Positions 1 to 44,367 of a stretch of 44,367 bases of DNA are shown here, piece after piece. This DNA comes from Mizuhopecten yessoensis (taxonomy: Eukaryota). Positions within the stretch are counted from its first letter, which is position 1, and each line of letters starts with the position of its first letter. Position numbers and translations under genes: made by a program. Where the stretch lies: NCBI RefSeq assembly GCF_002113885.1, contig NW_018407210.1, forward strand, positions 160,926 through 205,292, read 5' to 3'. The notes under the pieces were generated by a model, which was not told where the DNA came from, did not search any database, and saw only the letters and a program-made list of their open reading frames with translations.

Positions 1-200
1 CATAACATGGTTTGACAATTGTGTGGTGTAGGTCTGATCACAACTTGAACATAACATGGTTTGACAATTGTGTGGTGTAGGTCTGATCACAACTTGAACA
101 TAACATGGTTTGACAATTGTGTGGTGTAGGTCTGATCACAATTTGAGCATAACAAGGTTTGACAGTTGTGTGGTGTGGTCTGATCACAACTTGAACATTG
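1..200. repeat. Tandem repeat, 49-bp unit (cataacatggtttgacaattgtgtggtgtaggtctgatcacaacttgaa), ~4 copies
   Basis: Unit restarts at 1, 50, 99 and 148; the last copy is diverged. Confidence 0.9.
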
Positions 201-397
201 ATCACGACTTTGACAAAAATCTATATTTAATCTTGTGTTTTAAAGAACGCAAATATACAATATACCTTCAAATATCTTAAACATACAATAAATATGATAT
301 TTCAGTTAAAGGAAATACATATGGAAAAAACATTCAAAACTAACCAGCTTGCAGTAAAATTTCAACATTTCAAAGCTAACAAAACTAAGGCGATTAC

Positions 398-534
398 CTC
401 TGCCACTAGATCCATCAGTTTGCCACACACGTTCACACCCGTAAGTTCCACTGGATTGACTTCCTTCCCATCAGCAATCAGTCCAGATTTGACCTTTGAC
501 ATGGGGTCCAAAACATCTTTTACATCTTTTAAAT
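398..534 (-). CDS. PARP4: PARP4-like exon 13 (start of VIT domain): (N)LKDVKDVLDPMSKVKSGLIADGKEVNPVELTGVNVCGKLMDLVAE
   Basis: Matches human GLQDASGNLVPLEDVHIKGRIIDTVAQ. tttcag acceptor and GAG|GTAATC donor. The gene continues beyond the window start. Confidence 0.6.
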
Positions 535-1039
535 CTGAAATATGATTTTGTTACTATGATAGGAATTCACAAACAGAAACATCACGTAAATGCATTTATT
601 TACAACTGTTTTTTTTGTTTATTTGCTAATTCACAGTAATGTTGCTTATACTTAACAGGACTTGTAACTTTTGTATATAAAATGTATAGTCACATAAAAG
701 GTGTTTATACATTCTAATCCTAAAAATAAACTGTTTACTTGCCTATTTTTATGTTTAACATTTTTTGTTTATAATAAAAGAACACTTCTTCCTGCAAAAA
801 GCTTATTGCCTAAAAGATTTGCCTAACTCTCAATCCTAATTTTAACCAGATGTAATGGGAACACAAATATAGTTTTATTTGTAGAAAAACATTTACCAAA
901 TTATTAATAAAATGTCTTTTTTTCTCTTGTTTATGTTAAAATAAGAATAAAAGAGAACAAGAGGCCCAAAAGGCTGTCAATTGTTGCAGCTCTTCTAGTG
1001 AAAAATAGAAAACATCTGAGCCAATTAGATGCCAGGACA

Positions 1040-1915
1040 GTCAACTTGGAATTTTGGATAGGTGCAAAATGTAAGAAAACTAGGTGATAACCTTAAAGGG
1101 AACACTTGTACTCTGTATGGAAGTCAATCGCTGCAGCCAGTTTTGAAAAAAGTAAAAAAGGAAGCCATCTTGGAATTTCAGATTGGCACGGAAAGTGATA
1201 TCACTTGTTTGGGATGTTTGTTCAAGTTTCATGTCAATCCCTGCAGCCATTGCAGAGAAGAAGTCAAAAATGTCTGAGCCAACCACAAGCCATAACAGAC
1301 ATCTATTTTCAGATTGGCGCAAAAGGTATTAACACTTGGTTAGGACCACATAAGGAACATTTGTAACAAGTTTCCAGGCAATTGCTGCCGCCATTCTTGA
1401 AGTTGTATATGTCTCTTCAAATCAGAGGGCAAGGTGTACCAACTAGAAGCCAGGGAAGCTGTCATGAATTTTTTATATTGGCACAAAAACTAACAACACT
1501 TGGTTGAACCCACACACACACATTTGTACTAAGTTTGGAGTCAATCATCGAAGCTGTTTTGAAAGAAAATAAAACTTTCTCAGCCAATCAGAGACCAAGG
1601 CCAATCTTAAATTCTCAGCCAATCAGAGACCAAGGCCAATCTTAAATTCTCAGCCAATCAGAGACCAAGGCCAATCTTAAATTTTGAATCAAAAAGAAAA
1701 GTATGAATGCTTGGTGGTGACATTCCAGGAAATGTTTCTATTGAGTTTGGAGTCAATCACTGAAATTATTCTTGAGAAGTTAAAAATATCTAGAGGCCAT
1801 GCTGGCCATCTTTGATTTGTGGATTGGCACAAAAAGTAACAACACTTGATCACCCTAAACAGGAACAATTCTGTATCAAGTTTGGAGTCAGTCAATAATG
1901 TTGCTCTCAAGAAGT
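1040..1915. repeat. Degenerate higher-order tandem repeat, ~185-190 bp unit (motifs ttggcacaaaaagtaacaacacttg / ggaacatttgta.aagtttggagtcaatca / gaagtcaaaaatgt), ~4.5 copies
   Basis: The same blocks recur at ~1190, 1300-1400, 1480-1560, 1700-1770 and 1810-1900. Confidence 0.7.
1578..1684. repeat. 35-bp tandem repeat (ttctcagccaatcagagaccaaggccaatcttaaa) x3, nested in the 185-bp repeat
   Basis: Three near-identical consecutive copies. Confidence 0.9.
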
Positions 1916-3215
1916 CAAAATGTTTCTGCTGACCATATGTCAGAAACGCTAAGTCAAAATGTTTCTTCTGACCATATGTCAGAAACGCTAAGTCAAAATG
2001 TTTCTTCTGACCATATGTCAGAAACGCTAAGTCAAAATGTTTCTGGTGACCATGTCAGGTAAGCTAAGTCAAAATGTTTTTGCTGACCTTATGTCAGGTA
2101 CGCTAAGTCAAAACGTTTCTGCTGACCATATGTGAGAAACGCTAAGTCAAAATGTTTCTGGTGACCATGTCAGGTAAGCTAAGTCAAAATGTTTTTGCTG
2201 ACCATATGTCAGGTAAGCTAGGTCAAAATATTTCTGCTGACCATATGTCAGAAACGCTAAGTCAAAATGTTTCTGGTGACCATGTCAGGTAAGCTAAGTC
2301 AAAATGTTTTTGCTGACCTTATGTCAGGTACGCTAAGTTAAAATGTTTCTGCTGACCATATGTAAGAAACGCTAAGTCAAAATGTTTCTGGTGACCATGT
2401 CAGGTAAGCTAGGTCAAAATATTTCTGCTGACCATATGTCAGGTACGCGAAGTCAAAATGTTTCTGCTGAACATATGTCAGAAACGCTAAGTCAAAATGT
2501 TTCTGCCGACCATGTCAGGTACGCTAAGTCGAAATGTTTCTGCTGACCATAGGTCAGGTAAGCTAAGTCAAAATGTTTTTGCTGACCTTATGTCAGGTAC
2601 GCTAAGTTAAAATGTTTCTGCTGACCAGATGTCAGGGAAGCTAGGTCAAAATGTTTCTGGTGACCATGTCAGGTAAGCTAAGTCAAAATGTTTCTTCTGA
2701 CCATATGTCAGAAACGCTAAGTCAAAATGTTTCTTCTGACCATATGTCAGAAACGCTAAGTCAAAATGTTTCTTCTGACCATATGTCAGAAACGCTAAGT
2801 CAAAATGTTTCTGGTGACCATGTCAGGTAAGCTAGGTCAAAATGTTTCTGGTGACCATGTCAGGTAAGCTAAGTCAAAATGTTTTTGCTGACCATATGTC
2901 AGGTAAGCTAGGTCAAAATATTTCTGCTGACCATATGTCAGAAACGCTAAGTCAAAATGTTTCTGGTGACCATGTCAGGTAAGCTAAGTCAAAATGTTTT
3001 TGCTGACCATATGTCAGGTACGCGAAGTCAAAATGTTTCTGCTGAACATATGTCAGAAACGCTAAGTCAAAATGTTTCTGGTGACCATGTCAGGTAAGCT
3101 AAGTCAAAATGTTTTTGCTGACCATATGTCAGGTACACTAAGTCAAAATGTTTCTGGTGACCATGTCAGGTAAGCTAGGTCAAAATGTTTCTGCTGACCA
3201 TATGTCAGGTAAGCT
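1905..3215. repeat. Minisatellite, 36-39 bp unit (gctaagtcaaaatgtttcttctgaccatatgtcagaaac and variant gtcaggtaagctaagtcaaaatgtttctggtgaccat), ~35 copies
   Basis: Period 39 between successive gctaag motifs; two alternating subvariants. Confidence 0.95.
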
Positions 3216-3470
3216 TTCTTGGATTACAGATTGACAAGAAATGTAACAACACTTGGTCAGGACTTCATAAGCAACATTTGTACCAAGTTTGATGTCCATC
3301 TGTAGAGCCACTGATCTACAGTAGACATAAAAATGTCTCAGATAATCAGAGGCTGAGGCAACCAGGTTTTTTTCAGATCAAAACATAATACAACACTTGG
3401 GACAAGAAAAAGATCATTTGTTTTAAATTTGGAGTCAATCATTTTGGTGGTTCTTAGAAATAAAAAGTAA
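3215..3470. repeat. Continuation of the ~185-bp degenerate repeat on the far side of the minisatellite
   Basis: The blocks acaacacttgg..catttgtaccaagtttgatgtc and acaacacttggg..tttggagtcaatca recur. Confidence 0.6.
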
Positions 3471-3694
3471 CCAACTGTCGACGATCAATGCACTCTATAA
3501 GACGGATAGCATAGTCCAATCAGGAAATTACAATGACATTTCAAAGAATGGAAATCATTATATGATATATCTAAAAACAATACAACTTTTCTGCATTCAA
3601 CATTTTTCCTGATTTTTAAAGTAAAAAAAAGAATTACATGAAAATACTTTTGAGAAAATAGGCTATAAAATCAATATTTTCATATCTATAAAAT

Positions 3695-4135
3695 GTGTTT
3701 AAGATACAACTTACTGATTTTGTCGGTTTGTGTTTTAGATACAACTTACTGATTTTGTCGGTTGCTGTTGGGTGAGTATTTGTGTCTATGCTGTCGTGTA
3801 AAGATACAACTTACTGATTTTGTCGGTTGCTGTTGGGTGAGTATTTGTGTCTATGCTGTCTTGTAAAGATACAACTTACTGATTTTGTCGGTTGCTGTTG
3901 GGTGAGTATTTGTGTCTATGCTGTCTTGTAAAGATACAACTTACTGATTTTGTCGTTTGCTGTTGGGTGAGTATTTGTGTCTATGCTGTCGTGTAAAGAT
4001 ACAACTTACTGATTTTGTCGCTTGCTGTTGGGTCAGTATTTGTGTCTATGCTGTCGTGTAAAGATACAACTTACTGATTTTGTCGGTTGCTGTTGGGTCA
4101 GTATTTGTGTCTATGCTGTCGTGTACAGGTACAAT
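3695..4135. repeat. 65-bp tandem repeat (aagatacaacttactgattttgtcggttgctgttgggtgagtatttgtgtctatgctgtcgtgta), ~6.7 copies. Each copy carries a minus-strand A|GTAAGT donor
   Basis: Period 65 (3801 to 3866). The unit equals the 3' end of the PARP4 exon at 4075..4228 plus the first ~15 nt of the intron. Confidence 0.9.
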
Positions 4136-4228
4136 TTCCATGGGTATGGGTTTCTCACTGCCCACAGTGAACTCCACAAGGTAACACATCTTCTGTTGAT
4201 CCGGTGAGTATACTACATACTCATCCTC
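4075..4228 (-). CDS. PARP4: PARP4-like exon 12: EDEYVVYSPDQQKMCYLVEFTVGSEKPIPMEIVPVHDSIDTNTDPTATDKI
   Basis: Matches human EDDEFVVYKTNQVKMKYIIKFSMPGDQ. tgtgtag acceptor; the A|GTAAGT donor lies inside the first 65-bp repeat copy. Confidence 0.7.
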
Positions 4229-4325
4229 CTACACAATGAACACAAATACTAAACAGGTTTTATAGTATGTCCTGTAACAATGAACACAAATACTAAATGG
4301 GTTTTATAGTATGTCCTGTAGCAAT
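4212..4325. repeat. ~47-bp direct repeat x2.4 (caatgaacacaaatactaaa.gggttttatagtatgtcctgta)
   Basis: Visible direct duplication. Confidence 0.8.
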
Positions 4326-4924
4326 GGCTGGGATTGAAGAGTTAAAGCTATTTGTATAGTCGCCAACCTTTTTTGAGAGAGGATCAAAATTAATATAGCA
4401 TTAAAAAAATCACATCTGTTGAAATCCTGTTCAACACATGAAAAAAAATGATTAACAGTGACAAACACATACATGTATATAGATGCCCTTCTCATTTTAA
4501 AAATATGATGCAAGAAGTTTAAAACGAGGTTATAGAGATTTTTTAATGATTAATTAGTGTATTTCATTTACATATAAAAAAAGAAGTGCAACACTAAACA
4601 AATTTCTGTGAGGTTGGTTAGCACCGTGGAAGCAAACTCAACTCTCACCAAATTTGTCACCAGTTTGCTCCAAAATCAAGACCCCTGTAGGTGTCCCATC
4701 AAGGTCAGCAAGAGTGATTAATATAAGTTCATAAAAACTGTTTCATAACTAGAAATTTATAATAACTAGAATATGTCTCACCTTATAAGCCAATGTGCAT
4801 ATTTGGAAGAATAGAAAGGTCACATCAAGATTAAGGTGTATAAACTCTAAACCATTAAACTTTTAAATTGTTCTGGTTGATGTTAAATTGTCTTAACAAT
4901 TTGGTTAAGTTTCGGCAGCTATGG

Positions 4925-5430
4925 TACTATAGACACATTTACATAAAAATAGGAATTATCACACATCTGATTACAATCTGGTTCCTCTATTGGCTCATGG
5001 AACTTATGCTGCAGACAAACTTCAGTATAAAAAACTAACATAGGGCCATATCTTTTTATATAGTGAGGCAAGAGACCCGATTGCAGTACGCAACTCTCCG
5101 CCATTCCAAGATACTAAAATATAGCAAGTTTGGTCAACGTAGGTGAAATACCATGGAAGTTATGCTGTGGACAAACTTTGGTAATAAAAATAAACAAAGT
5201 GCTATAACTCAGTATATAGTGGGTCAAAAGACCCGATTTCAGTGCGAGAGATTCCGCCTTCTCAAGATATATAAATATGCTAAGTTTGGTCAACGTAGGT
5301 GAAATAACATGGAACCTATTCTCAGGACAAACTTCGGTATTAAAAATAAACAAAGAGCCATAACTCTGTATATAGTGGGGCACAAGACCTAATTCCAGTG
5401 CACTGCACACCTTCTGTGGGTGATGCAGGT
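4925..5430. repeat. ~165-170 bp tandem repeat x3 (catggaa.ttatgctg.ggacaaactt.ggta.taaaaa...gtttggtcaacgtaggtgaaata)
   Basis: Three diverged consecutive copies; the reported minus-strand ORFs here are repeat read-through. Confidence 0.8.
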
Positions 5431-5723
5431 ATACTTCAAGTTAAATTATCTGGGTGTGACAAAAGTTTACTGAAAATGTTGCACTTATTTGACCTTTGAC
5501 CTTGAGGTGAAGGTCACAGTGACCTAATTCTAGTGCACTGCACACCTTCTATGGATATCTTTAATGGTTTAGAATTCATGGCCCGGACAAGTTGCGTTTA
5601 GAAAAAGAAGAAGAACCAGAAGAACCAGTACTAATACAATATGTCTCCCTTCATTCCGAAGGAGAGACATAATTATTGTAAAATAAATAAAGTAAAAAAA
5701 CAACCTCTGAACAAATGACTTAC

Positions 5724-5880
5724 CGTGAAGTCTGAGCGTTTGTTGGATGTGTTGGCCACACCATGGACACTGGAGTAACCATTTGGGGCACGGTCAAGTG
5801 TCTGGTCATGCTTGTACAGGTCCATACACCTACCCAGAGCCACTTTATTGACCAGCATCATTCTCGTGCCCCGGCTCTTA
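5724..5880 (-). CDS. PARP4: PARP4-like exon 11 (PARP catalytic): (S)KSRGTRMMLVNKVALGRCMDLYKHDQTLDRAPNGYSSVHGVANTSNKRSDFT
   Basis: Matches human TDGTRLLLICDVALGKCMDLHEKDFSLTEAPPGYDSVHGV. The gtcag|T acceptor is chosen for phase; ACG|GTAAGT donor. Confidence 0.75.
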
Positions 5881-6322
5881 CTGACCTGTGAGTACTTTAC
5901 ACTAGTACTGGACAGACACAATTGTATCCAATTACTGACTGCTGATGAGGTGGGTGAAATGTATATACATACCCATGTAAGCTTATATTCAACTGATGCC
6001 AAGTATACCATCTTCAATTCTCAATTTGACAAATTAAATACATTAATTACTTAATTTCTGAATGTATATGGGTTAAATTCTGCACTTCAGGTTTTTATGG
6101 CTAAGTAACTTCACAAATTCAACGAAACCGAGAACGCTACTTTTAAATTAAGTAGCACAAAAACCTGCTAAACTTAAGATTTTTTTCATTTAAAAATATC
6201 ATAGATACATTTTTTCCAAAAGTCTAAAAGCAGTACAGGTACTTTTAATGTAAATTCTAACAAATCTGCAATCCTTGAACAATGTTTCTAGTAAGAGTAC
6301 CCTAGATATATTATACATTTAC

Positions 6323-6421
6323 CTGGCAGCACTTGCAAAATAGATGCCTGCTCCCAACATGCCAGCATCTGTTCTCTTGCCTCCATACTCATCCACAACC
6401 ATCTTTGGCATCAGTAAGCCT
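6323..6421 (-). CDS. PARP4: PARP4-like exon 10 (PARP catalytic): (R)GLLMPKMVVDEYGGKRTDAGMLGAGIYFASAA(S)
   Basis: Matches human RGLLLPKVVEDRGVQRTDVGNLGSGIYFSDS. ctccag acceptor and CAG|GTAAAT donor. Confidence 0.8.
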
Positions 6422-6904
6422 CTGGAGAACACAATGTAAGCATAGGCTGTACATAGGCTGTACATATGTGAGTTACATTACAAAGAGGAACTACAGTCTT
6501 ACCACTTACCACGTTTTTAGTTTTCCCATTTTTAGTTCAAACAAAACAGATTGTCACCAGTTGCCTCAAACACCAACAAGTCAAATAGGAGCTACATTTA
6601 TAAGATGTTTCCTAAAGGAACACCTGGAGTACTTAGAATTGTTCCAAGTATCATACAAATCAAAGTTCTGACATATCAATATAGTGATAGTATAGACATC
6701 AACAGCCCATCTATATAATAATGACATACTGGTATGCGTCATCTAACGCAACTCAGATCCAAAGACTGACAATTAGACATTCATAGAAATGTGAGAGTAA
6801 ATGTTGTCAGGAGAACTTCCCTATATATATAGTTCACCCCGGTAAAATACCATAATAGTGAAGAGAACTTCCCTATATATATATTTCACCCTGGTAAAAT
6901 ACTA

Positions 6905-6995
6905 ATCCCTTTCTGCTAGGTAACATTTCTCTATAGCTCATTCAGTAGAGCATAAGACTGATACACCAATGGTCTCAGGTTTGACTCCTAGTGGA
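6905..6995 (+). mobile_element. tRNA-derived SINE-like head (degenerate tRNA-Lys-like; A-box-like TAGCTCATTCAGTAGAGCA and B-box-like GGTTTGACTCC)
   Basis: Similar to the tRNA D-arm and T-arm, but the acceptor stem does not pair, so it is not a functional tRNA gene. A satellite follows directly. Confidence 0.45.
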
Positions 6996-7014
6996 GGCAT
7001 CGAAAAAAGTAATG

Positions 7015-7600
7015 ATCTCTGTTACATAGGTGCCCAAGGTGGGGCCTCTGTTACATACTGTAGGTGTCCAAGGTGGGGCCTCTGTTACATACTGTAGGTG
7101 TCCAAGGTGGGGCCTCTGTTACATACTGTAGGTGTCCAAGGTGCCCCGGGGCCTCTGTTACATACTGTAAGTGTCCAAGGTGGGGCCTCTGTTACATACT
7201 GTAGGTGTCCAAGGTGGGGTCTCTGTTACATACTGTAGGTGTCCAAGGTGGGGCCTCTGTTACATATTGTAGGTGCCCAAGGTGCCCCAGGGCCTCTGTT
7301 ACATACTGTAGGTGTCCAAGGTGGGGCCTCTGTTACATACTGTAGGTGCCAAAGGTGCCCCGGGCCTCTGTTACATACTGTAAGTGCCCAAGGTGGGGCC
7401 TCTGTTACATACTGTAGGTGCCCAAGGTGCCCCAGGGCCTCTGTTACATACTGTAGGTGCCAAAGGTGCCCCGGGGCCTCTGTTACATACTGTAGGTGCC
7501 CAAGGTGCCCGGGCCTCTGTTACATACTGTAGGTGCCCAAGGTGCCCGGGGCCTCTGTTACATACTGTAGGTGCCCAAGGTGGGGCCTCTGGTGTACTAG
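7015..7600. repeat. 34-bp (38-bp variant) satellite (ctctgttacatactgtaggtgtccaaggtggggc), ~16 copies
   Basis: Regular period; the Gly/Pro-rich ORFs on both strands are artefacts. Confidence 0.95.
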
Positions 7601-7662
7601 TCTTACGCTCCACAGAATAAAATTACATCAGATTATGTTTATGGTACCATAATTGTGTTTAC

Positions 7663-7800
7663 CTGGACAAAATCCCAACAAAGTTGTTTGGTTTGGATGC
7701 ATGAAACAAAAGGGTCTGGTTGAATATGTCCTTGGTAAAATGATCCTCTTCCATCTGTCTCTGTACCTCAAATACGTTCGTTATGTTCAGCCTGGTATTC
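7663..7800 (-). CDS. PARP4: PARP4-like exon 9: NTRLNITNVFEVQRQMEEDHFTKDIFNQTLLFHASKPNNFVGILS(R)
   Basis: ccccag acceptor and CAG|GTAAAC donor. Matches human IFRVGRVNETTEF..LGNVRPLLHGSPVQNIVGILCRG. Confidence 0.75.
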
Positions 7801-7934
7801 CTGGGGTACAAAAAAGACACAATATTATCTTTTCTTTATTTACAACTAAATGTTGCAAGAACTTGTGTATAACCCATATTTAAATTATCATCCCTTTCAT
7901 TCTATTTAGAATCAAAGATTAAATTACAACCATG

Positions 7935-8855
7935 GAAACATTAAAGTTGTCACAACCTCAGAAGTGTTACATTACCCGGTAAAACTTTTATAACCCCTGC
8001 TTACAACCTCAGAAGTGTTACATTGTCCGGTAAAACTTTTATTACCCGTGCTTACAACCTCAGAAGTGTTGCATTACCCGGAAAAACTTTTATAACCCGC
8101 GCTTACACCCTCAGAAGTGTTACATCATCCGGTAAAACTTTTATAACCCGTGCGTACAACCTCAGAAGTGTTGCATTACCCGGAAAAACTTTTATAACCC
8201 GTGCGTACAACCTCAGAAGTGTTGCATTACCCGGAAAAACTTTTATAACCCGCGCTTACACCCTCAGAAGTGTTACATTGTCCGGTAAAACTTTTATAAC
8301 CCGTGCTTACAACCTCAGAAGTGTTACATTACCGGGTAAAACTTGTATAACCCGTGCTTACAACTTCAGAAGTGTTACATTATCCGGTAAAACTTTTATA
8401 ACCCGTGCTTACAGCCTCAGAAGTGTTACATTACCCGGTAAAACTTTTATATCCCGTGCTTACAACCTCAGAAGTGTTACATTACCGGGTAAAACTTATA
8501 TAACCCGTGCTTACAACTTCAGAAGTGTTACATTACCGGGTAAAACTTATATAACCCGTGCTTACAACTTCAGAAGTGTTACATTATCTGGTAAAACTTT
8601 TATAACCCGTGCTTACAACTTCAGAAGTGTTACATTATCCGGTAAAACTTTTATAAGCCGTGCTTACAACCTCAGAAGTGTTACATTACCCGGTAAAACT
8701 TTTATATCCCGTGCTTACAACCTCAGAAGTGTTACATTATCCGGTAAAACTTTTATAACCTGTGCTTACAACTTCAGAAGTGTTACATTATCTGGTAAAA
8801 CTTTTATTACCCGTGCTTACAACCACAGAACTATTAAGCTTGTTCAAAACTGGTC
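7935..8855. repeat. 51-bp satellite (ccggtaaaacttttataacccgtgcttacaacctcagaagtgttacattac), ~18 copies
   Basis: A period of 51 (= 17 codons) explains the 292-aa ORF at 8023..8901 as an in-frame repeat artefact. Confidence 0.9.
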
Positions 8856-8864
8856 TCGCAACCA

Positions 8865-8990
8865 TAAAAGTTTCTTTAGAACAAATACTCCTAGAACATG
8901 AATTTACACTTCAAAGCATGTTTAGAACAAGTACTCCTAGAACATGAATATACATTTCAAAGCATGTTTAGAACCAGAACTCATAGAAAC
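8865..8990. repeat. ~46-bp repeat x2.7 (gaacaa.tactcctagaacatgaat.tacatttcaaagcatgttta)
   Basis: Direct repetition. Confidence 0.8.
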
Positions 8991-9106
8991 ACGATTCTTT
9001 TCCATTTTATTTTTTAATTTAATTTTTGCAAAGATTTATTATAATATCTCTTTTTTTTTCGCAAGGAGAACCATTCACTATGTTGAAGCCCCATTTTGTT
9101 ATTTAA

Positions 9107-9716
9107 AGCTATAAGCTAAAACAAAGAACTGCTATAATTAGCTAAAACAAAGAACTGCTATAAGCTAGAACAAAGAACTGCTATAAGCTAAAACAAAGAA
9201 CTGCTATAAGCTAAAACAAAGAACTGCTATAAGCTAAAACAAGGAACTGCTATTAGCTAAAACAAAGAACTACTATAAGCTAAAACAGAGAACTGCTATA
9301 AGCTAAAACAGAGAACTACTTTAAGCTAAAACAAAGACCTGCTATAAGCTAAAACAAGGAACTGCTATAAGCTAAAACAAAGAACTGTTATATAAGCTAA
9401 AACAGAGAACTGCTTTAAGCTAAAACAAAGAACTGCTAGAAGCTAAAACAAAGAACTGCTAGAAGCTAAAACAGAGAACTACTTTAAGCTAAAACAAAGA
9501 ACTGCTATAAGCTAAAACAAATAACTGCTATAATTAGCTAAAACAAAGAACTGCTAAATTAGCTAAAACAAAGAACTGCTATAAGCTAAAATAAAGAACT
9601 GCTATAAGCTAAAACAAAGAACTGCTATAATTAGCTAAAACAAAGAACTGCTATAATTAGCTTAAACAAAGAACTGCTATAAGCTAAAACAAGGAACTGC
9701 TATAAGCTAAAAACAC
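9107..9716. repeat. 23-bp microsatellite-like array (gctaaaacaaagaactgctataa), ~26 copies, with occasional 26-bp variants
   Basis: Regular period. Confidence 0.95.
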
Positions 9717-9769
9717 TGAAGCCTGTCTGTTTCCACATCAAGTACATTAGAACAGAACACGGTACATAC

Positions 9770-9930
9770 CCATCCAGAGACTTGTTGACCAGTGCCTTGA
9801 CTGTCTTGTACACATGGTGATCAGGGGCCCTGTGTTCTATCTGACACCTAAGGGCACGGTATTTGGACTCTGTCGACCCTCGGAGTGACCAGCCAGTGGA
9901 CTCACTGACCGTCAGCATGTCTTTCATCAC
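9770..9930 (-). CDS. PARP4: PARP4-like exon 8: VMKDMLTVSESTGWSLRGSTESKYRALRCQIEHRAPDHHVYKTVKALVNKSLDG
   Basis: ttggtag acceptor and GG|GTATGT donor. Matches human LIRDMVNVCETNLSKPNPPSLAKYRALRCKIEH. Confidence 0.8.
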
Positions 9931-10246
9931 CTACCAACCATTGAAGTAGAACCTGTTAAACTTGACCTCAAAGGATTTTATGTTTTCCCAAACTGAACCC
10001 AAATATCCAGATAGTTGAAATATTTTGCTTGGACCAAGCATGAAATATTTTTCTTAATCATGATAGTTTACAAATAAAGTTGAGCAGGATTCAGGGTAGC
10101 ATATTTCATTTTTAACCTTTTCCTTGAAAAAACAATAATAAAACTGACATGGTACTATGGACCAGGAGTACCTAATACATGTATCTATTGTTTGATTGAC
10201 AGCCAGCAATAAGTGACACAGATCTCTGTTGTATGAGTACTATGAA

Positions 10247-10690
10247 CTAGTAGAACCTACCTGACAAAGATCCTGTTCCGTAGACAACCAGGCGTTTTTG
10301 ATACAATTGGCTGTTGTGTCTGTAATGTGTACTAGTAGAACCTATCTGACAAAGATCCTGTTCCGTAGACAACCAGGCGTTGTTGATACAGTTGGCTGTT
10401 GTGTCTGTAATGTGTACTAGTAGAACCTATCTGACAAAGATCCTGTTCCGTAGACAACCAGGCGTTGTTGATACAGTTGGCTGTTGTGTCTGTAATGTGT
10501 ACTAGTAGAACCTATCTGACAAAGATCCTGTTCCGTAGACAACCAGGCGTTGTTGATACAGTTGGCTGTTGTGTCTGTAATGTGTACTAGTAGAACCTAT
10601 CTGACAAAGATCCTGTTCCGTAGACAACCAGGCGTTGTTGATACAGTTGGCTGTTGTGTCTGTAATGTGTACTAGTAGAACCTACCTGAC
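10247..10690. repeat. 85-bp tandem repeat, 5+ copies, duplicating the 3' end of PARP4 exon 10686..10844 plus its donor
   Basis: Copies start at 10247, 10331, 10416, 10501, 10586 and 10671. On the minus strand each copy reads ..aacgcctggttgtctacggaacaggatctttgtcag(a/g)taggttctactag. Confidence 0.9.
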
Positions 10691-10844
10691 AAAGATCCTG
10701 TTCTGTAGACAACCAGGCATTGTTGACACTGCTGATGGCCACCTTGTTGTTGTGTGGAAGAGTGGAGTAGAACTCATTGAGGACAGACTGCTTGTCTTCT
10801 GGTTCACCTCTTAGCTTCATTAACAAAGCTTCAGCCTTCTCAAT
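10686..10844 (-). CDS. PARP4: PARP4-like exon 7: IEKAEALLMKLRGEPEDKQSVLNEFYSTLPHNNKVAISSVNNAWLSTEQDLCQ
   Basis: ttttag acceptor and CAG|GTAGGT donor. Matches human SKAEGILLLVKAALKNGE..EFYRLIPHKG..KKADLCQ. Confidence 0.75.
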
Positions 10845-10974
10845 CTAAAACATCCCATAAAAACCTAATTTTCCAGTGGATAAGGTCAAATCACATTCTG
10901 GATCAGTCTCAATTCATAGTGTTCTGGCTTATTACATTAATTTGTTACTAATCCATTTAATTCATCATTTCATT

Positions 10975-11360
10975 GGAGCACATTCATGAAACAGCATAGT
11001 ACTGGAGGTCAAGGTCAAAAGGTCAAATTGAGGTAACAATGACCTCATATTAGGATATTTTTTATTTTAAATAAGGCTTTTCCATGATGTACTTATATAC
11101 AACATTTGATCCCAATTCATGAAACAGTGGCTGAATAATGCTCTTACCACCAATATTTCAGTATTTGAGGTCAAGGTCAGTCAAGGTCCCATGATGTTCA
11201 TATGTACAAAGTTTGATGCCTATTCATGAAACAACATCAAAGATATGCTCTGAAAACCATCATTATAGTACTTGAGGTCAAAGTCAAAGGTCAAATTGAG
11301 GTCACATTGACCTCATGTTAGGATGTGACACACCACTTCCCCATGATGCACTTATGATAC
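10975..11360. repeat. ~125-bp degenerate tandem repeat x3, rich in AGGTCA direct repeats (gaggtcaaggtcaaa..ggtcaaattgaggtcacattgacctcat)
   Basis: Each copy has a catgaaaca..gaggtcaaggtca core. Confidence 0.75.
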
Positions 11361-11472
11361 CTGGACAAATCAAATACTATATGCCCCTTACTTTTGTCAA
11401 AGCAGGAGTATAAGCATGGGGATAAACACATTATTTCACATATCAGTGATGCTGGTACTCCAGTCTTCTGAC

Positions 11473-11607
11473 CTGTTCTAGTTTGACTGAGCTTGGTGAG
11501 GTCAGGATCTCTGATAGGTCTGAGTAGGCCTCCCTCCATATTCCCTCCACTAGTTCACAGACAGGATCAGATAACTCTGCTTTCTCTAATCCAAATGCCA
11601 TCATCAT
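11473..11607 (-). CDS. PARP4: PARP4-like exon 6: MMMAFGLEKAELSDPVCELVEGIWREAYSDLSEILTSPSSVKLEQ
   Basis: tgtcag acceptor and CAG|GTCAGA donor. Matches human SQEVSDLVEMIWAEALGHLEHMLL. Confidence 0.65.
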
Positions 11608-11872
11608 CTGACAAACAGAATAATTCAATTTATCATTGTTCATTAAAGTAATTCTTTTAAATTATTATGCATAATTATGAAAACTGAAAATCAATAAAAA
11701 AAGCTTAACCGAAATCTCTTCTTGTCACAGACTGCACTTTGAGACCTTCAGGCCTCATACTAATTTTTTTTTTTAAATCTAACATATTTTAAATTTCCGT
11801 TTCAAACATAAGAATGACAGAAAACTAAAGACTGCTTGGTTCAAACTTGTTGATTTTCAGAGATTTGCTAAC

Positions 11873-12034
11873 CTTTTGAAAGTTCAATGTGCCTATGCCC
11901 CTGGGAGGTGCATCATGGGATACCTCCATTAGATTTGGGTGTTCCGTCTGCTGTTTGTACAAGAAACTGTACATCTTGGTAGCTTCGTCTGATGTCTCAA
12001 CATAATAACATTCCATTTTCTCAGGTTTTCCTTC
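11873..12034 (-). CDS. PARP4: PARP4-like exon 5: EGKPEKMECYYVETSDEATKMYSFLYKQQTEHPNLMEVSHDAPPRGIGTLNFQK
   Basis: gatag acceptor and AAG|GTTAGC donor; phase 0 to 0. Confidence 0.6.
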
Positions 12035-12534
12035 CTATCAAGTAAGTTAAGAAATGTTATAAACATTTTTTTACATGTATCATACTTAGAGGATCTTAAG
12101 TGAATTTTCATATCATACAGAATTTGAATTTGTGAAATGAGTGTAAGAATTCTTTATTTTATTGAGACTCTAGTGAGTTGAAATGACACATTTGTGATGA
12201 CCTTCATAATATAAACCTCATATGAAATGGAAAGGCACGTAAGATTCTGTTTACCCAACATTCTTGAAAACAACACTATCTTAGGTTGACTTGAATTTAA
12301 AATATCAACATTCTCTATCCAACTTGTTTTCTTTTAACTGTAACATCACAATGGAAATGGAAGTCTGTGACATCAGGAAGTTATGACATCACTATGGAAA
12401 CAATAGGAATATATAGCCAATCACAGCTCATGCACCTAAAGGTGAAATTTAATGTGTATTCGTAACACAATAACGCAGTTAGTGTTATACACTGATACAA
12501 GCAGGGTTTCTGTATCAGAATAACTTTACACCAC

Positions 12535-13345
12535 TAATTATTTACTCATCTGTCTCATTGAAAATGAGCTATTTGTATTTATTTACTCATCTGTCTCATT
12601 GAGAATGTGCTATTTGTATTTATTTACCCATCTGTCTCATTGAGATGAGCTATTTGTATTTATTTACTCATCTGTATCATTGAGAATGAGCTATTTGCAT
12701 TTATTTACTCATCTGTCTCATTGAAAATCAGCTATTTGTATTTATTTACTAATCTGTCTCATTGAAAATGAGCTATTTGTATTAATTTAACCATCCGTCT
12801 CATTGAGCATGAGCTATTTGTATTTATTTACACATCTGTCTCATTGAAAATGATCTATTTGTATTTATTTACTCATCTGTCGCATTGAGAATGAGCTATT
12901 TGTTTTTTTTTCCCCGCCTGTCTCATTGAGAATGAGCTTTTTGTTTTTTTTTCCCCGCCTGTCTCATTGAGAATGAGCTTTTTGTTTTTTTTTCCCCGCC
13001 TGTCTCATTGAGAATGAGCTTTTTGTTTTTTTTTCCCCGCCTGTCTCATTGAGAATGAGCTTTTTGTTTTTTTTTCCCCGCCTGTCTCATTGAGAATGAG
13101 CTATTTGTTTTTTTTTCCCCGCCTGTCTCATTGAGAATGAGCTTTTTGTTTTTTTTTCCCCGCCTGTCTCATTGAGAATGAGCTTTTTGTTTTTTTTTCC
13201 CCGCCTGTCTCATTGAGAATGAGCTATTTGTATTTATTTACTCATCTGTCTCATTGAAAATGAGCTATTTGTATTTATTTACTCATGTCTCATTGAGAAT
13301 GAGCTATTTGTATTTATTTACTCATCTGTCTCATTGAGAATGAGC
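12535..13345. repeat. 41-47 bp tandem repeat (tttactcatctgtctcattgagaatgagctatttgtattta and variant tttttttttccccgcctgtctcattgagaatgagctttttg), ~18 copies
   Basis: Period 41 (12541 to 12582 to 12623); a poly-T/CCCCGCC subvariant block at 12890-13200. Confidence 0.95.
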
Positions 13346-13434
13346 TATTTGTATTTTGAACAGATGTTCATCATTGATATATATACTAAATTTACAAAAA
13401 AACACAATGAAGTATTGGTAATTTGATATTGTAC

Positions 13435-13569
13435 CTGGATGTGTTTGAGGTTGCCATGGTGTTTGGATACCCTGAATCTGTGGATTTGTCCAGGCAGAAA
13501 GTCCCGTTCTTCAGTAACGTGAACCTCCAGCACACAGAAAAAAATCCTCCCTGCACTCTTTACATATTT
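13435..13569 (-). CDS. PARP4: PARP4-like exon 4: KYVKSAGRIFFCVLEVHVTEERDFLPGQIHRFRVSKHHGNLKHIQ
   Basis: tttcag acceptor and CAG|GTACAA donor. Matches human AVVVELQCSRDSRDCPFLISSHF. Confidence 0.6.
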
Positions 13570-13844
13570 CTGAAACAGTAACCAAGCCAGGACATGCAAA
13601 ATAACAAGTACGGTATTTACTTCAGTAAGTGTATATTTATGTTGACTGTCTTTTCATGAGGAACTTGAGTTCTGATCTAATTCATGTGTGTTACATTTGA
13701 GTACCTCTGTATACCCATTTTATATGTTGATAAGGTGTGGATTAAAAAACTATTTACATGGGTGATAATGCAAAATTGTTCCTTAAAGACTTGTAATCAA
13801 ATAAATCATAAGTTACGTTAGGACTGAAGAAGCAACAGTGAATA

Positions 13845-14710
13845 CCCAAGATATAATAAATTACATGTAACCCTGCCCCGATATAATAAATTACGTGTAA
13901 CTCTGCCCACATATAATAAATTACGTGTAACCCTGCCCAGATATAATAAATTACGTGTATCCCTGCCCAGATATAATAAATTACGTGTAACTCTGCCCAG
14001 ATATAATAAATTACGTGTAACCCTGCCCAGATATTATAAATTACATGTAACCCTGCCCAGATATAATAAATTACGTGTACCCCTGCCCAGATATAATAAA
14101 TTACGTGTAACCCGGCCCAGATATAATAAATTACGTGTAACCCTGCCCAGATATAATAAATTACCTGTAACCCTGCCCAGATATAATAAATTACATGTAA
14201 CTCTGCACGGATACAATAAATTACCTGTAACCCTGCCCGGATACAATAAATTACCTGTAACCCTGCCAAGATATAATAAATTACGTGTAACCCTGCCAAG
14301 ATCTAATAAATTACGTGTAACCCTGCCCAGATATAATAAATTACCTGTAACCCTGCCCAGATATAATAAATTACGTGTAACTCTGCCCGGATACAATAAA
14401 TTACCTGTACCCCTGCCCAGATATAATAAATTACATGTAACTCTGCACGGATACAATAAATTACCTGTAACCCTGCCCAGATATAATAAATTACATGTAA
14501 CTCTGCCCGGATACAATAAATTACCTGTAACCCTGCCCGGATACAATAAATTACCTGTAACCCTGCCCAGATATAATAAATTACATGTACCCCTGCCAAG
14601 ATATAATAAATTATGTGTAACCCTGCCCAGATATAATAAATTGTGTGTAACCCTGCCCAGATATAATAAAGTACATGTAACCCTGCCCAGATATAATAAA
14701 TTACATGTTA
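13845..14710. repeat. 30-bp satellite (ataataaattacgtgtaaccctgcccagat), ~29 copies
   Basis: Period 30; this produces the long minus-strand ORFs at 13754..14599. Confidence 0.95.
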
Positions 14711-14773
14711 CCCTGTTTCAAAGCAGATTCTGCAATGCTGGATGTAAACAAGTGATCTTTCTAGCGTTCTCAC

Positions 14774-14913
14774 CTGTAACACAGCATATTTTGCCACCTG
14801 GTATTTGGCGCTGTTGAAAATGGGAGTGTGTTTTTCCTGTAGTGGCCATGCCTTCACTCCCGCTGGATAGAAGGACGACTTCTTCCTCTTACCAAGAATC
14901 TGGTACTTTGTAG
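14774..14913 (-). CDS. PARP4: PARP4-like exon 3: (A)TKYQILGKRKKSSFYPAGVKAWPLQEKHTPIFNSAKYQVAKYAVLQ
   Basis: Phase-compatible with exon 2 (G|CT). CAG|GTGAGA donor. Weak match to the human ..DFEVAKYNTLEK region. Confidence 0.55.
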
Positions 14914-15691
14914 CTATCACAAAAGTAAACACAAAAACCCTTATATCCTTCATCAGCACATTTCAACTTCAAGAACTATTCATAAACTGTTCCATAATGT
15001 TGATAAAAAAATATGTCTGCTTGTTTGTTTCTTCAGGCAGAATAAAAATCAGATATTTGCTTTTAAATGAAGCAATACTTTTCCTTTGGAGAAATCAAAA
15101 TGATTGAAAATTTGTTTCAAGAAGCCAAATGCAGTAACATAAAGGTAAGATATAGCAACATATCTTTGCATAGACAATGAGTACTATTTTCTATGAGTTC
15201 AAATCCAAAACTCACAACCATCTAAATGGTGTGCCCTTGTTTTAAACATTTAACCATCATATGTACGAATAAAACATTAGTTATGAAAGTAAACTAAATA
15301 CTACTACTTAAAATTTGTCTGTAAGGATGCCCTGCTCCTACACTTAAGAAGTAAAGCAAGGTCATAAAAGTCAAGGTCAAAGGTCAAAGCTACAAAAAGT
15401 AATACAGTATCCTGTACTCACAGAGGAGCATTAGCATGTGAAGTGGCATGACCCTAGCTGCAGTAGTTACCACTAAGGCCAAAGAGGTGAAGCTCAAAGT
15501 TGGAAGGTCACAAAATTGCTGTAAAATGTGCTGTACTCACATAGACACATAGTCATGTAAAGTTACATAGCTGAGTTGCAGTGCTTGTAGTCCATAACTG
15601 ATCTAAACACAAAAGCTGAATCAGCTGGAAATATGTAAGTTTGTTTCGCTTATTTGAGGTACATTATGAAACATTTTATATAAATCTTTAC

Positions 15692-15890
15692 CTGCAATTT
15701 TACCAGAGCCAAGTTTCTGAGACCTTGTTTTGCCAATAACCAGGTAATCATCTGAACAAAGTAGTCTCCCTTCCTCCACACAGTCATACAGGAAGGCAAC
15801 GGACACAACGGGGATGCCATACTTCTGGGCCATCTTACGCTTGTAGCTGGTGTCCGCTTTGGCAGGGTCGTTACATACCACATGAGTACT
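15692..15890 (-). CDS. PARP4: PARP4-like exon 2 (BRCT C-terminal half): STHVVCNDPAKADTSYKRKMAQKYGIPVVSVAFLYDCVEEGRLLCSDDYLVIGKTRSQKLGSGKIA
   Basis: cctag acceptor and CAG|GTAAAG donor. Matches human QCTHIILDNADVLSQYQLNSIQKNHVHIANPDFIWKSIREKRLL. Confidence 0.7.
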
Positions 15891-16260
15891 CTAGGAAAAA
15901 TAAGCAGATTTTGTATTTTACAAATGATGTATATTTCTATTTGAATGAAGTTATATGATCGATTTAAGTGTGAACATGAATTTTCTCATAAAAGTACAAT
16001 ATACATTTGTACATGTACATTTCAAACTACTTATCTAAAAGTGTATGCCTAGTTATGAATGAAATTTGGCAAAGGTTTAAAGAAGATTTTATTAAACATT
16101 CTTATTTTTGAAGACCAACCATGACTAAAGAATATTGGCACATGCAATCTGTTTTAGTATAAGGATTTAATTTAGTAAATCAGCACTTTCTAGAGTTGAC
16201 CTTATTTGTAGTACTTTGACTTCTGGGTGCAAACTTGTTACCTGCTTAAAAGCTTCTTAC

Positions 16261-16392
16261 CTTCTTTGTAACAATGTAGGAGACAATCCCGTCATTATCT
16301 GTGATTTTCTTACGGATTTCTTGTTTCTTTTTGAAGCTGACACTTGTTGTTAGGTCAAGGACAACATGGCAACCACCGAATATTGTTGCCAT
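16261..16392 (-). CDS. PARP4: PARP4-like exon 1 (start codon; BRCT N-terminal half): MATIFGGCHVVLDLTTSVSFKKKQEIRKKITDNDGIVSYIVTKK
   Basis: ACCATGG Kozak context. Similar to human PARP4 MVMGIFANCIFCLKVKYL...GGKFSFSL. GTAAG donor after AAG. Confidence 0.7.
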
Positions 16393-17428
16393 GGTGATGT
16401 CTACAACTGTTGATCCCTATGTAGCCTGCTGTCAGTATTTAGGACTCTTTAGTTTGAAGTTGCACACACCAACTAATAATAGTCAAAGGTTTTTAATCTT
16501 AAATGAAGCTCAGCAATTCATCTGTTTATTGAAAAAATGATGAATCTGAAAAATAACAATACCTTTATTGATTACAAATTCAGCATTCTGAACTTTTAGA
16601 GTGTGAAATTGATAGAAAGCACTATAACGTTGGCCTAAAACAAATGCATTGTACATGTATAACTAAAATTCAAAGCTTAAAAACACAAGTGATTCAAAGT
16701 TACATGTGTATCAGCAAAAGAACAGTGTGGGGAAATACTGCCTTACTGCTATAGCTTTAGTTAAGCATGCAACAACAAGCATGGCTATGCAGTGCCTATA
16801 TATTGTAGATGTTATAGGTGGCAATGCTGTGACCCTTGCCGTATCCTGTAAGGCCAGTTCTAGGCGGCTCAGGGAAGGTGCATTAATTGGTACACATGCT
16901 GGGAGGACCCTCAAGATACCTGTACATGTACTTACTTTACAACAATTATGAAACATGTTATTTCCACTTTTATGATGATTACTCACTCTTGTTGGCCTGA
17001 ATGTTAGTGTGCGCGGAGTCTTAATGTGGGAGGAAACCAGAGTACCTGGAGAAAATCCATGTAGTTGGGCAGGTGACCCCATACTTTACAATATAAGGGC
17101 GAAAAACTGCCTCACTCATGCAGGCAAGCTAACTTTTCCAGCTACACAGTATATATATAACTCTGTCCTGTCCGCCATTCACATCTGGTAGCAGTGTAGT
17201 TACCTTGTGGTACATATCATGTAATTTTATAGTAACTCTGGCCAACTCTCAGTGCATGGTTAGGGAACAGCATTGGTACACATGGAATACATAACCTACA
17301 GGATTCCCCAGGTCAAGTCTCCGGATGATAATACTCCGAGGGGAATAGTGCAATAGCCAAAGAATATGTGGGGGAAATACTGCCTTCCTGGTAATTAAGC
17401 TAGCTTCTCCAGTGATGTGGTTTAACCA

Positions 17429-17577
17429 CAGGAGTCTGACGTTTAATTAATATATGTATAATAGTCTATATATAAAAAAATACCCCGTATACTATTTTTT
17501 TTATAGTATACGTGGTATTTTTTTTTTAAATATAGACTATTATATATATATTAATTAAACGTCAGACTCCTGTGGTA
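17429..17577. repeat. ~150-bp near-perfect palindrome (arms ~70 bp: ccacaggagtctgacgtttaattaatatat.tataatagtctatat.taaaaaaataccccgtatactat / its reverse complement)
   Basis: The right arm is the reverse complement of the left arm with 2-3 mismatches, centred near 17503. Confidence 0.9.
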
Positions 17578-18377
17578 CCAGGAAGAGCACCACTTTGACA
17601 TTGTTTCACTGTATGTTCCTTATACATTTCTATTGTTGCTATGGTACAATTTAAGAACCATCGTTAAAAATCAAGCTTCTTAAGCGCGAACTGCAATTTT
17701 AGTTTCATTGTTATACTCTGGTACCAACGTCGAGTGCACTGTGGTGAGAGTTACCCAAGAAAACTTGGATTGGTCTTGGACTCGTCTCTGCCACAAAGTG
17801 CGAGAGGAAATCTAAGCATCAGACATGATCAGTCGTGATCATAAATTTGATTTGTGTCCATGCATGGATAGTCCTGCACAATGTTAACGTAAATGGTGTT
17901 GTCAATGTGCAAATAACATATTAAAGCCAAAGCCATACCTGTAACATTTTTTAGTCACACTTGTCAGCCGCCCCAAAACATTGACAATGCGCATGCGTCA
18001 TACTTCTTCCTTATTCTATTTTTAGAAATGACACGGTGATTCCCCCATGTACAGGGGCTAGTGACAATTACCGCTTATTAAAGCAGCGGATCAGTATTAA
18101 AATATATGAAAAATCGTACAAATAGTGAGTAATTTCTTAAAGTACATGTATACAAATTCATTATTGTTGTATATATATATATTCCGGATATCAGGAATAA
18201 GAATAAGAATCAATATTGAAGTTAGGCTTCGCACCGTTATCTTGAGATATTTATTTTTCAGAACCCTGTGACACAAAATAAGCTATGACACATGCTACGT
18301 ACGTGTATGAGAACACATATTTGAAACCAGGAGCACATGACTCAATATGTGTACGCGTTTAAATGTTGTAGTCGATA

Positions 18378-18381
18378 ATAG
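18378..18381. other. Target-site duplication ATAG (left copy; the right copy is at 25978-25981)
   Basis: The same 4-mer immediately abuts both LTR outer ends. Confidence 0.7.
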
Positions 18382-18562
18382 TGTGGTGTTTGTTGACGTT
18401 CTGTAAGCGTGCGAATGACTGTGAGTGAAGCATGTGAGTGACCTCGAATTGTTCATGCATGTGTTTTGTTCCAAGATAAAAAGTACCCAAGCTGAGATAG
18501 CTGTCCAGTGTTCTATATTTGTGAAGCGTATGTGTGCCGACTGTACTGGTACGAATACAACA
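18382..18562 (+). repeat. 5' LTR (181 bp, tgtggtg...tacaaca)
   Basis: Identical to 25797..25977. The upstream and downstream flanks differ between the two copies. Confidence 0.9.
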
Positions 18563-18563
18563 A

Positions 18564-18581
18564 TGGCGTCACGAGCATTCC
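18564..18581 (+). promoter_or_regulatory. Primer-binding site TGGCGTCACGAGCATTCC, 1 nt after the 5' LTR
   Basis: TGG.. complementary to a tRNA 3' end ..GGAAUGCUCGUGACGCCA. Which tRNA is not determined; it is possibly Arg-like. Confidence 0.6.
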
Positions 18582-19319
18582 CGAGTCTGTTCGCGGAGGT
18601 CATGGATACGCTAGAATCCGAGGAGAATTTCTAGTGGGATTAATACAAGAGACGTAGAATCCCGGGTAGAGGGTGCGCGCCATCTTTGATTGTCTTTTGT
18701 GTGATACACGTGTTTTGTGTTTCACGTTGTCCCAATGTTTATGTTTTGTGTTTAGAGTTGTATCCTGGGTAGAGGGAGCAATTTATTCACAAATTCATTC
18801 GATAGTTGACCCGTGTAGAAGGCCAACTACTGTCTGATACCCTTGCGTGTTTTTAAATAATAAAACAAAAACCAAAAACGAAACAAACGGAAACGGAACG
18901 GTTATCTTAGGACAATAAAAAAATAAAATATTTAGACAACATTTTATTCGTGGTCACGTTGGTTAGGTGCTCTGGTGGCGCTGTACCAATGGTAACTGAT
19001 GTTTGATTAATTTAGTTTCAAGTGTATTCAGTGAGGTAGGTGTTCTGTTGACGCCAGGCTGCTCTGAATATCTATATATATATTTATTAATTTTTTTTTG
19101 CTCGCTGTGGTAGGTGTTCTGTTTGACGCTAACCCTCGAGTATTATTTATATTAAAACCACAGCTAGGGTGTCGGTTGTTTTTCTCTTACTGTTCTAATA
19201 TGCAGTGTGGTGGGTGGTAATTACCGCTACCCCTGTTTAATAGAAATAAATTTTGTAAAAGGATTTGGGTATATTTTTTTTTTTTTTTTCTCTTGTTGTT
19301 TCTGTGTTAACAGATCTAG

Positions 19320-20114
19320 ATGAACAAGCGGTATGCAGGGGTACTGATCGCAGATTCAAGAGCAAATAATTTTCAAAGATTTGGTCATCCAGAGGATTTC
19401 AACATCAAATTTATAATTCAGAGAGGCGCACAAATTCAGGACCTGGTGGCATTATCAATTCCAATCGTTCGGACATTTGAACCATCAAAAACTTTAATAA
19501 TAAAAGTTGCTGCTGGCATTAATGATTTGTTAAAATTGGAACGGGAGCCAGATGGGAAAATTCTAGTACCGTCAGACAGGTCACCGGACAATATTATTGA
19601 AGAACTTTCAGAATTTAGAACACGTGTACAGGTAGTTAGACCATCAAGCCGAGTTAGTTTCATCACCATCCCTCCTGCTTCGTTAAAAGACTTTCAACTT
19701 AATAAATCCTCCAAACCAATTAACCAAAATCTGGTAACAAAATTACAAGAACAACACAATAAAACTGTGTTGGAGGTAAATTCTAGAATTCACCATTTAA
19801 ATAACCAGACAGTGCCAACGGGTTGGACAGTTAAGTGGGCAGATACCATTGTTCACAAACACAAGAAAAGGAGAGGCCGTGCACGGAAAGTGATTACCGC
19901 TTACCGGTATTCCTTTGAACAGTATTACGATGGCTTACATGCCAAATCTGATGTAAAGAAAGAGTGGTACAAACAGGTGGTTTCTGGAATTCGAGGGGAT
20001 ATTACCAAATTGGAAAAACCAGGAAGTGAGATTCGAATTGTCACCACAGAATCTTCAGAAGAGGACACTCCGGTAGACACTGACGATAAAAGTTGGAAGA
20101 GACTTAAACGGTAA
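19320..20114 (+). CDS. ORF0 (264 aa) in the retrotransposon leader: SGNH/GDSL-hydrolase-like (esterase) protein
   Basis: Block I VLIADSRAN (Ser13), block II RGAQ (Gly), block III AAGINDL (GxND), block V YDGLHAKSD (DGxH). Basic KHKKRRGRARK stretch. Confidence 0.7.
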   Translation: MNKRYAGVLIADSRANNFQRFGHPEDFNIKFIIQRGAQIQDLVALSIPIVRTFEPSKTLIIKVAAGINDLLKLEREPDGKILVPSDRSPDNIIEELSEFRTRVQVVRPSSRVSFITIPPASLKDFQLNKSSKPINQNLVTKLQEQHNKTVLEVNSRIHHLNNQTVPTGWTVKWADTIVHKHKKRRGRARKVITAYRYSFEQYYDGLHAKSDVKKEWYKQVVSGIRGDITKLEKPGSEIRIVTTESSEEDTPVDTDDKSWKRLKR

Positions 20115-20129
20115 TTGTAATACGGCAGC

Positions 20130-20230
20130 GGGTTGGTGATCTGTTGTCGCCTTATCCCCTGCACCGTAGAACTCTTAAACGATAAGTTGAGGTTGTGGGT
20201 TGGTGATCTGTTGTCGCCTTATCCCCTGCC
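20130..20230 (+). repeat. Two copies of a 33-bp direct repeat (gggttggtgatctgttgtcgccttatcccctgc) at 20130-20162 and 20198-20230, immediately upstream of the gag ATG
   Basis: Exact duplication separated by 35 bp. Confidence 0.9.
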
Positions 20231-20233
20231 ACA

Positions 20234-21637
20234 ATGACTCGTATAAATTACTGTGAGAGACAAGACCTACTACTATTGCCGGGTATTGGAGAGCGTCTGG
20301 CGGACAAAATTCTACAAGTCCGTGAAGTAATGGGGGACATTACTAAAGAGGTTCTGTTGGCCATTCCATACCTGAGGCCCACAGAGACCATGTTAAACCA
20401 AATAGACTTTACACCGCGATATGAACGGTTTACTGACATGGGTGAGAACTTGACGGGTGAGCATCACACCTACAAAATGGACCCACCACCAAAGGTTCAA
20501 CATCCTTCACCACCACGACTACAAGTTCAAAATCCAGGACCGTATTTTGACAATTATGGGTATCCTGGCAGCCGCCAGAGAGAACATCGACAGCAGTACC
20601 AGTACACTAATTACCGAGACCCATACGAACAGGAATACCACGGTCAGCCCCGTCAACCACAGTTCAACTTTCCACCTCCAAGGTACAATCCGGGGAATCC
20701 GCCGCCAAGACGTGGACGGGTGGTAGCTCCCAAGACGTTACGCTATGATGGAAACTCCGATTGGAAAGCTTTTTGCACAAAGTTTACTAGATTCACTGAG
20801 GCGGAGAATCTTACTGCTCGTGAATGTCGGGATAACCTTTGCTGGATACTGGAGGGCAAAGCTAGTGAGTTTTTCACTATGCTCTTGGATCGTGATTCAA
20901 CGATGGAATTTTTCGATATCATGTCAAAAATGGAACGCCGTTTTGGATTCAAGGAGCTGGCCGAGACTACCCAAGCACGCCTTCGTAACGCCCGACAGTA
21001 CCCTGACGAGAAGCTAGCAGATTGGGCTGATCGGGTGTTATCTTTAGCTACCAGAGCCTATCAGGATCTGCCCGATGAGTTTATGTATAAACAAGCGATC
21101 TCCACAATTTGCCAGGGAGCAGCAGATAAAGAAGCAGGCCAATATGTTTCTAACCTAAGATTGGGATCTATTGAGGAAGTGGTGGACAAGATGAGACTTT
21201 TTCAACATACAAGAAAGTCTATCTATGGTCGCGACCGTCCTAGACCTTCGCCTGTCGAAGAACTAATCATACAAGAGGAAGAAGGTACTAGTGTCAGCAG
21301 GACATTCCAGCGTAGAGTCCCAAATTCTCAGTCCTCATTCCAGCCATCTTCAGCAACAAACCAAAGGCTGTCAGCCCTAGAAGACAAGGTATCGGACATG
21401 CAAAAATCCCTTAAACAAATTTTGGAGGCTGTTCGTGTCCCAGAGGAAAGGATCAAAAGGAATGTGGTTTGTTATGGTTGTGGCCAGACAGGCCATTTTA
21501 AGTCGAACTGTCCTAATGCTGAAGATAATAAATCTGTGAAACTCCTGGATGCGGCTGAAAAGACTGAAGGTGAAGAAGTAGTCCCTGGATCTGAAGAAGT
21601 TGAGGACTCGTTAAACACCGACAGGTCGGCCAACTAG
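20234..21637 (+). CDS. gag: gag (467 aa): N-terminal HhH motif (LLLPGIGERLADKIL), Gln/Pro/Tyr-rich linker, capsid-like region, CCHC zinc knuckle (CYGCGQTGHFKSNC)
   Basis: CX2CX4HX4C motif at 21469..21510. Sits upstream of pol within the LTR element. Confidence 0.85.
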   Translation: MTRINYCERQDLLLLPGIGERLADKILQVREVMGDITKEVLLAIPYLRPTETMLNQIDFTPRYERFTDMGENLTGEHHTYKMDPPPKVQHPSPPRLQVQNPGPYFDNYGYPGSRQREHRQQYQYTNYRDPYEQEYHGQPRQPQFNFPPPRYNPGNPPPRRGRVVAPKTLRYDGNSDWKAFCTKFTRFTEAENLTARECRDNLCWILEGKASEFFTMLLDRDSTMEFFDIMSKMERRFGFKELAETTQARLRNARQYPDEKLADWADRVLSLATRAYQDLPDEFMYKQAISTICQGAADKEAGQYVSNLRLGSIEEVVDKMRLFQHTRKSIYGRDRPRPSPVEELIIQEEEGTSVSRTFQRRVPNSQSSFQPSSATNQRLSALEDKVSDMQKSLKQILEAVRVPEERIKRNVVCYGCGQTGHFKSNCPNAEDNKSVKLLDAAEKTEGEEVVPGSEEVEDSLNTDRSAN

Positions 21638-24600
21638 ACCTAAGCCCGACCTTAGATGTTAAAAATGGTCTTCATCCTACACGGTCAACAATTACACCAG
21701 ATGACCTTATCAGTGAGGTAATGACTGATAACACCACCGAATCAACCCGTGTTGAACTTGATAATATTACCCGATTACGGTCAACATCCATGTTTCAAGT
21801 GCCTGTTATCGTGGGAGGTTTTCATACAAGAGCAGTGGTGGATACCGGTGCTGAAGTATCAATCATATCGGATGAGGTATACAAAAACCTTGTTGAGCCA
21901 CCCTCGATATTGAAACATGTGACACTTAATGCAGCAGGCAGAGATCAACCAATTGAGAGCTATATTGTTGGACCCATCGAACTAGATATAGGATCTAAGA
22001 GTTACAAGGTTAGCATTTATGTTGGACCAATTGAAGATGATATCTTGCTGGGTCTGGACTTTCTGAAGCCCAATAATGCTCAACTTGACATTTCAGGGGA
22101 TACTCTTACCCTGGGTATTGGTGGAGAGAAAATTTCAGTGAACACAGGAAAAGAATTTTTACCTGCTTCCGAAGGCAAGGTATATGTACAGAAACGGACT
22201 GTAGTACCACCGAACAGTGTAGCAAGAGTGTGTTGTCGAATTTCCGGAAAGGTAGGCAGTTCTAGTCTAATTGTGGAGCCTACAGTAGAAAATGGACTAC
22301 TAATTCCGAGATCATTGTATGACACAGCCTCGCAGATCAGGTTGTACTGTGTGAATGTCACGGACAGAAATATAATTCTGAAAAGGAAAACGGAAATTGC
22401 GATAGTCAATGAGGCAAGAGAAATTATTGCGAATGTTGAAAGTCATGCGGATCCCATATTTGTGGAGACATTACGCTGTGGCGAGGAAACACCGGACATT
22501 GCGCCTTCGCATGTACAGAGTCTCATTGATGGCGCGAAAGAACAGTTGTCGGTTGAGGAGTTAAGTCAATTTGCTCAACTTATTAAGGATAATTCCGATG
22601 TTTTTGCGAAAAATGACTTTGACCTGGGACATTTTAGTGCTATCAAACACAATATTGATACAGGTACGGCACGGCCGATAAAGCAACGTTTTCGCAGAAC
22701 GCCAGCATGTTTTGCCAACGAAGAGGATTTGCATCTAAAGAAGATGCTAGATTCTGGAGTTATCGAATCCTCTACATCCGAGTGGGCGTCAGCACCAGTG
22801 CTGATCCGTAAACGTGACGGCGGAGTGCGCTGGTGCATAGATTATCGGGGACTGAACTCGGTAACTACTAAAGACGTGTTTCCATTACCGTTAATAGAAG
22901 AATGCCTCGACGCATTGACCGATAACGTGTGGTTTTCGAAACTAGATGCCAACTCGGCTTATTGGCAAGTCCTTGTCAATGAATCGGACAGACATAAGAC
23001 TGCCTTCAGTACAAAACACGGATTGTTTCAGTTTGTCAAAATGGGATTCGGACTTTGTAACGCCCCAGCAACTTATGCCAGAGTAATGAACCTGGTTCTT
23101 CGTGGATTAACATGGAACATTGTTCTTGCCTTCCTGGACGATGTGTTGGTTCTTGGGAAGACCTTCGATGAGCATCTCCAAAATCTAGCAGAAGTCTTTG
23201 AGCGCATCAGGGCGTATCAACTGAAACTCAAACCCGCTAAGTGCGAATTCTTTAAAAAGAAGGTTGACTTCTTAGGGCGAACAGTTAGTGAAAGTGGCAT
23301 TGAAACCAGTGGCAAACACATCGAAAAGATGAAGGAGTGGCCAACACCAACATCATCTAAGGATGTTGAGCAATTCTTGGGGTTTGCCAACTACCATCGC
23401 TCATTTATTCCCGAATATGCCAAAATTGCAGCTCCTCTGTACCAATTGACAGGAAAGAATGACTTTCGGTGGGATGAGGAACAGGAAAAAGCATTTTCCA
23501 GCTTAAAATCTTCCCTGAGTTCTCCACCTGTTTTGGGAATACCGAATAACAGCGATATGTTTGTGCTCGACACAGACGCATCTGACTTTGCTATTGGTGG
23601 TGAGTTGTGCCAAATTCAAGAAGGCAAGGAAAGAACAATAGCTTATGCTAGTTATTCCCTGACATCAGAACAGCGTCGCTATTGTACAACAAGAAAAGAA
23701 CTTTTGGCAGTAGTTCGCTTTACCAGACAGTTTCGCCATTATCTGCTTGGTCGCAAGTTTGTGGTGAGAACTGATCACAACAGTTTGGTTTGGTTGCTCA
23801 ACTTCAAAAATCCCCAAGGACAACTGGCGAGATGGCTTGAAGAGTTAAGCCAGTATGATCTAACTATTGTACACCGAAAAGGAAAAGACCATCAAAATGC
23901 TGACAGTCTCTCCCGGAGTCTACCAAAAGACCAGTGCGGAAACTTGAAACATGGGCAAGATCCTACCACGTTACCATGCGGAGGATGTGCCTATTGTACT
24001 CGGGCTCATGAACATTGGCATCAGTTTATCTCTGATGTGGACGAGGCGGTCTCTCTAAGTAACATACCCTGCGTACAAAAAGTAACCCAGTCTGACAATA
24101 CTTTCGCCGTGGAAGGAAGTCTATATAGCGAGAATTTGACCATAGAAGTGTCTGCTTTTGGAATAAATATCCTCACTAGATCTGAAAGGAGTGATATTGA
24201 AGACATGAACGTCAACGCCTTGGATATTCAATTCTCGGGTTACTCGGCAAAGGAAATCCGGACTGCTCAGGAGCAAGATCCAGAGTTATCTATACTGCTA
24301 GAGTGGGTAAAGAATAAGAAAGAGGTGGACGAAGGAGAACTGTTTGGATCCAGTAGAGCCATAAAGTATTACTGGATTAACCGTGAGTTATACTTCCTGG
24401 ATGAGTCTGGTATATTGTGGAGGAAGGATCTAGAAGACACTAGCAAAACTCAATCCTTGGTTATACCTCCCAGTATGAGAGAAGACGCTATTTCTTTGTG
24501 CCATGACATCCCGGCTAGCGCTCATCAGGGAATCAACCGAACAGAATCCATGGTTCGCCAGAGGTTCCATTGGTATGGCTTGCCTCGCGACGTTCAAAAG

Positions 24601-25746
24601 TTCGTGAAATCCTGTGTCATCTGCAACACCAAGAAAAAAGCCAGTCGAAAGGCTCGATGCCCGTTGACTCTTTTCCAATCAGGGGAACCCATGGAAAGAG
24701 TTCATCTTGACTTCTTGGGCCCACTACCCATAACAGCAACAGGAAATGAACACATATTAGTTATGGTAGACCAGTTTACCAAATGGGTTGAATGTGTTCC
24801 CTTACCTTCGCAGACCGCCGCGACAACCGCAAAAGCAGCTGTAAACGAATTCTTCGCGAGATTTGGATATCCGTTCCAAATTCATACAGACCAAGGTAGA
24901 AACTTTGAAAGTCGTCTGTTTAAAGCTTTGTGTGAAGTTACGCAAATTCATAAAACTCGTACAACGGCTTATAGACCTTCTGCCAATGGACAAGTGGAGA
25001 GGTATAATCGCACCATCATGAACGCAGTTCGATGCTTCATAAACTCTCAAAGTGAATGGGACATCTATTTACCACAGCTAGCTGGCGCGCTAAGGTGTTC
25101 CGTAAACCGCCAAACTGGACATACCGCCAACAAGTTAATGCTGGGCCGGGAGACCAATCAGCCTGCAGATCTCTTGTATGCCGCTCCATCGAACAAGAAG
25201 GCGAAGGACTCTCGCGACTCTGAAAGTTATGTGGACAATTTGGTAGATGCAATTCAGCGTGCCCATGAAACCGCCAGAAAAACCCTTGCCACAACGCAGA
25301 GGAGAATGAAACGTGATTACGATGTTCGCGTTTACACTACCGAGTTCATTGAAGGGGATGTGGTCTACGTCTTCGACAATGCAACGCCTAAGGGACAAAA
25401 TCCCAAGTTAAAGGCCGTTTGGAAAGGTCCTGGACTCATAGTCAAAAAGTACACGCCGTACGTCTATGGAGTACAGATGGGGAAGACGCGACAAGTCATT
25501 AATCACGATCGATTAAAAATGTGTAATGACCGTAAGCGACCCCAATGGATAATCGATCTCCAGGAGCACCGAGCGGAACCGGTAGAGGAAACCCACTGTG
25601 TCTGCCATCAAACGGATGATGGGACCATCATGATCCAGTGTGACTTTTGTTTTGTGTGGTTCCATGGACGTTGTGTGGGCTTAAATGTAGAGGAAGCCGA
25701 ACAGCTGGAACTTTATTGCTGTACTACGTGTGAACAATCTGTATAA
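21604..25746 (+). CDS. pol: pol (frame open from 21604; first ATG at 21721): protease (VDTGAEVS), RT (FSKLDANSAYWQV; FLDD), RNase H (VLDTDASDFAIGG), integrase (HHCC + DDE + GPY/F), C-terminal PHD-type zinc finger
   Basis: Domain order PR-RT-RH-IN means Ty3/gypsy. It is in the -1 frame relative to gag with a 34-nt overlap. Confidence 0.9.
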   Translation, partial: GLVKHRQVGQLDLSPTLDVKNGLHPTRSTITPDDLISEVMTDNTTESTRVELDNITRLRSTSMFQVPVIVGGFHTRAVVDTGAEVSIISDEVYKNLVEPPSILKHVTLNAAGRDQPIESYIVGPIELDIGSKSYKVSIYVGPIEDDILLGLDFLKPNNAQLDISGDTLTLGIGGEKISVNTGKEFLPASEGKVYVQKRTVVPPNSVARVCCRISGKVGSSSLIVEPTVENGLLIPRSLYDTASQIRLYCVNVTDRNIILKRKTEIAIVNEAREIIANVESHADPIFVETLRCGEETPDIAPSHVQSLIDGAKEQLSVEELSQFAQLIKDNSDVFAKNDFDLGHFSAIKHNIDTGTARPIKQRFRRTPACFANEEDLHLKKMLDSGVIESSTSEWASAPVLIRKRDGGVRWCIDYRGLNSVTTKDVFPLPLIEECLDALTDNVWFSKLDANSAYWQVLVNESDRHKTAFSTKHGLFQFVKMGFGLCNAPATYARVMNLVLRGLTWNIVLAFLDDVLVLGKTFDEHLQNLAEVFERIRAYQLKLKPAKCEFFKKKVDFLGRTVSESGIETSGKHIEKMKEWPTPTSSKDVEQFLGFANYHRSFIPEYAKIAAPLYQLTGKNDFRWDEEQEKAFSSLKSSLSSPPVLGIPNNSDMFVLDTDASDFAIGGELCQIQEGKERTIAYASYSLTSEQRRYCTTRKELLAVVRFTRQFRHYLLGRKFVVRTDHNSLVWLLNFKNPQGQLARWLEELSQYDLTIVHRKGKDHQNADSLSRSLPKDQCGNLKHGQDPTTLPCGGCAYCTRAHEHWHQFISDVDEAVSLSNIPCVQKVTQSDNTFAVEGSLYSENLTIEVSAFGINILTRSERSDIEDMNVNALDIQFSGYSAKEIRTAQEQDPELSILLEWVKNKKEVDEGELFGSSRAIKYYWINRELYFLDESGILWRKDLEDTSKTQSLVIPPSMREDAISLCHDIPASAHQGINRTESMVRQRFHWYGLPRDVQKFVKSCVICNTKKKASRKARCPLTLFQSGEPMERVHLDFLGPLPITATGNEHILVMVDQFTKWVECVPLPSQTAATTAKAAVNEFFARFGYPFQIHTDQGRNFESRLFKALCEVTQIHKTRTTAYRPSANGQVERYNRTIMNAVRCFINSQSEWDIYLPQLAGALRCSVNRQTGHTANKLMLGRETNQPADLLYAAPSNKKAKDSRDSESYVDNLVDAIQRAHETARKTLATTQRRMKRDYDVRVYTTEFIEGDVVYVFDNATPKGQNPKLKAVWKGPGLIVKKYTPYVYGVQMGKTRQVINHDRLKMCNDRKRPQWIIDLQEHRAEPVEETHCVCHQTDDGTIMIQCDFCFVWFHGRCVGLNVEEAEQLELYCCTTCEQSV

Positions 25747-25782
25747 GTGTGAACTGACTCCACAGTATACAGGGACTTCTAT

Positions 25783-25796
25783 AAAAGAGGGAGGAA
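25783..25796 (+). promoter_or_regulatory. Polypurine tract AAAAGAGGGAGGAA, immediately 5' of the 3' LTR
   Basis: Purine run abutting the LTR start TGTGG. Confidence 0.75.
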
Positions 25797-25977
25797 TGTG
25801 GTGTTTGTTGACGTTCTGTAAGCGTGCGAATGACTGTGAGTGAAGCATGTGAGTGACCTCGAATTGTTCATGCATGTGTTTTGTTCCAAGATAAAAAGTA
25901 CCCAAGCTGAGATAGCTGTCCAGTGTTCTATATTTGTGAAGCGTATGTGTGCCGACTGTACTGGTACGAATACAACA
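25797..25977 (+). repeat. 3' LTR (181 bp)
   Basis: Identical to the 5' LTR. Confidence 0.9.
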
Positions 25978-26799
25978 ATAGGTAGCTCGCCGGAGGTAGC
26001 ACAGGAGTTTGACAGTATATCAATATAATAGTCTAGATGAATGGGGTATTTTTTCATCTGGACTTTTGTATTATATTGATATAATTTCGAACATAACAGA
26101 AAAGAATTACTCACAATTGCTGCAATGCCCTTCAAAGTCAATATATATTATACTTAATCATCAGTATTGATCGATGAAAAGCTGATGAAGATGAAGTCAG
26201 TCATTTCAGACCAGCTGTTATAATCACTGAAATCAGTCATGTAGTTTTTGAGGAATTTTGTTTCAGTCCTCGTTAATTTTAATTTGGTACTTTTATACCA
26301 TTGGACCCCTGTCCCACAGCTGTCTGTGTTGTTCCCTATATATATACCTATACTATACAATTGCCTTGCTAGCTCCACTTAATTTCGGCTTGGGTTGTTT
26401 TGCCAGGACACTTCCGCTGACCAGGTATAATAGCTCATTCGGTCAGAATGAAAGTATACGATGTAAGTCCATGGTTTAAATCCAAGTTTAGCCTGAATGT
26501 TTAAATGTACTCGGTCAGAACACTCCTGTTGATTACAAGTAAATTTTGTTTGTTTCATCATGATTATTTCTCAAAAAAGTCCTGCAAGATAGGATTTTCT
26601 TTTCAGAAATGATATATCAAAGCTTCACATGATGCCTGAAAAGACAGTTTTTTTAAGTACTTAAGTACAGTTTTGGCAGAGAACTCTTTGGAAGTACCAA
26701 AACATACCGTGTCCTGTGTAATAACCAACAAACCAAGCCAGCAAGCTAAGCTGACCCAAATCAATTAACCTTGAATAACTACAAATTCATTCCTGTTTG

Positions 26800-27240
26800 C
26801 GAAATTTATAGTACTCCATGTCTGCAAGCTACGGCCTTAACACTACAAGTCTATAGGCCTGTTATTTCTTCAAAAGACGTTGTTAGGATGTTTTATAATA
26901 TTTGACCCCGAGACCTTGAATATAGGTTAAGGTAATTTCTTTTCACAAAATTTGTAACATTCCATCTCAGCAAGCTATTTGCCATATATCTATCATGACT
27001 GTAAGTCTTTCAATTCTTCATAAGAAGTTGTTTAAGCATTTTAACAAATTTGATTCTTTTGACCTTGTTTCTAGGTCAAGGTTATTTTTGTTATTAAACT
27101 TGTTGTACTTCATGCCTGCAAAATACTGGCCAAATAGTATTTTGAGTTCTTCACTCAGAAGAAGAATCTTGAAGTTTTTCCCCATACCTGACCCCGGTTA
27201 CCTTGAAAAGATTGCAGGTTTTAATCATCACAGGGAGCTA
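26800..27240. repeat. Degenerate ~150-bp tandem repeat x3 (..tgcaagcta..ttcttca.aaga..ttgacc..)
   Basis: Three diverged units with shared cores; the ORF at 26995..27258 is repeat read-through. Confidence 0.55.
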
Positions 27241-27794
27241 CAAACTGATGGTTCTTAAGAAGACATGTAAATGAAAAGCTGAAGGACAACATATCATGGT
27301 GGCAGCCACACCACAAAATCAACTTGCATGAGACCCGTTGGGCTGAAAATGTTTCTCTCTTCCCGGTGTGTTTAAATCAATGTTGATTGTTCATTTCACA
27401 CATGATACATGTACATTTTTGTTTTACCATACAGCAATTTCAACAACAGAACAAGTAACTGAGTTCAAGATTTATTCAACAATTTCATGAATTTATAATA
27501 CATAAGTTACTACATACACAAATGTATGTATGATTACAAAATATATAGTAGTGGCCTACACAGGTGAAATGAATTATTTAATATTGCAAAAGTTATTTCT
27601 CTTGAAACAGTCAAATTAGATGTTTCAGAAACCAATTTGCTCTCATTACTTTGTACAGCTGTAACAGAAATTCAAAGGTGAAGTTTGATAGAATTCATAA
27701 ATAACTGAGGAAGAAATTTTCTAATCATTAAAATGAAAAAAAGTGTGAATTTGTTTAATGCACCAATCTTCATGTTGTATACATTTACACAAGT

Positions 27795-28705
27795 CTTTGG
27801 AGCAGTATACCAGTAACTAGTTACCACTAGGACAGATTGTGTCTCCCTCTGTCACCCTTCACACACATCCATGGAGCAGTATACCAGTAACTAATTACCA
27901 CTAGGACAGATTGTGTCACACTCTGTCACACTTCACACACATCCATAGAGCAGTATACCAGTAACTAATTACCACTAGGACAGATTGTGTCACACTCTGT
28001 CACACTTCACACACATCCATGGTGCAGTATACCAGTAACTAGTTACCACTAGGACAGAGTGTTTTACACTCTGTCACACTTCACACACATCCATGGAGCA
28101 GTATGCCAGTAACTAGTTACCACTAGGACAGATTGTGTCACCCTCTGTCACACTTCACACACATCCATGGATCAGTATACAAGTAACTAGTTACCACTAG
28201 GACAGATTGTGTCACCCTCTGTCACACTTCACACACATCCATGGATCAGTATACCAGTAACTAGTTACCACTAGGACAGATCGTGTCACACTCTGCCACA
28301 CGTCACACACATCCATGGAGCAGTATACCAGTAACTAATTACCACTAGGACAGATTGTGTCACACTCTGTCACACTTCACACACATCCATGGTGCAGTAT
28401 ACCAGTAACTAGTTACCACTAGGACAGAGTGAGTCACACTCTGTCACACTTCACACACATCCATGGTGCAGTATACCAGTAACTAGTTACCACTAGGACA
28501 GATCGTGTCACACTCTGCCACACGTCACACACATCCATGGAGCAGTATACCAGTAACTAATTACCACTAGGACAGATTGTGTCACACTCTGTCACACTTC
28601 ACACACATCCATGGTGCAGTATACCAGTAACTAGTTACCACTAGGACAGATTGTGTCACACTCTGTCACACTTCACACACATCCGTGGAGCAGTTTACAA
28701 ACACA
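27795..28705. repeat. 74-bp satellite (ccatggagcagtataccagtaactagttaccactaggacagattgtgtcacactctgtcacacttcacacacat), ~12 copies
   Basis: Period 74 (27871 to 27945 to 28019). Confidence 0.95.
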
Positions 28706-29712
28706 CATCACCCTAACAAATTGAATCACATTTTCTATCAGACTTTACCAGTATCATATACATAGGAAACTCATATGACTATTTTTATATTAAGGAAAGT
28801 GGAAAATTTCAACTATGATTTCCCCTTCAGGTATATATACTGTACATGAACATACAATATTTTTAAGGTTTCACAATTATATCAATAATATTATTGTCTC
28901 TAAAACATCAATTTCCAATTTGTTCTTTGTATGTTGCACATGAATCTATAAACATATTTCTGTATCAATGTACAAAGAAGCAAAAGTATTGTAATCTTTC
29001 TTTACTACATCATTCTATTGTCTCCCTTTGACCACTGCTCATTGGTGGGTTGTTAAAAACACCCTGCTCAGATCACAAAACTTAACAGAGCACTATTAGT
29101 GCTATTTTGCAGTTTCTCATATAAATCAAGGGTTTGAAATGAATGAAAATGATAAAGGAAATGGTTTTCTCCTTTCACATATGTGTTACATCTTTCTGAA
29201 AGCACTAACAATGACTCAAACTAACGGGCGCAAAAGAGTTCCTGTATGGCATATGCATTGATAGGCCAGGAAAATACCAATGTTAGCATATTTGTAACAA
29301 TTAATATACAGCTCCCTGGTTTTCCAAAATGTTTTCACATTTTACAAGGAAAACACTTTTAAAACTAAATTGTAACAGAAAATACAATTGAAAGTTGCAT
29401 GTCACAGGTTTTCTCAACTACTTCTACTCAACATTGACAACCACAATCCTCTCCATCCAGAACAATGTTACAAAGCACCGTCTGAGCCAGTGGATTGCCG
29501 GAGCTTACTTATGTTAAGCCTCATCTCTTACTAGGTTAACCTTGGTCAGCAATCTTCATGTTTAATGGCATCAGGAGGGCAGCCATCCTTTTGAGCTCTG
29601 ACTAAGGGCGGGTAATTCTTTTACAGTTAAAACTCTTTATATTCAAAGGCGTCCATTAAAATGTCAAGTCTATAGTTGCTTGTATCACAATGAAGTTGAT
29701 GACTTATGGTGA

Positions 29713-29751
29713 TCAATTCCGTAACTTTGCAAGTCGCTGCGTAAGCTCGTC
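29713..29751 (-). CDS. CHMP1: CHMP1-like last coding exon: DELTQRLAKLRN*
   Basis: ttttcag acceptor and TGA stop. Matches human CHMP1B DELSQRLARLRDQV*. Confidence 0.7.
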   Translation of the reverse strand, partial: DELTQRLAKLRN

Positions 29752-30027
29752 CTGAAAAAGAGAATATTAACTTGAATTACGCTGGTACAAGTAAGGTATG
29801 ACCGGTAAATTCATTAAGTATTACCAAAAGTGGCTATAATGACACACGTAGAATAGGCAGTACATTGAAGTTGTTTATTTCATTTACAGAGGAGATTTGA
29901 CATAATATAAACTTGTTTTTACAACTTATATAAATCACTCTTGTTGGCCAAGATGTTAGCTTGCTGGGGTTCTTAATTGACTTGACATATTAAGGTATGC
30001 TAACTAAAAGACCTGACAGAAACCTAC

Positions 30028-30109
30028 CTGTTCATTACTAGCATTTGATGAGGCTACTCCAGAAGGTAAGGAGGACTGCGCTGATGGAAGGTCCATGTTT
30101 AATTCCAAA
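30028..30109 (-). CDS. CHMP1: CHMP1-like exon: (G)LELNMDLPSAQSSLPSGVASSNASNEQ
   Basis: tgttacag acceptor and CAG|GTAGGT donor. Matches CHMP1B LDLNMELPQGQTGSVGTSVASAEQ. Confidence 0.75.
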
Positions 30110-30539
30110 CTGTAACAGTAAACACGATACATTTTAACTACAATACATTATGTAAAGATAGCTAGACAAGATTCATATATTTTATTTTTTTTACAAAAAA
30201 TTGCTGCTTTTTCCTGACACTCATGGACAGATGTATATAAGTACTGAAATGAAAATCCAACTATTTACAATATCATATTTTTTTAATTTTGATTCATTGT
30301 ATGTGCCAGCCAATAAATGCAACATGCTACCATTCAAAGACCTATAGTTCAACCTCTACCTGAAGTTATTTCCATGATATGTAATATACATTTCTTTTAA
30401 TTCATCATAAAAATGCAACAATGTGTCTTTGAAATAGCATGTAAAGTAGATAAGTAACTTAAAGGAACTGTTCAACATCATGGTTAATCTCAGGAAAATG
30501 TAAGTAGCCTTCTTTGGTGTTCATAGTAACTGAACATAC

Positions 30540-30691
30540 CCAGCCTCATCAGCGACCTCCTGCATCAGTCCCTCCACCTGTGTCTGGGGGGTGTTGAGGG
30601 TGGACGATGCATTCATTGTGTCTTCCATCACCTGTGACTGCACATCCAGATTCTCAAACTGTTGTTCAAACCGGTCCATCAACTGTGAGAT
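30540..30691 (-). CDS. CHMP1: CHMP1-like exon: ISQLMDRFEQQFENLDVQSQVMEDTMNASSTLNTPQTQVEGLMQEVADEA(G)
   Basis: Matches CHMP1B ISALMDKFEHQFETLDVQTQQMEDTMSSTTTLTTPQNQVDMLLQEMADEAG. ttgaacag acceptor and GG|GTATGT donor. Confidence 0.85.
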
Positions 30692-31689
30692 CTGTTCAAA
30701 AAAGTATGATTATATCTAAATTAAATCTGAAGGACAACACAACGTCAATAAGCTACAATTTTTAATTGTATCAGTTAATGAACCGTTCCTATCTCTATGT
30801 ACTGGATCATAACACCAAGAGTACATTACACTCACTGACACTAGTACACATTGCCATGTAAGATTCCTTCTGTTCTACCTTTGCCTCCAAATTCTTCTTT
30901 TTCATGAGTGTTTACTGTGCATAATGTAATACAGAAGTAATATGCTAGCAGTACACTGGTTGGAGCATTGACAACTTGCAATGACCTTGACCTTTGGTCA
31001 ATGGGGTATGACACAGAAAGTCTTAGGATACACTCTAGTCATGGCATACTAACTTATTAAGTTAAAACAAAATGTGCTGATATGAAATAAGCATTTGACC
31101 TTTGAGACAAAAAGCTTTGTCCTTAGGACTACTGACCTGAAAGTGCTACACGAATTACTGGAACATCTAGTCATGACATGCACAATATTTTATTTCAAAA
31201 CAAAATGCTATGCCGATCAGTTACAGTCTGGAAAAACATTTGACCTTTTAACCTTTAATAAGACCTTGACCTTTGGGATATAGACCTGAGAGTGCTAGGT
31301 GATATACCTTTAAGTCAAAACATGAACATCTACTTGAAGTGATATCTTGAAGTGATCAAAAGATAGGGACTGAACAAGGTGTACAAGGACAGACACATAT
31401 ACATCCCTTTACTTTATGGGGAAGTGGTGGGAGGTATAATTGTATGACCTTAAATAATTGTGATGAAATAATAGAGACAACTAACCTGAATTTACACTCA
31501 TTAACTTTATTAGAAACAGTATCCAGATGTCAATCTATCATAATAAAAGAAAAGAACAAGAGATCCAGTAGGCCTGCATTGCTCACCTAGTATTAATATC
31601 ACATTTGTAACCTTAAAAGGGATCTAAAATAAAGCTACAGACAAAATATCAGTCTTTATGACTACAAGTCATTCAGAAGAACCTGTTAA

Positions 31690-32192
31690 AAGATTTTAAA
31701 ACATTTGACCCCTGTGGCCTTGAAAGTGGAACAAACTTTATAGCCCTTCATCTCAGTATGCAACTTGCAAAATATCACCACCCTAGACCTTTTGTTGATT
31801 GAGAATAGGTCATTTAACTGTTTATACATTTTTGACTCAATGTGACCTTGAAAGTGGGTGAAGGTCATTTAAGTGAAAAGGTTTGATTGCCCTTCATTCA
31901 AGCATGCTACTGGCCAAATATCAACATTCTAGGCCTTATGGTTATTCAGAAGAAGTCATTTAAAGTTTAAACATATTTGACCTTTGTGACCTGGAATATG
32001 AGTGGTCATTCATTTAAACAAACTTGGTAGCCCTTCATCCCAGTTTACTTCTGGCCAAATATCATCACCCTAGGCCTTGTGGTTATTAAGAAAAGGCATT
32101 TAAAGTAAAATATTAACACAGGACGATGGACGGACGCCGCGCCATGGCATAAGCTCACTTGGCTCTTCGGGCCAGGTGAGCTAAAAAAAAAA
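31690..32192 (+). repeat. ~140-bp degenerate tandem repeat x3 (catttgacc..tg.gacct.gaa..tg..), followed by a GC-rich segment (gacgatggacggacgccgcgccatggcataagctcacttggctcttcgggccaggtgagct) and an A10 tail
   Basis: Three diverged units plus a poly-A tail at 32183-32192. Possibly a retroposed SINE- or Helitron-associated satellite; it overlaps the intron of CHMP1. Confidence 0.5.
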
Positions 32193-32202
32193 CTAGACCT
32201 AC

Positions 32203-32271
32203 TTTCTCCAGATTCATACTCTTCATTGCTGATTCCATAGACTTGACCACACCTGCCATGGAACCTGTCAC
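32203..32271 (-). CDS. CHMP1: CHMP1-like exon: VTGSMAGVVKSMESAMKSMNLEK
   Basis: Matches CHMP1B VTKSMAGVVKSMDATLKTMNLEK. ttgacag acceptor and AAA|GTAGGT donor. Confidence 0.8.
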
Positions 32272-32830
32272 CTGTCAATCAAAAACATCTACATCAGAGA
32301 ATGTTTGCATTATTTATAGAATCAAATGCAAGAAACTGACCCTCAGCTATTCAAACCTAGCAATTCTTTATCACAGAATTATTCTATAATTATGTAAGTG
32401 TTCATCATATTAAGAACTATTGAGTAGCATCAATTCTAGAGAATCTCATCTAAACTGGATCATAAGAAATCCAGTACTAAATATATGTGTATTTTCTAAG
32501 TATTGAACTGCACTCTGTTCAGAGTTATGGTCCTTAAATTCTTCACAGGATTGCTGACAAATCAAGTAATGTTGGTGTGCATGCTACAATTTTTTTCCTG
32601 CATTTAATCATAGCTGACTTGGTTTAGGTTTATTCAGTGGCAATGCTGAGCAAATCTAAACATACATAAAGTTTCTTAGTTTGTAACAAATGCTAGATTC
32701 CACCCGTGTAGGTATTAGTATCACCATCAGAAAAAGCCATTTAATTTTGGATGGAAATCCAAAAAGAGACATAAATCCCTTACAACCTTTTTTCAATATA
32801 TTTCACATAGTAGCTATAGCGTGCATCTAC

Positions 32831-32977
32831 CTGTTTCATGGTGACAGCTGTTTGTACCCGGGCAGCCACAGCATCGATCCTTGCACTCATGCGTCTGTAG
32901 TTGAGGGCCTGATTCTTCTGGCGGATGGAGTTCTCTGCATGTATTCGGGCTCCTTCTAGGTTACCTTTCTGGATAGC
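32831..32977 (-). CDS. CHMP1: CHMP1-like exon: [49 protein letters not shown]
   Basis: Matches CHMP1B [49 protein letters not shown]. tgtcacag acceptor and CAG|GTAGAT donor. Confidence 0.85.
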
Positions 32978-33524
32978 CTGTGACAAGATCATCGTTTTGT
33001 CAAAAAAGGTAAGAACCTTGGTCTATCTGAACCCTTACAATTACTTTAAGCTTATAAGATGTGATACTATCTACCGGGTAAAAAGGGAACTGGCATGGAC
33101 CCAGCATGTACATGTAGTCTCGGCTGTTTCATCCCCTTCCTCAGGAGTGAACAATTTTATATGAAAAAGTACTAGCCTGCAGGTTGATTTTGCCCAAACA
33201 TAAAATCTACTAGTCCTGAGAATTTTGCATGTAAGATGTACACCTCTCTTTCTGGGAATCTACGATCACATTGGATAAAAGCCAATCAAACTAATGAATG
33301 TAGTGAGAAGCTCTCTTACAATAAGATGTTAGTTTTAATAGACAAGTTTGTAACATTGCAAATTGGTGCTAGGTTTGGTACTTTTTGTCACGACTGTCCT
33401 TACAAGTACATGTAACATGAATATAATTGGTGAGTTAGAGTTCAATGCTACATGTGTAATATTGCCAAAATATATTATGATTTTTTATATACAATAAAAT
33501 GTATTCACCTAAAGAGAAACTCAC

Positions 33525-33622
33525 CTTTTTTAATTTTCTTTTTTCTGCTCTTTCTTCCTTATCGCATTTAACAGCGAAACGCTGTAGTGACCTAGCACTG
33601 TATTTCAAATTAAAGAGGTGCC
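33525..33622 (-). CDS. CHMP1: CHMP1-like alternative exon 2a (98 nt): (G)HLFNLKYSARSLQRFAVKCDKEERAEKRKLKK
   Basis: ctacag acceptor and AAG|GTGAGT donor. Matches CHMP1B KHLFNLKFAAKELSRSAKKCDKEEKAEKAKIKK. Confidence 0.75.
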
Positions 33623-34202
33623 CTGTAGTGTGTTAAGGTATGTTTGTTATCACCAAGTGTTAGAATACCTGACCATGTAGAAACTTACTATATATGTTTA
33701 CAGGTTTGGTTTGCATTATATCTGTTTAATAAAGCAGCTAAAAATTGGTCACTGGTGAAATAGTCATTTTATTGTCCCGCTCTTGCCCTTTGACCTCTGG
33801 AAATACATCTATATTGCATTTCAGGGACAACTTAAGACTAAAACTGTCATGTCCATTATATAACTGTTTACTATATATATTGTACTGCATGTGCTATAAT
33901 ACCTGGTATATGATAATGTTTTTATTACAATGCAGATCATTCATAGAAAGCATACAAATTTAAGAGAGGTCTGTAATGGAGTAAGTGTATGATTCGGTAC
34001 TTCAATAGAAATATAAGTTTAATACCCTGTTGGGTATATGTACAGGTACATGAGATTCTTTTACACCAGCACAATGATTTCATATGTGAATACTGATACC
34101 TACAGTTTTGTAATACTGTATGTACTTACCTGTAACATACCGGTACTGTTTTCAAAAAAGATAACTTTGCGCTATAATTAACTTACTGTGCAAAACTTTT
34201 AC

Positions 34203-34300
34203 CTTTTTTAATTTGGTTTTTTCTTCTTTTTCTGACTTTTCACTTCGCTTTGCATTGCGCTCCAAGTCCTTTGCAGCGAACTTGAGATTAAATAGATGCT
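34203..34300 (-). CDS. CHMP1: CHMP1-like alternative exon 2b (98 nt): (E)HLFNLKFAAKDLERNAKRSEKSEKEEKTKLKK
   Basis: catag acceptor and AAG|GTAAAA donor. Same length and phase as exon 2a; it is a paralogous copy of the same protein segment. Confidence 0.7.
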
Positions 34301-36782
34301 CTATGGACTGTTAAGGTATATCAGTCAAGACATGCAATACATATAAATCACATATAAATATCAACATTGATAAATACTATAATATGTTCACATGCAAAGA
34401 AATTTACGTAATATATATACATGTACTACGTATACATTGATTTCAAATATATGGAATTTTCTATATTACAAAGTTACAGTGCAACATCAGGATCAGATCA
34501 AGGTAACTAGTGCAGAAATAACTTTAAAATCTTAATGTGATCATAATACAAAGTTTTTGAAAATAATATATCAGGAGCTATATACATGTATAATAATCAT
34601 TCATGTACAATGAATTTGGCATTATCTTTTTATGATACGGATTGACCTGAATAACTTTTTTTTTGCGATTGGGATAAATTGTGTATTACATGTACATCCA
34701 ACCCTAAATTTTGAAATACTGCCTAAAAACATACACTACCAATGCACATATCAATCTTCCCTCCTTTTTTCCAAACCTGGAGAAATCAGTGGGATGGTCA
34801 TGTAAATGAGTAAAATAAACTAAATTCAAATGTTGACCTCTATAAAAAATGTGTGATAGCAACAGTATATAATGTTCATATGTAATATACACATATCATT
34901 CACCTGATGAGATCCGATACAGTATCAGGTATATCATCTCATCGAAGGTTTCTGTGTGTGATATTGTTTTGTGCCGCTGTTTTATCCAGCTGTATCTCAT
35001 AACGATGTGATGCATCAGATCATGCTCATTTCCTTTAAAAAACTAAACAATACAATTTTGAAAAACTGTGGTTATTTTGTCTCACCCTTAAAAATAATGG
35101 CAAAGAACAAGTGTATTTAACAAAACTCAGTGTTGTATAATACGATGGAGCTTACGTAGTAATGACAATGATTATCAAAACTTCACTTAAAATAAAGCAG
35201 ATCTGCAGACCTAGATCAACTACAGTATCCTCGGGTTACCAGTTTCCGCGCACTTAAGAAGCATCCGCAATTCGTACTCATATCAGCAGAAAACTGTTGA
35301 AATTATGGAAGACTGTCATAAACATGTATACAATCTACTAAAGGAAACAAAAAACTTGCAACATAAAACAGTATTTTAAAAAAACCTGAACAAACAAATT
35401 TCTCCCATCAGAAGTAGCCGTCATATGTTTCCGTGTCTATTTTGATTTAGAGTTCAAAGAAAGATAACTCGAATACACTAAAAAGAAACTCTCTACAGTG
35501 ACCTGCAAGAACAAAAGCTTCGCTTGGAATAAAAAAAAACATCTTTGATGATCAAATTAATTATCAAAACACATTTTTTTAAATTTCTCATTTTTAATTG
35601 ATTTTTCAAGATGTCGAATTGAACGAATTCATGTAATTTTATAAATTTATTTATTATATTTATTTAGTTATGATATAGAATCTGTTATTATCATTTTCTG
35701 CAGTCTTATATTGGTTTTGGTTGATGGCACGTTGTTTCTCATTTTGTTCTGTTTAAAATTGGTGAAAATTGGAAGTTCATTGCATTACAAGGTTTACGTT
35801 TCATTGAAAACACTGTTTATCGATATAAGAATGTCTCCTTGGCTCTTCGGAAGTGGAAAAAATCGGTGAGGAGATGTGGGCTCATTTGCATACAACATTC
35901 CCGTACATTTGTCAGATTACAAAAAGGACTGGTTCATGAATGAAATATATCACCGTTTTTTTTAAGGTATGGGTTCATTTTGAGGGGCGGGATAATAATA
36001 GTTTGAAGATTGTTTACCTATTATATAGTAACATACAATCCGACTGAGCTGTATTTGGAAAAAGTTCTGATTCGGTGTTGGTCATATCAACTCGGTCCTG
36101 ACCTTTAGGAACTCTATCCCTATCAGAAAAATGTATTTGAAATGTATATAATTGATTATATGTAGTGGTATATAACTTATACTAATAAAAATCTGACACA
36201 ACATAAAAAATGGAATGGAAATAGGATTTAAGTCAAATGTATATTTGAATTGAGAAGTAATAGAGTATATCAGTGAAGTCTCACCATTACCCTATCAAAA
36301 AATCACATTTTCGTTCTGATCTAAAATTTGATGTCAAATGTTGTTTGACCAGAAATTTGAATCTATGTCAGTTCTTGGTTGCCTTAATATTTTCTGGTAA
36401 TGCATTCCAGTCCTTTATTGCATTATAAGAGAAAGATGTGGACTCTACCCCACTTATATTATTTATATAAAAGTTATATTGGCTTATACTTAGATGGCCA
36501 AACGTCTAAAACATCCTTGTGTTGTGTCCAGCAGGTCACGTAGTAACGAGATATAGCTTGATAAAACAGCTGCGCGGAAATACATATCGAGCGGAAACTG
36601 ATGACTAGACGATACATATATATAATACAGGTGCGCTCTTTTGACAACTGTACTAAAAATAAAACCTTCGTCTAAAATAAACACTGAAGAATAGAATATT
36701 CATTCGCATAGTACTAAAGTAAACAGATAAGTAATGTAGTCACTGAATCAAAAGGTTTTGTTTGCAAGACCCTGTGGGGTAC

Positions 36783-37652
36783 AGTCGTTTCGGTACACGG
36801 TAGTTTCGGTACTTCAAAAATAAGAGGTTTCGGTACTTTTTGTAAGTAGTTTCGGTACTTCAACGATTTTTTCGGTACTTCGTTTTTTAGTTCATAAATA
36901 TTTCTCATTTGTCATTTATTGTTGGTTGTTTATTTTCGGTACTTCGTTTATTAGTTGATAAATATTATTTAACGTTTGCTTTCGTAGTTGTTAAAACAAT
37001 CAAGCAGATCAGTCAATCATTGTTTTCAAACTTCAAATGTGATCCCGCAACATACACGATGGTTGTTTATTTAACGTTTGCTTTTTTAACTGAGCAGCTG
37101 AGTAGATCGGAGTAGCTCAACGTTGAGGGAATTCAACAACTTGTCATAAAAATGACGGTTATATATATATGTCCCGCTACAGATGTATACTTAGAAATTA
37201 TTGAAATATGAATTAAACATATGTTATATATATGTCCCGTTAGACTTAGCTAATAATTAGGGATTTCCGTTTCGGATGGAAATACCTATTGTTATTGTTA
37301 TGTGTTTTAGTATTATTATTATTCTTAATTAATTATTATTAATGCATATATATATGTCCTGTTATACTTAGAAATTATTGAATATTGAAATATGAATTAA
37401 ACATATTATATATATAAAATTATTCAACAATGTAATAATATTAATCTTGTTTTGATTTTGGTATTCATGATTCATGACGTGTACAAAAAAAACTTATGTC
37501 ACCGACATATTAGATATCAAGTTCGTGCTTATATCAAAAAGTGGTGACTTTGACTAAAACTTGGTACCAAAGTGTGTTTTCCATAAGTACCTAAACGATT
37601 TTCAGAAGTACCAAAACAACTTTCAGAAGTACCGAAACGACCAGGTACCTAA
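36783..37652. mobile_element. Putative non-autonomous DNA transposon (~870 bp) with inverted subterminal repeats GTTTCGGTAC (x6 on the left arm, x5 reverse-complemented on the right arm) and an AT-rich interior with an internal ~90-bp duplication
   Basis: Left arm 36787-36945 has repeated (g)tttcggtact. Right arm 37561-37652 has gtacc(g/t)aaac. The ends GTCGTTTCGGTAC and GTACCTAAACGAC form an imperfect TIR. Confidence 0.45.
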
Positions 37653-38065
37653 ACGACCTGAATTCGACCCTGTGACTGATCCAGGAAATCGTGATTTCCA
37701 ATGTTTACATTTTCATGATCTCCAAACCATCTTTGATAATCAACATCTTACCATTTCCTTATTACCAGAAATATTTCACAAATAGTTTAAAGGATACTGT
37801 CCATCGACATCTTTCTTTTCTGTTTTCTGTGACCAACGTTCCTGTGTGATTGGATTTGAGATCTGACTGCAAATTCTAAAATCGTGATTGAGAAATGACC
37901 ACTTCTCTTGTGATGTTGAGTGGGAAATGAAGTCATACATTCCTACGTCATCAATATTTGTGTACTTATCGGACTACCTTTGGATTTATCCTAAATTAAG
38001 GTCATGGGAGGTAAAAAGACGAGAGCTTCCGATTTAAATACACGAGCACATGGGATTTGGTAAAC

Positions 38066-38222
38066 ATGACGGAGGATAACAATTTACCGCAAAAGAGGAA
38101 AAAGAAAAAGTCTGCGGAAGATAAACATGACACCGAGTCACCAAAAAAGAAAAACAAGACAGAAGAATTCACAGAGATTACATTTAAATACCTTTTGAGA
38201 GATCCAGCAACAACTTTTTCAG
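38066..38222 (+). CDS. Plus-strand gene exon 1 (ATG): MTEDNNLPQKRKKKKSAEDKHDTESPKKKNKTEEFTEITFKYLLRDPATTFS (Lys-rich, NLS-like)
   Basis: ATG at 38066 and CAG|GTTCGA donor. Phase 1, which matches the next exon. Confidence 0.45.
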
Positions 38223-38453
38223 GTTCGATGATTTTTTTGCACGACACTGGCTGACATTATCAGATGAAAATGTGATCTATTCAATTTGTGCAATATGATG
38301 ATATACTCTCATTTAAACCTTACCCATTAAGAAGCCAACGTATTGTTATTGTCAATCTCTCGCAACTGCGATTTTTGTAGTTTGAAATGCGTTGTCTTCC
38401 ACCAACTCAAGTGCTAGTGCACTTGTGCAAAACAGATCACAGGGGCATTGAAA

Positions 38454-38655
38454 GCAACTACTTTTAATATTGATCTTGTTTGACTTTCAGTCGCCGCCTG
38501 GGTACGGTTTGGGATATACCGTTCCCAGGCAGCGACTGAAAGTCTAACAAGATCAATGCACTCAACTACTATTATATTGATTCCAGTATTGGGATATAAC
38601 GTACCCAGCGACTGAAAGTCTAACAAGATCAATATTAATAGTAGTTGTATGCCCC
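38454..38655. mobile_element. Foldback/MITE-like element with ~55-bp inverted arms (gcaactacttttaatattgatcttgtttgactttcagtcgc.gcctgggtacg ... cgtacccagcgactgaaagtctaacaagatcaatattaatagtagttg) plus an internal extra copy of the arm
   Basis: Arms are reverse complements; a third partial arm at 38519-38563 pairs with the first. Confidence 0.55.
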
Positions 38656-40183
38656 AGTGAACATATCAAGAATTTCTCAGACCACAGGGTTTCCTTAATT
38701 ACAAATGTCTGAAAATATGTTTGCTATACTGATATGGGTCAACAGCAAACCTAAACATAAAGAACCCCTTGCCCTGTTCTCTAGCTGCGATAACTTAGCT
38801 CGGGACGACCGAACCACGATTTCTGCCGGAGGGGAGAGTAGGCAGGGTATGAATATTCATTGTACTGTTCTCAGACTCGGGGATGCAGCTTGAATACTGA
38901 TATTAATTACAATAATTGTTTGGAAAAACACATTGTAGAAATACGTTGTCTTGATTGGTTAAATTTTATTAGCCATACTTGTCAACTGACCTGTTTCGGC
39001 GAGTCTCACTTGATCAAATACTTCACCTGATGGTCATCGTTTCTCCCGATATTCAAACCATACACCCGATATGACCAAACATTCAGACTCTGTCAAACCG
39101 GAAACACTCGGAACACATGTTTTGAAATGTCGCTGTTAGTGGTGTTCCGATTATCGAAATAAGTCGAAAGTCGATCGATATTGGTGACAAAGTAAGCGCT
39201 CGATTACAATTTCGTAAAATCAAATTATGAAAAACTGCATAAATATGCTAGATTCACTTAAAACTACAATGTATCCAAAAAATTTTCCAGCGTACGTGTG
39301 TTGTTTGAAGTGTCAGGTGAAGGCACATTTCTCATGAATTTTCAATCGGTCTCACAAAAAGAATCAAAGTTTGGTAAACCTTAATTAATAAACAATAAAT
39401 ACATGGATTCACACTCAGACCTTGGTCACCAAGAGGTCTAAAAGCACATGTACAGTCTATAGCCACTTTAATTACAAGCCATACCAATTAGCAGCATAGC
39501 CTAGCTGTGAAAGTTGTGAATGGCTGTCTGTTTTCGCTGCAAATGGCTTGCTGTCAAACTCACCGATGTGTGAACTGTTAAGCAATTCTTTTTACTATTC
39601 TTATTATTTGTTTACTTTTTATATTACTATATCCGAACCGTATCCACATGTAAACCTCATCCTAAAATTCTTTAAAATATCGATAAATCTCCAATTTTGG
39701 TTCCAAAAGAGGCTTCAGAATAACACAAATGAGATAATACTATGTAATATGCCGAATGATTTGTTTTAGATGTCTCACAATTTTCTCACTAATTCAGAGA
39801 AAAAAATCTCATTATTTTACCAAATCTCACTAAAAAAATCACTGATCTCACTATTTTGCACTGGATAGTTATAGCATGTATGTTAAGGCCGGAAGTATGT
39901 ACTCTCGCTATTAGGTAAAGATAGCCGCATATTGTAGTTTCGTTATTTTTCTATACACTTCACAATATATTTACCAAAGTTTTGATATTCCGATTATAAT
40001 CGATTAATTGTTCATGACAAGTCTTCCGATAATCGATAATAATATCTGATCCGATTCCCAACACTAGACGCTGTCAAAACTTTGTGAATTGTGTTCACAA
40101 CCTGAACGACAGATATTTTTCGTGATAATCGGAGCCTGCTGTCATTGCAACACTTAGCCAAAAACATAAAGATATGACTGCAT

Positions 40184-40570
40184 TTATCAAAATACATGGG
40201 AAACAGAATTCAAATTTGTTACAGCAACGTAGCACAGTTTCTAAACAAGAGATATATCAATTCTCAATGTCAACTTCTTGTACCAATAATATACATAATT
40301 CCAGGTAGTTAATTTATCAAAACACATGGGAAACAGAATTCAAATTTGTTACAGCAACGTAGCACAGTTTCTAAACAAGAGATATATCAATTGTCAATGT
40401 CAACTTCTTGTACCTATAATATACATAATTCCAGGTAGTTAATTTATCAAAACACATGGGAAACAGAATTCAAATTTGTTACAGCAACGTAGCACAGTTT
40501 CTAAACAAGAGATATATCAATGTCAACTTCTTGTACCTATAATATACATAGGTAATTCCAGGTAGTTCGA
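40184..40570. repeat. ~130-bp tandem repeat x3 (tatcaaaa.acatgggaaacagaattcaaatttgttacagcaacgtagcacagtttctaaacaagagatatatcaat...)
   Basis: Copies at 40184, 40317 and 40445. Confidence 0.9.
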
Positions 40571-42043
40571 ACTGTTGTGTACAAATTCAAATTAAATTGA
40601 AAATACATTTTTTATTGTCAACTTAACTTCATGACTACGTTTTATTTCAGGCTGAAATGTTTTAGATTGGCATTGCGCCAACAGTGAGAAATACAAACAG
40701 ATTACAGGAGTGAATTTTACAACACACTGATGTGTGCAAATTTAATGTGGAGTCTGTGTGTTCCCCCAAAGTTTTGCAAGTTGCAAAGGCTGTATCACAA
40801 GGCTACAACAAAGGGCATCAATAAATCACACTGTATTACAATCTATTTGATTTTGTTTGATACTTTGTCAATAACATTCATTACCGTCCAAATTTGCGAC
40901 GAAGCACTGTAAAGCCGTAAAAACAGCTCACATACTATGACCAGATATTTGAGTATCCAGGTCTGGTCATGACCAGATTTGGAGCCTCTGCAGGTTGACA
41001 GGTATGCCTGGCTGATGTGTCTCTGACCGTAACATTTAATGGTAATGTAATTTCGGAGCCAGGAAAATGCAGGTTTAATAACATAAGAGCATTCTATTCT
41101 GAAAGGAATATCGGATGTGTGTATCTATGCTGGGGATCGAACCAGCTACTACCCCTGACTTCATAGTCGGATACCTCTGGCTAAATGCTGATGAGCTATA
41201 AAAGAGAATTAAAACCACTAGCTGATGCATTAATACAGGAGCTGTATATTAGGCCTTCTTGTGTGTGTGTTGTAACTGTCACAGCCACAGGAACTTCCTG
41301 CAGTCCATTGAGGGATGGATGGTAACTCATGGTCTACTGCTCCTTGGATGGTTAGACATCAACCCTGAATGTTGCAATTCATTATTTTACTGTTTTTTGG
41401 CTACAGTAACCAAAGCCACTCACAATTCATGTTAAACCACTCAAGCTCTCACCTTGAACACAGCAATATTGAATTCCCCATTCTCTCTTACTTTGACAGT
41501 TCAAACGTGATAATGCTTTACAATGTAACAGTTAACTTAATCAAGTTCTGGTATACACAAGTAAAGTAGAAAAGTCTGTCTGGAGCTAAAGGGTAATTAG
41601 CAAATATTTATGCATGAAGGACTTGAATGAAAAGTCTTATCATCGTTACTAAACTTTGCAAAGACTAGAAACAAAATGACAGGAAAATTCAAATTTGAAT
41701 TTATTGAAACATTCAATTAATTTACAGTTTATGTTTTTTTAAGCATTTAACTAATGTACATTAACGATCATCACAGTTAATAAAAATCATAACAATACAC
41801 AGTTTTAAAATAAAGAATCCCCTGACCCCTATCTGACAGGTATACATCTAACCTCAGAAAAGACTTTGCAGCTAGCAAATGCCTACCGAATTTCAAAAAG
41901 TGTAATTATTTTAGAATGGTGCTCCATAAGAATCATTTCTGATGATGCAGTATGCAAGTAACACAATTCCAAAATGTGTAAAAAAAAACAAATTCAAACA
42001 TCGCTATAGGATTAAATCTGCATCTTTTATATATGTTTTTCAG

Positions 42044-42183
42044 CTTTTGATAAGTTTTCTGAGACTGCACAGCAGTGGTCACAAGAGCAGGGATATGATA
42101 TTGTCGCAAGGTACTGCCAATCATCAGCAGAATGCAGCGAAATATTCAAAGTTCTCGAAGCAGGAAAAAGAAAACCAGGCGAG
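42044..42183 (+). CDS. Plus-strand gene exon 2: (A)FDKFSETAQQWSQEQGYDIVARYCQSSAECSEIFKVLEAGKRKPGE
   Basis: ttttcag acceptor and GAG|GTATTA donor; phase-consistent. Confidence 0.5.
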
Positions 42184-42494
42184 GTATTATCATTTAAATA
42201 ATTCATGCCTTTTTAGATTCAAATTTTATCATACAGTTTTCTAACTGGTGTATGTGTTTCATGTCACTGCCAATACAACATATTTGGTCTTTATAAAACA
42301 GAGATGCTTTCTCGGCAAGTAATACAGTAGATAAAATATCACAGAAACAAGATATTACAGAACTTTGATTCTTCCAAAATGTCAGGCAAAGTTATCTTTT
42401 TCCAAATTCAATCTTGCTGAAGGAAATAGATAAATCCTTAATAAGATCATATATTCTGACAATCTAGTATTAAAAAACTGTGTTTTTGGACCAG

Positions 42495-42782
42495 GTGGCA
42501 GCTATATTTAGATCGCTGGAGGCCATATTGCTCAGGATTGCAGATGACCTTGACAAGTTCTCCATGGTTGGTCAGAACATCGTCCAAAGACTTTTGTCCT
42601 CCCAAATGGCCACCATCTACTTCACACTTTTGATGACCAACAAGTCTGGCCACATCAAGGTTACCCTCAAGCTGCTGACTGCTATGGTCATGTTGGGAGA
42701 CCGGTCAGCACGAATGATTCTTGCTCAATTTGACTTCAACAATCCAGTCTTGCCACCATTATTGAACCGCAGAGACAAAAAG
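42495..42782 (+). CDS. Plus-strand gene exon 3: VAAIFRSLEAILLRIADDLDKFSMVGQNIVQRLLSSQMATIYFTLLMTNKSGHIKVTLKLLTAMVMLGDRSARMILAQFDFNNPVLPPLLNRRDKK (helical-repeat-like)
   Basis: ccag acceptor and AAG|GTAGGG donor. A duplicated alternative donor lies 48 nt downstream at 42830. Confidence 0.6.
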
Positions 42783-42829
42783 GTAGGGAATCCAGTCTTG
42801 CCACCATTATTGAACCGCAGAGACAAAAA
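42732..42829 (+). repeat. 48-bp direct duplication (aatccagtcttgccaccattattgaaccgcagagacaaaaaggtaggg x2) that includes the exon 3 donor
   Basis: Exact tandem duplication spanning the exon-intron junction. Confidence 0.95.
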
Positions 42830-43909
42830 GGTAGGGTGGGCATCAATCTTGTGCCATAAACAAAGGCTGGTTTAAAATATTGTAACCAACTCTAGAAAGT
42901 AATTCTTTACCAATGACCATTAAAGTTATGTTGGTGCACTTTCAGTTTTCAAAACTAGATTGTAAAATGACATATCACAACAGCTAAGCAAGAAAGCATC
43001 TGTATTATGTTTTCATGGATGCTATATGCTTTCAGGTATATCAAAGAATTTTGTAAGTTTTCAGCACCCATTCTGCTATGATCATAGTCTCTTGACAGTT
43101 TATAGCTGTTGGTTTGTTAGAGGTGCATACTAGTAAAGCATCAAACTACTTTCAGTTGGCATTCATAGCCAATATGAATGCCAACTGGACAAAGAAAAAT
43201 TCAATGTAGTGTGTTAGCGCTTCATGTTGGATTTGCCTTTGTCCAGATGGAATTCATATTGCCTTTGAATGCCAAATGAAAGCAGTTCAATACCTCTTTT
43301 TACCATTTTTGGAATCTGTTCATCTCACAAAAAGGATCTTTTTTCACTCATCATCATTCAGCATTTAGCTCAGATAATGTATGTATTGTGTATGCTTGTT
43401 CAATTAATAGACAGCCATCGCCCGGGAACTGAATTTGGTAGGGTTATATAGTGGCAATGCCATACGATGGTAGATATACTGCTCTCATGTGTCGTTTAGC
43501 ATGTGTAGTTTTAGCATTAATTAATCCTTTCTAGTGTCACTACTGATACACAAGTCATTGCTTATGAAAAAAATGATAGTTGTCATTCTCTACTATCATT
43601 GGAATGGGCTACAAAGAAGGTAAGCTGTTCAAGAGTGTTGCGCATGCTGCACCATCATTATATGGGCTCTAGTAAACCTATAGCCATACACACTGACACA
43701 TTTTGAGCTTGACAACTTTCAAGAAAAGACAAATTATACTGTAGATAAATGATTTCTTTTGCTAACTTTACCCCCACTTAAAGAAGAATATATAGTAGTA
43801 AGCTAGTTTTAGAACATGTACCCCATCTGTGCATGTGTGCATCAGCTTTCATGCAACTGTAATGTTTGTAGCGATAAGTACACTGTAATTTTATTCTGTT
43901 GTGCTTCAG

Positions 43910-44006
43910 GATCCTAATGATGTACGTACGTGTCTGCTTCACTTTATGATGTCGTTCCTGATCATTGGGAGTGATGATGTCATCAAACAGTTGGCGGAGC
44001 AAAGAG
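43910..44006 (+). CDS. Plus-strand gene exon 4: DPNDVRTCLLHFMMSFLIIGSDDVIKQLAEQR
   Basis: cttcag acceptor and GAG|GTCAGT donor; phase 0 in. The gene continues beyond the window. Confidence 0.5.
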
Positions 44007-44018
44007 GTCAGTCTTAGA

Positions 44019-44367
44019 ATCAGAGGTATTAACTCTACCAGGTAGATAAGGACTGATGTTGTGTCTGTTGTCTGTTATATGAGAGGTATAAACTCTACCA
44101 GGTAGAGAAGGACTGATGTTGTGTCTGTTGTCTCTTATATCAGAGGTATAAACTCTACCAGGTAGAGAAGGACTGATGTTGTGTCTGTTGTCTCTTATAT
44201 CAGAGGTATAAACTCTACCAGGGAGATAAGGACTGATGTTGTGTTTGGCGTCTGTTATATCAAAGGTATAAACTATACCAGGTAGATAAGGACTGATGTG
44301 GTGTATGTTGTCTGTTATATCAGAGGTATAAACTCTACCAGGTAGATAAGGACTGATGTTGTGTTTG
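44019..44367. repeat. 60-bp tandem repeat (atcagaggtataaactctaccaggtagagaaggactgatgttgtgtctgttgtctcttat), ~5.8 copies, running to the window edge
   Basis: Copies at 44020, 44080, 44140, 44200, 44260 and 44320. Confidence 0.95.

Follow-up and report, generated by a model that had tools for sequence, protein, structure and literature searches.

The first part of a 3,540-nt intron in a PARP4-like gene is occupied by a young, locally born minisatellite, in which the end of the preceding exon is reiterated together with its donor site. The repeats lie head to tail with a unit of tens of base pairs, as detected by TRF; the outermost unit holds the authentic exon–intron junction, whose position is set by homology (Pfam, tblastn) and by agreement of phase with exon 398..534, the next one; and the splice-site sequence ATCAGTAAGTTGTATCT, present seven times in the 65-bp array, is reiterated in the intronic units. 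These are the three structural features of junction-spanning minisatellites of the ‘mirage’, or F7-IVS7, type, and the assignment of the array to this class is considered quite probable.

The PARP4-like gene is located on the minus strand at positions 1-16400 of the window, that is, of the whole analysed stretch of 44,367 nucleotides, which is eukaryotic, has an A+T content of 63% and is rich in tandem arrays. The spliced exons of the gene match the Pfam profiles PARP (E=6e-30) and BRCT (E=9e-13) and, in a tblastn search, align with pieces of a PARP4 orthologue on the metagenome contig L001. This contig (ENA ERZ25069837) contains at 8601-17000 the orthologue with the BRCT, PARP and VIT domains, in a compact short-intron eukaryotic genome; a weak match to the MVP-binding domain of PARP4 was found on its sister contig, L002. 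Protein search in a collection poor in animal proteins gave only three distant PARP matches, and back-translated scans of the metagenome contigs revealed no relative.

The exon preceding the array, 4075..4228 (minus strand, 154 nt), was delimited by its open reading frame and translation, by tblastn to the PARP ORF of L001 and by Pfam. It encodes the end of the PARP catalytic domain and a linker (EDEYVVYSPDQQKMCYLVEFTVGSEKPIPMEIVPVHDSIDTNTDPTATDKI), matches the C-terminal end of the orthologue's catalytic domain (tblastn, L001) and can be taken, on its translation and these matches, as real PARP coding sequence. Its acceptor, tgtgtag|GAG at 4228, is in phase 0, in agreement with the phase-0 donor ACG|GTAAGT of the preceding exon, and the donor of exon 4075..4228 itself, ATCA|GTAAGT (last exon base 4075), is in phase 1. 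The next exon, 398..534 (minus strand), represents the start of the VIT domain according to its sequence, tblastn and alignment to the orthologue; it has the phase-1 acceptor ttcag|AT and the donor GAG|GTAATC, and encodes (N)LKDVKDVLDPMSKVKSGLIADGKEVNPVELTGVNVCGKLMDLVAE, with 43% identity to the start of the VIT region of the orthologue (E=1.8e-4, tblastn, VIT ORF of L001). Intron 535..4074 (minus strand, 3,540 nt; TRF and sequence) lies between these exons; the junction array occupies its first 381 nt, and the remainder carries unrelated arrays at 1577-1683 and 1912-3215 (TRF).

The array was detected by TRF at 3737-4134 with a period of 65 bp, 6.1 copies, 97% matches, no indels and a score of 740, together with a 35-bp pair at 3694-3763. 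On the minus strand it contains seven copies of GTAAGT, with the G at 4074 in unit 1, at 4009, 3944, 3879, 3814 and 3749 in the pseudo-donors of units 2-6, and at 3714 in the distal truncated unit. The 24-mer GACAAAATCAGTAAGTTGTATCTT occurs seven times at up to three mismatches, always within the array, and was absent from 100 shuffles. Unit 1, the founding unit (4061..4125, minus strand; in-register unit comparison), consists of 51 exon nt (4125-4075) and 14 intron nt (4074-4061, GTAAGTTGTATCTT), and includes the authentic 5' splice site TCA|GTAAGT (4069..4077, minus strand), with the last exon base at 4075 and GT at 4074-4073. Units 2-6 (3736..4060, minus strand; TRF and in-register comparison) are 65-bp copies of the exon end and donor, each differing from unit 1 at one or two of the 65 positions. 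The variants, at positions 5, 27, 40 and 65 of the unit, are ordered along the array; for example, units 1-2 have G and units 3-6 have C at position 27, and A at position 5 is found in units 4-5. The distal truncated unit (3694..3735, minus strand; TRF 35-bp pair and in-register comparison) belongs to a 35-bp duplication, AACCGACAAAATCA+GTAAGTTGTATCTTAAACACA, of the same junction, and continues into AAACACATTTTATAG, presumably the original intron sequence.

The original prediction of a 65-bp array at this site, grown from an exon end and its donor, is confirmed by TRF, by the in-register unit comparison and by the phase match. Small adjustments are required, in addition to that of the TAG frame given below: the ‘about six further copies’ hold for the donors, six of which follow the first, the full further units being five, plus one truncated, and the consensus strength ascribed to the donors applies to the intronic side. 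In terms of consensus matches, the only measure of donor strength given here, all seven donors agree with the consensus at six of six intronic positions, and the three exonic positions, TCA, do not fit MAG.

The 65-bp unit was found nowhere else in the 44-kb window and has no exact match in the JGI metagenome contigs; the array is accordingly of local origin. A dispersed or transposon-borne satellite family was rejected, as the other loci searched, namely, the rest of the window and the JGI metagenome contigs, lack the unit. No Rfam match above the gathering threshold was found across the whole window.

The exon end and the acceptor at 534 are both in phase 1, so that donor 1 alone connects the two exons in frame, in support of the earlier placement of the exon boundary at 4075. 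Because only the donor at 4075 keeps the frame, the array grew from the exon end and its donor. The length of 65 nt leaves a remainder of 2 on division by three, so the TAG within the unit is out of frame in the exon copy and in frame in unit 2. In the exon frame ACAGCATAG reads GAC AGC ATA GAC, and in unit 2 it turns into an in-frame TAG at 4048-4046 (4046..4048, minus strand; ORF 4046-4189 and read-through translation), encountered when donor 1 is skipped. Read-through past donor 1 is translated as ...TDKISKLYLYTTA*, with the TAG 28-30 nt past donor 1, nine codons after the exon end. The in-frame TAG, earlier attributed to every copy, is thus retained for unit 2 only.

Donor 1 is the sole donor ahead of the in-frame stop, and any later donor would give a stop-containing message, since the TAG at 4048-4046 would be retained. 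By frame analysis, only donor 1 is predicted to be capable of yielding the full protein; from the reading frame and by analogy with described arrays, it is presumably the donor used, the six further GTAAGT acting as intronic pseudo-donors. Use of a later donor would likely result in a transcript that is degraded or encodes a protein ending after the PARP domain. Folding of the array pre-mRNA (z=+0.31) revealed no unusual structure by which the pseudo-donors might be masked. Tandem alternative 5' splice sites producing protein isoforms were also considered and rejected, as the frame is not preserved (65 mod 3 = 2, with the TAG 28-30 nt past donor 1).

Duplications at exon–intron junctions were found elsewhere in the window. 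A companion 85-bp array of the same design, also mentioned in the original prediction and confirmed here by TRF and in-register comparison, is located at the donor of another exon of the PARP4-like gene (10246..10726, minus strand). Its exon copy reads CAG|GTAGGT, with the last exon base at 10686, and the last copy again carries GTAGGT; in the four internal copies, CAGATAGGT, the donor G is gone. The exon copy and the homogenised internal copies differ at two synonymous sites, and for this reason the 85-bp array looks older; the pattern fits homogenisation of internal units with the edge units excluded. A perfect twofold 48-bp duplication is present in an Npa1/URB1-like gene (42741..42836, plus strand; TRF with 100% identity, sequence and Pfam Npa1). 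Its unit consists of 42 exon nt and GTAGGG, and the Npa1 match (E=2e-15) extends to the exon end. The 48 nt correspond to 16 codons, so splicing from the second donor would insert VGNPVLPPLLNRRDKK without a change of frame; the next Npa1 exon was not found in 42837-44367.

At the opposite end of exon 4075..4228, a 44-bp array of 2.1 copies (4233-4326, minus strand) approaches the acceptor from upstream to within 4 nt. Good pseudo-acceptors, TTGTTACAG|GA, are present in its units, compared with the real TTGTGTAG|GA, and the inclusion of the acceptor itself in the unit is ambiguous. With the 65-bp and the 44-bp arrays, the exon is flanked on both sides by duplications touching its splice sites.

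The PARP4-like gene is rich in such repeats: 14 tandem arrays with periods of 23-156 bp, the largest being the 1.3-kb array of 39/115-bp units at 1912-3215, cover 43% of its 16.4-kb span. Under random seeding of these 14 arrays in the gene, 0.46 donor-spanning arrays are expected and two were observed (P=0.07); for junctions of any kind, 0.91 are expected, with P=0.23 for two and P=0.055 for three. For the whole window (19 arrays, 18 known donors), the expectation is 0.44 against three observed (P=0.009), a post hoc value for which unrecognised exons would raise the expectation. Local tandem duplication is frequent in general, which is enough to account for the junction arrays, and their enrichment at junctions is marginal. 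The proposal of a recurrent mechanism expanding exon–intron junctions is only weakly supported: the third donor-spanning duplication, in another gene, speaks for it, and the array coverage and the random-seeding estimate within the gene speak against it. A junction preference is possible, and the window-wide excess is a hint of some process beyond random seeding; it is, nevertheless, unlikely that donor junctions in this genome are true hot spots at which minisatellites arise or are retained. Were they such, they could owe this to a mutational process linked to splice sites, or to selection favouring reiterated U1-binding sites where introns are long and laden with repeats, and the arrays might supply raw material for shifts of intron position, of the kind seen in the PARP-to-VIT intron, which is 17 codons off that of the orthologue.

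Among the other features of the window, a CHMP1-like gene contains two tandem versions of one coding exon, 33525-33632 and 34203-34310 (minus strand), with the sequences HLFNLKFAAKDLERNAKRSEKSEKEEKTKLKK and HLFNLKYSARSLQRFAVKCDKEERAEKRKLKK. They have similar upstream flanks (ATACCTTAACA), both end in AAAAAG|GT and, from their sequence, look like mutually exclusive exons; the first coding exon of this gene was not found. An apparently intact LTR retrotransposon is located at 18382-25979 (plus strand), with 183-bp terminal repeats (18382-18564 and 25797-25979) that are 100% identical, which suggests a very recent insertion. It contains a gag-like ORF (20234-21637) and a pol ORF of 1341 aa (21721-25746), ending in a cysteine/histidine-rich, PHD-finger-like motif; no exact sequence match on record was found for the pol, gag and 264-aa ORFs.

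The junction array itself would be neutral or slightly harmful, a by-product of the abundant local tandem duplication in this genome, with its first unit remaining the working exon end and donor. A functional role is improbable: reiterated U1-binding sites could reinforce exon definition or, in a long intron filled with repeats, counteract premature cleavage, or regulated use of later donors could tune PARP4 output via stop-containing transcripts or a short PARP-only isoform. Such a role would agree with the preservation of GTAAGT in all seven donors, as against the loss of the donor G in four of the six copies of the 85-bp array, and with the nominal excess of donor-spanning duplications in the window. 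However, the units are 97-98% identical, so the intact donors may simply reflect youth, and in the comparable repeat of human F7 no autonomous regulatory element was detected and the pseudo-sites are silent (PMC1557585).

The exonic part of the unit was compared with the linker of the orthologue, the only one used being the distant PARP4 of L001, with 41% identity over the aligned region. The alignment has only two gaps, of 3 and 1 residues, and the stretch from P[MT]EI to [LI]xDV comprises 20 residues in both proteins without a gap. The 17 codons within the repeat unit, VHDSIDTNTDPTATDKI, have ungapped counterparts in the orthologue and are therefore not a recent 65-nt insertion. Of the three frames of the unit a single one is open, namely, that of the exon. 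Judged from this alignment, the exonic part of the unit can be regarded as ancestral coding sequence and not as a captured satellite unit. The PARP-to-VIT intron of the orthologue, about 200 nt in length and in phase 2, is found 17 codons upstream of its counterpart in the window, the linker being too divergent to place it within a few nucleotides; the position of this intron is accordingly not conserved between the two distant species, and it gives no direct support for the donor position at 4075.

The reverse order of events is quite improbable. According to this scenario, a 65-bp intronic satellite bearing GTAAGT pre-existed, the old donor decayed (GTAAGT to GGAAAT, 4139-4134), splicing moved one unit downstream and a repeat unit became exon. 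The 14 nt preceding unit 1 do agree with the intronic 14 nt of the unit at 10 positions, and the intron of the orthologue lies upstream, near the 5' edge of the array, in phase 2, which is also the phase of a donor at CAT|GG. A shift of 65 nt, however, alters the phase and requires a matching change of the acceptor, which is not visible, and the linker is equal in length to that of the orthologue, without a gap for 21.7 added codons.

Growth of the array from the exon end would most likely have begun with duplication of the 65-bp segment through replication slippage or unequal exchange. Comparison of the breakpoints showed that the exonic GGAAATTGTACCTG (4126..4139, minus strand), the 14 nt preceding unit 1, forms an imperfect direct repeat with the intronic GTAAGTTGTATCTT located 65 nt downstream (binomial P=6e-4 for the ten matches), and ACAC comes after both this sequence and the intronic 14 nt of the unit. 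The first duplication was probably primed by this imperfect direct repeat, whose two copies, exonic AATTGTACCTG-TACAC and intronic AGTTGTATCTT-AAACAC, lie 65 nt apart and would be the partners of the event. Later slippage or unequal exchange may have enlarged the array to six units, a separate 35-bp duplication of the same junction being present at its far end. Slippage, put forward in the original prediction as one candidate, is thus plausible in view of the repeat at both breakpoints, the step itself being deduced.

An assembly artefact affecting the copy number or the whole array is very unlikely. Tandem repeats are often mis-assembled, but the ordered variants at positions 5, 27, 40 and 65, together with the distinct truncated end unit, are typical of real minisatellites, and many independent arrays are present in the same window.

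That the repeat is purely intronic, every 65-bp unit belonging to the intron and the exon truly ending at GAAATT|GTACCT (last base 4133), is extremely improbable and was rejected on the reading frame: a GT is present at 4132-4131 and the TRF edge of the array lies at 4134, but this phase-0 donor, which the original prediction had named as a possible refutation with one G too many (GAAATTG|GTACCT), gives ATT ATT TAA with the phase-1 acceptor at 534, the sole other nearby AG (catag|TAA) also leads to a stop, GTACCT fits the donor consensus at +1 to +3 only, and about 20 linker residues having ungapped counterparts in the orthologue would be deleted.

Taken singly, the 65-bp junction minisatellite is one more case of a described curiosity, probably with little effect on the gene. 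Its seven identical donors put gene prediction, annotation and the mapping of junction reads at risk. The array may also serve as a naturally occurring construct for testing how a 5' splice site is chosen outside mammals, having seven identical intronic halves and a built-in stop that reports mis-choice.

Intron gain through tandem duplication of an exon segment containing AGGT is described by the Rogers model (Hellsten et al. 2011, PMC3265369). The PARP4-like array shares with it local tandem duplication that repeats splice signals within a gene, with the protein unchanged; in contrast to the model, no new intron is formed here, and the array pads the 5' end of an existing 3.5-kb intron. Creation of the intron in this manner was rejected, as only the first 381 of 3,540 nt are made up by the array and the region around the acceptor shows no relation to the unit. 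This kind of intron gain was reportedly also treated by Gao and Lynch in 2009, as cited in PMC3087553.

Minisatellites whose first unit spans an exon–intron boundary are known in the human genes F7, CBS (IVS13), IFI6 (6-16), LMNB2 and PDGF (PMC1557585). In IVS7 of F7, the first unit of a 37-bp VNTR spans the boundary of exon 7, and of the five to nine identical donors the upstream-most alone is used, being chosen by 5'-to-3' scanning; its inactivation activates the next one. The experimentally examined arrays of this design rely mainly on the upstream-most donor, although IFI6 and CBS also make use of their first two pseudo-sites (PMC1557585). The array described here likewise has the authentic donor in a boundary-spanning first unit, followed by identical pseudo-donors. 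It differs from F7 in the exonic portion of the unit, 51 nt as against 4 nt, and in the donor, which is weak in F7 (UGG|gugggu) and has a perfect intronic half, GTAAGT, in the PARP4-like gene. The cases of the F7 type are mammalian and experimentally tested, whereas the PARP4-like array is known from sequence.

The closest parallels in design are the boundary-spanning repeats of the lancelet. The original ‘mirage’ paper is said to be that of Canestro et al. 2002 (NAR 30:2871). Boundary-spanning tandem repeats, or ‘mirages’, are described in the lancelet genes Adh3, for which the name was introduced, and subsequently globin BflGb6/BflGb9, PGBD5 and troponin C (TnC); in the globin case, two haplotypes have six and three units and the edge units escape homogenisation (PMC3087553, PMC3902484). 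Splicing was reported to be undisturbed, and the authors suggest that the phenomenon may be general in the group (PMC3087553, PMC3902484). The arrays of the window resemble these mirages in the head-to-tail arrangement, in a unit composed of an exon edge and the adjacent intron with its splice signal, in unit lengths of tens to about 160 bp with few to several copies, in their occurrence in several genes of one genome and, as in the 85-bp array, in the sparing of edge units from homogenisation. They differ in that the PARP4-like gene is not among the published cases, and that several of the latter are located at acceptors, whereas the 65-bp array is located at a donor. As far as can be judged from sequence features, the resemblance may serve as a lead. 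The papers on the lancelet do not decide between two views, namely, that duplications at boundaries are no more than the fraction to be expected where local tandem duplication is very frequent, or that junctions are preferred; the three donor-spanning duplications in 44 kb suggest that a genome-wide count in this species could settle the matter. The design of a boundary-spanning minisatellite is thus already described, in lancelet and human, and the array of the PARP4-like gene is a further example of it.

Follow-up and report, generated by a model that had tools for sequence, protein, structure and literature searches.

At the locus considered here, a tandem array of 85-bp units runs out of an exon of a PARP4 gene into the following intron and takes the splice donor region of this exon along in every copy. 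Hence, it has to be asked whether the array was really derived from the exon, how it came into being, which of the reiterated donors the spliceosome is likely to take, and whether the remaining copies have any consequence for the message. The analysis covered a stretch of 44,367 nucleotides, which is called the window in the following; a slash within a sequence marks the splice junction.

The host gene lies on the minus strand and is, by its domains and its similarity to human proteins, an orthologue of PARP4 (vault PARP). According to Pfam, the exon at 15890-15692 encodes a BRCT domain and the exons from 6421 to 4075 encode the PARP catalytic domain, and the conceptual protein of 497 amino acids matched full-length human PARP4 with E = 2.3e-60, compared with 1.7e-18 for PARP2 and 5e-12 for PARP1, which bears out the PARP4 identity proposed in the preliminary description. 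Eleven exons could be placed, nine of which (B to J) join into one uninterrupted frame at canonical AG/GT sites. Such sites and an open frame define exons B and C (12034-11924 and 11607-11473, minus strand), F, G and H (7800-7663, 6421-6323 and 5901-5724, minus strand) as well as I and J (4228-4075 and 534-398, minus strand). Exon D (10686-10844, minus strand), from which the array extends, has 159 nt with phase 0 at both ends and encodes part of the helical (regulatory) domain (IEKAEALL...NNAWLSTEQDLCQ). Its acceptor partner, exon E (9770-9930, minus strand; VMKDMLTVSE...), was placed by frame and by alignment with the human protein. Exon J aligns to residues before the VIT region of the PARP4-like proteins from frog and snail, and the window ends just after it, with the VIT and vWA domains that follow the catalytic domain in PARP4 located beyond it. 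Among the few eukaryotic matches the encoded protein is closest to that of a land snail (44-46% identity); a homologue search with the 190-aa peptide of the regulatory domain gave no matches.

Upstream of exon B the gene model is less complete. The end of exon 2 (phase 1) and the start of exon B (phase 0) do not fit together (15692-12034, minus strand), and the human protein is longer by about 100 residues in the part that connects its BRCT and helical domains. The phase mismatch and the missing residues indicate that at least one exon was missed in this 3.6-kb interval, which also holds a 41-bp and a 30-bp array.

The preliminary description had named a misassigned boundary of exon D as a possible refutation of its main claim. 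The nine-exon frame, the human alignment and the exon ends in a snail together make this boundary solid, and on their evidence it is not misassigned. Human PARP4 aligns without gap across the D/E junction (DLCQ/VMKDM here, DLCQ-LIRDM in human), and the PARP4-like proteins of frog and rotifer do so as well. The orthologous exon of the land snail Candidula unifasciata begins with ag/ATTGAGAA and ends with TGCCAG/gtgaga, its boundaries falling at the same residues, and the intron downstream of it contains no tandem array. An exon with the same ends that lacks the array argues that the exon sequence is ancient and that the array is lineage-specific and derived from the exon. The intron between exons D and E measures 755 nt, which would shrink to about 330 nt if the array were removed. 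With regard to the snail gene, the PARP4-like record (CAJHNH020006890.1, 5681-7307) is partial and starts exactly with the exon that follows ...DMCQ; exons orthologous to C and D do exist in the 10-kb upstream flank but were left unannotated.

The array itself was delimited by Tandem Repeats Finder to 10246-10726, with an 85-bp unit repeated 5.7 times at 98% matches, no indels and a score of 920. The motif TCTTTGTCAG[G/A]TAGG was found six times on the minus strand at a spacing of exactly 85 nt, and a 40-nt piece of the unit had five matches in the window, as opposed to none in 100 dinucleotide-preserving shuffles. The proposed five-fold intronic reiteration of the 3' end of a PARP4 exon together with its donor was thereby recovered, and all sequence strings quoted for it are present. 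The extent first given to the array needs correction, because its end at 10690 was too short; the array continues about 36 nt further into exon D and starts there at position -41 (10726). The homology extends from this point to intron position +15, whereas upstream of -41 the in-register identity to the middle copies drops sharply to about 43%. The founder segment, S (10671-10726, minus strand), hence comprises 56 nt, of which 41 nt come from the end of exon D and 15 nt from the start of the intron. Three of the 56 positions distinguish its exon copy from the middle copies (94.6% identity), so that the repeat units do include exon sequence, as had been claimed.

Each intronic unit consists of a 29-nt spacer, T (ACACATTACAGACACAACAGCCAACTGTA), followed by S, and the whole array can be written as S(TS)5, ending directly after the sixth S. 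The four middle units (10331-10670, minus strand) are 100% identical to one another and carry the dead donor CAG/ATAGGT, whereas the distal unit (10246-10330, minus strand) shows two private substitutions and an intact CAG/GTAGGT with juxtaposed AG/GT (9-mer at 10255-10263). The base at donor position +1 is accordingly G in the exon copy (10685) and in the distal copy (10260) and A in the middle copies (10600, 10515, 10430 and 10345), just as first reported. When the ancestral states of the unit are inferred from the three lineages, i.e. exon copy, middle copies and distal copy, the exon copy has acquired the changes AAC>AAT and ACG>ACA, both of them synonymous CpG transitions, and the lineage of the middle copies a single change, the G>A at donor +1. 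Divergent edges around a homogenized centre are typical of minisatellite turnover. This pattern speaks for a genuine duplication that is not of very recent date, and for a recent amplification of its centre.

Searches for the source of the spacer gave little. Its best alignment to the upstream exon scored 16 and was matched by 73 of 300 shuffles, i.e. it was not significant; the downstream intron showed a marginal match to the 85-bp unit (reached by 6 of 300 shuffles), which lay in the S part and not in the spacer; and elsewhere in the window there is no second copy of T. An Rfam scan of the region 9000-12000 yielded one chance-level match only, located outside the array; the 85-bp unit is not a known RNA gene.

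Regarding the donors, the authentic site of exon D (10680-10688, minus strand; +1 at 10685) reads CAG/GTAGGT and matches CAG/GTAAGT at eight of nine positions. It received the top score among the 11 donors of the gene with an approximate weight matrix. The distal donor has the identical 9-mer, its flanks from -41 to +15 differ from those of the authentic donor at two of 56 nt, and it lies exactly 425 nt downstream, as stated before. The sequence CAG/ATAGGT of the middle copies cannot function as a donor in U2-type splicing and is unlike the AT-AC donors of the U12 type. Certain models of how a 5' splice site is chosen give preference to the one nearest to the acceptor. The predicted RNA accessibility of the six donor positions does not separate them, local and global folding being in disagreement. 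Reading through the authentic donor leads to a first in-frame stop, TAG at 10587-10589 (minus strand), 32 codons after the end of exon D, and use of the distal donor would thus give a premature stop whatever the phase. The earlier argument that the extension would be out of phase is therefore correct in its arithmetic, 425 not being a multiple of 3, but irrelevant. The stop is situated 326 nt upstream of the would-be junction of the distal donor, and the authentic donor alone gives the open, conserved PARP4 frame. The AG sites inside the 85-bp unit are preceded by pyrimidine fractions of 0.44-0.62, which places them in the lower part of the range of the genuine acceptors of the gene (0.44-0.75). 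A pseudo-exon of 50 or 59 nt in the distal unit was also considered and judged unlikely, because its acceptors are weak and the frame would shift into an immediate stop.

The array at exon D has a counterpart in the same gene. At 3714-4134 (minus strand), a 65-bp unit repeated 6.1 times, together with a 35-bp sub-repeat, takes in roughly 60 nt from the end of exon I along with the donor TCA/GTAAGT of this exon. All seven donors of this second boundary array are intact (+1 at 4074, 4009, 3944, 3879, 3814, 3749 and 3714), GTAAGT being kept in each of the six extra copies. The first one is phase-compatible with exon J and gives a linker of the same length as in the snail protein, and with any later one the extended exon would run into a stop at its codon 60, nine codons beyond the normal end. 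Seven intact donors at exon I indicate that reiterated intact donors are tolerated in PARP4, which weakens the case that the donors inside the 85-bp array had to be inactivated by selection.

Minisatellites are generally frequent in this gene. Of the 16.4-kb PARP4 span (window positions 1-16392), 43% is occupied by fourteen arrays, whose units measure 23-156 bp; exon sequence is confined to the 85-bp and 65-bp units. A common origin of the arrays in the window found no support, their units sharing matches of at most 12 nt. When array seeds were placed at random over the gene with its 11 donors, 0.46 donor-spanning seeds were expected, with P = 0.37 for at least one and P = 0.075 for at least two. 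One donor-spanning array is hence unremarkable in PARP4, and two are only mildly unusual. A 44-bp duplication (2.1 copies, 4233-4326, minus strand) stops 5 nt short of the exon I acceptor and creates two pseudo-acceptors upstream of it, cattgYtacag/GA, which appear at least as good as the genuine cattgtgtag/GA. Moreover, a 23-bp array of 25.6 copies (9108-9712, minus strand) begins 58 nt past the donor of exon E and carries the acceptor-like TTCTTTGTTTTAG in every unit, which amounts to about 25 pseudo-acceptors in one intron; no similarity of this array to any of the exons was found.

Beyond the gene, an apparently intact Ty3/gypsy LTR retrotransposon occupies 18382-25979 on the plus strand; it lies upstream of the PARP4 start codon (16392) at a distance of about 2 kb and in opposite orientation. 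Its gag-like ORF has a zinc knuckle, its pol of 1380 aa comprises protease, reverse transcriptase, RNase H, integrase and a C-terminal PHD finger, and its flanking direct repeats are 100% identical over 183 nt. An upstream ORF of 264 aa (19320-20111) had no Pfam match.

Taken together, we consider it likely that the 85-bp array is a neutral, lineage-specific minisatellite of the boundary-spanning kind known as amphioxus mirages and from intron 7 of F7, and that the authentic donor of exon D is the one used. In this scenario the 56-nt segment S would have been duplicated a short distance downstream, with the 29-nt spacer as filler at the junction, and the unit of spacer and S would then have been amplified by unequal exchange or replication slippage to S(TS)5. 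The central units were presumably homogenized in recent times, while the exon copy and the distal copy drifted. This account of the birth of the array is a model. By precedent, the spliceosome would take the first, authentic donor, which is the sole one giving the conserved frame; the four middle copies cannot serve as donors, and for the intact distal copy the most likely role is that of a silent pseudo-site or of a rare cryptic site with a premature-stop product. The array would have no dedicated function and be tolerated because its first copy leaves exon D and its donor intact.

Several other explanations have to be weighed against a neutral array. If the distal donor were used at a meaningful rate, exon D would be extended by 425 nt and an NMD-sensitive PARP4 isoform with a premature stop would arise, possibly as a case of regulated unproductive splicing. 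The identity of both 9-mers, the near-identical flanks from -41 to +15, the fact that CAG/GTAGGT is the strongest donor type of the gene and the stop 326 nt ahead of the would-be junction are in line with this proposal, as is the activity of some reiterated donors in IFI6 and CBS (PMC1557585). However, the latter genes use the two nearest copies only, while the intact copy here is the fifth one at a distance of 425 nt, and in F7 the pseudo-sites are silent beside an intact first site, and once upstream sites were removed, exon skipping increased with distance (PMC1557585). Furthermore, the predicted accessibility does not distinguish the two donors, and the absence of the array from the snail orthologue means that any such regulation would be very young. 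Hence, we regard meaningful use of the distal donor as unlikely; NMD isoforms initiated by it are possible, but unlikely beyond rare noise. A different idea starts from the observation that the lone substitution in the lineage of the middle units falls on donor +1, a hit for which the chance within the GT is 2 in 85 (0.024) and which runs counter to a purely neutral reading. It hints that intact internal donors may not have been neutral, i.e. that units with a dead donor were the ones allowed to amplify, extra live and strong donors being harmful. Nevertheless, the argument depends on a single mutation that caught the eye afterwards, the distal copy has retained its donor, and the array at exon I has retained seven of seven donors though its units vary elsewhere at several positions, so that selection of this kind appears unlikely, although the hit on +1 is suggestive.

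The juxtaposed AG and GT at 10261/10260, which arise by construction, bring up the alternative that the distal copy acts as a zero-length recursive splice site, CTTTGTCAG/GTAGGT serving as acceptor and donor at once. Exon D would then be joined to the distal ...TTTGTCAG, thereby regenerating CAG/GTAGGT, and subsequently to exon E, and the mRNA would be normal. If true, this would explain why the donor is kept in the far copy and dead in the internal ones, and the excision of the array in a harmless first step could be a general route to tolerance of boundary-spanning minisatellites. The upstream pyrimidine content of 0.44 equals that of the weakest genuine acceptor, exon J, within a range of 0.44-0.75 in the gene. 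We nevertheless find a recursive site very improbable, and the regeneration of the donor through it equally so, since the intron is short (755 nt) and recursive sites usually reside in long ones, no convincing branch-point motif was seen by eye, and the four middle copies share the AG without a regenerable donor, which would be harmful if they were used as acceptors. It could also be supposed that minisatellites of this genome originate preferentially at exon-intron junctions through a junction-linked mutational mechanism, given that two of the 11 donors of one gene have such arrays and that the 44-bp duplication abuts the exon I acceptor. The simulated P = 0.075 for two or more donor-spanning seeds tends in this direction, but it is not significant and was computed after the pattern had been seen. 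Moreover, 12 of the 14 arrays are without exon sequence, and survivorship adds a bias of its own because selection removes arrays lying within exons, so that a junction-directed origin is quite improbable in our view. Finally, the four middle units could stem from mis-assembly or over-expansion of a shorter repeat, for which their 100% identity speaks, and a second haplotype or second assembly of the locus was not found; an exact-pattern scan of JGI metagenome contigs for the motif of exon end plus donor had no matches. Against an artefact, the edge copies bear distinct substitutions, with the two synonymous CpG changes of the exon copy as in an aged duplication, and the gene span contains 13 other clean arrays. 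The S-T-S core, at the least, must exist, and an assembly error behind the rest is extremely improbable.

With the neutral, boundary-spanning array as the preferred reading, the locus is of modest importance in that it enlarges the set of natural cases in which a minisatellite has reiterated a splice donor, here apparently in an invertebrate. It could provide a natural test of 5' splice-site choice with four dead donors and one intact donor 425 nt off, to which the sister array in the same gene adds the contrast of seven intact donors 65 nt apart. Such arrays also present a risk for annotation, because they can lead gene predictors to a wrong donor. The structure is not new in kind, and there is no evidence for a new mechanism or function.

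Judged from its sequence, the array is a member of the already described class of boundary-spanning minisatellites, of the mirage or F7 intron 7 type. All structural features of the class are present. The unit is of minisatellite size and arranged head to tail (the class ranges from about 10 to 160 bp), the first monomer holds the authentic junction of exon D, and the donor is reiterated in the intron, where one of the five copies reads CAG/GTAGGT and four read CAG/ATAGGT. The best-studied relative is the 37-bp VNTR in intron 7 (IVS7) of human F7, the first element of which extends over the exon-intron boundary (Borensztajn et al. 2006, PMC1557585). Its pseudo-donors work when tested but are silent as long as the first site is intact, and when upstream sites are inactivated, exon skipping rises with the distance of the first remaining functional site (PMC1557585). 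Among other human examples, intron 2 of IFI6 (6-16) and intron 13 of CBS use the authentic site plus the two nearest copies, whereas in LMNB2 (100-bp unit) and in PDGF intron 4 (81-bp unit) only the authentic site is used (PMC1557585). The 85-bp unit is close in size to the two latter ones. It resembles F7 in that the first monomer spans the boundary, the donor is reiterated and use of a later copy would disrupt the message. However, the pseudo-sites of F7 all have the sequence of the authentic donor, while at exon D four of the five intronic donors are dead and the farthest alone is intact; the exon part of the unit amounts to 4 nt in F7 and to 41 nt here; and donor usage as well as copy-number polymorphism are documented for F7.

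In amphioxus, mirages, i.e. tandem repeats over exon-intron boundaries, were described for Adh3, troponin C, the globins BflGb6 and BflGb9, and PGBD5 (PMC3087553, PMC3902484). They leave splicing undisturbed according to RT-PCR, the authentic site alone being used in Adh3, troponin C and the globins, keep the AG/GT signals in many but not all units, and differ in copy number between haplotypes (PMC3087553, PMC3902484); a homogenized centre with divergent boundary units has also been found in them (PMC3087553). As in the 85-bp array, the end of the exon and the adjacent intron are included in the unit and the splice signal is kept in some units, and as in PARP4, where exons D and I are affected, a gene rich in minisatellites may hold several such arrays. 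For the mirages, the variation in length was demonstrated by comparison of haplotypes. On a much smaller scale, NAGNAG acceptors and GYNGYN donors likewise have splice-site motifs reiterated by local duplication, but their alternative sites lie a few nucleotides apart and often remain in frame (PMC2423196), whereas the alternatives at exon D are 85-425 nt away and every one of them leads to a stop.

What the first reader, a model, noticed from the sequence alone, without database searches (positions are those of the whole stretch)
18382..25977. Apparently very recent, possibly active gypsy-type insertion ~2 kb upstream of the PARP4-like start codon
Both 181-bp LTRs look base-for-base identical. 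A perfect 4-bp TSD (ATAG) is present. PBS and PPT are correctly placed. The ORF0, gag (467 aa) and pol (>1340 aa) reading frames are uninterrupted. The LTR is unusually short for this class of element. The element sits head-to-head with the minus-strand PARP4-like gene, whose ATG is at 16392.
Basis: seen in the sequence. Interest (0 to 1): 0.7.

Follow-up and report, generated by a model that had tools for sequence, protein, structure and literature searches.

The report
Young intact gypsy retrotransposon with extras
This is a real, complete and young gypsy-type jumping gene sitting 2 kb upstream of a PARP4-like gene; the insertion itself is ordinary, but the element also carries an esterase-like gene ahead of gag and a chromatin-reading PHD finger on its integrase.

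Summary
Two 181-bp LTRs (18382-18562, 25797-25977) are identical, end in TG...CA and are flanked by a perfect ATAG duplication. The PBS and PPT abut the LTRs, and three ORFs (264, 467 and 1341 aa) are open. Pol has the domain order PR-RT-RNaseH-IN, so this is a Ty3/gypsy element. It lies 1990 bp from the ATG of a minus-strand gene that has BRCT and PARP catalytic domains.

"Very recent" is only loosely bounded by 0/181 LTR differences (under 0.83% per lineage). Intact ORFs and a CpG o/e of 0.82, against 0.33-0.39 in the flanks, agree with youth. Activity and insertion polymorphism could not be tested, because neither the host nor a close copy is in any searchable collection.

- Gag starts with a helix-hairpin-helix.
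- Integrase ends in a PHD finger closest to known H3K4me3 readers.
- Gag-pol uses a conserved -1 frameshift signal (G_UUA_AAC, 6 nt, 7-bp stem).
- A covarying hairpin motif recurs six times in the element's non-coding regions upstream of ORF0 and gag, the nearest copies lying before each start codon.

A 181-bp LTR is not unusual for marine-invertebrate gypsy elements.

The parts
18378..18381 (+). left target-site duplication ATAG
   Evidence: Read. It matches 25978-25981.
18382..18562 (+). 5' LTR, 181 bp, TG...CA. It has a TATA-like GATAAAAAG at 18475-18483 and an Inr-like CCAGT at 18505-18509; both are inferred by eye only.
   Evidence: 100% identical to the 3' LTR. The promoter elements are read and are untested.
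18564..18581 (+). primer-binding site TGGCGTCACGAGCATTCC, 1 nt after the LTR. It is complementary to a tRNA 3' end ...GACGCCA; the tRNA is not identified.
   Evidence: There is no tRNA gene in the window.
18966..19228 (+). Four copies of a 6-bp hairpin motif (GGTGNN-loop-NNCGCY) in the leader upstream of ORF0: 18966-18982, 19039-19055, 19113-19130, 19213-19228.
   Evidence: The window has 6 strict hits and all lie in the element's 876 non-coding nt; shuffles of those nt give 0.007 hits.
19320..20114 (+). ORF0, 264 aa, with an SGNH/GDSL-hydrolase fold. Motifs: D12-S13-R14, G36, G66-I-N68, D204-G-L-H207.
20130..20229 (+). Two exact 33-nt copies of the same hairpin motif (20130-20162, 20197-20229). 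The second ends 4 nt before the gag ATG.
   Evidence: The motif sits in the same position in relatives L001 and L004.
20234..21637 (+). gag, 467 aa: N-terminal helix-hairpin-helix (aa 4-38), capsid-like domain (aa 206-292), CCHC zinc knuckle (aa 412-428).
21610..21652 (+). -1 ribosomal frameshift signal: slippery G_UUA_AAC (21610-21616), 6-nt spacer, 7-bp stem AGGUCGG/CCGACCU (21623-21629 and 21646-21652). The gag stop codon lies in the loop.
   Evidence: (centroid structure).
21604..25746 (+). pol frame (-1 relative to gag; first ATG at 21721): protease, RT, RNase H, integrase zinc finger plus DDE core, C-terminal PHD finger.
25597..25731 (+). PHD finger (pol aa 1293-1337) at the integrase C-terminus
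   Evidence: Pfam PHD E 1.6e-6. The closest solved PHD fingers are PHF2, CFP1, KDM7A, BPTF and PHF8. Family conservation is shown.
25783..25796 (+). polypurine tract AAAAGAGGGAGGAA, abutting the 3' LTR
25797..25977 (+). 3' LTR, 181 bp
25978..25981 (+). right target-site duplication ATAG
16261..16392 (-). First coding exon of the neighbouring PARP4-like gene (context only, not part of the element). The ATG is at 16392 and a GT donor follows 16261.

Best explanation
The region 18382-25977 is one complete, structurally intact and evolutionarily young Ty3/gypsy-type LTR retrotransposon. It inserted, with a 4-bp ATAG duplication, into the intergenic DNA 1990 bp upstream of the start codon of a PARP4-like gene.

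Shown here:
- The LTRs are identical and the PBS and PPT are in place.
- Three ORFs are open, and all catalytic motifs of protease (DTG), RT (FLDD), RNase H, integrase (HHCC, D-D-E) and the Gag CCHC knuckle are present.
- ORF0 has an SGNH-hydrolase fold with conserved Ser-Asp-His and oxyanion residues.
- Gag begins with a helix-hairpin-helix.
- Integrase ends in a PHD finger of the sequence type found in H3K4me3 readers.
- A conserved slippery heptamer, 6-nt spacer and 7-bp stem lie in the 34-nt gag/pol overlap.

Inferred life cycle:
- Transcription starts in the 5' LTR.
- Gag is translated, and Gag-Pol arises by -1 frameshifting at G_UUA_AAC.
- Reverse transcription is primed by a tRNA at the PBS and by the PPT.
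- Integrase inserts the cDNA.
- The C-terminal PHD finger tethers the intasome to H3K4me3 nucleosomes. This would bias insertion towards active promoters, as chromodomains bias chromoviruses towards H3K9me chromatin. The present position next to a gene's 5' end fits this, but it is a single case.
- ORF0 most likely acts as an esterase on lipids or acetylated substrates during particle assembly or trafficking, as proposed for LINE ORF1p esterases.

How ORF0 and gag are both expressed from one RNA is unknown. The conserved hairpin motif in front of each start codon is the candidate cis element.
For: Structure of the insertion:
- LTR identity, TSD, PBS and PPT are shown; the ORFs.
- Pfam finds gag-asp_proteas, RVT_1 (E 5.7e-29), RT_RNaseH (E 6.5e-33), Integrase_H2C2, rve and PHD in that order, and Retrotrans_gag plus zf-CCHC in gag.
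- 887 pol relatives were found. Nearly all of the best 100 carry PF00628 (PHD), and the named ones come from Ostrea, Pinctada, Lingula and Elysia.

ORF0:
- The AF2 model has pLDDT 75 and pTM 0.72.
- Across 73 relatives down to about 19% identity, the counts are S13 73/73, H207 73/73, D204 71/73, G36 72/73, G66 73/73 and N68 46 N / 27 C.
- The ORF0-gag-pol order recurs in L001/L002, in L005 and in L003; in L004 and L006 (separate contigs from one sample) ORF0 plus the gag start and the gag end plus pol are each seen.

Frameshift signal:
- The pol frame opens at 21604 and gag stops at 21637.
- Relatives have U_UUA_AAC at the same place, a 6-nt spacer and a 7-bp stem. The first stem pair is AU, GC or CG in the three elements.

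PHD finger:
- The best PDB matches are PHF2 (E 1e-11), CFP1, KDM7A, BPTF, PHF8, ING2, Spp1, DIDO1 and TAF3. From my own knowledge, these are H3K4me3 readers.
- In 99 relatives the cage positions are Y/F 97/99, M 97/99 and W 99/99.
- An engineered ING2-PHD tether redirected HIV-1 integration towards TSSs (reviewed in PMC8149907).

HhH: it is conserved in the window element, L001 and L004.

Youth: see the bounds and the CpG contrast.
Against: - Activity is not shown. No transcript, second copy or empty allele could be examined.
- Zero differences in 181 bp is a weak clock.
- ORF0 matches no Pfam family, and a profile of it matches no PDB sequence. Only 2 of 73 relatives weakly touch Lipase_GDSL, so the esterase assignment rests on a medium-confidence model plus motifs.
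- In this copy the first PHD cage residue is His, not the family's Tyr/Phe.
- PHD-guided targeting rests on one insertion site plus analogy.
- The slippery site G_UUA_AAC departs from the strict X_XXY_YYZ rule. The minimum-free-energy fold of the region is not unusual against shuffles (z = -0.7).
- The tRNA that primes at the PBS was not identified.
Confidence: 0.8

Rival explanations
1. The copy is not young. It is an older insertion whose LTRs were homogenised by gene conversion, or the locus is an assembler's consensus of a multi-copy family, which would make the LTRs and ORFs look perfect.
For: Only 181 bp per LTR are compared, so identity is weak evidence. The assembly method is unknown to me. 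No second individual or read set could be examined.
Against: - The flanks are unique and carry a clean 4-bp TSD.
- 6216 coding nt have no stop or frameshift, which bounds neutral divergence at roughly 0.3-1%.
- CpG o/e is 0.82 against 0.33-0.39 in the flanks. Gene conversion between LTRs would not produce that.
Confidence: 0.07
2. ORF0 is not an enzyme but a nucleic-acid- or protein-binding domain that merely keeps the SGNH fold, like the OSK domain of Drosophila Oskar. It would serve in RNP assembly or nuclear import.
For: - ORF0 carries a basic insertion HKHKKRRGRARK and a conserved C-terminal WKRxK tail.
- No Pfam esterase family passes threshold.
Confidence: 0.2
3. The PHD finger does not guide integration. 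It serves another purpose, for example recruiting or blocking host chromatin factors at the provirus to escape silencing, and the position near the PARP4-like promoter is coincidence.
For: - Only one insertion site is available.
- This copy has His in place of the cage Tyr/Phe.
- Published surveys of TE-PHD fusions propose evasion of host suppression as a general rationale (bioRxiv 10.1101/2021.11.30.470311).
Against: The PHD finger is fused to the integrase C-terminus. That is the position where chromodomains direct targeting in chromoviruses (Gao et al. 2008, as cited). A PHD tether is sufficient to redirect HIV-1 integration to TSSs.
Confidence: 0.3

Closest known systems
Steamer and Steamer-like elements (Ty3/gypsy) of bivalves, e.g. 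MchSLE1 of Mytilus chilensis
   Same: Both are Ty3/gypsy LTR retrotransposons of marine invertebrates with very short LTRs (185 bp against 181 bp here), a tRNA PBS and a PPT (PMC11046912).
   Different: MchSLE1 is 4758 bp with a single gag-pol ORF. It has no ORF0 and no reported PHD finger. The element here is 7596 bp with three ORFs and a -1 frameshift. Phylogenetic relatedness was not tested.
Vesta LTR retrotransposons of bdelloid rotifers with a GDSL esterase ORF3 (Rodriguez, Kenefick, Arkhipova 2017, PMC5408684)
   Same: Both are LTR retrotransposons that carry a separate SGNH/GDSL-type ORF with intact catalytic residues. That ORF type is shared among unrelated retroelement lineages. Here, ORF0 homologues also sit in front of at least three different gag-pol types.
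   Different: In Vesta the esterase ORF lies 3' of pol (ORF3); here it lies 5' of gag. The ORF0 family is so divergent that Pfam does not detect it. Direct homology to the Vesta ORF3 was not tested.
CR1/L2-type non-LTR retrotransposons with esterase and PHD domains in ORF1p (Kapitonov and Jurka 2003; ZfL2-1 esterase structure, PMC3905857)
   Same: The same two accessory domain types, an SGNH esterase and a PHD finger, occur in one retroelement. The LINE esterase is active and binds phospholipids.
   Different: These are non-LTR elements, and both domains sit in ORF1p. Here the esterase is a separate ORF and the PHD finger is fused to the integrase.
Chromoviruses (Ty3/gypsy elements with an integrase C-terminal chromodomain, e.g. 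MAGGY)
   Same: A histone-mark reader domain is fused to the C-terminus of a Ty3/gypsy integrase. The chromodomain directs integration to H3K9me chromatin (cited).
   Different: The predicted target is active promoters rather than heterochromatin.
Ngaro tyrosine-recombinase retroelements with a Hydro-SGNH ORF (PMC9210276)
   Same: A retroelement with an extra SGNH hydrolase ORF of unproven function.
   Different: Ngaro elements use a tyrosine recombinase and split direct repeats, and their SGNH ORF lies after the recombinase gene.

Membership tests
Ty3/gypsy (Metaviridae) LTR retrotransposon | Direct LTRs with TG...CA ends, flanked by a short target-site duplication | tested here: met
   181-bp LTRs at 100% identity, TG...CA ends, ATAG TSD.
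Ty3/gypsy (Metaviridae) LTR retrotransposon | pol domain order protease - RT - RNase H - integrase | tested here: met
   Pfam hits in that order along the 1341-aa ORF.
Ty3/gypsy (Metaviridae) LTR retrotransposon | PBS next to the 5' LTR and PPT next to the 3' LTR | tested here: met
   TGG... begins 1 nt after the LTR, and a 14-nt purine run abuts the 3' LTR. The priming tRNA was not identified.
Ty3/gypsy (Metaviridae) LTR retrotransposon | RT phylogeny that places it in a named Ty3/gypsy clade (Mag, CsRN1, MolGy1-16, ...) | not tested
   No reference RT set was available. The best relatives are unnamed proteins from bivalves, a brachiopod and a gastropod.
Chromovirus | Chromodomain at the integrase C-terminus | tested here: not met
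   Pfam finds a PHD finger there and no chromodomain.
Errantivirus-like or env-carrying gypsy | env-like ORF 3' of pol | tested here: not met
   The pol stop at 25746 is followed by the PPT at 25783, so there is no ORF3.
SGNH/GDSL hydrolase superfamily (ORF0) | SGNH flavodoxin-like fold | tested here: met
SGNH/GDSL hydrolase superfamily (ORF0) | Conserved blocks with Ser (I), Gly (II), Asn (III) and Asp-x-x-His (V) | tested here: met
   S13 73/73, G36 72/73, N68 46/73 (otherwise Cys), D204 71/73 and H207 73/73. Each lies after the expected strand of the model.
SGNH/GDSL hydrolase superfamily (ORF0) | Match to a curated sequence model (Pfam Lipase_GDSL family) above threshold | tested here: not met
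   ORF0 has no Pfam hit. 2 of 73 relatives hit PF00657 at E about 6e-4. The profile finds no SGNH protein in the PDB.
SGNH/GDSL hydrolase superfamily (ORF0) | Esterase activity | not testable with these tools
   This needs an enzyme assay.
H3K4me3-reading PHD fingers | Cys4-His-Cys3 zinc ligands | tested here: met
   Pfam PHD E 1.6e-6. The ligands align with those of PHF2 and CFP1.
H3K4me3-reading PHD fingers | Aromatic or Met cage residues (Tyr before the first Cys, Met, Trp) | tested here: inconclusive
   Met and Trp are present. The position before the first Cys is His in this copy but Tyr/Phe in 97 of 99 relatives.
H3K4me3-reading PHD fingers | Binding to H3K4me3 | not testable with these tools
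   This needs peptide-binding assays.
-1 programmed ribosomal frameshift signal | Slippery heptamer X_XXY_YYZ in the upstream frame, inside the overlap | tested here: inconclusive
   G_UUA_AAC lies in the gag frame at 21610-21616 and departs at the first position. Relatives have the canonical U_UUA_AAC at the same place. From my own knowledge, GUUAAAC is the functional site of equine arteritis virus.
-1 programmed ribosomal frameshift signal | Stable structure 5-9 nt downstream | tested here: met
   A 7-bp stem lies 6 nt downstream in all three elements, with AU/GC/CG at the first pair.

The most novel reading that the evidence does not exclude
This element would represent a lineage of marine-invertebrate Ty3/gypsy retrotransposons that replaced the chromovirus strategy with its opposite. 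In this reading, an integrase-fused H3K4me3-reading PHD finger steers insertions to active promoters. The lineage also acquired a 5' cistron encoding an active SGNH esterase. A conserved hairpin placed before both start codons would let one genomic RNA express both ORF0 and gag, as a new translational or processing control element.
Probability: 0.3. Interest if true: 0.65.

Novelty: new variant of a known kind. Interest (0 to 1): 0.42.

Why it matters
As an insertion, this is an ordinary young transposon copy. It could still affect the PARP4-like promoter 2 kb away, and if it is polymorphic it would mark a currently mobile family.

The element's make-up is the more useful part:
- It offers a natural test of whether a histone-reader swap (PHD for chromodomain) retargets integration to promoters. 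So far this has only been shown with engineered HIV tethers.
- It adds a Pfam-invisible SGNH family of about 800 clusters to the recurring and unexplained link between retroelements and esterases.
- It shows a compact, conserved frameshift signal and a covarying hairpin motif, both of which could be assayed directly.

Tried and rejected
- Exact-sequence look-ups of ORF0, gag and pol found nothing. Copy number, transcripts and host could therefore not be established.
- Host identification from the PARP4-like exons gave only two unnamed BRCT fragments at 65-67% identity.
- ORF0 gave no Pfam hit, and its profile gave no significant PDB sequence hit (the TASOR and haemagglutinin matches at E > 0.2 are noise). 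Only the fold search was informative.
- The afdb50 fold library was unavailable.
- Rfam found no family in the element (the one hit at E 0.48 is chance).
- ARAGORN found no tRNA in the window, so the PBS tRNA stays unidentified. By eye the PBS fits a ...GACGCCA 3' end, perhaps Ser- or Asn-like, but this is untested.
- The minimum-free-energy fold of the frameshift region was not better than shuffles. The stem is supported instead by its conservation in relatives.
- I considered that ORF0 might belong to a separate element nested in the leader. I rejected this because the ORF0-gag-pol order and the shared hairpin motif recur in relatives that are only 41-60% identical.
- I considered splice-donor, initiator/TSS, packaging-signal and reinitiation roles for the hairpin motif. 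None could be tested, and candidate splice sites are not consistently placed among relatives.
- Literature searches found no description of a mollusc or invertebrate gypsy clade with an integrase PHD finger or a 5' SGNH ORF. The library is limited to open-access papers, so absence there is weak evidence.


Full report
**1. Observation**

The claimed anatomy is in the sequence at the stated coordinates.
- The repeat finder returns a 183-nt direct repeat at 100% identity, 18382-18564 and 25797-25979. The last two bases (AT) are shared by chance between the base pair that precedes the PBS and the first half of the target-site duplication.
- The LTRs proper are therefore 18382-18562 and 25797-25977. 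They are 181 bp long, have no differences and have TG...CA ends.
- ATAG flanks both sides (18378-18381, 25978-25981).
- The PBS TGGCGTCACGAGCATTCC begins at 18564. A 14-nt all-purine tract, AAAAGAGGGAGGAA, ends at 25796, directly against the 3' LTR.
- Three plus-strand ORFs are open: 19320-20114 (264 aa), 20234-21637 (467 aa) and 21721-25746 (1341 aa).
- A 30-nt LTR probe hits only the two LTRs. BLAST of the element and its proteins against the window finds no other copy, fragment or solo LTR, and the flanks are unique.

**2. Neighbourhood**

- On the minus strand an ORF starts at ATG 16392 and runs to a GT donor after 16261.
- Joined with downstream exon-like ORFs, it gives Pfam BRCT (E 3.6e-13) and PARP catalytic domain (E 1.2e-20). 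An N-terminal BRCT followed by a PARP domain is the PARP4 layout. The window ends before any VIT or vWA part could be seen.
- The 5' LTR is 1990 bp from that ATG, head-to-head with the gene.
- An Npa1/URB1-like exon lies on the plus strand at 42480-42875. The element therefore sits between two divergent genes and is much closer to the PARP4-like one.

**3. What kind of element**

- Pfam places aspartyl protease, RVT_1, RT_RNaseH, Integrase_H2C2 and rve in that order in the long ORF. It places Retrotrans_gag plus a CCHC knuckle in the middle ORF. This is the Ty3/gypsy arrangement.
- The catalytic motifs can be read in the translation: DTG, FLDD, the RNase H DAS, the integrase HHCC and D, D, E, and the Gag CX2CX4HX4C.
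- 887 relatives were found. The best is only 60% identical. The named ones come from Ostrea edulis, Pinctada imbricata, Lingula anatina and Elysia marginata.
- The exact proteins are absent from a 15-billion-sequence collection. The host gene's best match is an unnamed fragment at 67% identity. The host therefore remains unidentified, although the relatives point to a marine invertebrate.

**4. How young**

- Zero differences in 181 bp bounds per-lineage divergence at 0.83% (95% Poisson bound; 1.66% pairwise). On its own that allows up to about 1-8 Myr for rates of 1e-8 to 1e-9 per site per year (my assumption).
- The 6216 coding nt contain 880 single substitutions that would create a stop codon. 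The absence of any stop bounds neutral divergence at about 1%. Allowing an indel-to-substitution ratio of 0.1-0.2 lowers the bound to about 0.3-0.4%.
- CpG observed/expected is 0.82 in the element but 0.39 and 0.33 in the flanking 10 kb. The element has not undergone the CpG decay that marks its surroundings.
- Together these signs support a recent arrival. They do not show present activity.
- A 181-bp LTR is not unusual. The mussel Steamer-like element MchSLE1 has 185-bp LTRs (PMC11046912).

**5. ORF0**

- ORF0 has no Pfam match. A profile of it finds nothing significant among PDB sequences.
- Eleven homologues were found by word-seeded search, one of them from Holothuria leucospilota. A profile search found 797 cluster representatives at E <= 1e-3 and 318 at E <= 1e-10, nearly all stand-alone proteins of 230-290 aa.
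- The four SGNH blocks are readable after the expected strands of the model. Their conservation across 73 relatives down to about 19% identity is: D12 72/73, S13 73/73, G36 72/73, G66 73/73, N68 46 N and 27 C, D204 71/73, H207 73/73.
- Two of the 73 weakly match Pfam Lipase_GDSL.
- I conclude that ORF0 is a divergent, probably catalytically active SGNH hydrolase.
- The same ORF sits immediately 5' of gag in relatives: L001/L002 (followed by a PHD-bearing pol), L004 (ORF0 and the gag start only; L006, from the same sample, holds the gag end and a PHD-bearing pol), L005 (a gypsy pol without a PHD finger) and L003 (a gag with DUF7041).
- SGNH or GDSL ORFs are already known in other retroelements:
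  - the ORF3 of bdelloid Vesta elements and Athena retroelements (PMC5408684);
  - Ngaro elements (PMC9210276);
  - LINE ORF1p, where the enzyme is active and binds phospholipids (PMC3905857).
- A position 5' of gag in a Ty3/gypsy element was not found in the literature I could search.

**6. Gag and the frameshift**

- Gag begins with a helix-hairpin-helix, LLLLPGIGERLADKIL. The HHH_3 hit is below threshold (E 2e-3), but it recurs in L001 and L004 (E 6e-4 and 2e-4) and in the gag of L007 and L008.
- Pol is in the -1 frame relative to gag. Its frame opens at 21604, 34 nt before the gag stop codon.
- Inside this overlap, in the gag frame, lies G_UUA_AAC (21610-21616). It is followed by 6 nt and then a 7-bp stem, AGGUCGG/CCGACCU, whose loop holds the gag stop codon.
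- The two relatives with sequence available have U_UUA_AAC at the same place, the same 6-nt spacer and a 7-bp stem. The first stem pair is AU, GC or CG in the three elements.
- This is a conventional -1 frameshift signal. The G at the first position is a known tolerated variant (equine arteritis virus, my own knowledge).

**7. The PHD finger**

- The last 45 residues of pol are a PHD finger (Pfam E 1.6e-6).
- Nearly all of the 100 best pol relatives carry it.
- Its closest solved relatives are PHF2 (E 1e-11), CFP1, KDM7A, BPTF, PHF8, EBS, ING2, Spp1, DIDO1 and TAF3. From established knowledge, these are H3K4me3 readers.
- In 99 relatives the positions that form the methyl-lysine cage are Tyr/Phe 97/99, Met 97/99 and Trp 99/99. 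This copy has His at the first of them.
- Chromodomains at the same position of gypsy integrases direct integration to H3K9me chromatin (cited). An ING2 PHD tether redirects HIV-1 integration to transcription start sites (PMC8149907). PHD-retrotransposon fusions have been noted in surveys.
- I therefore infer promoter-directed integration. The location 2 kb from a gene start is consistent with this, but it is a single case.

**8. A repeated hairpin**

- A motif, roughly CAGTGTGGTnGGTGnn-CTGTn-nnCGCCnnnCCCCTG, occurs four times in the leader and twice as an exact 33-nt duplicate, the second copy ending 4 nt before the gag ATG.
- The strict hairpin pattern has six hits in the 44-kb window. All six lie in the element's 876 non-coding nt, where shuffles of those nt give 0.007 hits.
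- The motif also precedes the ORF0 and gag start codons in L001 and L004, whose proteins are only 41-60% identical to this element's. It is absent from relatives that lack this ORF0/PHD combination.
- Across 11 instances, stem pair 5 is CG, TA, GC or AT, and pair 4 switches once from GC to AT. A folded RNA or single-stranded DNA is therefore likely.
- Its role is unknown, and Rfam has nothing like it.

**9. Verdict**

Two limits apply: activity is untested, and the LTR clock is coarse. The insertion itself is ordinary.

The element is an unusual variant of a known kind. It has a three-cistron layout with a 5' SGNH hydrolase, an HhH-Gag and a PHD-integrase. Relatives show other accessory genes: TatD-like DNase ORFs 3' of pol in L007 and L008 and a TPT1/KptA fusion in P0091.

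Noticed in passing
window 18966-19228 and 20130-20229; L001 93-109 and 997-1013; L004 1-20, 999-1014 and 1070-1086: A roughly 35-nt motif with a covarying 6-bp hairpin (GGTGNN/NNCGCY) is repeated six times in the element's non-coding parts. It also precedes the ORF0 and gag start codons in two relatives that are 41-60% identical at the protein level. It has no Rfam match and its function is unknown.
   Followed up: partly
L007 12605-13843; L008 154-2319 and 11160-11837: Relatives with 52% identical PHD-bearing pol and HhH-gag carry an ORF with a TatD_DNase domain 3' of pol. They have no 5' SGNH ORF. This suggests that accessory enzyme genes are swapped modularly in this gypsy lineage.
   Followed up: no
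protein P0091 (JGI metagenome): A pol relative (56% identity) has a TPT1/KptA RNA 2'-phosphotransferase domain (PF01885) fused to RT-RNaseH-IN-PHD.
   Followed up: no
window 18382-25977 versus 8382-18381 and 25978-35977: CpG observed/expected is 0.82 inside the element but 0.39 and 0.33 in the flanks. GC content is 44% in the element against about 35% outside. The host region is strongly CpG-depleted and the element is not.
   Followed up: partly
window 1-198, 1577-1683, 1912-3215, 3737-4134, 7027-7591, 7952-8830, 9108-9712, 10246-10726, 12538-13356, 13849-14715, 27798-28698, 40182-40550, 44019-44364: There are many long minisatellite arrays (periods 23-141 bp, up to 34 copies). Most lie in the apparent introns of the PARP4-like gene, and they create spurious long repetitive ORFs.
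   Followed up: no
window 17425-17576: A palindromic segment of about 155 bp (88% self-complementary) lies in the left flank, between the PARP4-like ATG and the element. It may be a MITE-like or hairpin repeat.
   Followed up: no
window 42480-42875 (+): An exon-like ORF matches Pfam Npa1 (ribosome 60S biogenesis N-terminal; URB1-like) at E 2.3e-15. The element therefore lies between two divergently oriented host genes.
   Followed up: partly
window 19280-19322: A 16-nt T run plus pyrimidine tract and AACAG lie 6 nt before the ORF0 ATG and look like a 3' splice acceptor. Good 5' splice-site-like GTAGGT or GTGGGT sequences lie inside the upstream hairpin motifs. ORF0 or gag expression may involve splicing.
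   Followed up: no
ORF0 aa 178-190 and 255-264 (window 19851-19889, 20082-20111): ORF0 has a basic insertion HKHKKRRGRARKV and a conserved C-terminal WKRLKR tail, shared with its closest homologues. Both look like nuclear-localisation or nucleic-acid-binding patches added to the SGNH fold.
   Followed up: no

Follow-up and report, generated by a model that had tools for sequence, protein, structure and literature searches.

The first long open reading frame of a Ty3/gypsy retrotransposon in a 44,367-nt stretch of Mizuhopecten yessoensis DNA (the window) encodes a protein that is almost certainly homologous to the SGNH/GDSL hydrolases and shares their fold, and this gene, ORF0, is very probably a selected and integral part of the element that carries it. 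Our overall reading, which we hold to be probable, is that the element encodes a serine hydrolase of this type as its first cistron, and that the enzyme would act at anionic membranes or lipids.

The carrier is a structurally intact and very recently inserted Ty3/gypsy element, apparently active, with TG..CA LTRs, a target-site duplication, PBS, PPT, gag, and a pol gene in the order PR-RT-RH-IN (Table 1). A preliminary description of this DNA had placed an intact 264-aa ORF between the PBS and gag of an element with identical LTRs, and the complete element bears this out, ORF0 running over 264 codons from ATG to TAA. The N-terminus of gag is a helix-hairpin-helix, placed ahead of the capsid and zf-CCHC domains, and the same architecture is seen in a relative (L017). 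According to frame analysis, the open pol frame lies at -1 relative to gag and shares 34 nt with it; the overlap contains GTTAAAC at 21610-21616, and we infer that pol would be expressed from gag by frameshifting. The window contains no tRNA gene and no second copy of the element, and an Rfam scan of its whole length gave 0 matches. The possibility that ORF0 is a nested insertion was rejected, there being no bounding repeats or target-site duplication around it and the same gene order in its relatives.

Table 1. Features of the ORF0-bearing element, in window coordinates
Feature	Position	Strand	Remarks
Target-site duplication ATAG, 5' copy	18378..18381		Read directly from the sequence
5' LTR, 181 bp, TG...CA	18382..18562	+	100% identical to 25797-25977
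PBS-like TGGCGTCACGAGC	18564..18576	+	1 base past the LTR; TGG start and position fit a PBS
Long leader	18577..19319	+	Between the PBS-like site and the ORF0 ATG
ORF0, 264 aa, stand-alone SGNH/GDSL-fold hydrolase (predicted)	19320..20114	+	
ORF0-gag spacer, 119 nt, without ATG	20115..20233	+	
gag, 467 aa	20234..21637	+	Pfam: Retrotrans_gag/PNMA-like capsid, zf-CCHC
pol, PR-RT-RNaseH-integrase with C-terminal PHD finger	21604..25746	+	Pfam; frame open from 21604, first ATG 21721
Polypurine tract AAAAGAGGGAGGAA	25783..25796	+	Abuts the 3' LTR
3' LTR, 181 bp	25797..25977	+	100% identical to the 5' LTR
Target-site duplication ATAG, 3' copy	25978..25981		Directly after the 3' LTR

All of the SGNH signature blocks originally quoted for ORF0 are present and conserved in its family. 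Block I is VLIADSRAN, with Ser13 (19356-19358) in an A-D-S-R context as against the usual G-D-S-L; block II is RGAQ (Gly36); block III is AAGINDL (Asn68); and block V is YDGLHAKSD, with Asp204 at 19929-19931 and His207 at 19938-19940. The protein is basic (pI 9.85; 10.05 for the core), contains two beta-hairpin inserts (71-84 and 178-197, the second with a basic patch, HKHKKRRGRARK), and has a disordered, acidic tail that ends in KSWKRLKR. No signal peptide or TM segment was found in it.

Sequence profiles gave little direct help in placing this protein. An exact-sequence look-up matched no record, and the HMM check advised in the preliminary description failed, Pfam returning no GDSL match to ORF0 even at E <= 10, so that the gathering thresholds of Lipase_GDSL and Lipase_GDSL_2 were missed; the sole Pfam match, to Filo_VP24 (E 0.014), was judged spurious. 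Searches of PDB sequences with two family profiles (A1 and A2) and with single members found no SGNH protein, and hhalign of A2 against a human PAFAH1B3 sequence, in which block V aligned, was not significant at a probability of 0.2 and is given no weight here. The Pfam tie of ORF0 to GDSL is transitive only, by way of a family member (P0165) that fits the family profile at E 9e-39 and scores 30.7 bits with Lipase_GDSL, above the gathering cut-off of 23.6; weak GDSL matches occur in 9 of the 119 family members.

Since the Pfam HMM is blind to ORF0, the fold had to come from structure. An AF2 model built with 12 sequences reached a pLDDT of 75, and one built with 119 sequences a pLDDT of 92.7 and a pTM of 0.85 with unchanged topology: a predicted flavodoxin-like alpha/beta/alpha fold around a five-stranded parallel sheet. 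The top Foldseek matches of the model in the PDB are PAF-AH Ib alpha, with which comparison had been suggested at the outset, isoamyl-acetate esterase and sialate O-acetylesterase, all at probability 1.00, and the named matches in BFVD are SGNH hydrolases exclusively. The catalytic motifs occupy their canonical sites in the model, after beta1, beta2 and beta3 and before the C-terminal helix, A-D-S13-R coming directly after the strand at 5-11 (beta1). The predicted triad is Ser13-Asp204-His207, with Gly36 and Asn68 as the predicted oxyanion residues. The SGNH identity first proposed from motifs is therefore upheld by the model, by the transitive Pfam link, by conservation across the family and by a constant position 5' of gag.

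The family comprises about 800 clusters at 50% identity, 318 of them with E <= 1e-10; no relatives were found among IMG/VR viral contigs. Conservation was counted in 119 aligned homologues that are 17-47% identical to ORF0. Each of D12, S13, R14, G36, G66, I67, D204, G205 and H207 is at least 90% conserved across these divergent proteins, for which reason the motifs are not a chance pattern, and for Ser13, Gly36, Asp204 and His207 the figure is at least 92% each (D12 in 109 and S13 in 110 of 119, the remainder being nearly all gaps; D204 in 113; G36, G66 and H207 in 117 each). The Gly of the block I GDS is A, T, G or S in the family. ORF0 and every gypsy-linked relative have Asn68; the position is Cys in 37/119, a sister subgroup having the motif G-I-C-N.

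Between elements, ORF0 is 30-35% identical, compared with about 36% for the RT-RH part of pol and 29-35% for IN, while gag similarity was undetectable in the main comparisons and amounted to weak matches to the window in three later loci. Judged on these alignments, ORF0 is conserved about as well as pol, and gag has mostly diverged beyond recognition. It had been proposed that routine disruption of ORF0 in other copies with gag and pol intact would tell against the first interpretation; what we found is ORF0 intact with all motifs in seven of 12 extra loci, and broken copies at L013, L015 and L028. Among copies of one protein taken from different samples we counted 0-1 nt of difference. A dN/dS of 1.1 for one pair of loci (L008/L014, 82% amino-acid identity) is an artefact, because the two DNAs are 98.5% identical and L014 contains compensated frameshifts; in more distant pairs the synonymous sites are saturated. 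No pair gave a meaningful dN/dS.

The genomic positions of the relatives link the gene to mobile elements. An ORF0 homologue lies directly 5' of a gypsy gag at 14 other loci that have enough readable flank, and the order ORF0-gag-(pol) is found in L001, L002, L008, L009, L011, L015, L017/18, L023-L026 and L028. Distant family members lie 3' of Helitron helicases in all four cases examined, and domain databases do not assign these to Lipase_GDSL_2. About 20 examined loci had readable flanks, and at none of them did a cellular, non-TE context come to light; the hosts of the family found here are marine invertebrates (bivalve-like, and holothurian relatives). Some sister elements, among them a closely related PHD-gypsy (L019), are without ORF0, from which it follows that the lineage as a whole can do without the gene. 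The suggested link of ORF0 to non-LTR elements finds some support in a BLASTP match (E 3e-8) to the first ORF of such an element (P0166), which is followed by a PHD ORF1 and then an EN-RT ORF2. The sequence of the ZfL2-1 esterase, from a CR1/L2-type ORF1p (PDB 4c1b), is not matched by our family profiles at E <= 10.

How two cistrons would be expressed ahead of pol is suggested by the sequences around ORF0. The leader contains seven upstream ATGs, each of which opens only 3-23 codons, and three copies of a stem-loop motif, GGTNGGTGN-loop-N'CGCY (19035-19055, 19109-19130 and 19209-19228), with a degenerate copy near 18964; it is closed, just 5' of the ORF0 ATG, by a pyrimidine tract and AACAG (19274-19313). 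Two identical 33-nt stem-loop copies (20130-20162 and 20197-20229) occupy the spacer before gag, the second ending 4 nt 5' of the gag ATG, and the spacer RNA folds into two hairpins (z = -2.56). In L017 the same motif occurs on both flanks of ORF0, and intercistronic distances in relatives are short, at 6, 11, 22 and 52 nt. A single genomic RNA may thus serve for both ORF0 and gag, through reinitiation or the structured spacer, or else the two may be read from alternatively spliced RNAs. For splicing, AG|GTAGGT at about 19036 or 19110 is a candidate donor, and AACAG| at 19313 and TAG| at about 20168 are candidate acceptors.

An SGNH esterase domain in ORF1p of CR1/L2/RTEX non-LTR retrotransposons was reportedly described by Kapitonov and Jurka in 2003. 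ORF0 resembles the ORF1p esterase of ZfL2-1 and CR1 in being a transposon-encoded SGNH protein with intact S-G-N-D-H residues upstream of an RT gene, and both are very basic, with a pI of about 10-11; pNP-acetate is a substrate of the ZfL2-1 enzyme (pI 10.8; structure 4c1b, Schneider et al. 2013), which also attaches to anionic liposomes (PMC3905857). A PHD finger, which CR1-like ORF1p can carry, is found at the end of pol in the ORF0 element. The ORF1p esterase, however, is fused behind a coiled coil and an arginine-rich motif, whereas ORF0 is a separate cistron without any N-terminal domain, its beta1 beginning at residue 5. ZfL2-1 also has a buried, transposon-specific His191-Ser228 pair, and a half-domain mechanism has been proposed for it (PMC3905857). 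By spacing only, H191 falls at Ala64 of ORF0 (4 before the block III Asn; Ala in 84/119), which means that this mechanism may not apply, and S228 could correspond, again by spacing only, to Thr116 (T or S in 96/119).

Vesta LTR retrotransposons of bdelloid rotifers carry a GDSL esterase/lipase as ORF3, and GDSL ORFs occur also in Athena/Terminon (Rodriguez, Kenefick & Arkhipova 2017, PMC5408684). Like ORF0, the Vesta gene is a stand-alone GDSL/SGNH ORF with intact catalytic residues on a gypsy-like LTR carrier, neither has a TM or coiled-coil domain, and in both cases the ORF type is common to different TE classes; compared by description, the two differ in place and host, the Vesta gene being a rotifer gene on the 3' side of pol, where env would be, and ORF0 a gene of marine invertebrates on the 5' side of gag. 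Texim SGNH hydrolases are Helitron-associated in fish (Tomaszkiewicz et al. 2014, PMC4021074), patchy in deuterostomes, and have been proposed to serve in transposition or the germline (PMC4021074). Travel with Helitrons is common, again by description, to Texim and to distant members of the ORF0 family, but Texim is recognised as Lipase_GDSL_2, unlike those members, and ORF0 itself is gypsy-borne. The preliminary description overstated the novelty of the gene, given that GDSL esterase ORFs had already been published in Vesta (PMC5408684) and, with Helitrons, in Texim (PMC4021074). With CR1/L2 ORF1p, Vesta ORF3 and Texim as earlier cases of retroelement esterases, what is new here is a variant of these. 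The position 5' of gag has its own analogue in the sORF1/sORF2 genes of the Drosophila MDG1 group of gypsy elements, which lie upstream of gag and are tied to membrane events and cell-to-cell transmission (bioRxiv 10.1101/2025.03.14.642691). Both are accessory cistrons in the interval between 5' LTR and gag of Ty3/gypsy elements without env, but the MDG1 sORFs are small or FAST-like membrane proteins of about 70-110 aa, not enzymes, and are not homologous to ORF0. The closest solved structures, PAF-AH Ib alpha and bacterial sialate O-acetylesterases, are 13-17% identical to ORF0, which differs from them in its two beta-hairpin inserts, in a long helix between blocks III and V and in a tail that is both acidic and basic, and which reads DSR where GDS(L) is usual.

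We propose that ORF0 would be a serine hydrolase of the SGNH/GDSL fold, stand-alone and strongly basic, which works in the cytosol or nucleus, is carried 5' of gag by a Ty3/gypsy lineage of marine invertebrates, and may cleave a small acyl or acetyl ester. If the ORF1p esterase of ZfL2-1 is a guide, the positive surface of ORF0 would draw it to membranes or lipids of negative charge, and limited ester hydrolysis there could aid particle assembly, trafficking, or membrane or nuclear passage in germline cells. Motif conservation and the modelled active site suggest that ORF0 is likely to be catalytically active; only tentatively would we name a lipid or membrane component as its substrate. An env-like or receptor-destroying role was rejected as unlikely, because the protein is without signal peptide or TM segment. 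An active enzyme might instead deacetylate a target outside the membrane, whether a glycan (O-acetyl sialic acid), a protein or a small signal (PAF), so that a host pathway in defence or signalling, rather than particle trafficking, may be altered. The same lack of a signal peptide or TM segment makes it unlikely that extracellular or luminal glycans are within its reach, and fold neighbours at 10-17% identity offer little information on substrate; we consider such a target unlikely.

The SGNH fold is not always catalytic, and in Oskar (the OSK domain) and insect PAF-AH homologues it serves for binding instead. ORF0 could in that case be a cofactor of gag-like or chaperone type that binds RNA, protein or lipid. 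Loss of the catalytic residues is typical of dead SGNH domains, however (PMC3905857; OSK is an established case), whereas the Ser, Asp, His and oxyanion Gly of ORF0 are retained throughout its divergent family, and we give this reading little chance. That ORF0 is a mere passenger, whether a host or foreign gene that was captured and does nothing for its carrier, or an ORF whose motifs arose by accident, might be argued from the sister elements that lack it and from its broken copies. This reading is already disfavoured, to the point of being very hard to credit, by a position that is constant in 14 divergent gypsy loci, by conservation that matches pol when gag has mostly diverged past recognition, by the size of the family, by the strong structural match, and by the lack of any cellular, non-TE context at the examined loci with readable flanks.

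Esterases have turned up in CR1/L2/RTEX elements, Penelope-like elements, rotifer LTR elements and fish Helitrons, and one accessory enzyme seems to have been put to use again and again by mobile elements of very different kinds. That the esterase ORFs of LTR, rolling-circle and non-LTR elements are directly homologous speaks for a function independent of the transposition mechanism. It is a bolder and, we think, rather improbable idea that a single mobile esterase module has been exchanged among Ty3/gypsy elements, Helitrons and PHD-bearing non-LTR elements in marine animals and kept for a problem common to all. If true, that problem would be access to or passage between germline cells, the crossing of a membrane or nuclear envelope, or the disarming of a lipid- or acetyl-based defence, and ORF0 would be a functional counterpart of env or of FAST-type infectivity factors. 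A family of about 800 clusters has been missed by current domain databases, and it is probable that many accessory genes of this kind bear the label hypothetical. At the ORF0 locus the esterase stands as a first cistron of its own in a clean and apparently active gypsy element, and can for that reason be deleted or mutated with gag and pol untouched. With this system and its family, the long-standing question of what transposon esterases do in transposition becomes more testable.

The peptide motifs that led the preliminary description to assign the leader ORF (ORF0) to the SGNH/GDSL type can be read in the sequence as stated, and the structural assignment proves correct, although the direct profile check that it proposed does not reveal this: ORF0 has no Pfam GDSL or SGNH match even at E <= 10, and profiles of the family match no SGNH protein among PDB sequences. 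Eleven relatives at 31-47% identity were found when 5.8 billion proteins were searched, and a profile run against 1.84 billion cluster representatives gave 797 clusters at E <= 1e-3, of which 318 reach E <= 1e-10; almost all are stand-alone proteins of 220-300 aa. When 119 of these profile-matched relatives, 17-47% identical to ORF0, are aligned, the residues that are at least 90% conserved are those of SGNH enzymes and a few that are family-specific; D12-S13-R14 (block I), G36 (block II), G66-I67 (block III) and D204-G205-x-H207 (block V) are all conserved, and position 68 of block III is Asn in 82 relatives and Cys in 37. The first AlphaFold model, built from 12 sequences (pLDDT 75), was used as the Foldseek query and its top match was PAF-AH Ib alpha (3dt8; E 4.6e-6, probability 1.00), the enzyme suggested for comparison at the outset; a model from 119 sequences (pLDDT 92.7, pTM 0.85) has unchanged topology. 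The conserved residues occupy the canonical SGNH places in the model: the Ser follows beta1, the Gly beta2 and the GxND beta3, and DxxH precedes the C-terminal helix. A sequence bridge is provided by the relative P0165, which the family profile recovers at E 9e-39 and which also passes Pfam Lipase_GDSL (30.7 bits, gathering score 23.6); weak GDSL matches occur in 9 of the 119 family members. Homologues, predicted structure and this bridge together settle the matter, and establish ORF0 as an SGNH hydrolase with a predicted catalytic triad.

ORF0 nonetheless departs from canonical SGNH enzymes in several respects. It has DSR where these have GDS(L), two beta-hairpin inserts (residues 71-84 and 178-197, the second containing the basic stretch HKHKKRRGRARK), a long helix spanning residues 136-162 in which Q143, N154 and N161 are conserved, and a disordered tail in which an acidic Ser/Glu/Asp run is followed by W-KR-x-KR, an arrangement also found in distant family members. 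With a pI of 9.85 (core 10.05), the protein is very basic. Neither a signal peptide nor a transmembrane segment is present (maximum Kyte-Doolittle 19-residue mean 1.09), which predicts a cytosolic or nuclear location rather than secretion.

The carrier is a structurally intact element of 7.6 kb, and the earlier statement that ORF0 is intact between identical LTRs is confirmed by its repeats, target-site duplication, PBS-like site, purine tract, gag and pol (see table); the identity of the LTRs indicates that the element is very young. The open frame of pol reaches back to 21604, giving a -1 overlap of 34 nt with gag that contains GTTAAAC, a heptamer resembling known -1 frameshift sites. There is no second copy within the window and no near-identical copy in the collections searched. 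The surrounding DNA is dense with minisatellite arrays (29 TRF rows, periods 23-156 bp, arrays up to 1.3 kb; window 1-17000 and 27798-44364), and the other ORFs of more than 150 aa (8023-8901 and 13754-14546) were rejected as genes, both being read-throughs of these arrays. Among named sequences, those most similar in pol (~50% identity) belong to the bivalves Ostrea edulis and Pinctada imbricata, the brachiopod Lingula and the sea slug Elysia; contigs mis-binned to bivalve symbionts match as well. Such a set of matches would suggest that the element comes from a marine invertebrate, and probably from a mollusc. Two further domains were observed: a HHH_3-like helix-hairpin-helix at the gag N-terminus (residues 4-38), which is unusual in a capsid protein and is kept in related elements (gag of L017, and L019), and a PHD finger fused to the integrase C-terminus (pol residues ~1291-1341), which is common to hundreds of related pol proteins.

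Features of the window element (window positions) and loci with ORF0 relatives
Feature	Position or locus	Strand or placement	Description
ORF0	19320-20114	+	ATG-to-TAA ORF, 264 codons
LTRs	18382-18562 and 25797-25977	direct repeats	181 bp, TG start, CA end, 100% identical
Target-site duplication	18378-18381 and 25978-25981	flanks LTRs	ATAG, 4 nt
PBS-like site		begins one base past 5' LTR	TGGCGTCACGAGC
Purine tract		adjoins 3' LTR	AAAAGAGGGAGGAA
gag	20234-21637	downstream of ORF0	helix-hairpin-helix (20234-20350), Retrotrans_gag/PNMA-like, zf-CCHC (Pfam)
gag-pol overlap	21604-21637		GTTAAAC at 21610-21616
pol	21721-25746		protease, RT, RNase H, integrase, C-terminal PHD finger (25591-25746) (Pfam)
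Leader motif	18964-19228 and 20130-20229	+, both sides of ORF0	five copies and one degenerate
Donor-like	19036-19043, 19110-19117	in two leader motif copies	AG|GTAGGT
Acceptor-like	19274-19313	directly 5' of ORF0 ATG	35-nt pyrimidine tract and AACAG|
Acceptor-like	20140-20168	ORF0-gag spacer	pyrimidine-rich stretch and TAG|
Relatives	L001, L009, L015	SGNH ORF-gag-pol	gag DUF7041-type
Relative	L002	SGNH ORF-gag-pol	sea cucumber Holothuria leucospilota
Relatives	L008, L011	integrase and LTR precede ORF0	expected of tandem or circularly assembled copies
Relatives	L017/L018		architecture identical to window element, PHD finger included
Relatives	five contigs mis-binned in Sedimenticola MAGs	SGNH ORF-gag-pol	

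All relatives at least ~28% identical to ORF0 and with enough readable flank have the SGNH ORF followed by gag and pol of a Ty3/gypsy element, and this shared gene order demonstrates that ORF0 belongs to the element, at a conserved position. Comparison between elements gives identities of 30-35% for ORF0, ~36% for the RT-RNase H region of pol and 29-35% for the integrase, so that ORF0 is conserved to a degree comparable with pol. Similarity in gag is not detectable at all in the first between-element comparisons; of the five MAG contigs, three show weak matches to the window gag (24-25% identity, and in addition one short zinc-knuckle match). Seven of 12 additional loci have an intact ORF0 that keeps every motif; in the rest the ORF is split or truncated, as expected of a mixture of live and dead copies. 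A dN/dS estimate from the single usable pair was rejected as an artefact of frameshifts in one assembly. ORF0 is not universal in the lineage, since a PHD-gypsy element with a pol 52% identical (L019, 2961-12838) is without it; this element carries ORFs 3' of pol, including a TatD-type DNase (Pfam E 3.9e-34), and accessory genes therefore appear to have been swapped within the PHD-gypsy lineage. Sedimenticola being a bivalve symbiont, the five MAG contigs presumably represent host DNA. More broadly, 'bacterial' MAG contigs (L023-L028, GTDB 'Sedimenticola sp.', with proteins P0181 and P0283) carry whole eukaryotic gypsy elements, esterase ORF included; their labels, Sedimenticola and Candidatus Thiodiazotropha, are both those of bivalve symbionts, and the contigs are almost certainly mis-binned host DNA.

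Outside gypsy elements, distant family members are 22-32% identical and have the block III motif G-I-C-N/S. At all four Helitron-linked loci examined (L005, L006, L010, L022) the gene lies on the same strand as, and 0.5-2 kb downstream of, Rep/PIF1 helicase genes, with an OTU domain present at one; members of this subgroup have another residue in place of the block III Asn and read G-I-C-N instead of G-I-N-D (37 of 119 family members). Another relative, P0166, is encoded by a stand-alone ORF that opens a non-LTR retrotransposon, preceding a PHD-finger ORF1 and an APE-RT ORF2, an arrangement seen in two independent contigs (L020, 355-5902, and L021). Pairwise BLASTP with ORF0 gives E 1e-10 to 1e-15 for Helitron-linked proteins and 3e-8 for the non-LTR-linked protein; identities within a context are higher (30-56%). 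The family is thus common to three transposon classes, with context-coherent subgroups, and the link of ORF0 to non-LTR elements that was suggested at the outset is borne out in part, in that such an element carries a homologue. CR1-like ORF1 proteins are known to pair an esterase with a PHD finger (Kapitonov & Jurka 2003, as cited in PMC5408684 and PMC3905857), and the pairing recurs in the gypsy element, where the esterase is ORF0 and the PHD finger ends pol. Weak similarity was seen between the PHD finger of the window pol and that of the L020 ORF1 (E 6e-6, two-sequence comparison).

ORF0 is the first long ORF of the genomic RNA, behind a 757-nt leader in which seven upstream ATGs open just 3-23 codons. 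The start codon of ORF0 lies in a weak context (T at -3), that of gag in a strong one (A at -3); the 119-nt spacer between the two genes is ATG-free and in relatives measures only 6-52 nt. Coupled translation by reinitiation is suggested by this combination. The element RNA may also be alternatively spliced, and the splice-like signals around ORF0 could permit this in a retrovirus-like manner. The leader motif, GGTNGGTGN-(5-8 nt)-N'CGCY, is confined to the + strand between PBS and gag, with none elsewhere in the 44 kb and no match to its stem-loop in Rfam. The ORF0-gag spacer is taken up by two identical 33-nt copies, immediately ahead of the gag ATG, and the motif also flanks ORF0 in L017 (89-109, 993-1013), where the protein is only 41% identical. 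It can form a hairpin of 5-6 bp whose closing pair covaries (A-U, U-A, G-C, C-G) among eight copies, and the spacer RNA folds into two such hairpins (z = -2.56). The motif may be a packaging/dimerisation signal or a translation-control element; that copies lie on either side of ORF0 would fit an insertion of the esterase into a pre-existing leader-hairpin array, a possibility that we regard as a lead and not a result.

Transposon esterases as such are already known, and the original novelty claim went too far. SGNH/GDSL esterases occur in ORF1p of CR1, L2, RTEX and some Penelope-like elements (PMC3905857), in Athena/Terminon elements and as ORF3 of bdelloid Vesta LTR retrotransposons (PMC5408684, PMC6431247), and in Helitron-associated texim genes of fish (PMC4021074). 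Vesta ORF3 lies downstream of pol, however, whereas ORF0 is upstream of gag; accessory ORFs of the Drosophila MDG1 group share the latter position but are small membrane proteins (bioRxiv 10.1101/2025.03.14.642691). In the full-text literature searched, neither an SGNH gene serving as a Ty3/gypsy leader cistron nor the ORF0 family itself was found to be described. What is new is the position of the esterase, its host range and a family that is invisible to databases and has homology across transposon classes.

The observation is confirmed and its interpretation supported; the mechanism is drawn by analogy. [quoted passage not shown] ORF0 resembles it in basic charge and intact active site, from which we infer that ORF0 would be an active esterase, and a membrane- or lipid-directed accessory role is tentatively taken as its most likely mechanism. 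In the rival readings, ORF0 would be a deacetylase with a non-lipid target, or its role would be purely one of binding. Helitrons make neither RNPs nor capsids, and the occurrence of the family with them argues for a generic function, not one specific to particle assembly. We regard ORF0 not as a new category but as a useful and testable case that bears on why transposons carry esterases.

What the first reader, a model, noticed from the sequence alone, without database searches (positions are those of the whole stretch)
20267..20311. Canonical helix-hairpin-helix (HhH) DNA-binding motif at the gag N-terminus
Gag residues 12-26 read LLLPGIGERLADKIL. This matches the HhH consensus h-x-x-h-P-G-I-G-x-x-x-A-x-x-I of ComEA, RuvA and Pol-beta/lambda-type non-specific DNA binders. 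Retroelement Gag proteins normally bind nucleic acid through CCHC knuckles, and one is also present here at 21469..21510. An added N-terminal HhH module is unusual. It might tether capsid or pre-integration complexes to DNA.
Basis: partly seen in the sequence, partly recalled or inferred. Interest (0 to 1): 0.6.

Follow-up and report, generated by a model that had tools for sequence, protein, structure and literature searches.

The report
DNA-binding-type domain on retrotransposon Gag
The capsid protein (Gag) of an intact, recently inserted Ty3/gypsy retrotransposon starts with a conserved 60-residue domain of the kind bacteria use to grip incoming DNA, which probably lets the particle hold on to host DNA or chromatin; I found no description of this on a Gag in the papers I could search.

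Summary
Gag (20234..21637, 467 aa) begins with LLLLPGIGERLADKIL (aa 12-27). The motif is one part of a 60-residue ComEA/EEPD1-type double helix-hairpin-helix (HhH) domain, aa 1-60. The first hairpin is canonical and the second is degenerate.

It is not a chance match:
- 14 of 15 Gag N-termini from relatives 26-61% identical hit Pfam HHH_3.
- The family profile hits EEPD1 (E 9e-14) and ComEA (E 2.7e-11) in the PDB.
- The AlphaFold model (pLDDT >90 over aa 1-60) superposes on ComEA (TM 0.69).
- The domain is as conserved as the capsid core, while the linker after it is not conserved.
- Of two relatives lacking the domain that I checked in DNA, one is a frameshift-split gene model and the other is cut off by its contig.

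Function is inferred. The domain sits N-terminal to capsid, so it should face outward. It most likely tethers particles or pre-integration complexes to DNA or chromatin, as MLV p12 does.

Caveats: the domain is not basic, and it lacks several lysines that ComEA needs.

I found no paper on this. I class it as a new variant of a known kind, of moderate interest. The element also carries an SGNH-esterase ORF 5' of gag and a PHD finger on Pol; two relatives examined carry a TatD DNase ORF.

The parts
18378..18381 (+). Target-site duplication ATAG, 5' copy
   Evidence: The same 4 bases flank both LTRs.
18382..18562 (+). 5' LTR, 181 bp, TG...CA ends
   Evidence: 100% identical to 25797-25977.
18564..18585 (+). 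Putative primer-binding site TGGCGTCACGAGC...
   Evidence: It starts with TGG one base after the LTR. The assignment is by position only.
19320..20114 (+). ORF0, 264 aa: SGNH/GDSL-hydrolase-fold protein inside the element, 5' of gag
20130..20162 (+). Conserved 33-nt hairpin motif, copy A
   Evidence: Exact repeat of 20197-20229. About 80% conserved just 5' of the gag AUG in L001 and L002. Predicted to form a hairpin.
20197..20229 (+). Conserved 33-nt hairpin motif, copy B, ending 4 nt before the gag AUG
20234..21637 (+). gag ORF, 467 aa
20234..20413 (+). Gag aa 1-60: ComEA/EEPD1-type double HhH domain (the finding)
   Evidence: Pfam HHH_3. Profile hits to EEPD1 and ComEA. AF2 pLDDT above 90 with four helices. 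Foldseek best hit is ComEA. Conservation is 0.31-0.51.
20267..20314 (+). First, canonical HhH motif LLLLPGIGERLADKIL (aa 12-27); the PGIG hairpin is at 20279-20290
20363..20398 (+). Second, degenerate hairpin and helix, IPYLRPTETMLN (aa 44-55), where ComEA has V-x-G-I-G-x-K
   Evidence: The model shows helices 38-43 and 51-55. The ComEA alignment covers 65 columns. This stretch varies across the family.
20414..20728 (+). Gag aa 61-165: P/R/Y/Q-rich low-complexity linker, not conserved
   Evidence: Mean pairwise identity is 0.14-0.20. Its length varies from about 100 to over 400 aa in relatives.
20729..21253 (+). Gag aa 166-340: capsid core (Retrotrans_gag / PNMA-like)
   Evidence: Pfam. Identity is 0.36-0.70.
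21470..21511 (+). CCHC zinc knuckle
   Evidence: Pfam zf-CCHC at 23.6 bits, above its cutoff.
21604..25746 (+). pol reading frame, -1 relative to gag and open from 21604; first ATG at 21721; PR-RT-RNaseH-IN
25594..25731 (+). PHD finger at the C-terminus of Pol/integrase
   Evidence: Pfam PHD at 28.5 bits, above the 24-bit cutoff. Also found in relatives L001, L003 and L005-L007.
25783..25796 (+). Polypurine tract AAAAGAGGGAGGAA
   Evidence: It abuts the 3' LTR.
25797..25977 (+). 3' LTR
25978..25981 (+). Target-site duplication ATAG, 3' copy

Best explanation
The first 60 residues of Gag are a folded, selectively maintained ComEA/EEPD1-type double helix-hairpin-helix domain. A non-conserved, roughly 100-residue P/Q/Y-rich flexible linker joins it to the capsid core. 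In Ty3 and retroviral Gag lattices, sequence N-terminal to capsid lies on the outer face and the zinc-knuckle end lies inside with the genome (established knowledge). Many copies of the HhH domain should therefore be displayed on flexible tethers on the outside of the particle. The most likely role is sequence-independent, avidity-driven binding to double-stranded DNA, that is host chromatin. This would hold the particle or the capsid-containing pre-integration complex on chromosomes for nuclear retention and integration. The job would be the one MLV p12 and the foamy-virus Gag chromatin-binding sequence do through nucleosomes. The PHD finger on integrase would then add histone-tail reading at the integration step.

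Shown: the fold, the homology, the conservation, the position in Gag, and the intactness and youth of the element. Inferred: DNA binding, outward display, and chromatin tethering.
For: Fold and homology: Pfam HHH_3 matches 14 of 15 family members. The family profile hits EEPD1 at E 9e-14 and ComEA at E 2.7e-11. The AF2 model has pLDDT above 90, and its best PDB match is the ComEA DNA-binding domain with TM 0.69.

Selection: mean pairwise identity is 0.31-0.51 in aa 1-60 and 0.14-0.20 in the linker, against 0.36-0.70 in capsid. The signature residues P16, G17, G19, I26 and R30 are invariant or nearly so. A basic residue sits two positions after the hairpin in 12 of 15 sequences.

Presence: all relatives with an intact N-terminus have the domain. 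One 'HhH-less' model has the HhH ORF directly upstream.

The element is functional-looking: identical LTRs, a TSD, a PBS, a PPT and intact ORFs.

The ComEA HhH domain binds dsDNA through backbone amides plus lysines, and it needs oligomerisation for cooperative binding (PMC9747964). A Gag lattice would supply that multivalency.

Precedent for a Gag segment N-terminal to CA tethering the capsid-containing PIC to chromatin: MLV p12, whose defects can be rescued by heterologous chromatin-binding sequences (PMC6021111, abstract seen); PFV Gag (PMC6042332).

A chromatin-reader PHD finger on Pol sits in the same elements.
Against: There is no experimental data. The domain's net charge is -3 to +1 across the family, so it is not basic. 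The second hairpin has lost G-I-G, and it lacks the equivalents of ComEA-Gs K195, K199 and K201. The position equivalent to K166, whose B. subtilis counterpart K164 is critical for transformation, is hydrophobic here (L22) and across the family (mapping). A single domain may therefore bind DNA weakly or not at all. The outward orientation is extrapolated from other Gag lattices and was not modelled here. Processing of Gag by the protease is unknown.
Confidence: 0.45

Rival explanations
1. The HhH domain binds nucleic acid of the element itself. It would bind the newly made double-stranded cDNA, or the genomic RNA, and help packaging, reverse transcription or protection of the cDNA. It would not contact host chromatin.
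For: HhH domains bind DNA without sequence preference (PMC9747964). The same Gag already has a nucleic-acid-binding CCHC knuckle, so nucleic-acid handling is part of its job. In two relatives examined (L003, L005) the domain travels with a TatD DNase ORF, which suggests DNA processing is important in this clade.
Against: The domain is at the opposite end of Gag from the knuckle. A long linker N-terminal to capsid separates it from the core. In known Gag lattices that side faces away from the packaged genome (established knowledge, not tested here). HhH motifs are classically dsDNA binders, not RNA binders.
Confidence: 0.2
2. The domain has kept the HhH fold but works as a protein-protein interaction or assembly module. 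It could mediate Gag-Gag contacts, recruit a host factor, or support nuclear import, and DNA binding would be lost.
For: Net charge is neutral to acidic. The second hairpin is degenerate and lacks the ComEA lysines. (HhH)2 domains of XPF/ERCC1-type proteins are known dimerisation modules (established knowledge). XPF and Hef appear among the weaker profile hits.
Against: The residues under the strongest constraint are exactly the DNA-contacting hairpin signature P-G-[IV]-G, plus the following basic residue and R30. This is what retained phosphate-backbone contact would predict. The closest matches are DNA-binding ComEA and EEPD1 domains, not dimerisation-type HhH pairs.
Confidence: 0.2
3. The domain is a passenger: a captured fragment with no present function, or a chance resemblance.
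For: On the window sequence alone, both Pfam HhH matches are below the gathering thresholds.
Against: It is conserved across Gags only 26-61% identical in this region, at capsid-like levels, next to an unconserved linker. The fold prediction is confident. Profile E-values reach 1e-13. The domain is retained in elements that differ in their accessory ORFs.
Confidence: 0.03

Closest known systems
ComEA DNA-binding domain (bacterial competence protein; Pfam HHH_3, PF12836; PDB 8dss, 2duy)
   Same: The roughly 60-residue architecture is the same: a short N-terminal 'INxxx' strand, HhH1 with L-P-G-I-G, a conserved Arg about 11 residues later, and a second helix-hairpin-helix with no connector helix. 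It is the best structural match (TM 0.69), and the profile E-value is 2.7e-11.
   Different: ComEA is a periplasmic or membrane-anchored bacterial protein. Here the domain is fused to a eukaryotic retrotransposon capsid protein. The second hairpin lacks G-I-G, and the lysines equivalent to K166, K195, K199 and K201 of ComEA-Gs are missing. The domain is not basic.
EEPD1 N-terminal HhH domains (metazoan endonuclease/exonuclease/phosphatase family domain-containing protein 1; PDB 9yi2)
   Same: It is the best sequence-profile hit in the PDB (E 9.1e-14), aligned over profile positions 2-60, the whole domain. It is a metazoan protein with the domain at the N-terminus. Its hairpins also deviate from G-I-G.
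   Different: EEPD1 has two tandem copies fused to an EEP nuclease. Here one copy is fused to Gag. The 60-residue domain is too short to tell whether it was captured from a host EEPD1-like gene or from a bacterial or giant-virus ComEA-like gene.
MLV p12 and the prototype foamy virus Gag chromatin-binding sequence (functional analogues, not homologues)
   Same: These are Gag-encoded segments outside the capsid core that tether the capsid-containing pre-integration complex to host chromatin. p12 also lies N-terminal to CA (PMC6021111, PMC6042332).
   Different: They are short unstructured peptides that bind nucleosomal histones (the acidic patch). The module here is a folded domain of a DNA-backbone-binding class. 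The analogy is a hypothesis and was not tested.
Accessory-domain and extra-ORF capture in retroelements (chromodomain integrases; GDSL-esterase and DEDDy-exonuclease ORF3 of bdelloid Vesta/Juno elements; esterase and PHD domains in LINE ORF1)
   Same: The theme is the same: modular acquisition of chromatin-reading or enzymatic modules. This element and its relatives also carry an SGNH esterase, a PHD finger, or a TatD DNase (PMC5408684; PMC3905857 and PMC4120745 listed).
   Different: None of the papers I could search describes an HhH domain on a Gag. In the bdelloid elements the esterase is 3' of pol, whereas here it is 5' of gag.

Membership tests
HhH / ComEA-like domain (Pfam HHH_3 PF12836, HHH PF00633) | Match to the family HMM at or above the curated gathering score | tested here: inconclusive
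   The window sequence scores 22.6-23.0 bits against a cutoff of 27 for HHH_3, and 17 against 24 for HHH. Relatives pass: P0238 scores 34.3 and P0225 scores 36.4, the best E-value in the alignment is 5.6e-11, and 14 of 15 match at E below 0.01.
HhH / ComEA-like domain (Pfam HHH_3 PF12836, HHH PF00633) | Hairpin signature h-x-x-h-P/x-G-h-G between two helices | tested here: met
   L-L-L-L-P16-G17-I18-G19. P16 and G19 are invariant and G17 is at least 90% conserved across 15 sequences. The flanking helices are at 9-12 and 20-33 in the model.
HhH / ComEA-like domain (Pfam HHH_3 PF12836, HHH PF00633) | Two HhH motifs packed into one compact domain without a connector helix (the ComEA type) | tested here: met
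   The model has four helices, 9-12, 20-33, 38-43 and 51-55, at pLDDT above 90. It aligns with ComEA 8dss_B over 65 columns at rmsd 2.6 A. The ComEA architecture is described in PMC9747964. The second hairpin keeps the fold but not the G-h-G sequence.
HhH / ComEA-like domain (Pfam HHH_3 PF12836, HHH PF00633) | Conserved DNA-contacting lysines (ComEA-Gs K166, K195, K199, K201) | tested here: not met
   The K166 equivalent is L22, hydrophobic in all 15 sequences. The HhH2 lysines have no equivalents. Instead a basic residue sits at position 21 in 12 of 15 sequences.
HhH / ComEA-like domain (Pfam HHH_3 PF12836, HHH PF00633) | Sequence-independent dsDNA binding | not testable with these tools
   This needs EMSA or anisotropy with recombinant protein.
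Ty3/gypsy (Metaviridae-type) LTR retrotransposon | LTRs with TG...CA ends, a TSD, a PBS and a PPT | tested here: met
   The LTRs are 181 bp and 100% identical. The TSD is ATAG, a TGG-starting PBS follows the 5' LTR, and a PPT abuts the 3' LTR.
Ty3/gypsy (Metaviridae-type) LTR retrotransposon | Gag with a capsid core and CCHC; Pol in the order PR-RT-RNaseH-IN | tested here: met
   Pfam finds Retrotrans_gag/PNMA and zf-CCHC in Gag. In Pol it finds gag-asp_proteas 28-116, RVT_1 362-521, RT_RNaseH 611-712, Integrase_H2C2 915-973 and rve 989-1086.
Ty3/gypsy (Metaviridae-type) LTR retrotransposon | Placement in a named gypsy clade by RT phylogeny | not tested
Gag chromatin tether (MLV p12 / PFV CBS type), by function only | Direct binding to nucleosomes or chromatin that is required for integration | not testable with these tools
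   This is an analogy based on position in Gag and on domain class. There is no sequence similarity, and none is expected.

The most novel reading that the evidence does not exclude
A previously undescribed clade of marine-invertebrate Ty3/gypsy elements displays a ComEA-type dsDNA-binding domain on the outside of its capsid and uses it as a direct DNA or chromatin tether. This would be a folded-domain solution to the problem retroviruses solve with the p12 and CBS peptides. The clade also combines it with a PHD-finger integrase and interchangeable accessory enzymes: an SGNH esterase 5' of gag, or a TatD DNase 3' of pol. Such a capsid would bind naked DNA, which could be exploited for delivery tools.
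Probability: 0.3. Interest if true: 0.65.

Novelty: new variant of a known kind. Interest (0 to 1): 0.45.

Why it matters
Little is known about how LTR-retrotransposon particles reach and hold on to chromatin outside a few retroviruses and yeast elements. A folded, conserved DNA-binding-type domain on the outward-facing end of Gag gives a concrete, easily testable candidate for that step. The tests are EMSA, localisation, and mutation of the GIG hairpin.

It also shows that Gag can acquire accessory domains, as integrase and LINE ORF1 are known to do. It marks a clade with an unusually rich accessory toolkit: HhH, PHD, SGNH esterase and TatD DNase.

On the practical side, these Gag fragments are being annotated as bacterial 'helix-hairpin-helix domain-containing proteins' in symbiont MAGs. 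They encode a CCHC-knuckle Gag most similar to mussel sequences, so they are most likely host retrotransposon contamination.

Tried and rejected
1. Single-sequence searches of aa 1-80 gave only weak hints: PDB phmmer found ComEA at E 0.055, and the Pfam matches were below threshold. The family profile was needed.

2. The exhaustive representative search with the N-terminal profile returned 33,161 hits, and multi-repeat HhH proteins dominated the top 150. The three I scanned (P0153, P0156, P0160) carry many HHH_3 repeats, two of them with SLBB or T2SSK domains, and look bacterial. The only single-stretch, full-length matches belonged to the same Gag family or were chimeric gene models (Reprolysin and Tpt1 fusions). 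No second Gag family with the domain could be shown or excluded.

3. The word-indexed search with the profile returned short Gag fragments followed by ComEA proteins, which gave no information on architecture.

4. An exact-sequence look-up of the window's Gag found nothing, so the host organism is unidentified. The closest relatives come from unnamed sequencing runs and from Mytilus species.

5. I found no LTRs for L003 or L004 within the fetched DNA, so TatD ORF3 is shown to lie inside the element only for L005.

6. The afdb50 fold library was unavailable. BFVD gave only giant-virus ComEA-like proteins and no retroviral Gag.

7. I did not attempt dN/dS on the domain. Close pairs with DNA were lacking and 60 codons are too few. 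A conservation profile was used instead.

8. Literature searches for HhH on Gag found only an unrelated use of the term for the Cer1 CERV protein.

9. No Rfam family matches anywhere in the window.

10. I rejected the chance-match reading (see rivals).

11. I considered that the ORF upstream of gag belongs to a different, nested element. I rejected this because relatives L001 and L002 have the same ORF0-gag-pol order and the same intergenic motif.

Full report
**1. What is at the coordinates**

The window holds an ORF at 20234..21637 (+) that encodes a 467-aa Gag. Bases 20267..20311 translate to LLLLPGIGERLADKI, aa 12-26. Pfam finds three features in the same protein:
- a Retrotrans_gag/PNMA-type capsid core at about aa 183-292;
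- a CCHC knuckle at aa 412-428 (CYGCGQTGHFKSNC, 21470..21511);
- sub-threshold HhH matches at the N-terminus: HHH_3 at 22.6 bits against a cutoff of 27 (E 1e-4 on aa 1-80), and HHH at 17 bits.

**2. The surroundings: a complete, young Ty3/gypsy element**

- The 181-bp LTRs at 18382-18562 and 25797-25977 are 100% identical and have TG...CA ends.
- A 4-bp target-site duplication, ATAG, flanks them.
- A TGG-starting primer-binding site lies one base after the 5' LTR.
- A polypurine tract, AAAAGAGGGAGGAA, abuts the 3' LTR.

Between the LTRs lie three intact ORFs:
- ORF0 (19320..20114, 264 aa);
- gag;
- pol (first ATG at 21721, ending at 25746), with PR, RT, RNase H, integrase and a C-terminal PHD finger.

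The pol frame is -1 relative to gag and is open from 21604, which gives a 34-nt overlap. I saw no classical slippery heptamer.

**3. Is the HhH more than chance?**

A search with the whole Gag returned 32 relatives. Most are from Mytilus species and unnamed assemblies. Two are labelled as bacterial MAG proteins; they have a CCHC-knuckle Gag most similar to mussel sequences, so they are most likely host contamination.

Every relative with an intact N-terminus starts, within a few residues of the Met, with the same module. Fifteen N-termini, 26-61% identical to the window, align without difficulty. P16, G19, I26, R30 and F59 are invariant, and G17 and G34 are at least 90% conserved. The consensus is INxCSxxxLxxLPGIGxKxAxxILxxRxxxGNITxExLxxIxxLxVTxxLxxxIDF.

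The supporting results are:
- 14 of 15 N-termini match Pfam HHH_3 (best E 5.6e-11), and 13 of 15 match HHH.
- A profile of the alignment hits solved structures of EEPD1 (9yi2, E 9.1e-14, aligned over positions 2-60), ComEA (8dss at E 2.7e-11; 2duy at 6.4e-7), and then RuvA, PolX, Pol lambda and XPF.
- An AlphaFold2 model built with this alignment has pLDDT 90-94 over aa 1-60 and helices at 9-12, 20-33, 38-43 and 51-55.
- The model's best PDB match is the ComEA DNA-binding domain (8dss_B, probability 1.00, TMq 0.69, rmsd 2.6 A over 65 columns).
- In the viral structure library only giant-virus ComEA-like proteins match. No retroviral Gag does.

**4. Is it maintained by selection?**

I aligned 11 full-length HhH-bearing Gags and measured mean pairwise identity along the protein:

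| Region | Residues | Mean pairwise identity |
|---|---|---|
| HhH domain | 1-60 | 0.31-0.51 |
| P/Q/Y/R-rich linker | 61-160 | 0.14-0.20 |
| Capsid core | 161-340 | 0.36-0.70 |

The linker also varies from about 100 to over 400 residues between relatives. The HhH domain is therefore conserved at capsid-like levels next to a freely evolving spacer.

Relatives that seem to lack the domain begin inside the linker or the capsid. I checked two in DNA:
- P0010 is preceded by an ORF encoding MPRVFINNCSIEELMSVPGIGAKVADKILELREAKG..., which overlaps its start by 4 nt. It is a frameshift-split copy.
- P0009 sits on a 2-kb contig that ends inside the linker.

I found no intact family member without the domain.

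**5. What it is**

It is a ComEA/EEPD1-type two-HhH domain, not a single motif. The ComEA structure paper describes this type as two HhH motifs joined by a loop rather than a connector helix (PMC9747964). That matches the four-helix model.

The first HhH is canonical. The second keeps the fold but reads IPYLRPT where ComEA has V-x-G-I-G-x-K, and it varies within the family.

**6. How it probably works**

The shown steps are the fold, the homology, the conservation, the N-terminal position, and the intactness of the element. The rest is inferred.

From established knowledge of Ty3 and retroviral Gag lattices, sequence N-terminal to capsid faces outward and the knuckle end faces the packaged genome. 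The HhH domains would then be displayed in many copies on flexible linkers on the particle surface.

ComEA binds dsDNA through backbone amides and a few lysines. It also needs oligomerisation for cooperative binding, and a Gag lattice would supply that multivalency.

The best-supported reading is sequence-independent tethering of the particle or the capsid-containing pre-integration complex to host DNA or chromatin. MLV p12 also lies N-terminal to CA, binds nucleosomes, and can be replaced by heterologous chromatin-binding sequences (PMC6021111). PFV Gag has a comparable chromatin-binding sequence (PMC6042332). The PHD finger on Pol, shared by relatives, fits an element that invests in chromatin contacts.

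**7. Evidence against, and rivals**

- The domain's net charge is -3 to +1 across the family.
- I mapped the ComEA-Gs residues through the HMMER alignments, using chain numbering offset 59. The K166 equivalent is L22, which is hydrophobic in all 15 sequences. K166's B. subtilis counterpart, K164, is critical for transformation.
- The HhH2 lysines K195, K199 and K201 have no equivalents.
- A basic residue is instead kept at position 21 in 12 of 15 sequences.

Monomer affinity may therefore be low. I rate the readings as follows:

| Reading | Confidence |
|---|---|
| Outward-facing DNA/chromatin tether | 0.45 |
| Binds the element's own cDNA or RNA | 0.2 |
| Protein-protein or assembly module | 0.2 |
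| Functionless passenger or chance match | 0.03 |

**8. Comparison with what is known, and novelty**

Full-text searches for HhH together with Gag, retrotransposon or capsid found only an unrelated use of the term, for the helical-hairpin 'H domain' of Cer1 CERV. Surveys of mollusc LTR elements and the bdelloid extra-ORF paper do not mention such a domain.

Databases already auto-annotate some of these proteins with PF12836, and one carries the name 'helix-hairpin-helix domain-containing protein'. The sequences are therefore public, but in the literature I could reach the feature is undescribed.

I class it as a new variant of a known kind, namely accessory-domain capture by retroelements. It is of moderate interest because it makes chromatin tethering by an LTR-retrotransposon Gag directly testable.

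**9. Things noticed along the way**

- GDSL-esterase ORFs are published for bdelloid Vesta LTR elements, but there they lie 3' of pol (PMC5408684).
- Two divergent relatives instead carry an ORF3 ending in a full TatD DNase domain (E 6.7e-38 and 7.4e-34). In L005 this ORF lies inside 234-bp LTRs that are 99.6% identical. I found no paper on this.
- A 33-nt hairpin-forming motif lies directly 5' of the gag AUG. It is about 80% conserved in an element whose proteins are only 41-47% identical, and it is duplicated in the window.

Noticed in passing
[not shown]
   Followed up: yes
L005 15262-17616; L003 14948-17809: Two divergent HhH-Gag elements carry an ORF3 right after pol whose C-terminus is a complete TatD-related DNase domain (Pfam E 6.7e-38 and 7.4e-34). 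In L005 it lies inside the LTR pair 8330-8563 / 17908-18141. The roughly 500-700 N-terminal residues have no Pfam match. I found no paper on TatD in LTR retrotransposons.
   Followed up: partly
window 25594-25731 (Pol aa 1292-1337): A PHD finger sits at the extreme C-terminus of Pol/integrase, in the place where chromoviruses carry a chromodomain. It is shared by relatives L001, L003 (as a separate ORF), L005, L006 and L007. It is probably a histone-tail reader for integration targeting.
   Followed up: partly
window 20130-20162 and 20197-20229; L001 about 993-1024: A 33-nt motif, GGGTTGGTGATCTGTTGTCGCCTTATCCCCTGC, occurs twice, exactly repeated 67 nt apart, between the ORF0 stop and the gag AUG. 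One copy, about 80% identical, lies at the same place in L001 and L002, whose proteins are only 41-47% identical. It is predicted to form a 6-bp hairpin (GGUGAU/GUCGCC), with a U.G to C-G change in L001. Without the duplication, the ORF0-stop to gag-AUG spacing would be 52 nt in both elements. It may be a signal for reinitiation or internal initiation of gag. There is no Rfam match.
   Followed up: partly
window 21604-21637: pol is in the -1 frame relative to gag and is open for 34 nt before the gag stop. The same frame relationship holds in L001. No classical X XXY YYZ slippery site is evident (…TCG TTA AAC ACC…), so how Pol is expressed is unclear.
   Followed up: partly
window 20414-20728 (Gag aa 61-165): The linker between the HhH domain and capsid is P/R/Y/Q/G/N-rich low-complexity sequence. 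It is not conserved, and it expands to several hundred residues with Q/N/P repeats in relatives such as P0012 and P0021. It resembles prion-like or condensate-forming regions.
   Followed up: no
proteins P0003 and P0005: Gag proteins of this family are deposited as proteins of bacterial MAGs. One is a 'hypothetical protein' of Candidatus Thiodiazotropha sp. and the other a 'helix-hairpin-helix domain-containing protein' of Sedimenticola sp. They have a CCHC-knuckle Gag most similar to mussel sequences, so they are most likely host (invertebrate) retrotransposon contamination in symbiont bins.
   Followed up: no
window 1912-3215, 7027-7591, 7952-8830, 9108-9712, 10226-10726, 12535-13356, 13845-14715, 27710-28823: The window outside the element is dominated by long tandem-repeat arrays, for example a 74-bp period at 27710-28823. 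It has no other long ORFs, so the element sits in satellite-rich DNA.
   Followed up: no

Follow-up and report, generated by a model that had tools for sequence, protein, structure and literature searches.

Mutually exclusive exons that arose by tandem duplication are a well-known class, of which the muscle myosin heavy chain clusters, present also in scallop, are one example, and two-exon clusters that are enforced by the reading frame and stand under Rbfox control are known from FGFR2, egl-15 and other genes. In both C. elegans egl-15 (exons 5B and 5A) and vertebrate FGFR2 (exons IIIb and IIIc), two homologous exons lie in tandem and each productive mRNA carries one of them. UGCAUG is the element recognized by Fox-1/Rbfox, and placed in the upstream flank of an exon it acts to repress that exon. 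In egl-15 a UGCAUG element is positioned upstream of the upstream exon, 5B, where it is bound by ASD-1/FOX-1 and represses 5B, presumably at the branch point; as a result of this repression, muscle uses exon 5A, which lies downstream (PMC2777236).

Here we describe a pair of exons, probably of this kind, in a CHMP1B-like gene of the Yesso scallop, Mizuhopecten yessoensis. The window that was analysed is a stretch of 44,367 nucleotides (contig NW_018407210.1, positions 160,926 to 205,292), and the gene lies complete on its minus strand with two versions of exon 2, referred to as 2b (upstream) and 2a (downstream). We assign a probability of about 0.7 to the reading that 2b and 2a are tandem-duplicate exons of which one enters each productive mRNA, with 2b as the apparent default, a UGCAUG element as the candidate switch and an exchange of most of helix alpha-1 as the outcome. 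Like other members of the tandem-duplication class, the scallop exons are adjacent and homologous, are equal in length and phase and have their own splice sites; one copy is conserved and the other divergent, and a single structural element is swapped. The scallop cluster differs from that class in being small (two exons), lineage-specific and located in an ESCRT-III gene. With egl-15 and FGFR2 it shares the use of one exon per productive mRNA, and with egl-15 a conserved UGCAUG upstream of the upstream exon, here 2b, although the gene and its protein are unrelated to either and the scallop switch is a putative one, represented by a sequence motif. A search of the accessible literature for mutually exclusive exons in ESCRT-III genes, CHMP1 among them, returned no report. 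Vertebrates also possess two CHMP1 variants, CHMP1A and CHMP1B, but these are the products of two genes that differ along their whole length, whereas scallops would vary residues 5-37 from one gene.

Gene structure and reading frame

The CHMP1B-like gene was located by tblastn with a CHMP1B sequence together with direct reading of the window (Table 1). A CHMP1 homologue had been proposed in an earlier note made from the letters of the window, and this identification was borne out by a phmmer search against the PDB, in which the scallop protein matched human CHMP1B from end to end (E = 7e-81, residues 2-198, 197 residues). The match to human CHMP1A was weaker (E = 2.7e-55). The closest database proteins carry PF03357 (Snf7 domain) and are named charged multivesicular body protein 1b. 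The MIT-interacting motif (MIM) helix was also recognized: scallop residues 147-199 match the CHMP1b C-terminal fragment 3eab_G (E = 5e-11), and the scallop C-terminus, ...EQDELTQRLAKLRN, aligned to human ...EQDELSQRLARLR. These data show that the scallop gene is a member of the CHMP1 subfamily of ESCRT-III.

Joining exons 1, 2b and 3 to 7 produced a 199-aa protein that is the same as the core of the M. yessoensis entries XP_021359415/OWF47466, and the sole difference between XP_021359415 and the 2b-only product is an N-terminal extension in the XP_021359415 model. Exon 1 encodes MSMD plus A, the first base of a split codon, which fits the MSMD N-terminus of the annotated scallop proteins. The boundary of this exon, ATGTCGATGGACA followed by gtatcc, was also present in Pecten, Argopecten and Ylistrum and was found in Mizuhopecten as an exact pattern match, and the exon is contained in a conserved block at 38226..37673. 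The earlier note had left the first coding exon among three candidates (~35240-35265, ~34787-34811 and ~34881-34912), all of which proved wrong; they fall outside scallop-conserved sequence, the interval from 37673 to 34366 holds nothing conserved in other scallops, and the exon itself is ~2.5 kb upstream of the nearest candidate.

Table 1. Positions of the exons and candidate splicing signals of the scallop CHMP1B-like gene, in the order of transcription, followed by the exon 2a orthologues of three other scallops. Positions refer to the window, or to the locus named in the row.
Feature	Position	Strand	Description
Exon 1, coding part	37810..37798	-	ATG TCG ATG GAC A, then gtatcc; ends in phase 1
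TGCATG (UGCAUG, Rbfox/Fox-1-type motif)	34331..34336	-	36 nt upstream of the 2b acceptor
2b presumed branch-site motif, CCTTAAC	34310..34316	-	ends 10 nt upstream of the exon; invariant in four scallops
Exon 2b	34300..34203	-	98 nt, phase 1 to 0, AG/GT sites; encodes (K)HLFNLKFAAKDLERNAKRSEKSEKEEKTKLKK
2a presumed branch-site motif, CCTTAAC	33632..33638	-	ends 10 nt upstream of the exon
Exon 2a	33622..33525	-	98 nt, phase 1 to 0, AG/GT sites; encodes (R)HLFNLKYSARSLQRFAVKCDKEERAEKRKLKK
2a donor, GTGAGTTT	33517..33524	-	near-consensus U1 site; 100% identical in four scallops
Exon 3	32977..32831	-	147 nt, phase 0 to 0, AIQKGN...TMKQ; common acceptor for either exon 2
Exon 4	32271..32203	-	69 nt
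Exon 5	30691..30540	-	152 nt
Exon 6	30109..30028	-	82 nt
Exon 7, coding part	29751..29713	-	DELTQRLAKLRN*, C-terminal MIM helix
Exon 2a orthologue, Pecten	L001 6508-6605		intact
Exon 2a orthologue, Ylistrum	L003 5165-5262		intact
Exon 2a orthologue, Argopecten	L002 7005-7114		110 nt, intact

The description of the exon 2 pair in the earlier note, as two paralogous 98-nt exons that are 580 nt apart, run from phase 1 to phase 0 and possess their own AG and GT sites, was confirmed in its coordinates and translations, and the peptides are as quoted there. Both exons have one open frame, the third (offset 2). They are identical at 18/32 amino acids and 61/96 nucleotides, and tblastn between the two types was reciprocal with E ~1e-9. 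The codon that is split at the junction with exon 1 becomes AAG when 2b is joined and AGG when 2a is joined; because exon 1 ends in A, these code for Lys (K) and Arg (R), and not for the E and G previously given.

The reading frame of the joined exons sets limits on their combination. The earlier note had pointed out that including both exons would shift the frame. Inclusion of both (exon 1, 2b and 2a) led to a stop after 42 codons (MSMDK...KLKKGTSLI*), and joining exon 1 to exon 3 with no exon 2 led to a stop after 9 codons (MSMDSYPER*). Double inclusion and double skipping both stop early, and therefore a productive mRNA holds exactly one exon 2. From the frame and from the selection described below, we infer that mutual exclusivity of 2b and 2a is enforced by the reading frame; mRNAs with both or with neither exon would presumably be cleared by nonsense-mediated decay.

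Conservation and origin of exon 2a

To the Mizuhopecten gene we compared the CHMP1 loci of Pecten maximus, Argopecten irradians and Ylistrum balloti. These three scallops belong to the Pectinidae (family looked up for two). The order exon 1-2b-2a-exon 3 was the same in all four genera and the 2a frame was open in each. Sensitive blastn aligned the promoter/exon 1 block, 2b, 2a and exons 3-7 between genera, and found no further block between exon 1 and exon 3 that was conserved in all three comparisons and no conserved intronic islands beyond the splice-site flanks. Intron lengths vary several-fold across the genera (807-3497, 580-2589 and 157-657 nt). Some additional alignments between genera were seen, namely a small number of matches that resemble repeats and a single weak block confined to Pecten; the weak Pecten-only match between 2b and 2a was 74% over 89 nt.

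Nucleotide identity of 2a between genera was 86-89%, a level comparable to the 83-90% of most constitutive exons (78% for Argopecten exon 6), and its flanks beyond ~45 nt upstream and 8 nt downstream were 29-39% identical. Across its 32 codons in the four species, pairwise dN/dS was 0.04-0.16 and third codon positions held 14 of the 21 variable columns (P = 0.002), and an excess of synonymous changes was evident in two independent species pairs (P = 7e-5 and 3e-3). In 2b there were zero non-synonymous changes among the four scallops. The acceptor of 2a was kept in all four genera, and the two leading bases of the exon keep the phase of exon 1, so that the split codon is an Arg codon in three species (AGG, AGG and AGA) and ATG in Argopecten. 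Argopecten 2a had at first appeared to have lost its acceptor, which was ruled out by the alignment: the acceptor is kept and is directly followed by a 12-nt insertion, in frame and stop-free, through which MKLNQ replaces R. With this insertion, 2b and 2a of Argopecten add up to 98 + 110 = 208 nt and are still frame-incompatible.

Judged by these substitution patterns, purifying selection acts on the protein sequence of 2a in the four scallop genera, and the pattern is the signature of a translated exon in a frame that is valid only when 2b is absent. The earlier note had allowed that one copy might never be spliced in. A silent relic or pseudo-exon, conserved through non-coding constraint or by chance, would be in keeping with the absence of 2a from all gene models of the four annotated scallop genomes and with the poor pyrimidine tract at the 2a acceptor. 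However, an unselected 98-nt intronic segment would not hold its identity while its surroundings drop to the level seen here, nor would one expect its frame to have stayed open, its AG acceptor to have been retained and its 8-nt donor to be invariant across four genera, with substitutions that are codon-periodic. The exon-like conservation, the codon-periodic changes and the kept splice sites argue against a pseudo-exon, as does the finding of 2a intact and in the same position at the related CHMP1 loci, and we consider a relic very improbable.

The stop codon produced by double inclusion offers a different explanation for the conservation of 2a, namely that it is a regulated poison exon, which joins 2b, introduces the stop (..KLKKGTSLI*) and commits the mRNA to nonsense-mediated decay, tuning CHMP1 dosage and producing no second protein. 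The premature stop lies within 2a, 5 codons from its start and well ahead of the final exon junction; the 2a donor, being strong and invariant, would fit this function equally, and a 2a-only protein was absent from the annotations and the protein listings searched. Yet a poison exon needs only a stop and splice sites, and the frame that applies to 2a when 2b is left out is open over all 32 codons. The clustering of its changes at third positions and its low dN/dS speak against such an exon as well, as do the Argopecten insertion, which is a multiple of three and stop-free in the 2b-absent frame, and the membrane-contact positions of helix 1, which are chemically kept in 2a. We regard a poison exon without coding function as unlikely; coding and poison uses of 2a may coexist, with some double inclusion leading to nonsense-mediated decay.

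Exon 2a might also belong to another transcript architecture, for example one with an internal promoter and its own first exon, from which an N-terminally different CHMP1 would be made. The junction of exon 1 with 2a comes from reading the sequence and not from observation, and in the crinoid Anneissia there are CHMP1 isoforms distinguished by their first exon. This architecture is hard to reconcile with the lack, between exon 1 and exon 3, of any other block conserved in all three comparisons, with the lack of an in-frame ATG in 2a itself and with the leading bases of 2a, which in four species keep the phase for joining exon 1; of the explanations considered, we find it the least probable. 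The Anneissia isoforms (X1/X2) were also considered as an analogous swap of exon 2 and were rejected, as they differ only in exon 1. Exon 2a is probably a functional coding exon that is used in place of 2b.

To place the duplication in time, the CHMP1 genes of four bivalves other than scallops were compared: Sinanodonta (a freshwater mussel), Solemya (a protobranch), Saccostrea (an oyster) and Mya (a clam). Each of them contained a single 98-nt exon 2 with the same phases as in scallop, and no second copy of exon 2 was found anywhere in the CHMP1 gene of any of the four. The single exon is of the 2b type, being 88-94% identical to 2b and 56-63% to 2a at the amino acid level; across the further bivalve copies that were compared, identity to 2b was 84-94%. 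The presence of one 2b-type exon 2 in four other bivalves indicates that the duplication is specific to the scallop lineage, and on this comparison it is dated to the interval between the divergence of the scallop lineage from oysters and the last ancestor shared by Mizuhopecten, Pecten, Ylistrum and Argopecten. By the same comparison, 2b is the copy of ancestral type and 2a is a fast-diverging scallop novelty that was constrained afterwards; dN of 2a against 2b was about 0.35-0.39. An ancient origin of 2a had been hinted at by its KCDKEE.AEK motif, which resembles the metazoan consensus, and was rejected for lack of a second exon 2 in oyster, Mya, Sinanodonta and Solemya. As there is no second exon 2 in those four bivalves, the likeness to the consensus is more readily accounted for by divergence within structural constraints that are held in common.

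Splicing signals and isoform use

In Sinanodonta, Mya, Saccostrea and Solemya, the one exon 2 is preceded at a comparable position by the presumed branch-site motif of 2b, CCTTAAC, in the same or a similar form. At 2a the motif is CCTTAAC in Mizuhopecten, Pecten and Ylistrum and CCTTGAC in Argopecten, and it was apparently duplicated along with the exon. A CCTTAAC-like motif is common to both scallop copies and to the other bivalves, which points to a duplicated unit that took the branch-site/acceptor region with it; the segment would include the 3' end of the upstream intron with the branch-site motif and the acceptor. The acceptors of exons 2b and 2a are without a T-rich tract, unlike those of exons 3-7. 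The donors of the two exons also vary in their match to the consensus. Sequence past +8 of the 2a donor was ~37% identical among the four scallops, and the 2b donor is without the consensus G at +5, reading GTAAAA in Mizuhopecten and GTAAAA, GTAACC or GTAACG among scallops.

All four scallops have a TGCATG 34 to 36 nt ahead of the 2b acceptor, inside an invariant TATTGCATG block and ~20 nt upstream of the branch-site-like CCTTAAC of 2b. In the four bivalves with a single exon 2, the 200 nt that flank this exon on each side contained no GCATG. The upstream flank of 2b is conserved as a whole (79%), and for that reason the conservation of UGCAUG is by itself no proof that a factor binds it. The presence of the motif in the four scallops, together with its absence from the four single-exon bivalves, suggests Rbfox-type switching between 2b and 2a. 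A factor bound to this scallop-specific UGCAUG, just upstream of the 2b branch site, would repress 2b, and with 2b repressed the exon 1 donor would pair with the 2a acceptor, as in egl-15. Exon 2b would then be taken by default, and 2a would be chosen in the presence of an Rbfox-type factor. Pairing of docking and selector RNAs was considered as another means of exclusion. Duplex energies of the 2b upstream flank against the 2a and 2b flanks gave no consistent partner or z-score in the four species in what was a coarse test, and by this test the scallop pair, in contrast to clusters of the arthropod Dscam / 14-3-3 docking-selector type, showed no conserved complementary intronic elements.

The RefSeq/GenBank models of scallop CHMP1 use 2b only (4/4), and 2b appears to be the default form because it is the sole form in the annotations. 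Several searches were made for products of 2a. A KYSAR-type (2a) helix was not present among the best 120 hits of each of two protein homology searches; in one of these, run with a profile of exons 1, 2a and 3 from the four scallops, the matches listed were CHMP1 fragments of either 2b-type or generic character. Seven predicted 2a isoforms, Argopecten variants and an N-terminally extended model among them, had no exact counterpart in the protein collection, and the spliced exon 2-exon 3 junction of either isoform had no match in metagenome contigs. The scallop proteins in the searched collection derive only from genome annotations, scallop RNA-seq assemblies being apparently not represented, and for this reason the absence of 2a proteins is weak evidence. 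The annotations indicate that the tissues behind them do not have 2a as their major form, and the search results suggest that its use is rare or restricted. Considering the conservation of the exon together with its open frame, scallops probably make an unannotated second CHMP1 isoform with 2a.

The helix encoded by exon 2

The segment of the scallop protein that exon 2 specifies, residues 5-37 (human 6-38), spans the greater part of helix alpha-1. When human CHMP1B-IST1 filaments are bound to a membrane, helix 1 is turned towards the bilayer and contacts it via F9, F13, K16 and R20, and alpha-5 of the neighbouring protomer docks onto the alpha1-alpha2 hairpin (10.1101/798181); the term autoinhibitory, which the earlier note had applied to alpha-1, does not suit this membrane-facing helix. 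Comparison with human CHMP1B (PDB 6TZ4, 6E8G, 3JC1) places within the alternative scallop exon those residues of helix 1 that contact the membrane in CHMP1B-IST1 filaments.

Alignment to human CHMP1B showed that the four membrane-contact positions are F, F, K and R in 2b and F, Y, R and R in 2a, so that those of 2a are still aromatic or cationic. Beside the contacts, two acidic residues of 2b are lost in 2a (D16 to S and E18 to Q/L), and N20 of 2b is replaced by F in 2a, or by H in Argopecten, with an aromatic residue usually gained. The net charge of the segment rises from +6 in 2b to +8 in 2a. From these substitutions, the 2a isoform is predicted to have a more cationic and more aromatic membrane face, and an ESCRT-III subunit carrying it would have an altered, probably stronger, membrane apposition. 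A more far-reaching proposal, which we put forward tentatively and do not hold to be likely, is that one scallop gene makes two CHMP1 proteins through a swap of alpha-1 by regulated, possibly Rbfox-driven, tissue-specific splicing, and that the two differ in their membrane affinity or curvature behaviour.

If 2a is used, it represents an isoform that the annotation lacks, of a gene central to membrane remodelling, in four scallops that have been sequenced and are of commercial importance, and an example of how conserved alternative exons can be overlooked by annotation pipelines and recovered through comparative genomics. For splicing biology, the locus provides a compact two-exon cluster whose origin is phylogenetically bracketed and whose candidate regulatory motif occurs only in the lineage with the duplication. 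The variation in CHMP1 is confined to residues 5-37, including the positions that touch the bilayer, with the contacts kept and the adjacent acidic residues gone, and the 2a/2b isoform pair would be a direct handle on how the surface of helix 1 sets membrane binding and constriction. If the more far-reaching proposal is true, scallops would achieve with one gene what vertebrates do with the CHMP1A/CHMP1B split, and would provide a natural helix-swap experiment on ESCRT-III remodelling.

Repeats and an additional open reading frame in the window

The Ty3/gypsy-type LTR retrotransposon listed in the table is bounded by 183-nt LTRs (18382-18564 and 25797-25979) that share 100% identity, and its pol ORF encodes protease, RT, RNase H and integrase domains, with a PHD finger at the C-terminal end. 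The element appears to have inserted very recently, and its presence accounts for the GC-rich stretch at 20-26 kb. A tandem array was also observed approximately 1.3 kb downstream from the CHMP1 stop codon. When the 292-aa ORF was searched against Pfam, weak matches to EndoS_Ig-like (31 bits) and DUF4354 were returned, and no single domain stretch passed alone.

Features located in the window and in related CHMP1 loci
Feature	Sequence	Position	Strand	Details
292-aa ORF	window	8023-8901	+	weak Pfam matches
Ty3/gypsy-type LTR retrotransposon	window	18382-25979	+	complete; paired LTRs, intact ORFs
gag ORF of the element	window	20234-21637	+	intact
pol ORF of the element	window	21721-25746	+	intact, 1341 aa
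Tandem array	window	27710-28453		74-nt unit, ~10 copies, 77-94% identity
N-terminal extension in OWF47466/XP_021359415	window	37936-37811	-	
Npa1/URB1-like gene	window	~38066 onward	+	head to head with CHMP1
Insertion in exon 2a	Argopecten irradians (L002)	7005-7016		12 nt, TGAAACTTAACC, directly after conserved 2a acceptor
CHMP1, protein P0011	Pinctada imbricata (L004)	1001-1603		uninterrupted 603-bp ORF

CHMP1 in Argopecten and Pinctada

The insertion in the Argopecten copy of 2a, one of the two tandem exons 2 of scallop CHMP1, partially repeats the CTTAAC branch-site-like motif upstream of it; the reading frame is kept, and the junction residue R is replaced by MKLNQ. The pearl-oyster ORF contains no introns, and this CHMP1 is probably a retrocopy.

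The CHMP1 N-terminus and the shared upstream region

For the annotated M. yessoensis protein (GenBank/RefSeq, 241 aa), the start codon is placed further upstream, at the in-frame ATG at 37936, and the protein thereby carries 42 extra residues, which the Pecten, Argopecten and Ylistrum models, beginning with MSMD, do not have. This extension is probably 5' UTR taken for coding sequence. The ATGs of CHMP1 (37810) and the Npa1/URB1-like gene (38066) lie only ~256 bp apart, and the block between them (38226..37673) is kept among scallops. The same neighbour adjoins CHMP1 in Pecten, Argopecten and Ylistrum (L001-L003) as well as in Sinanodonta, Solemya and Saccostrea (L005-L007), and the two genes look like an old bidirectional promoter pair.
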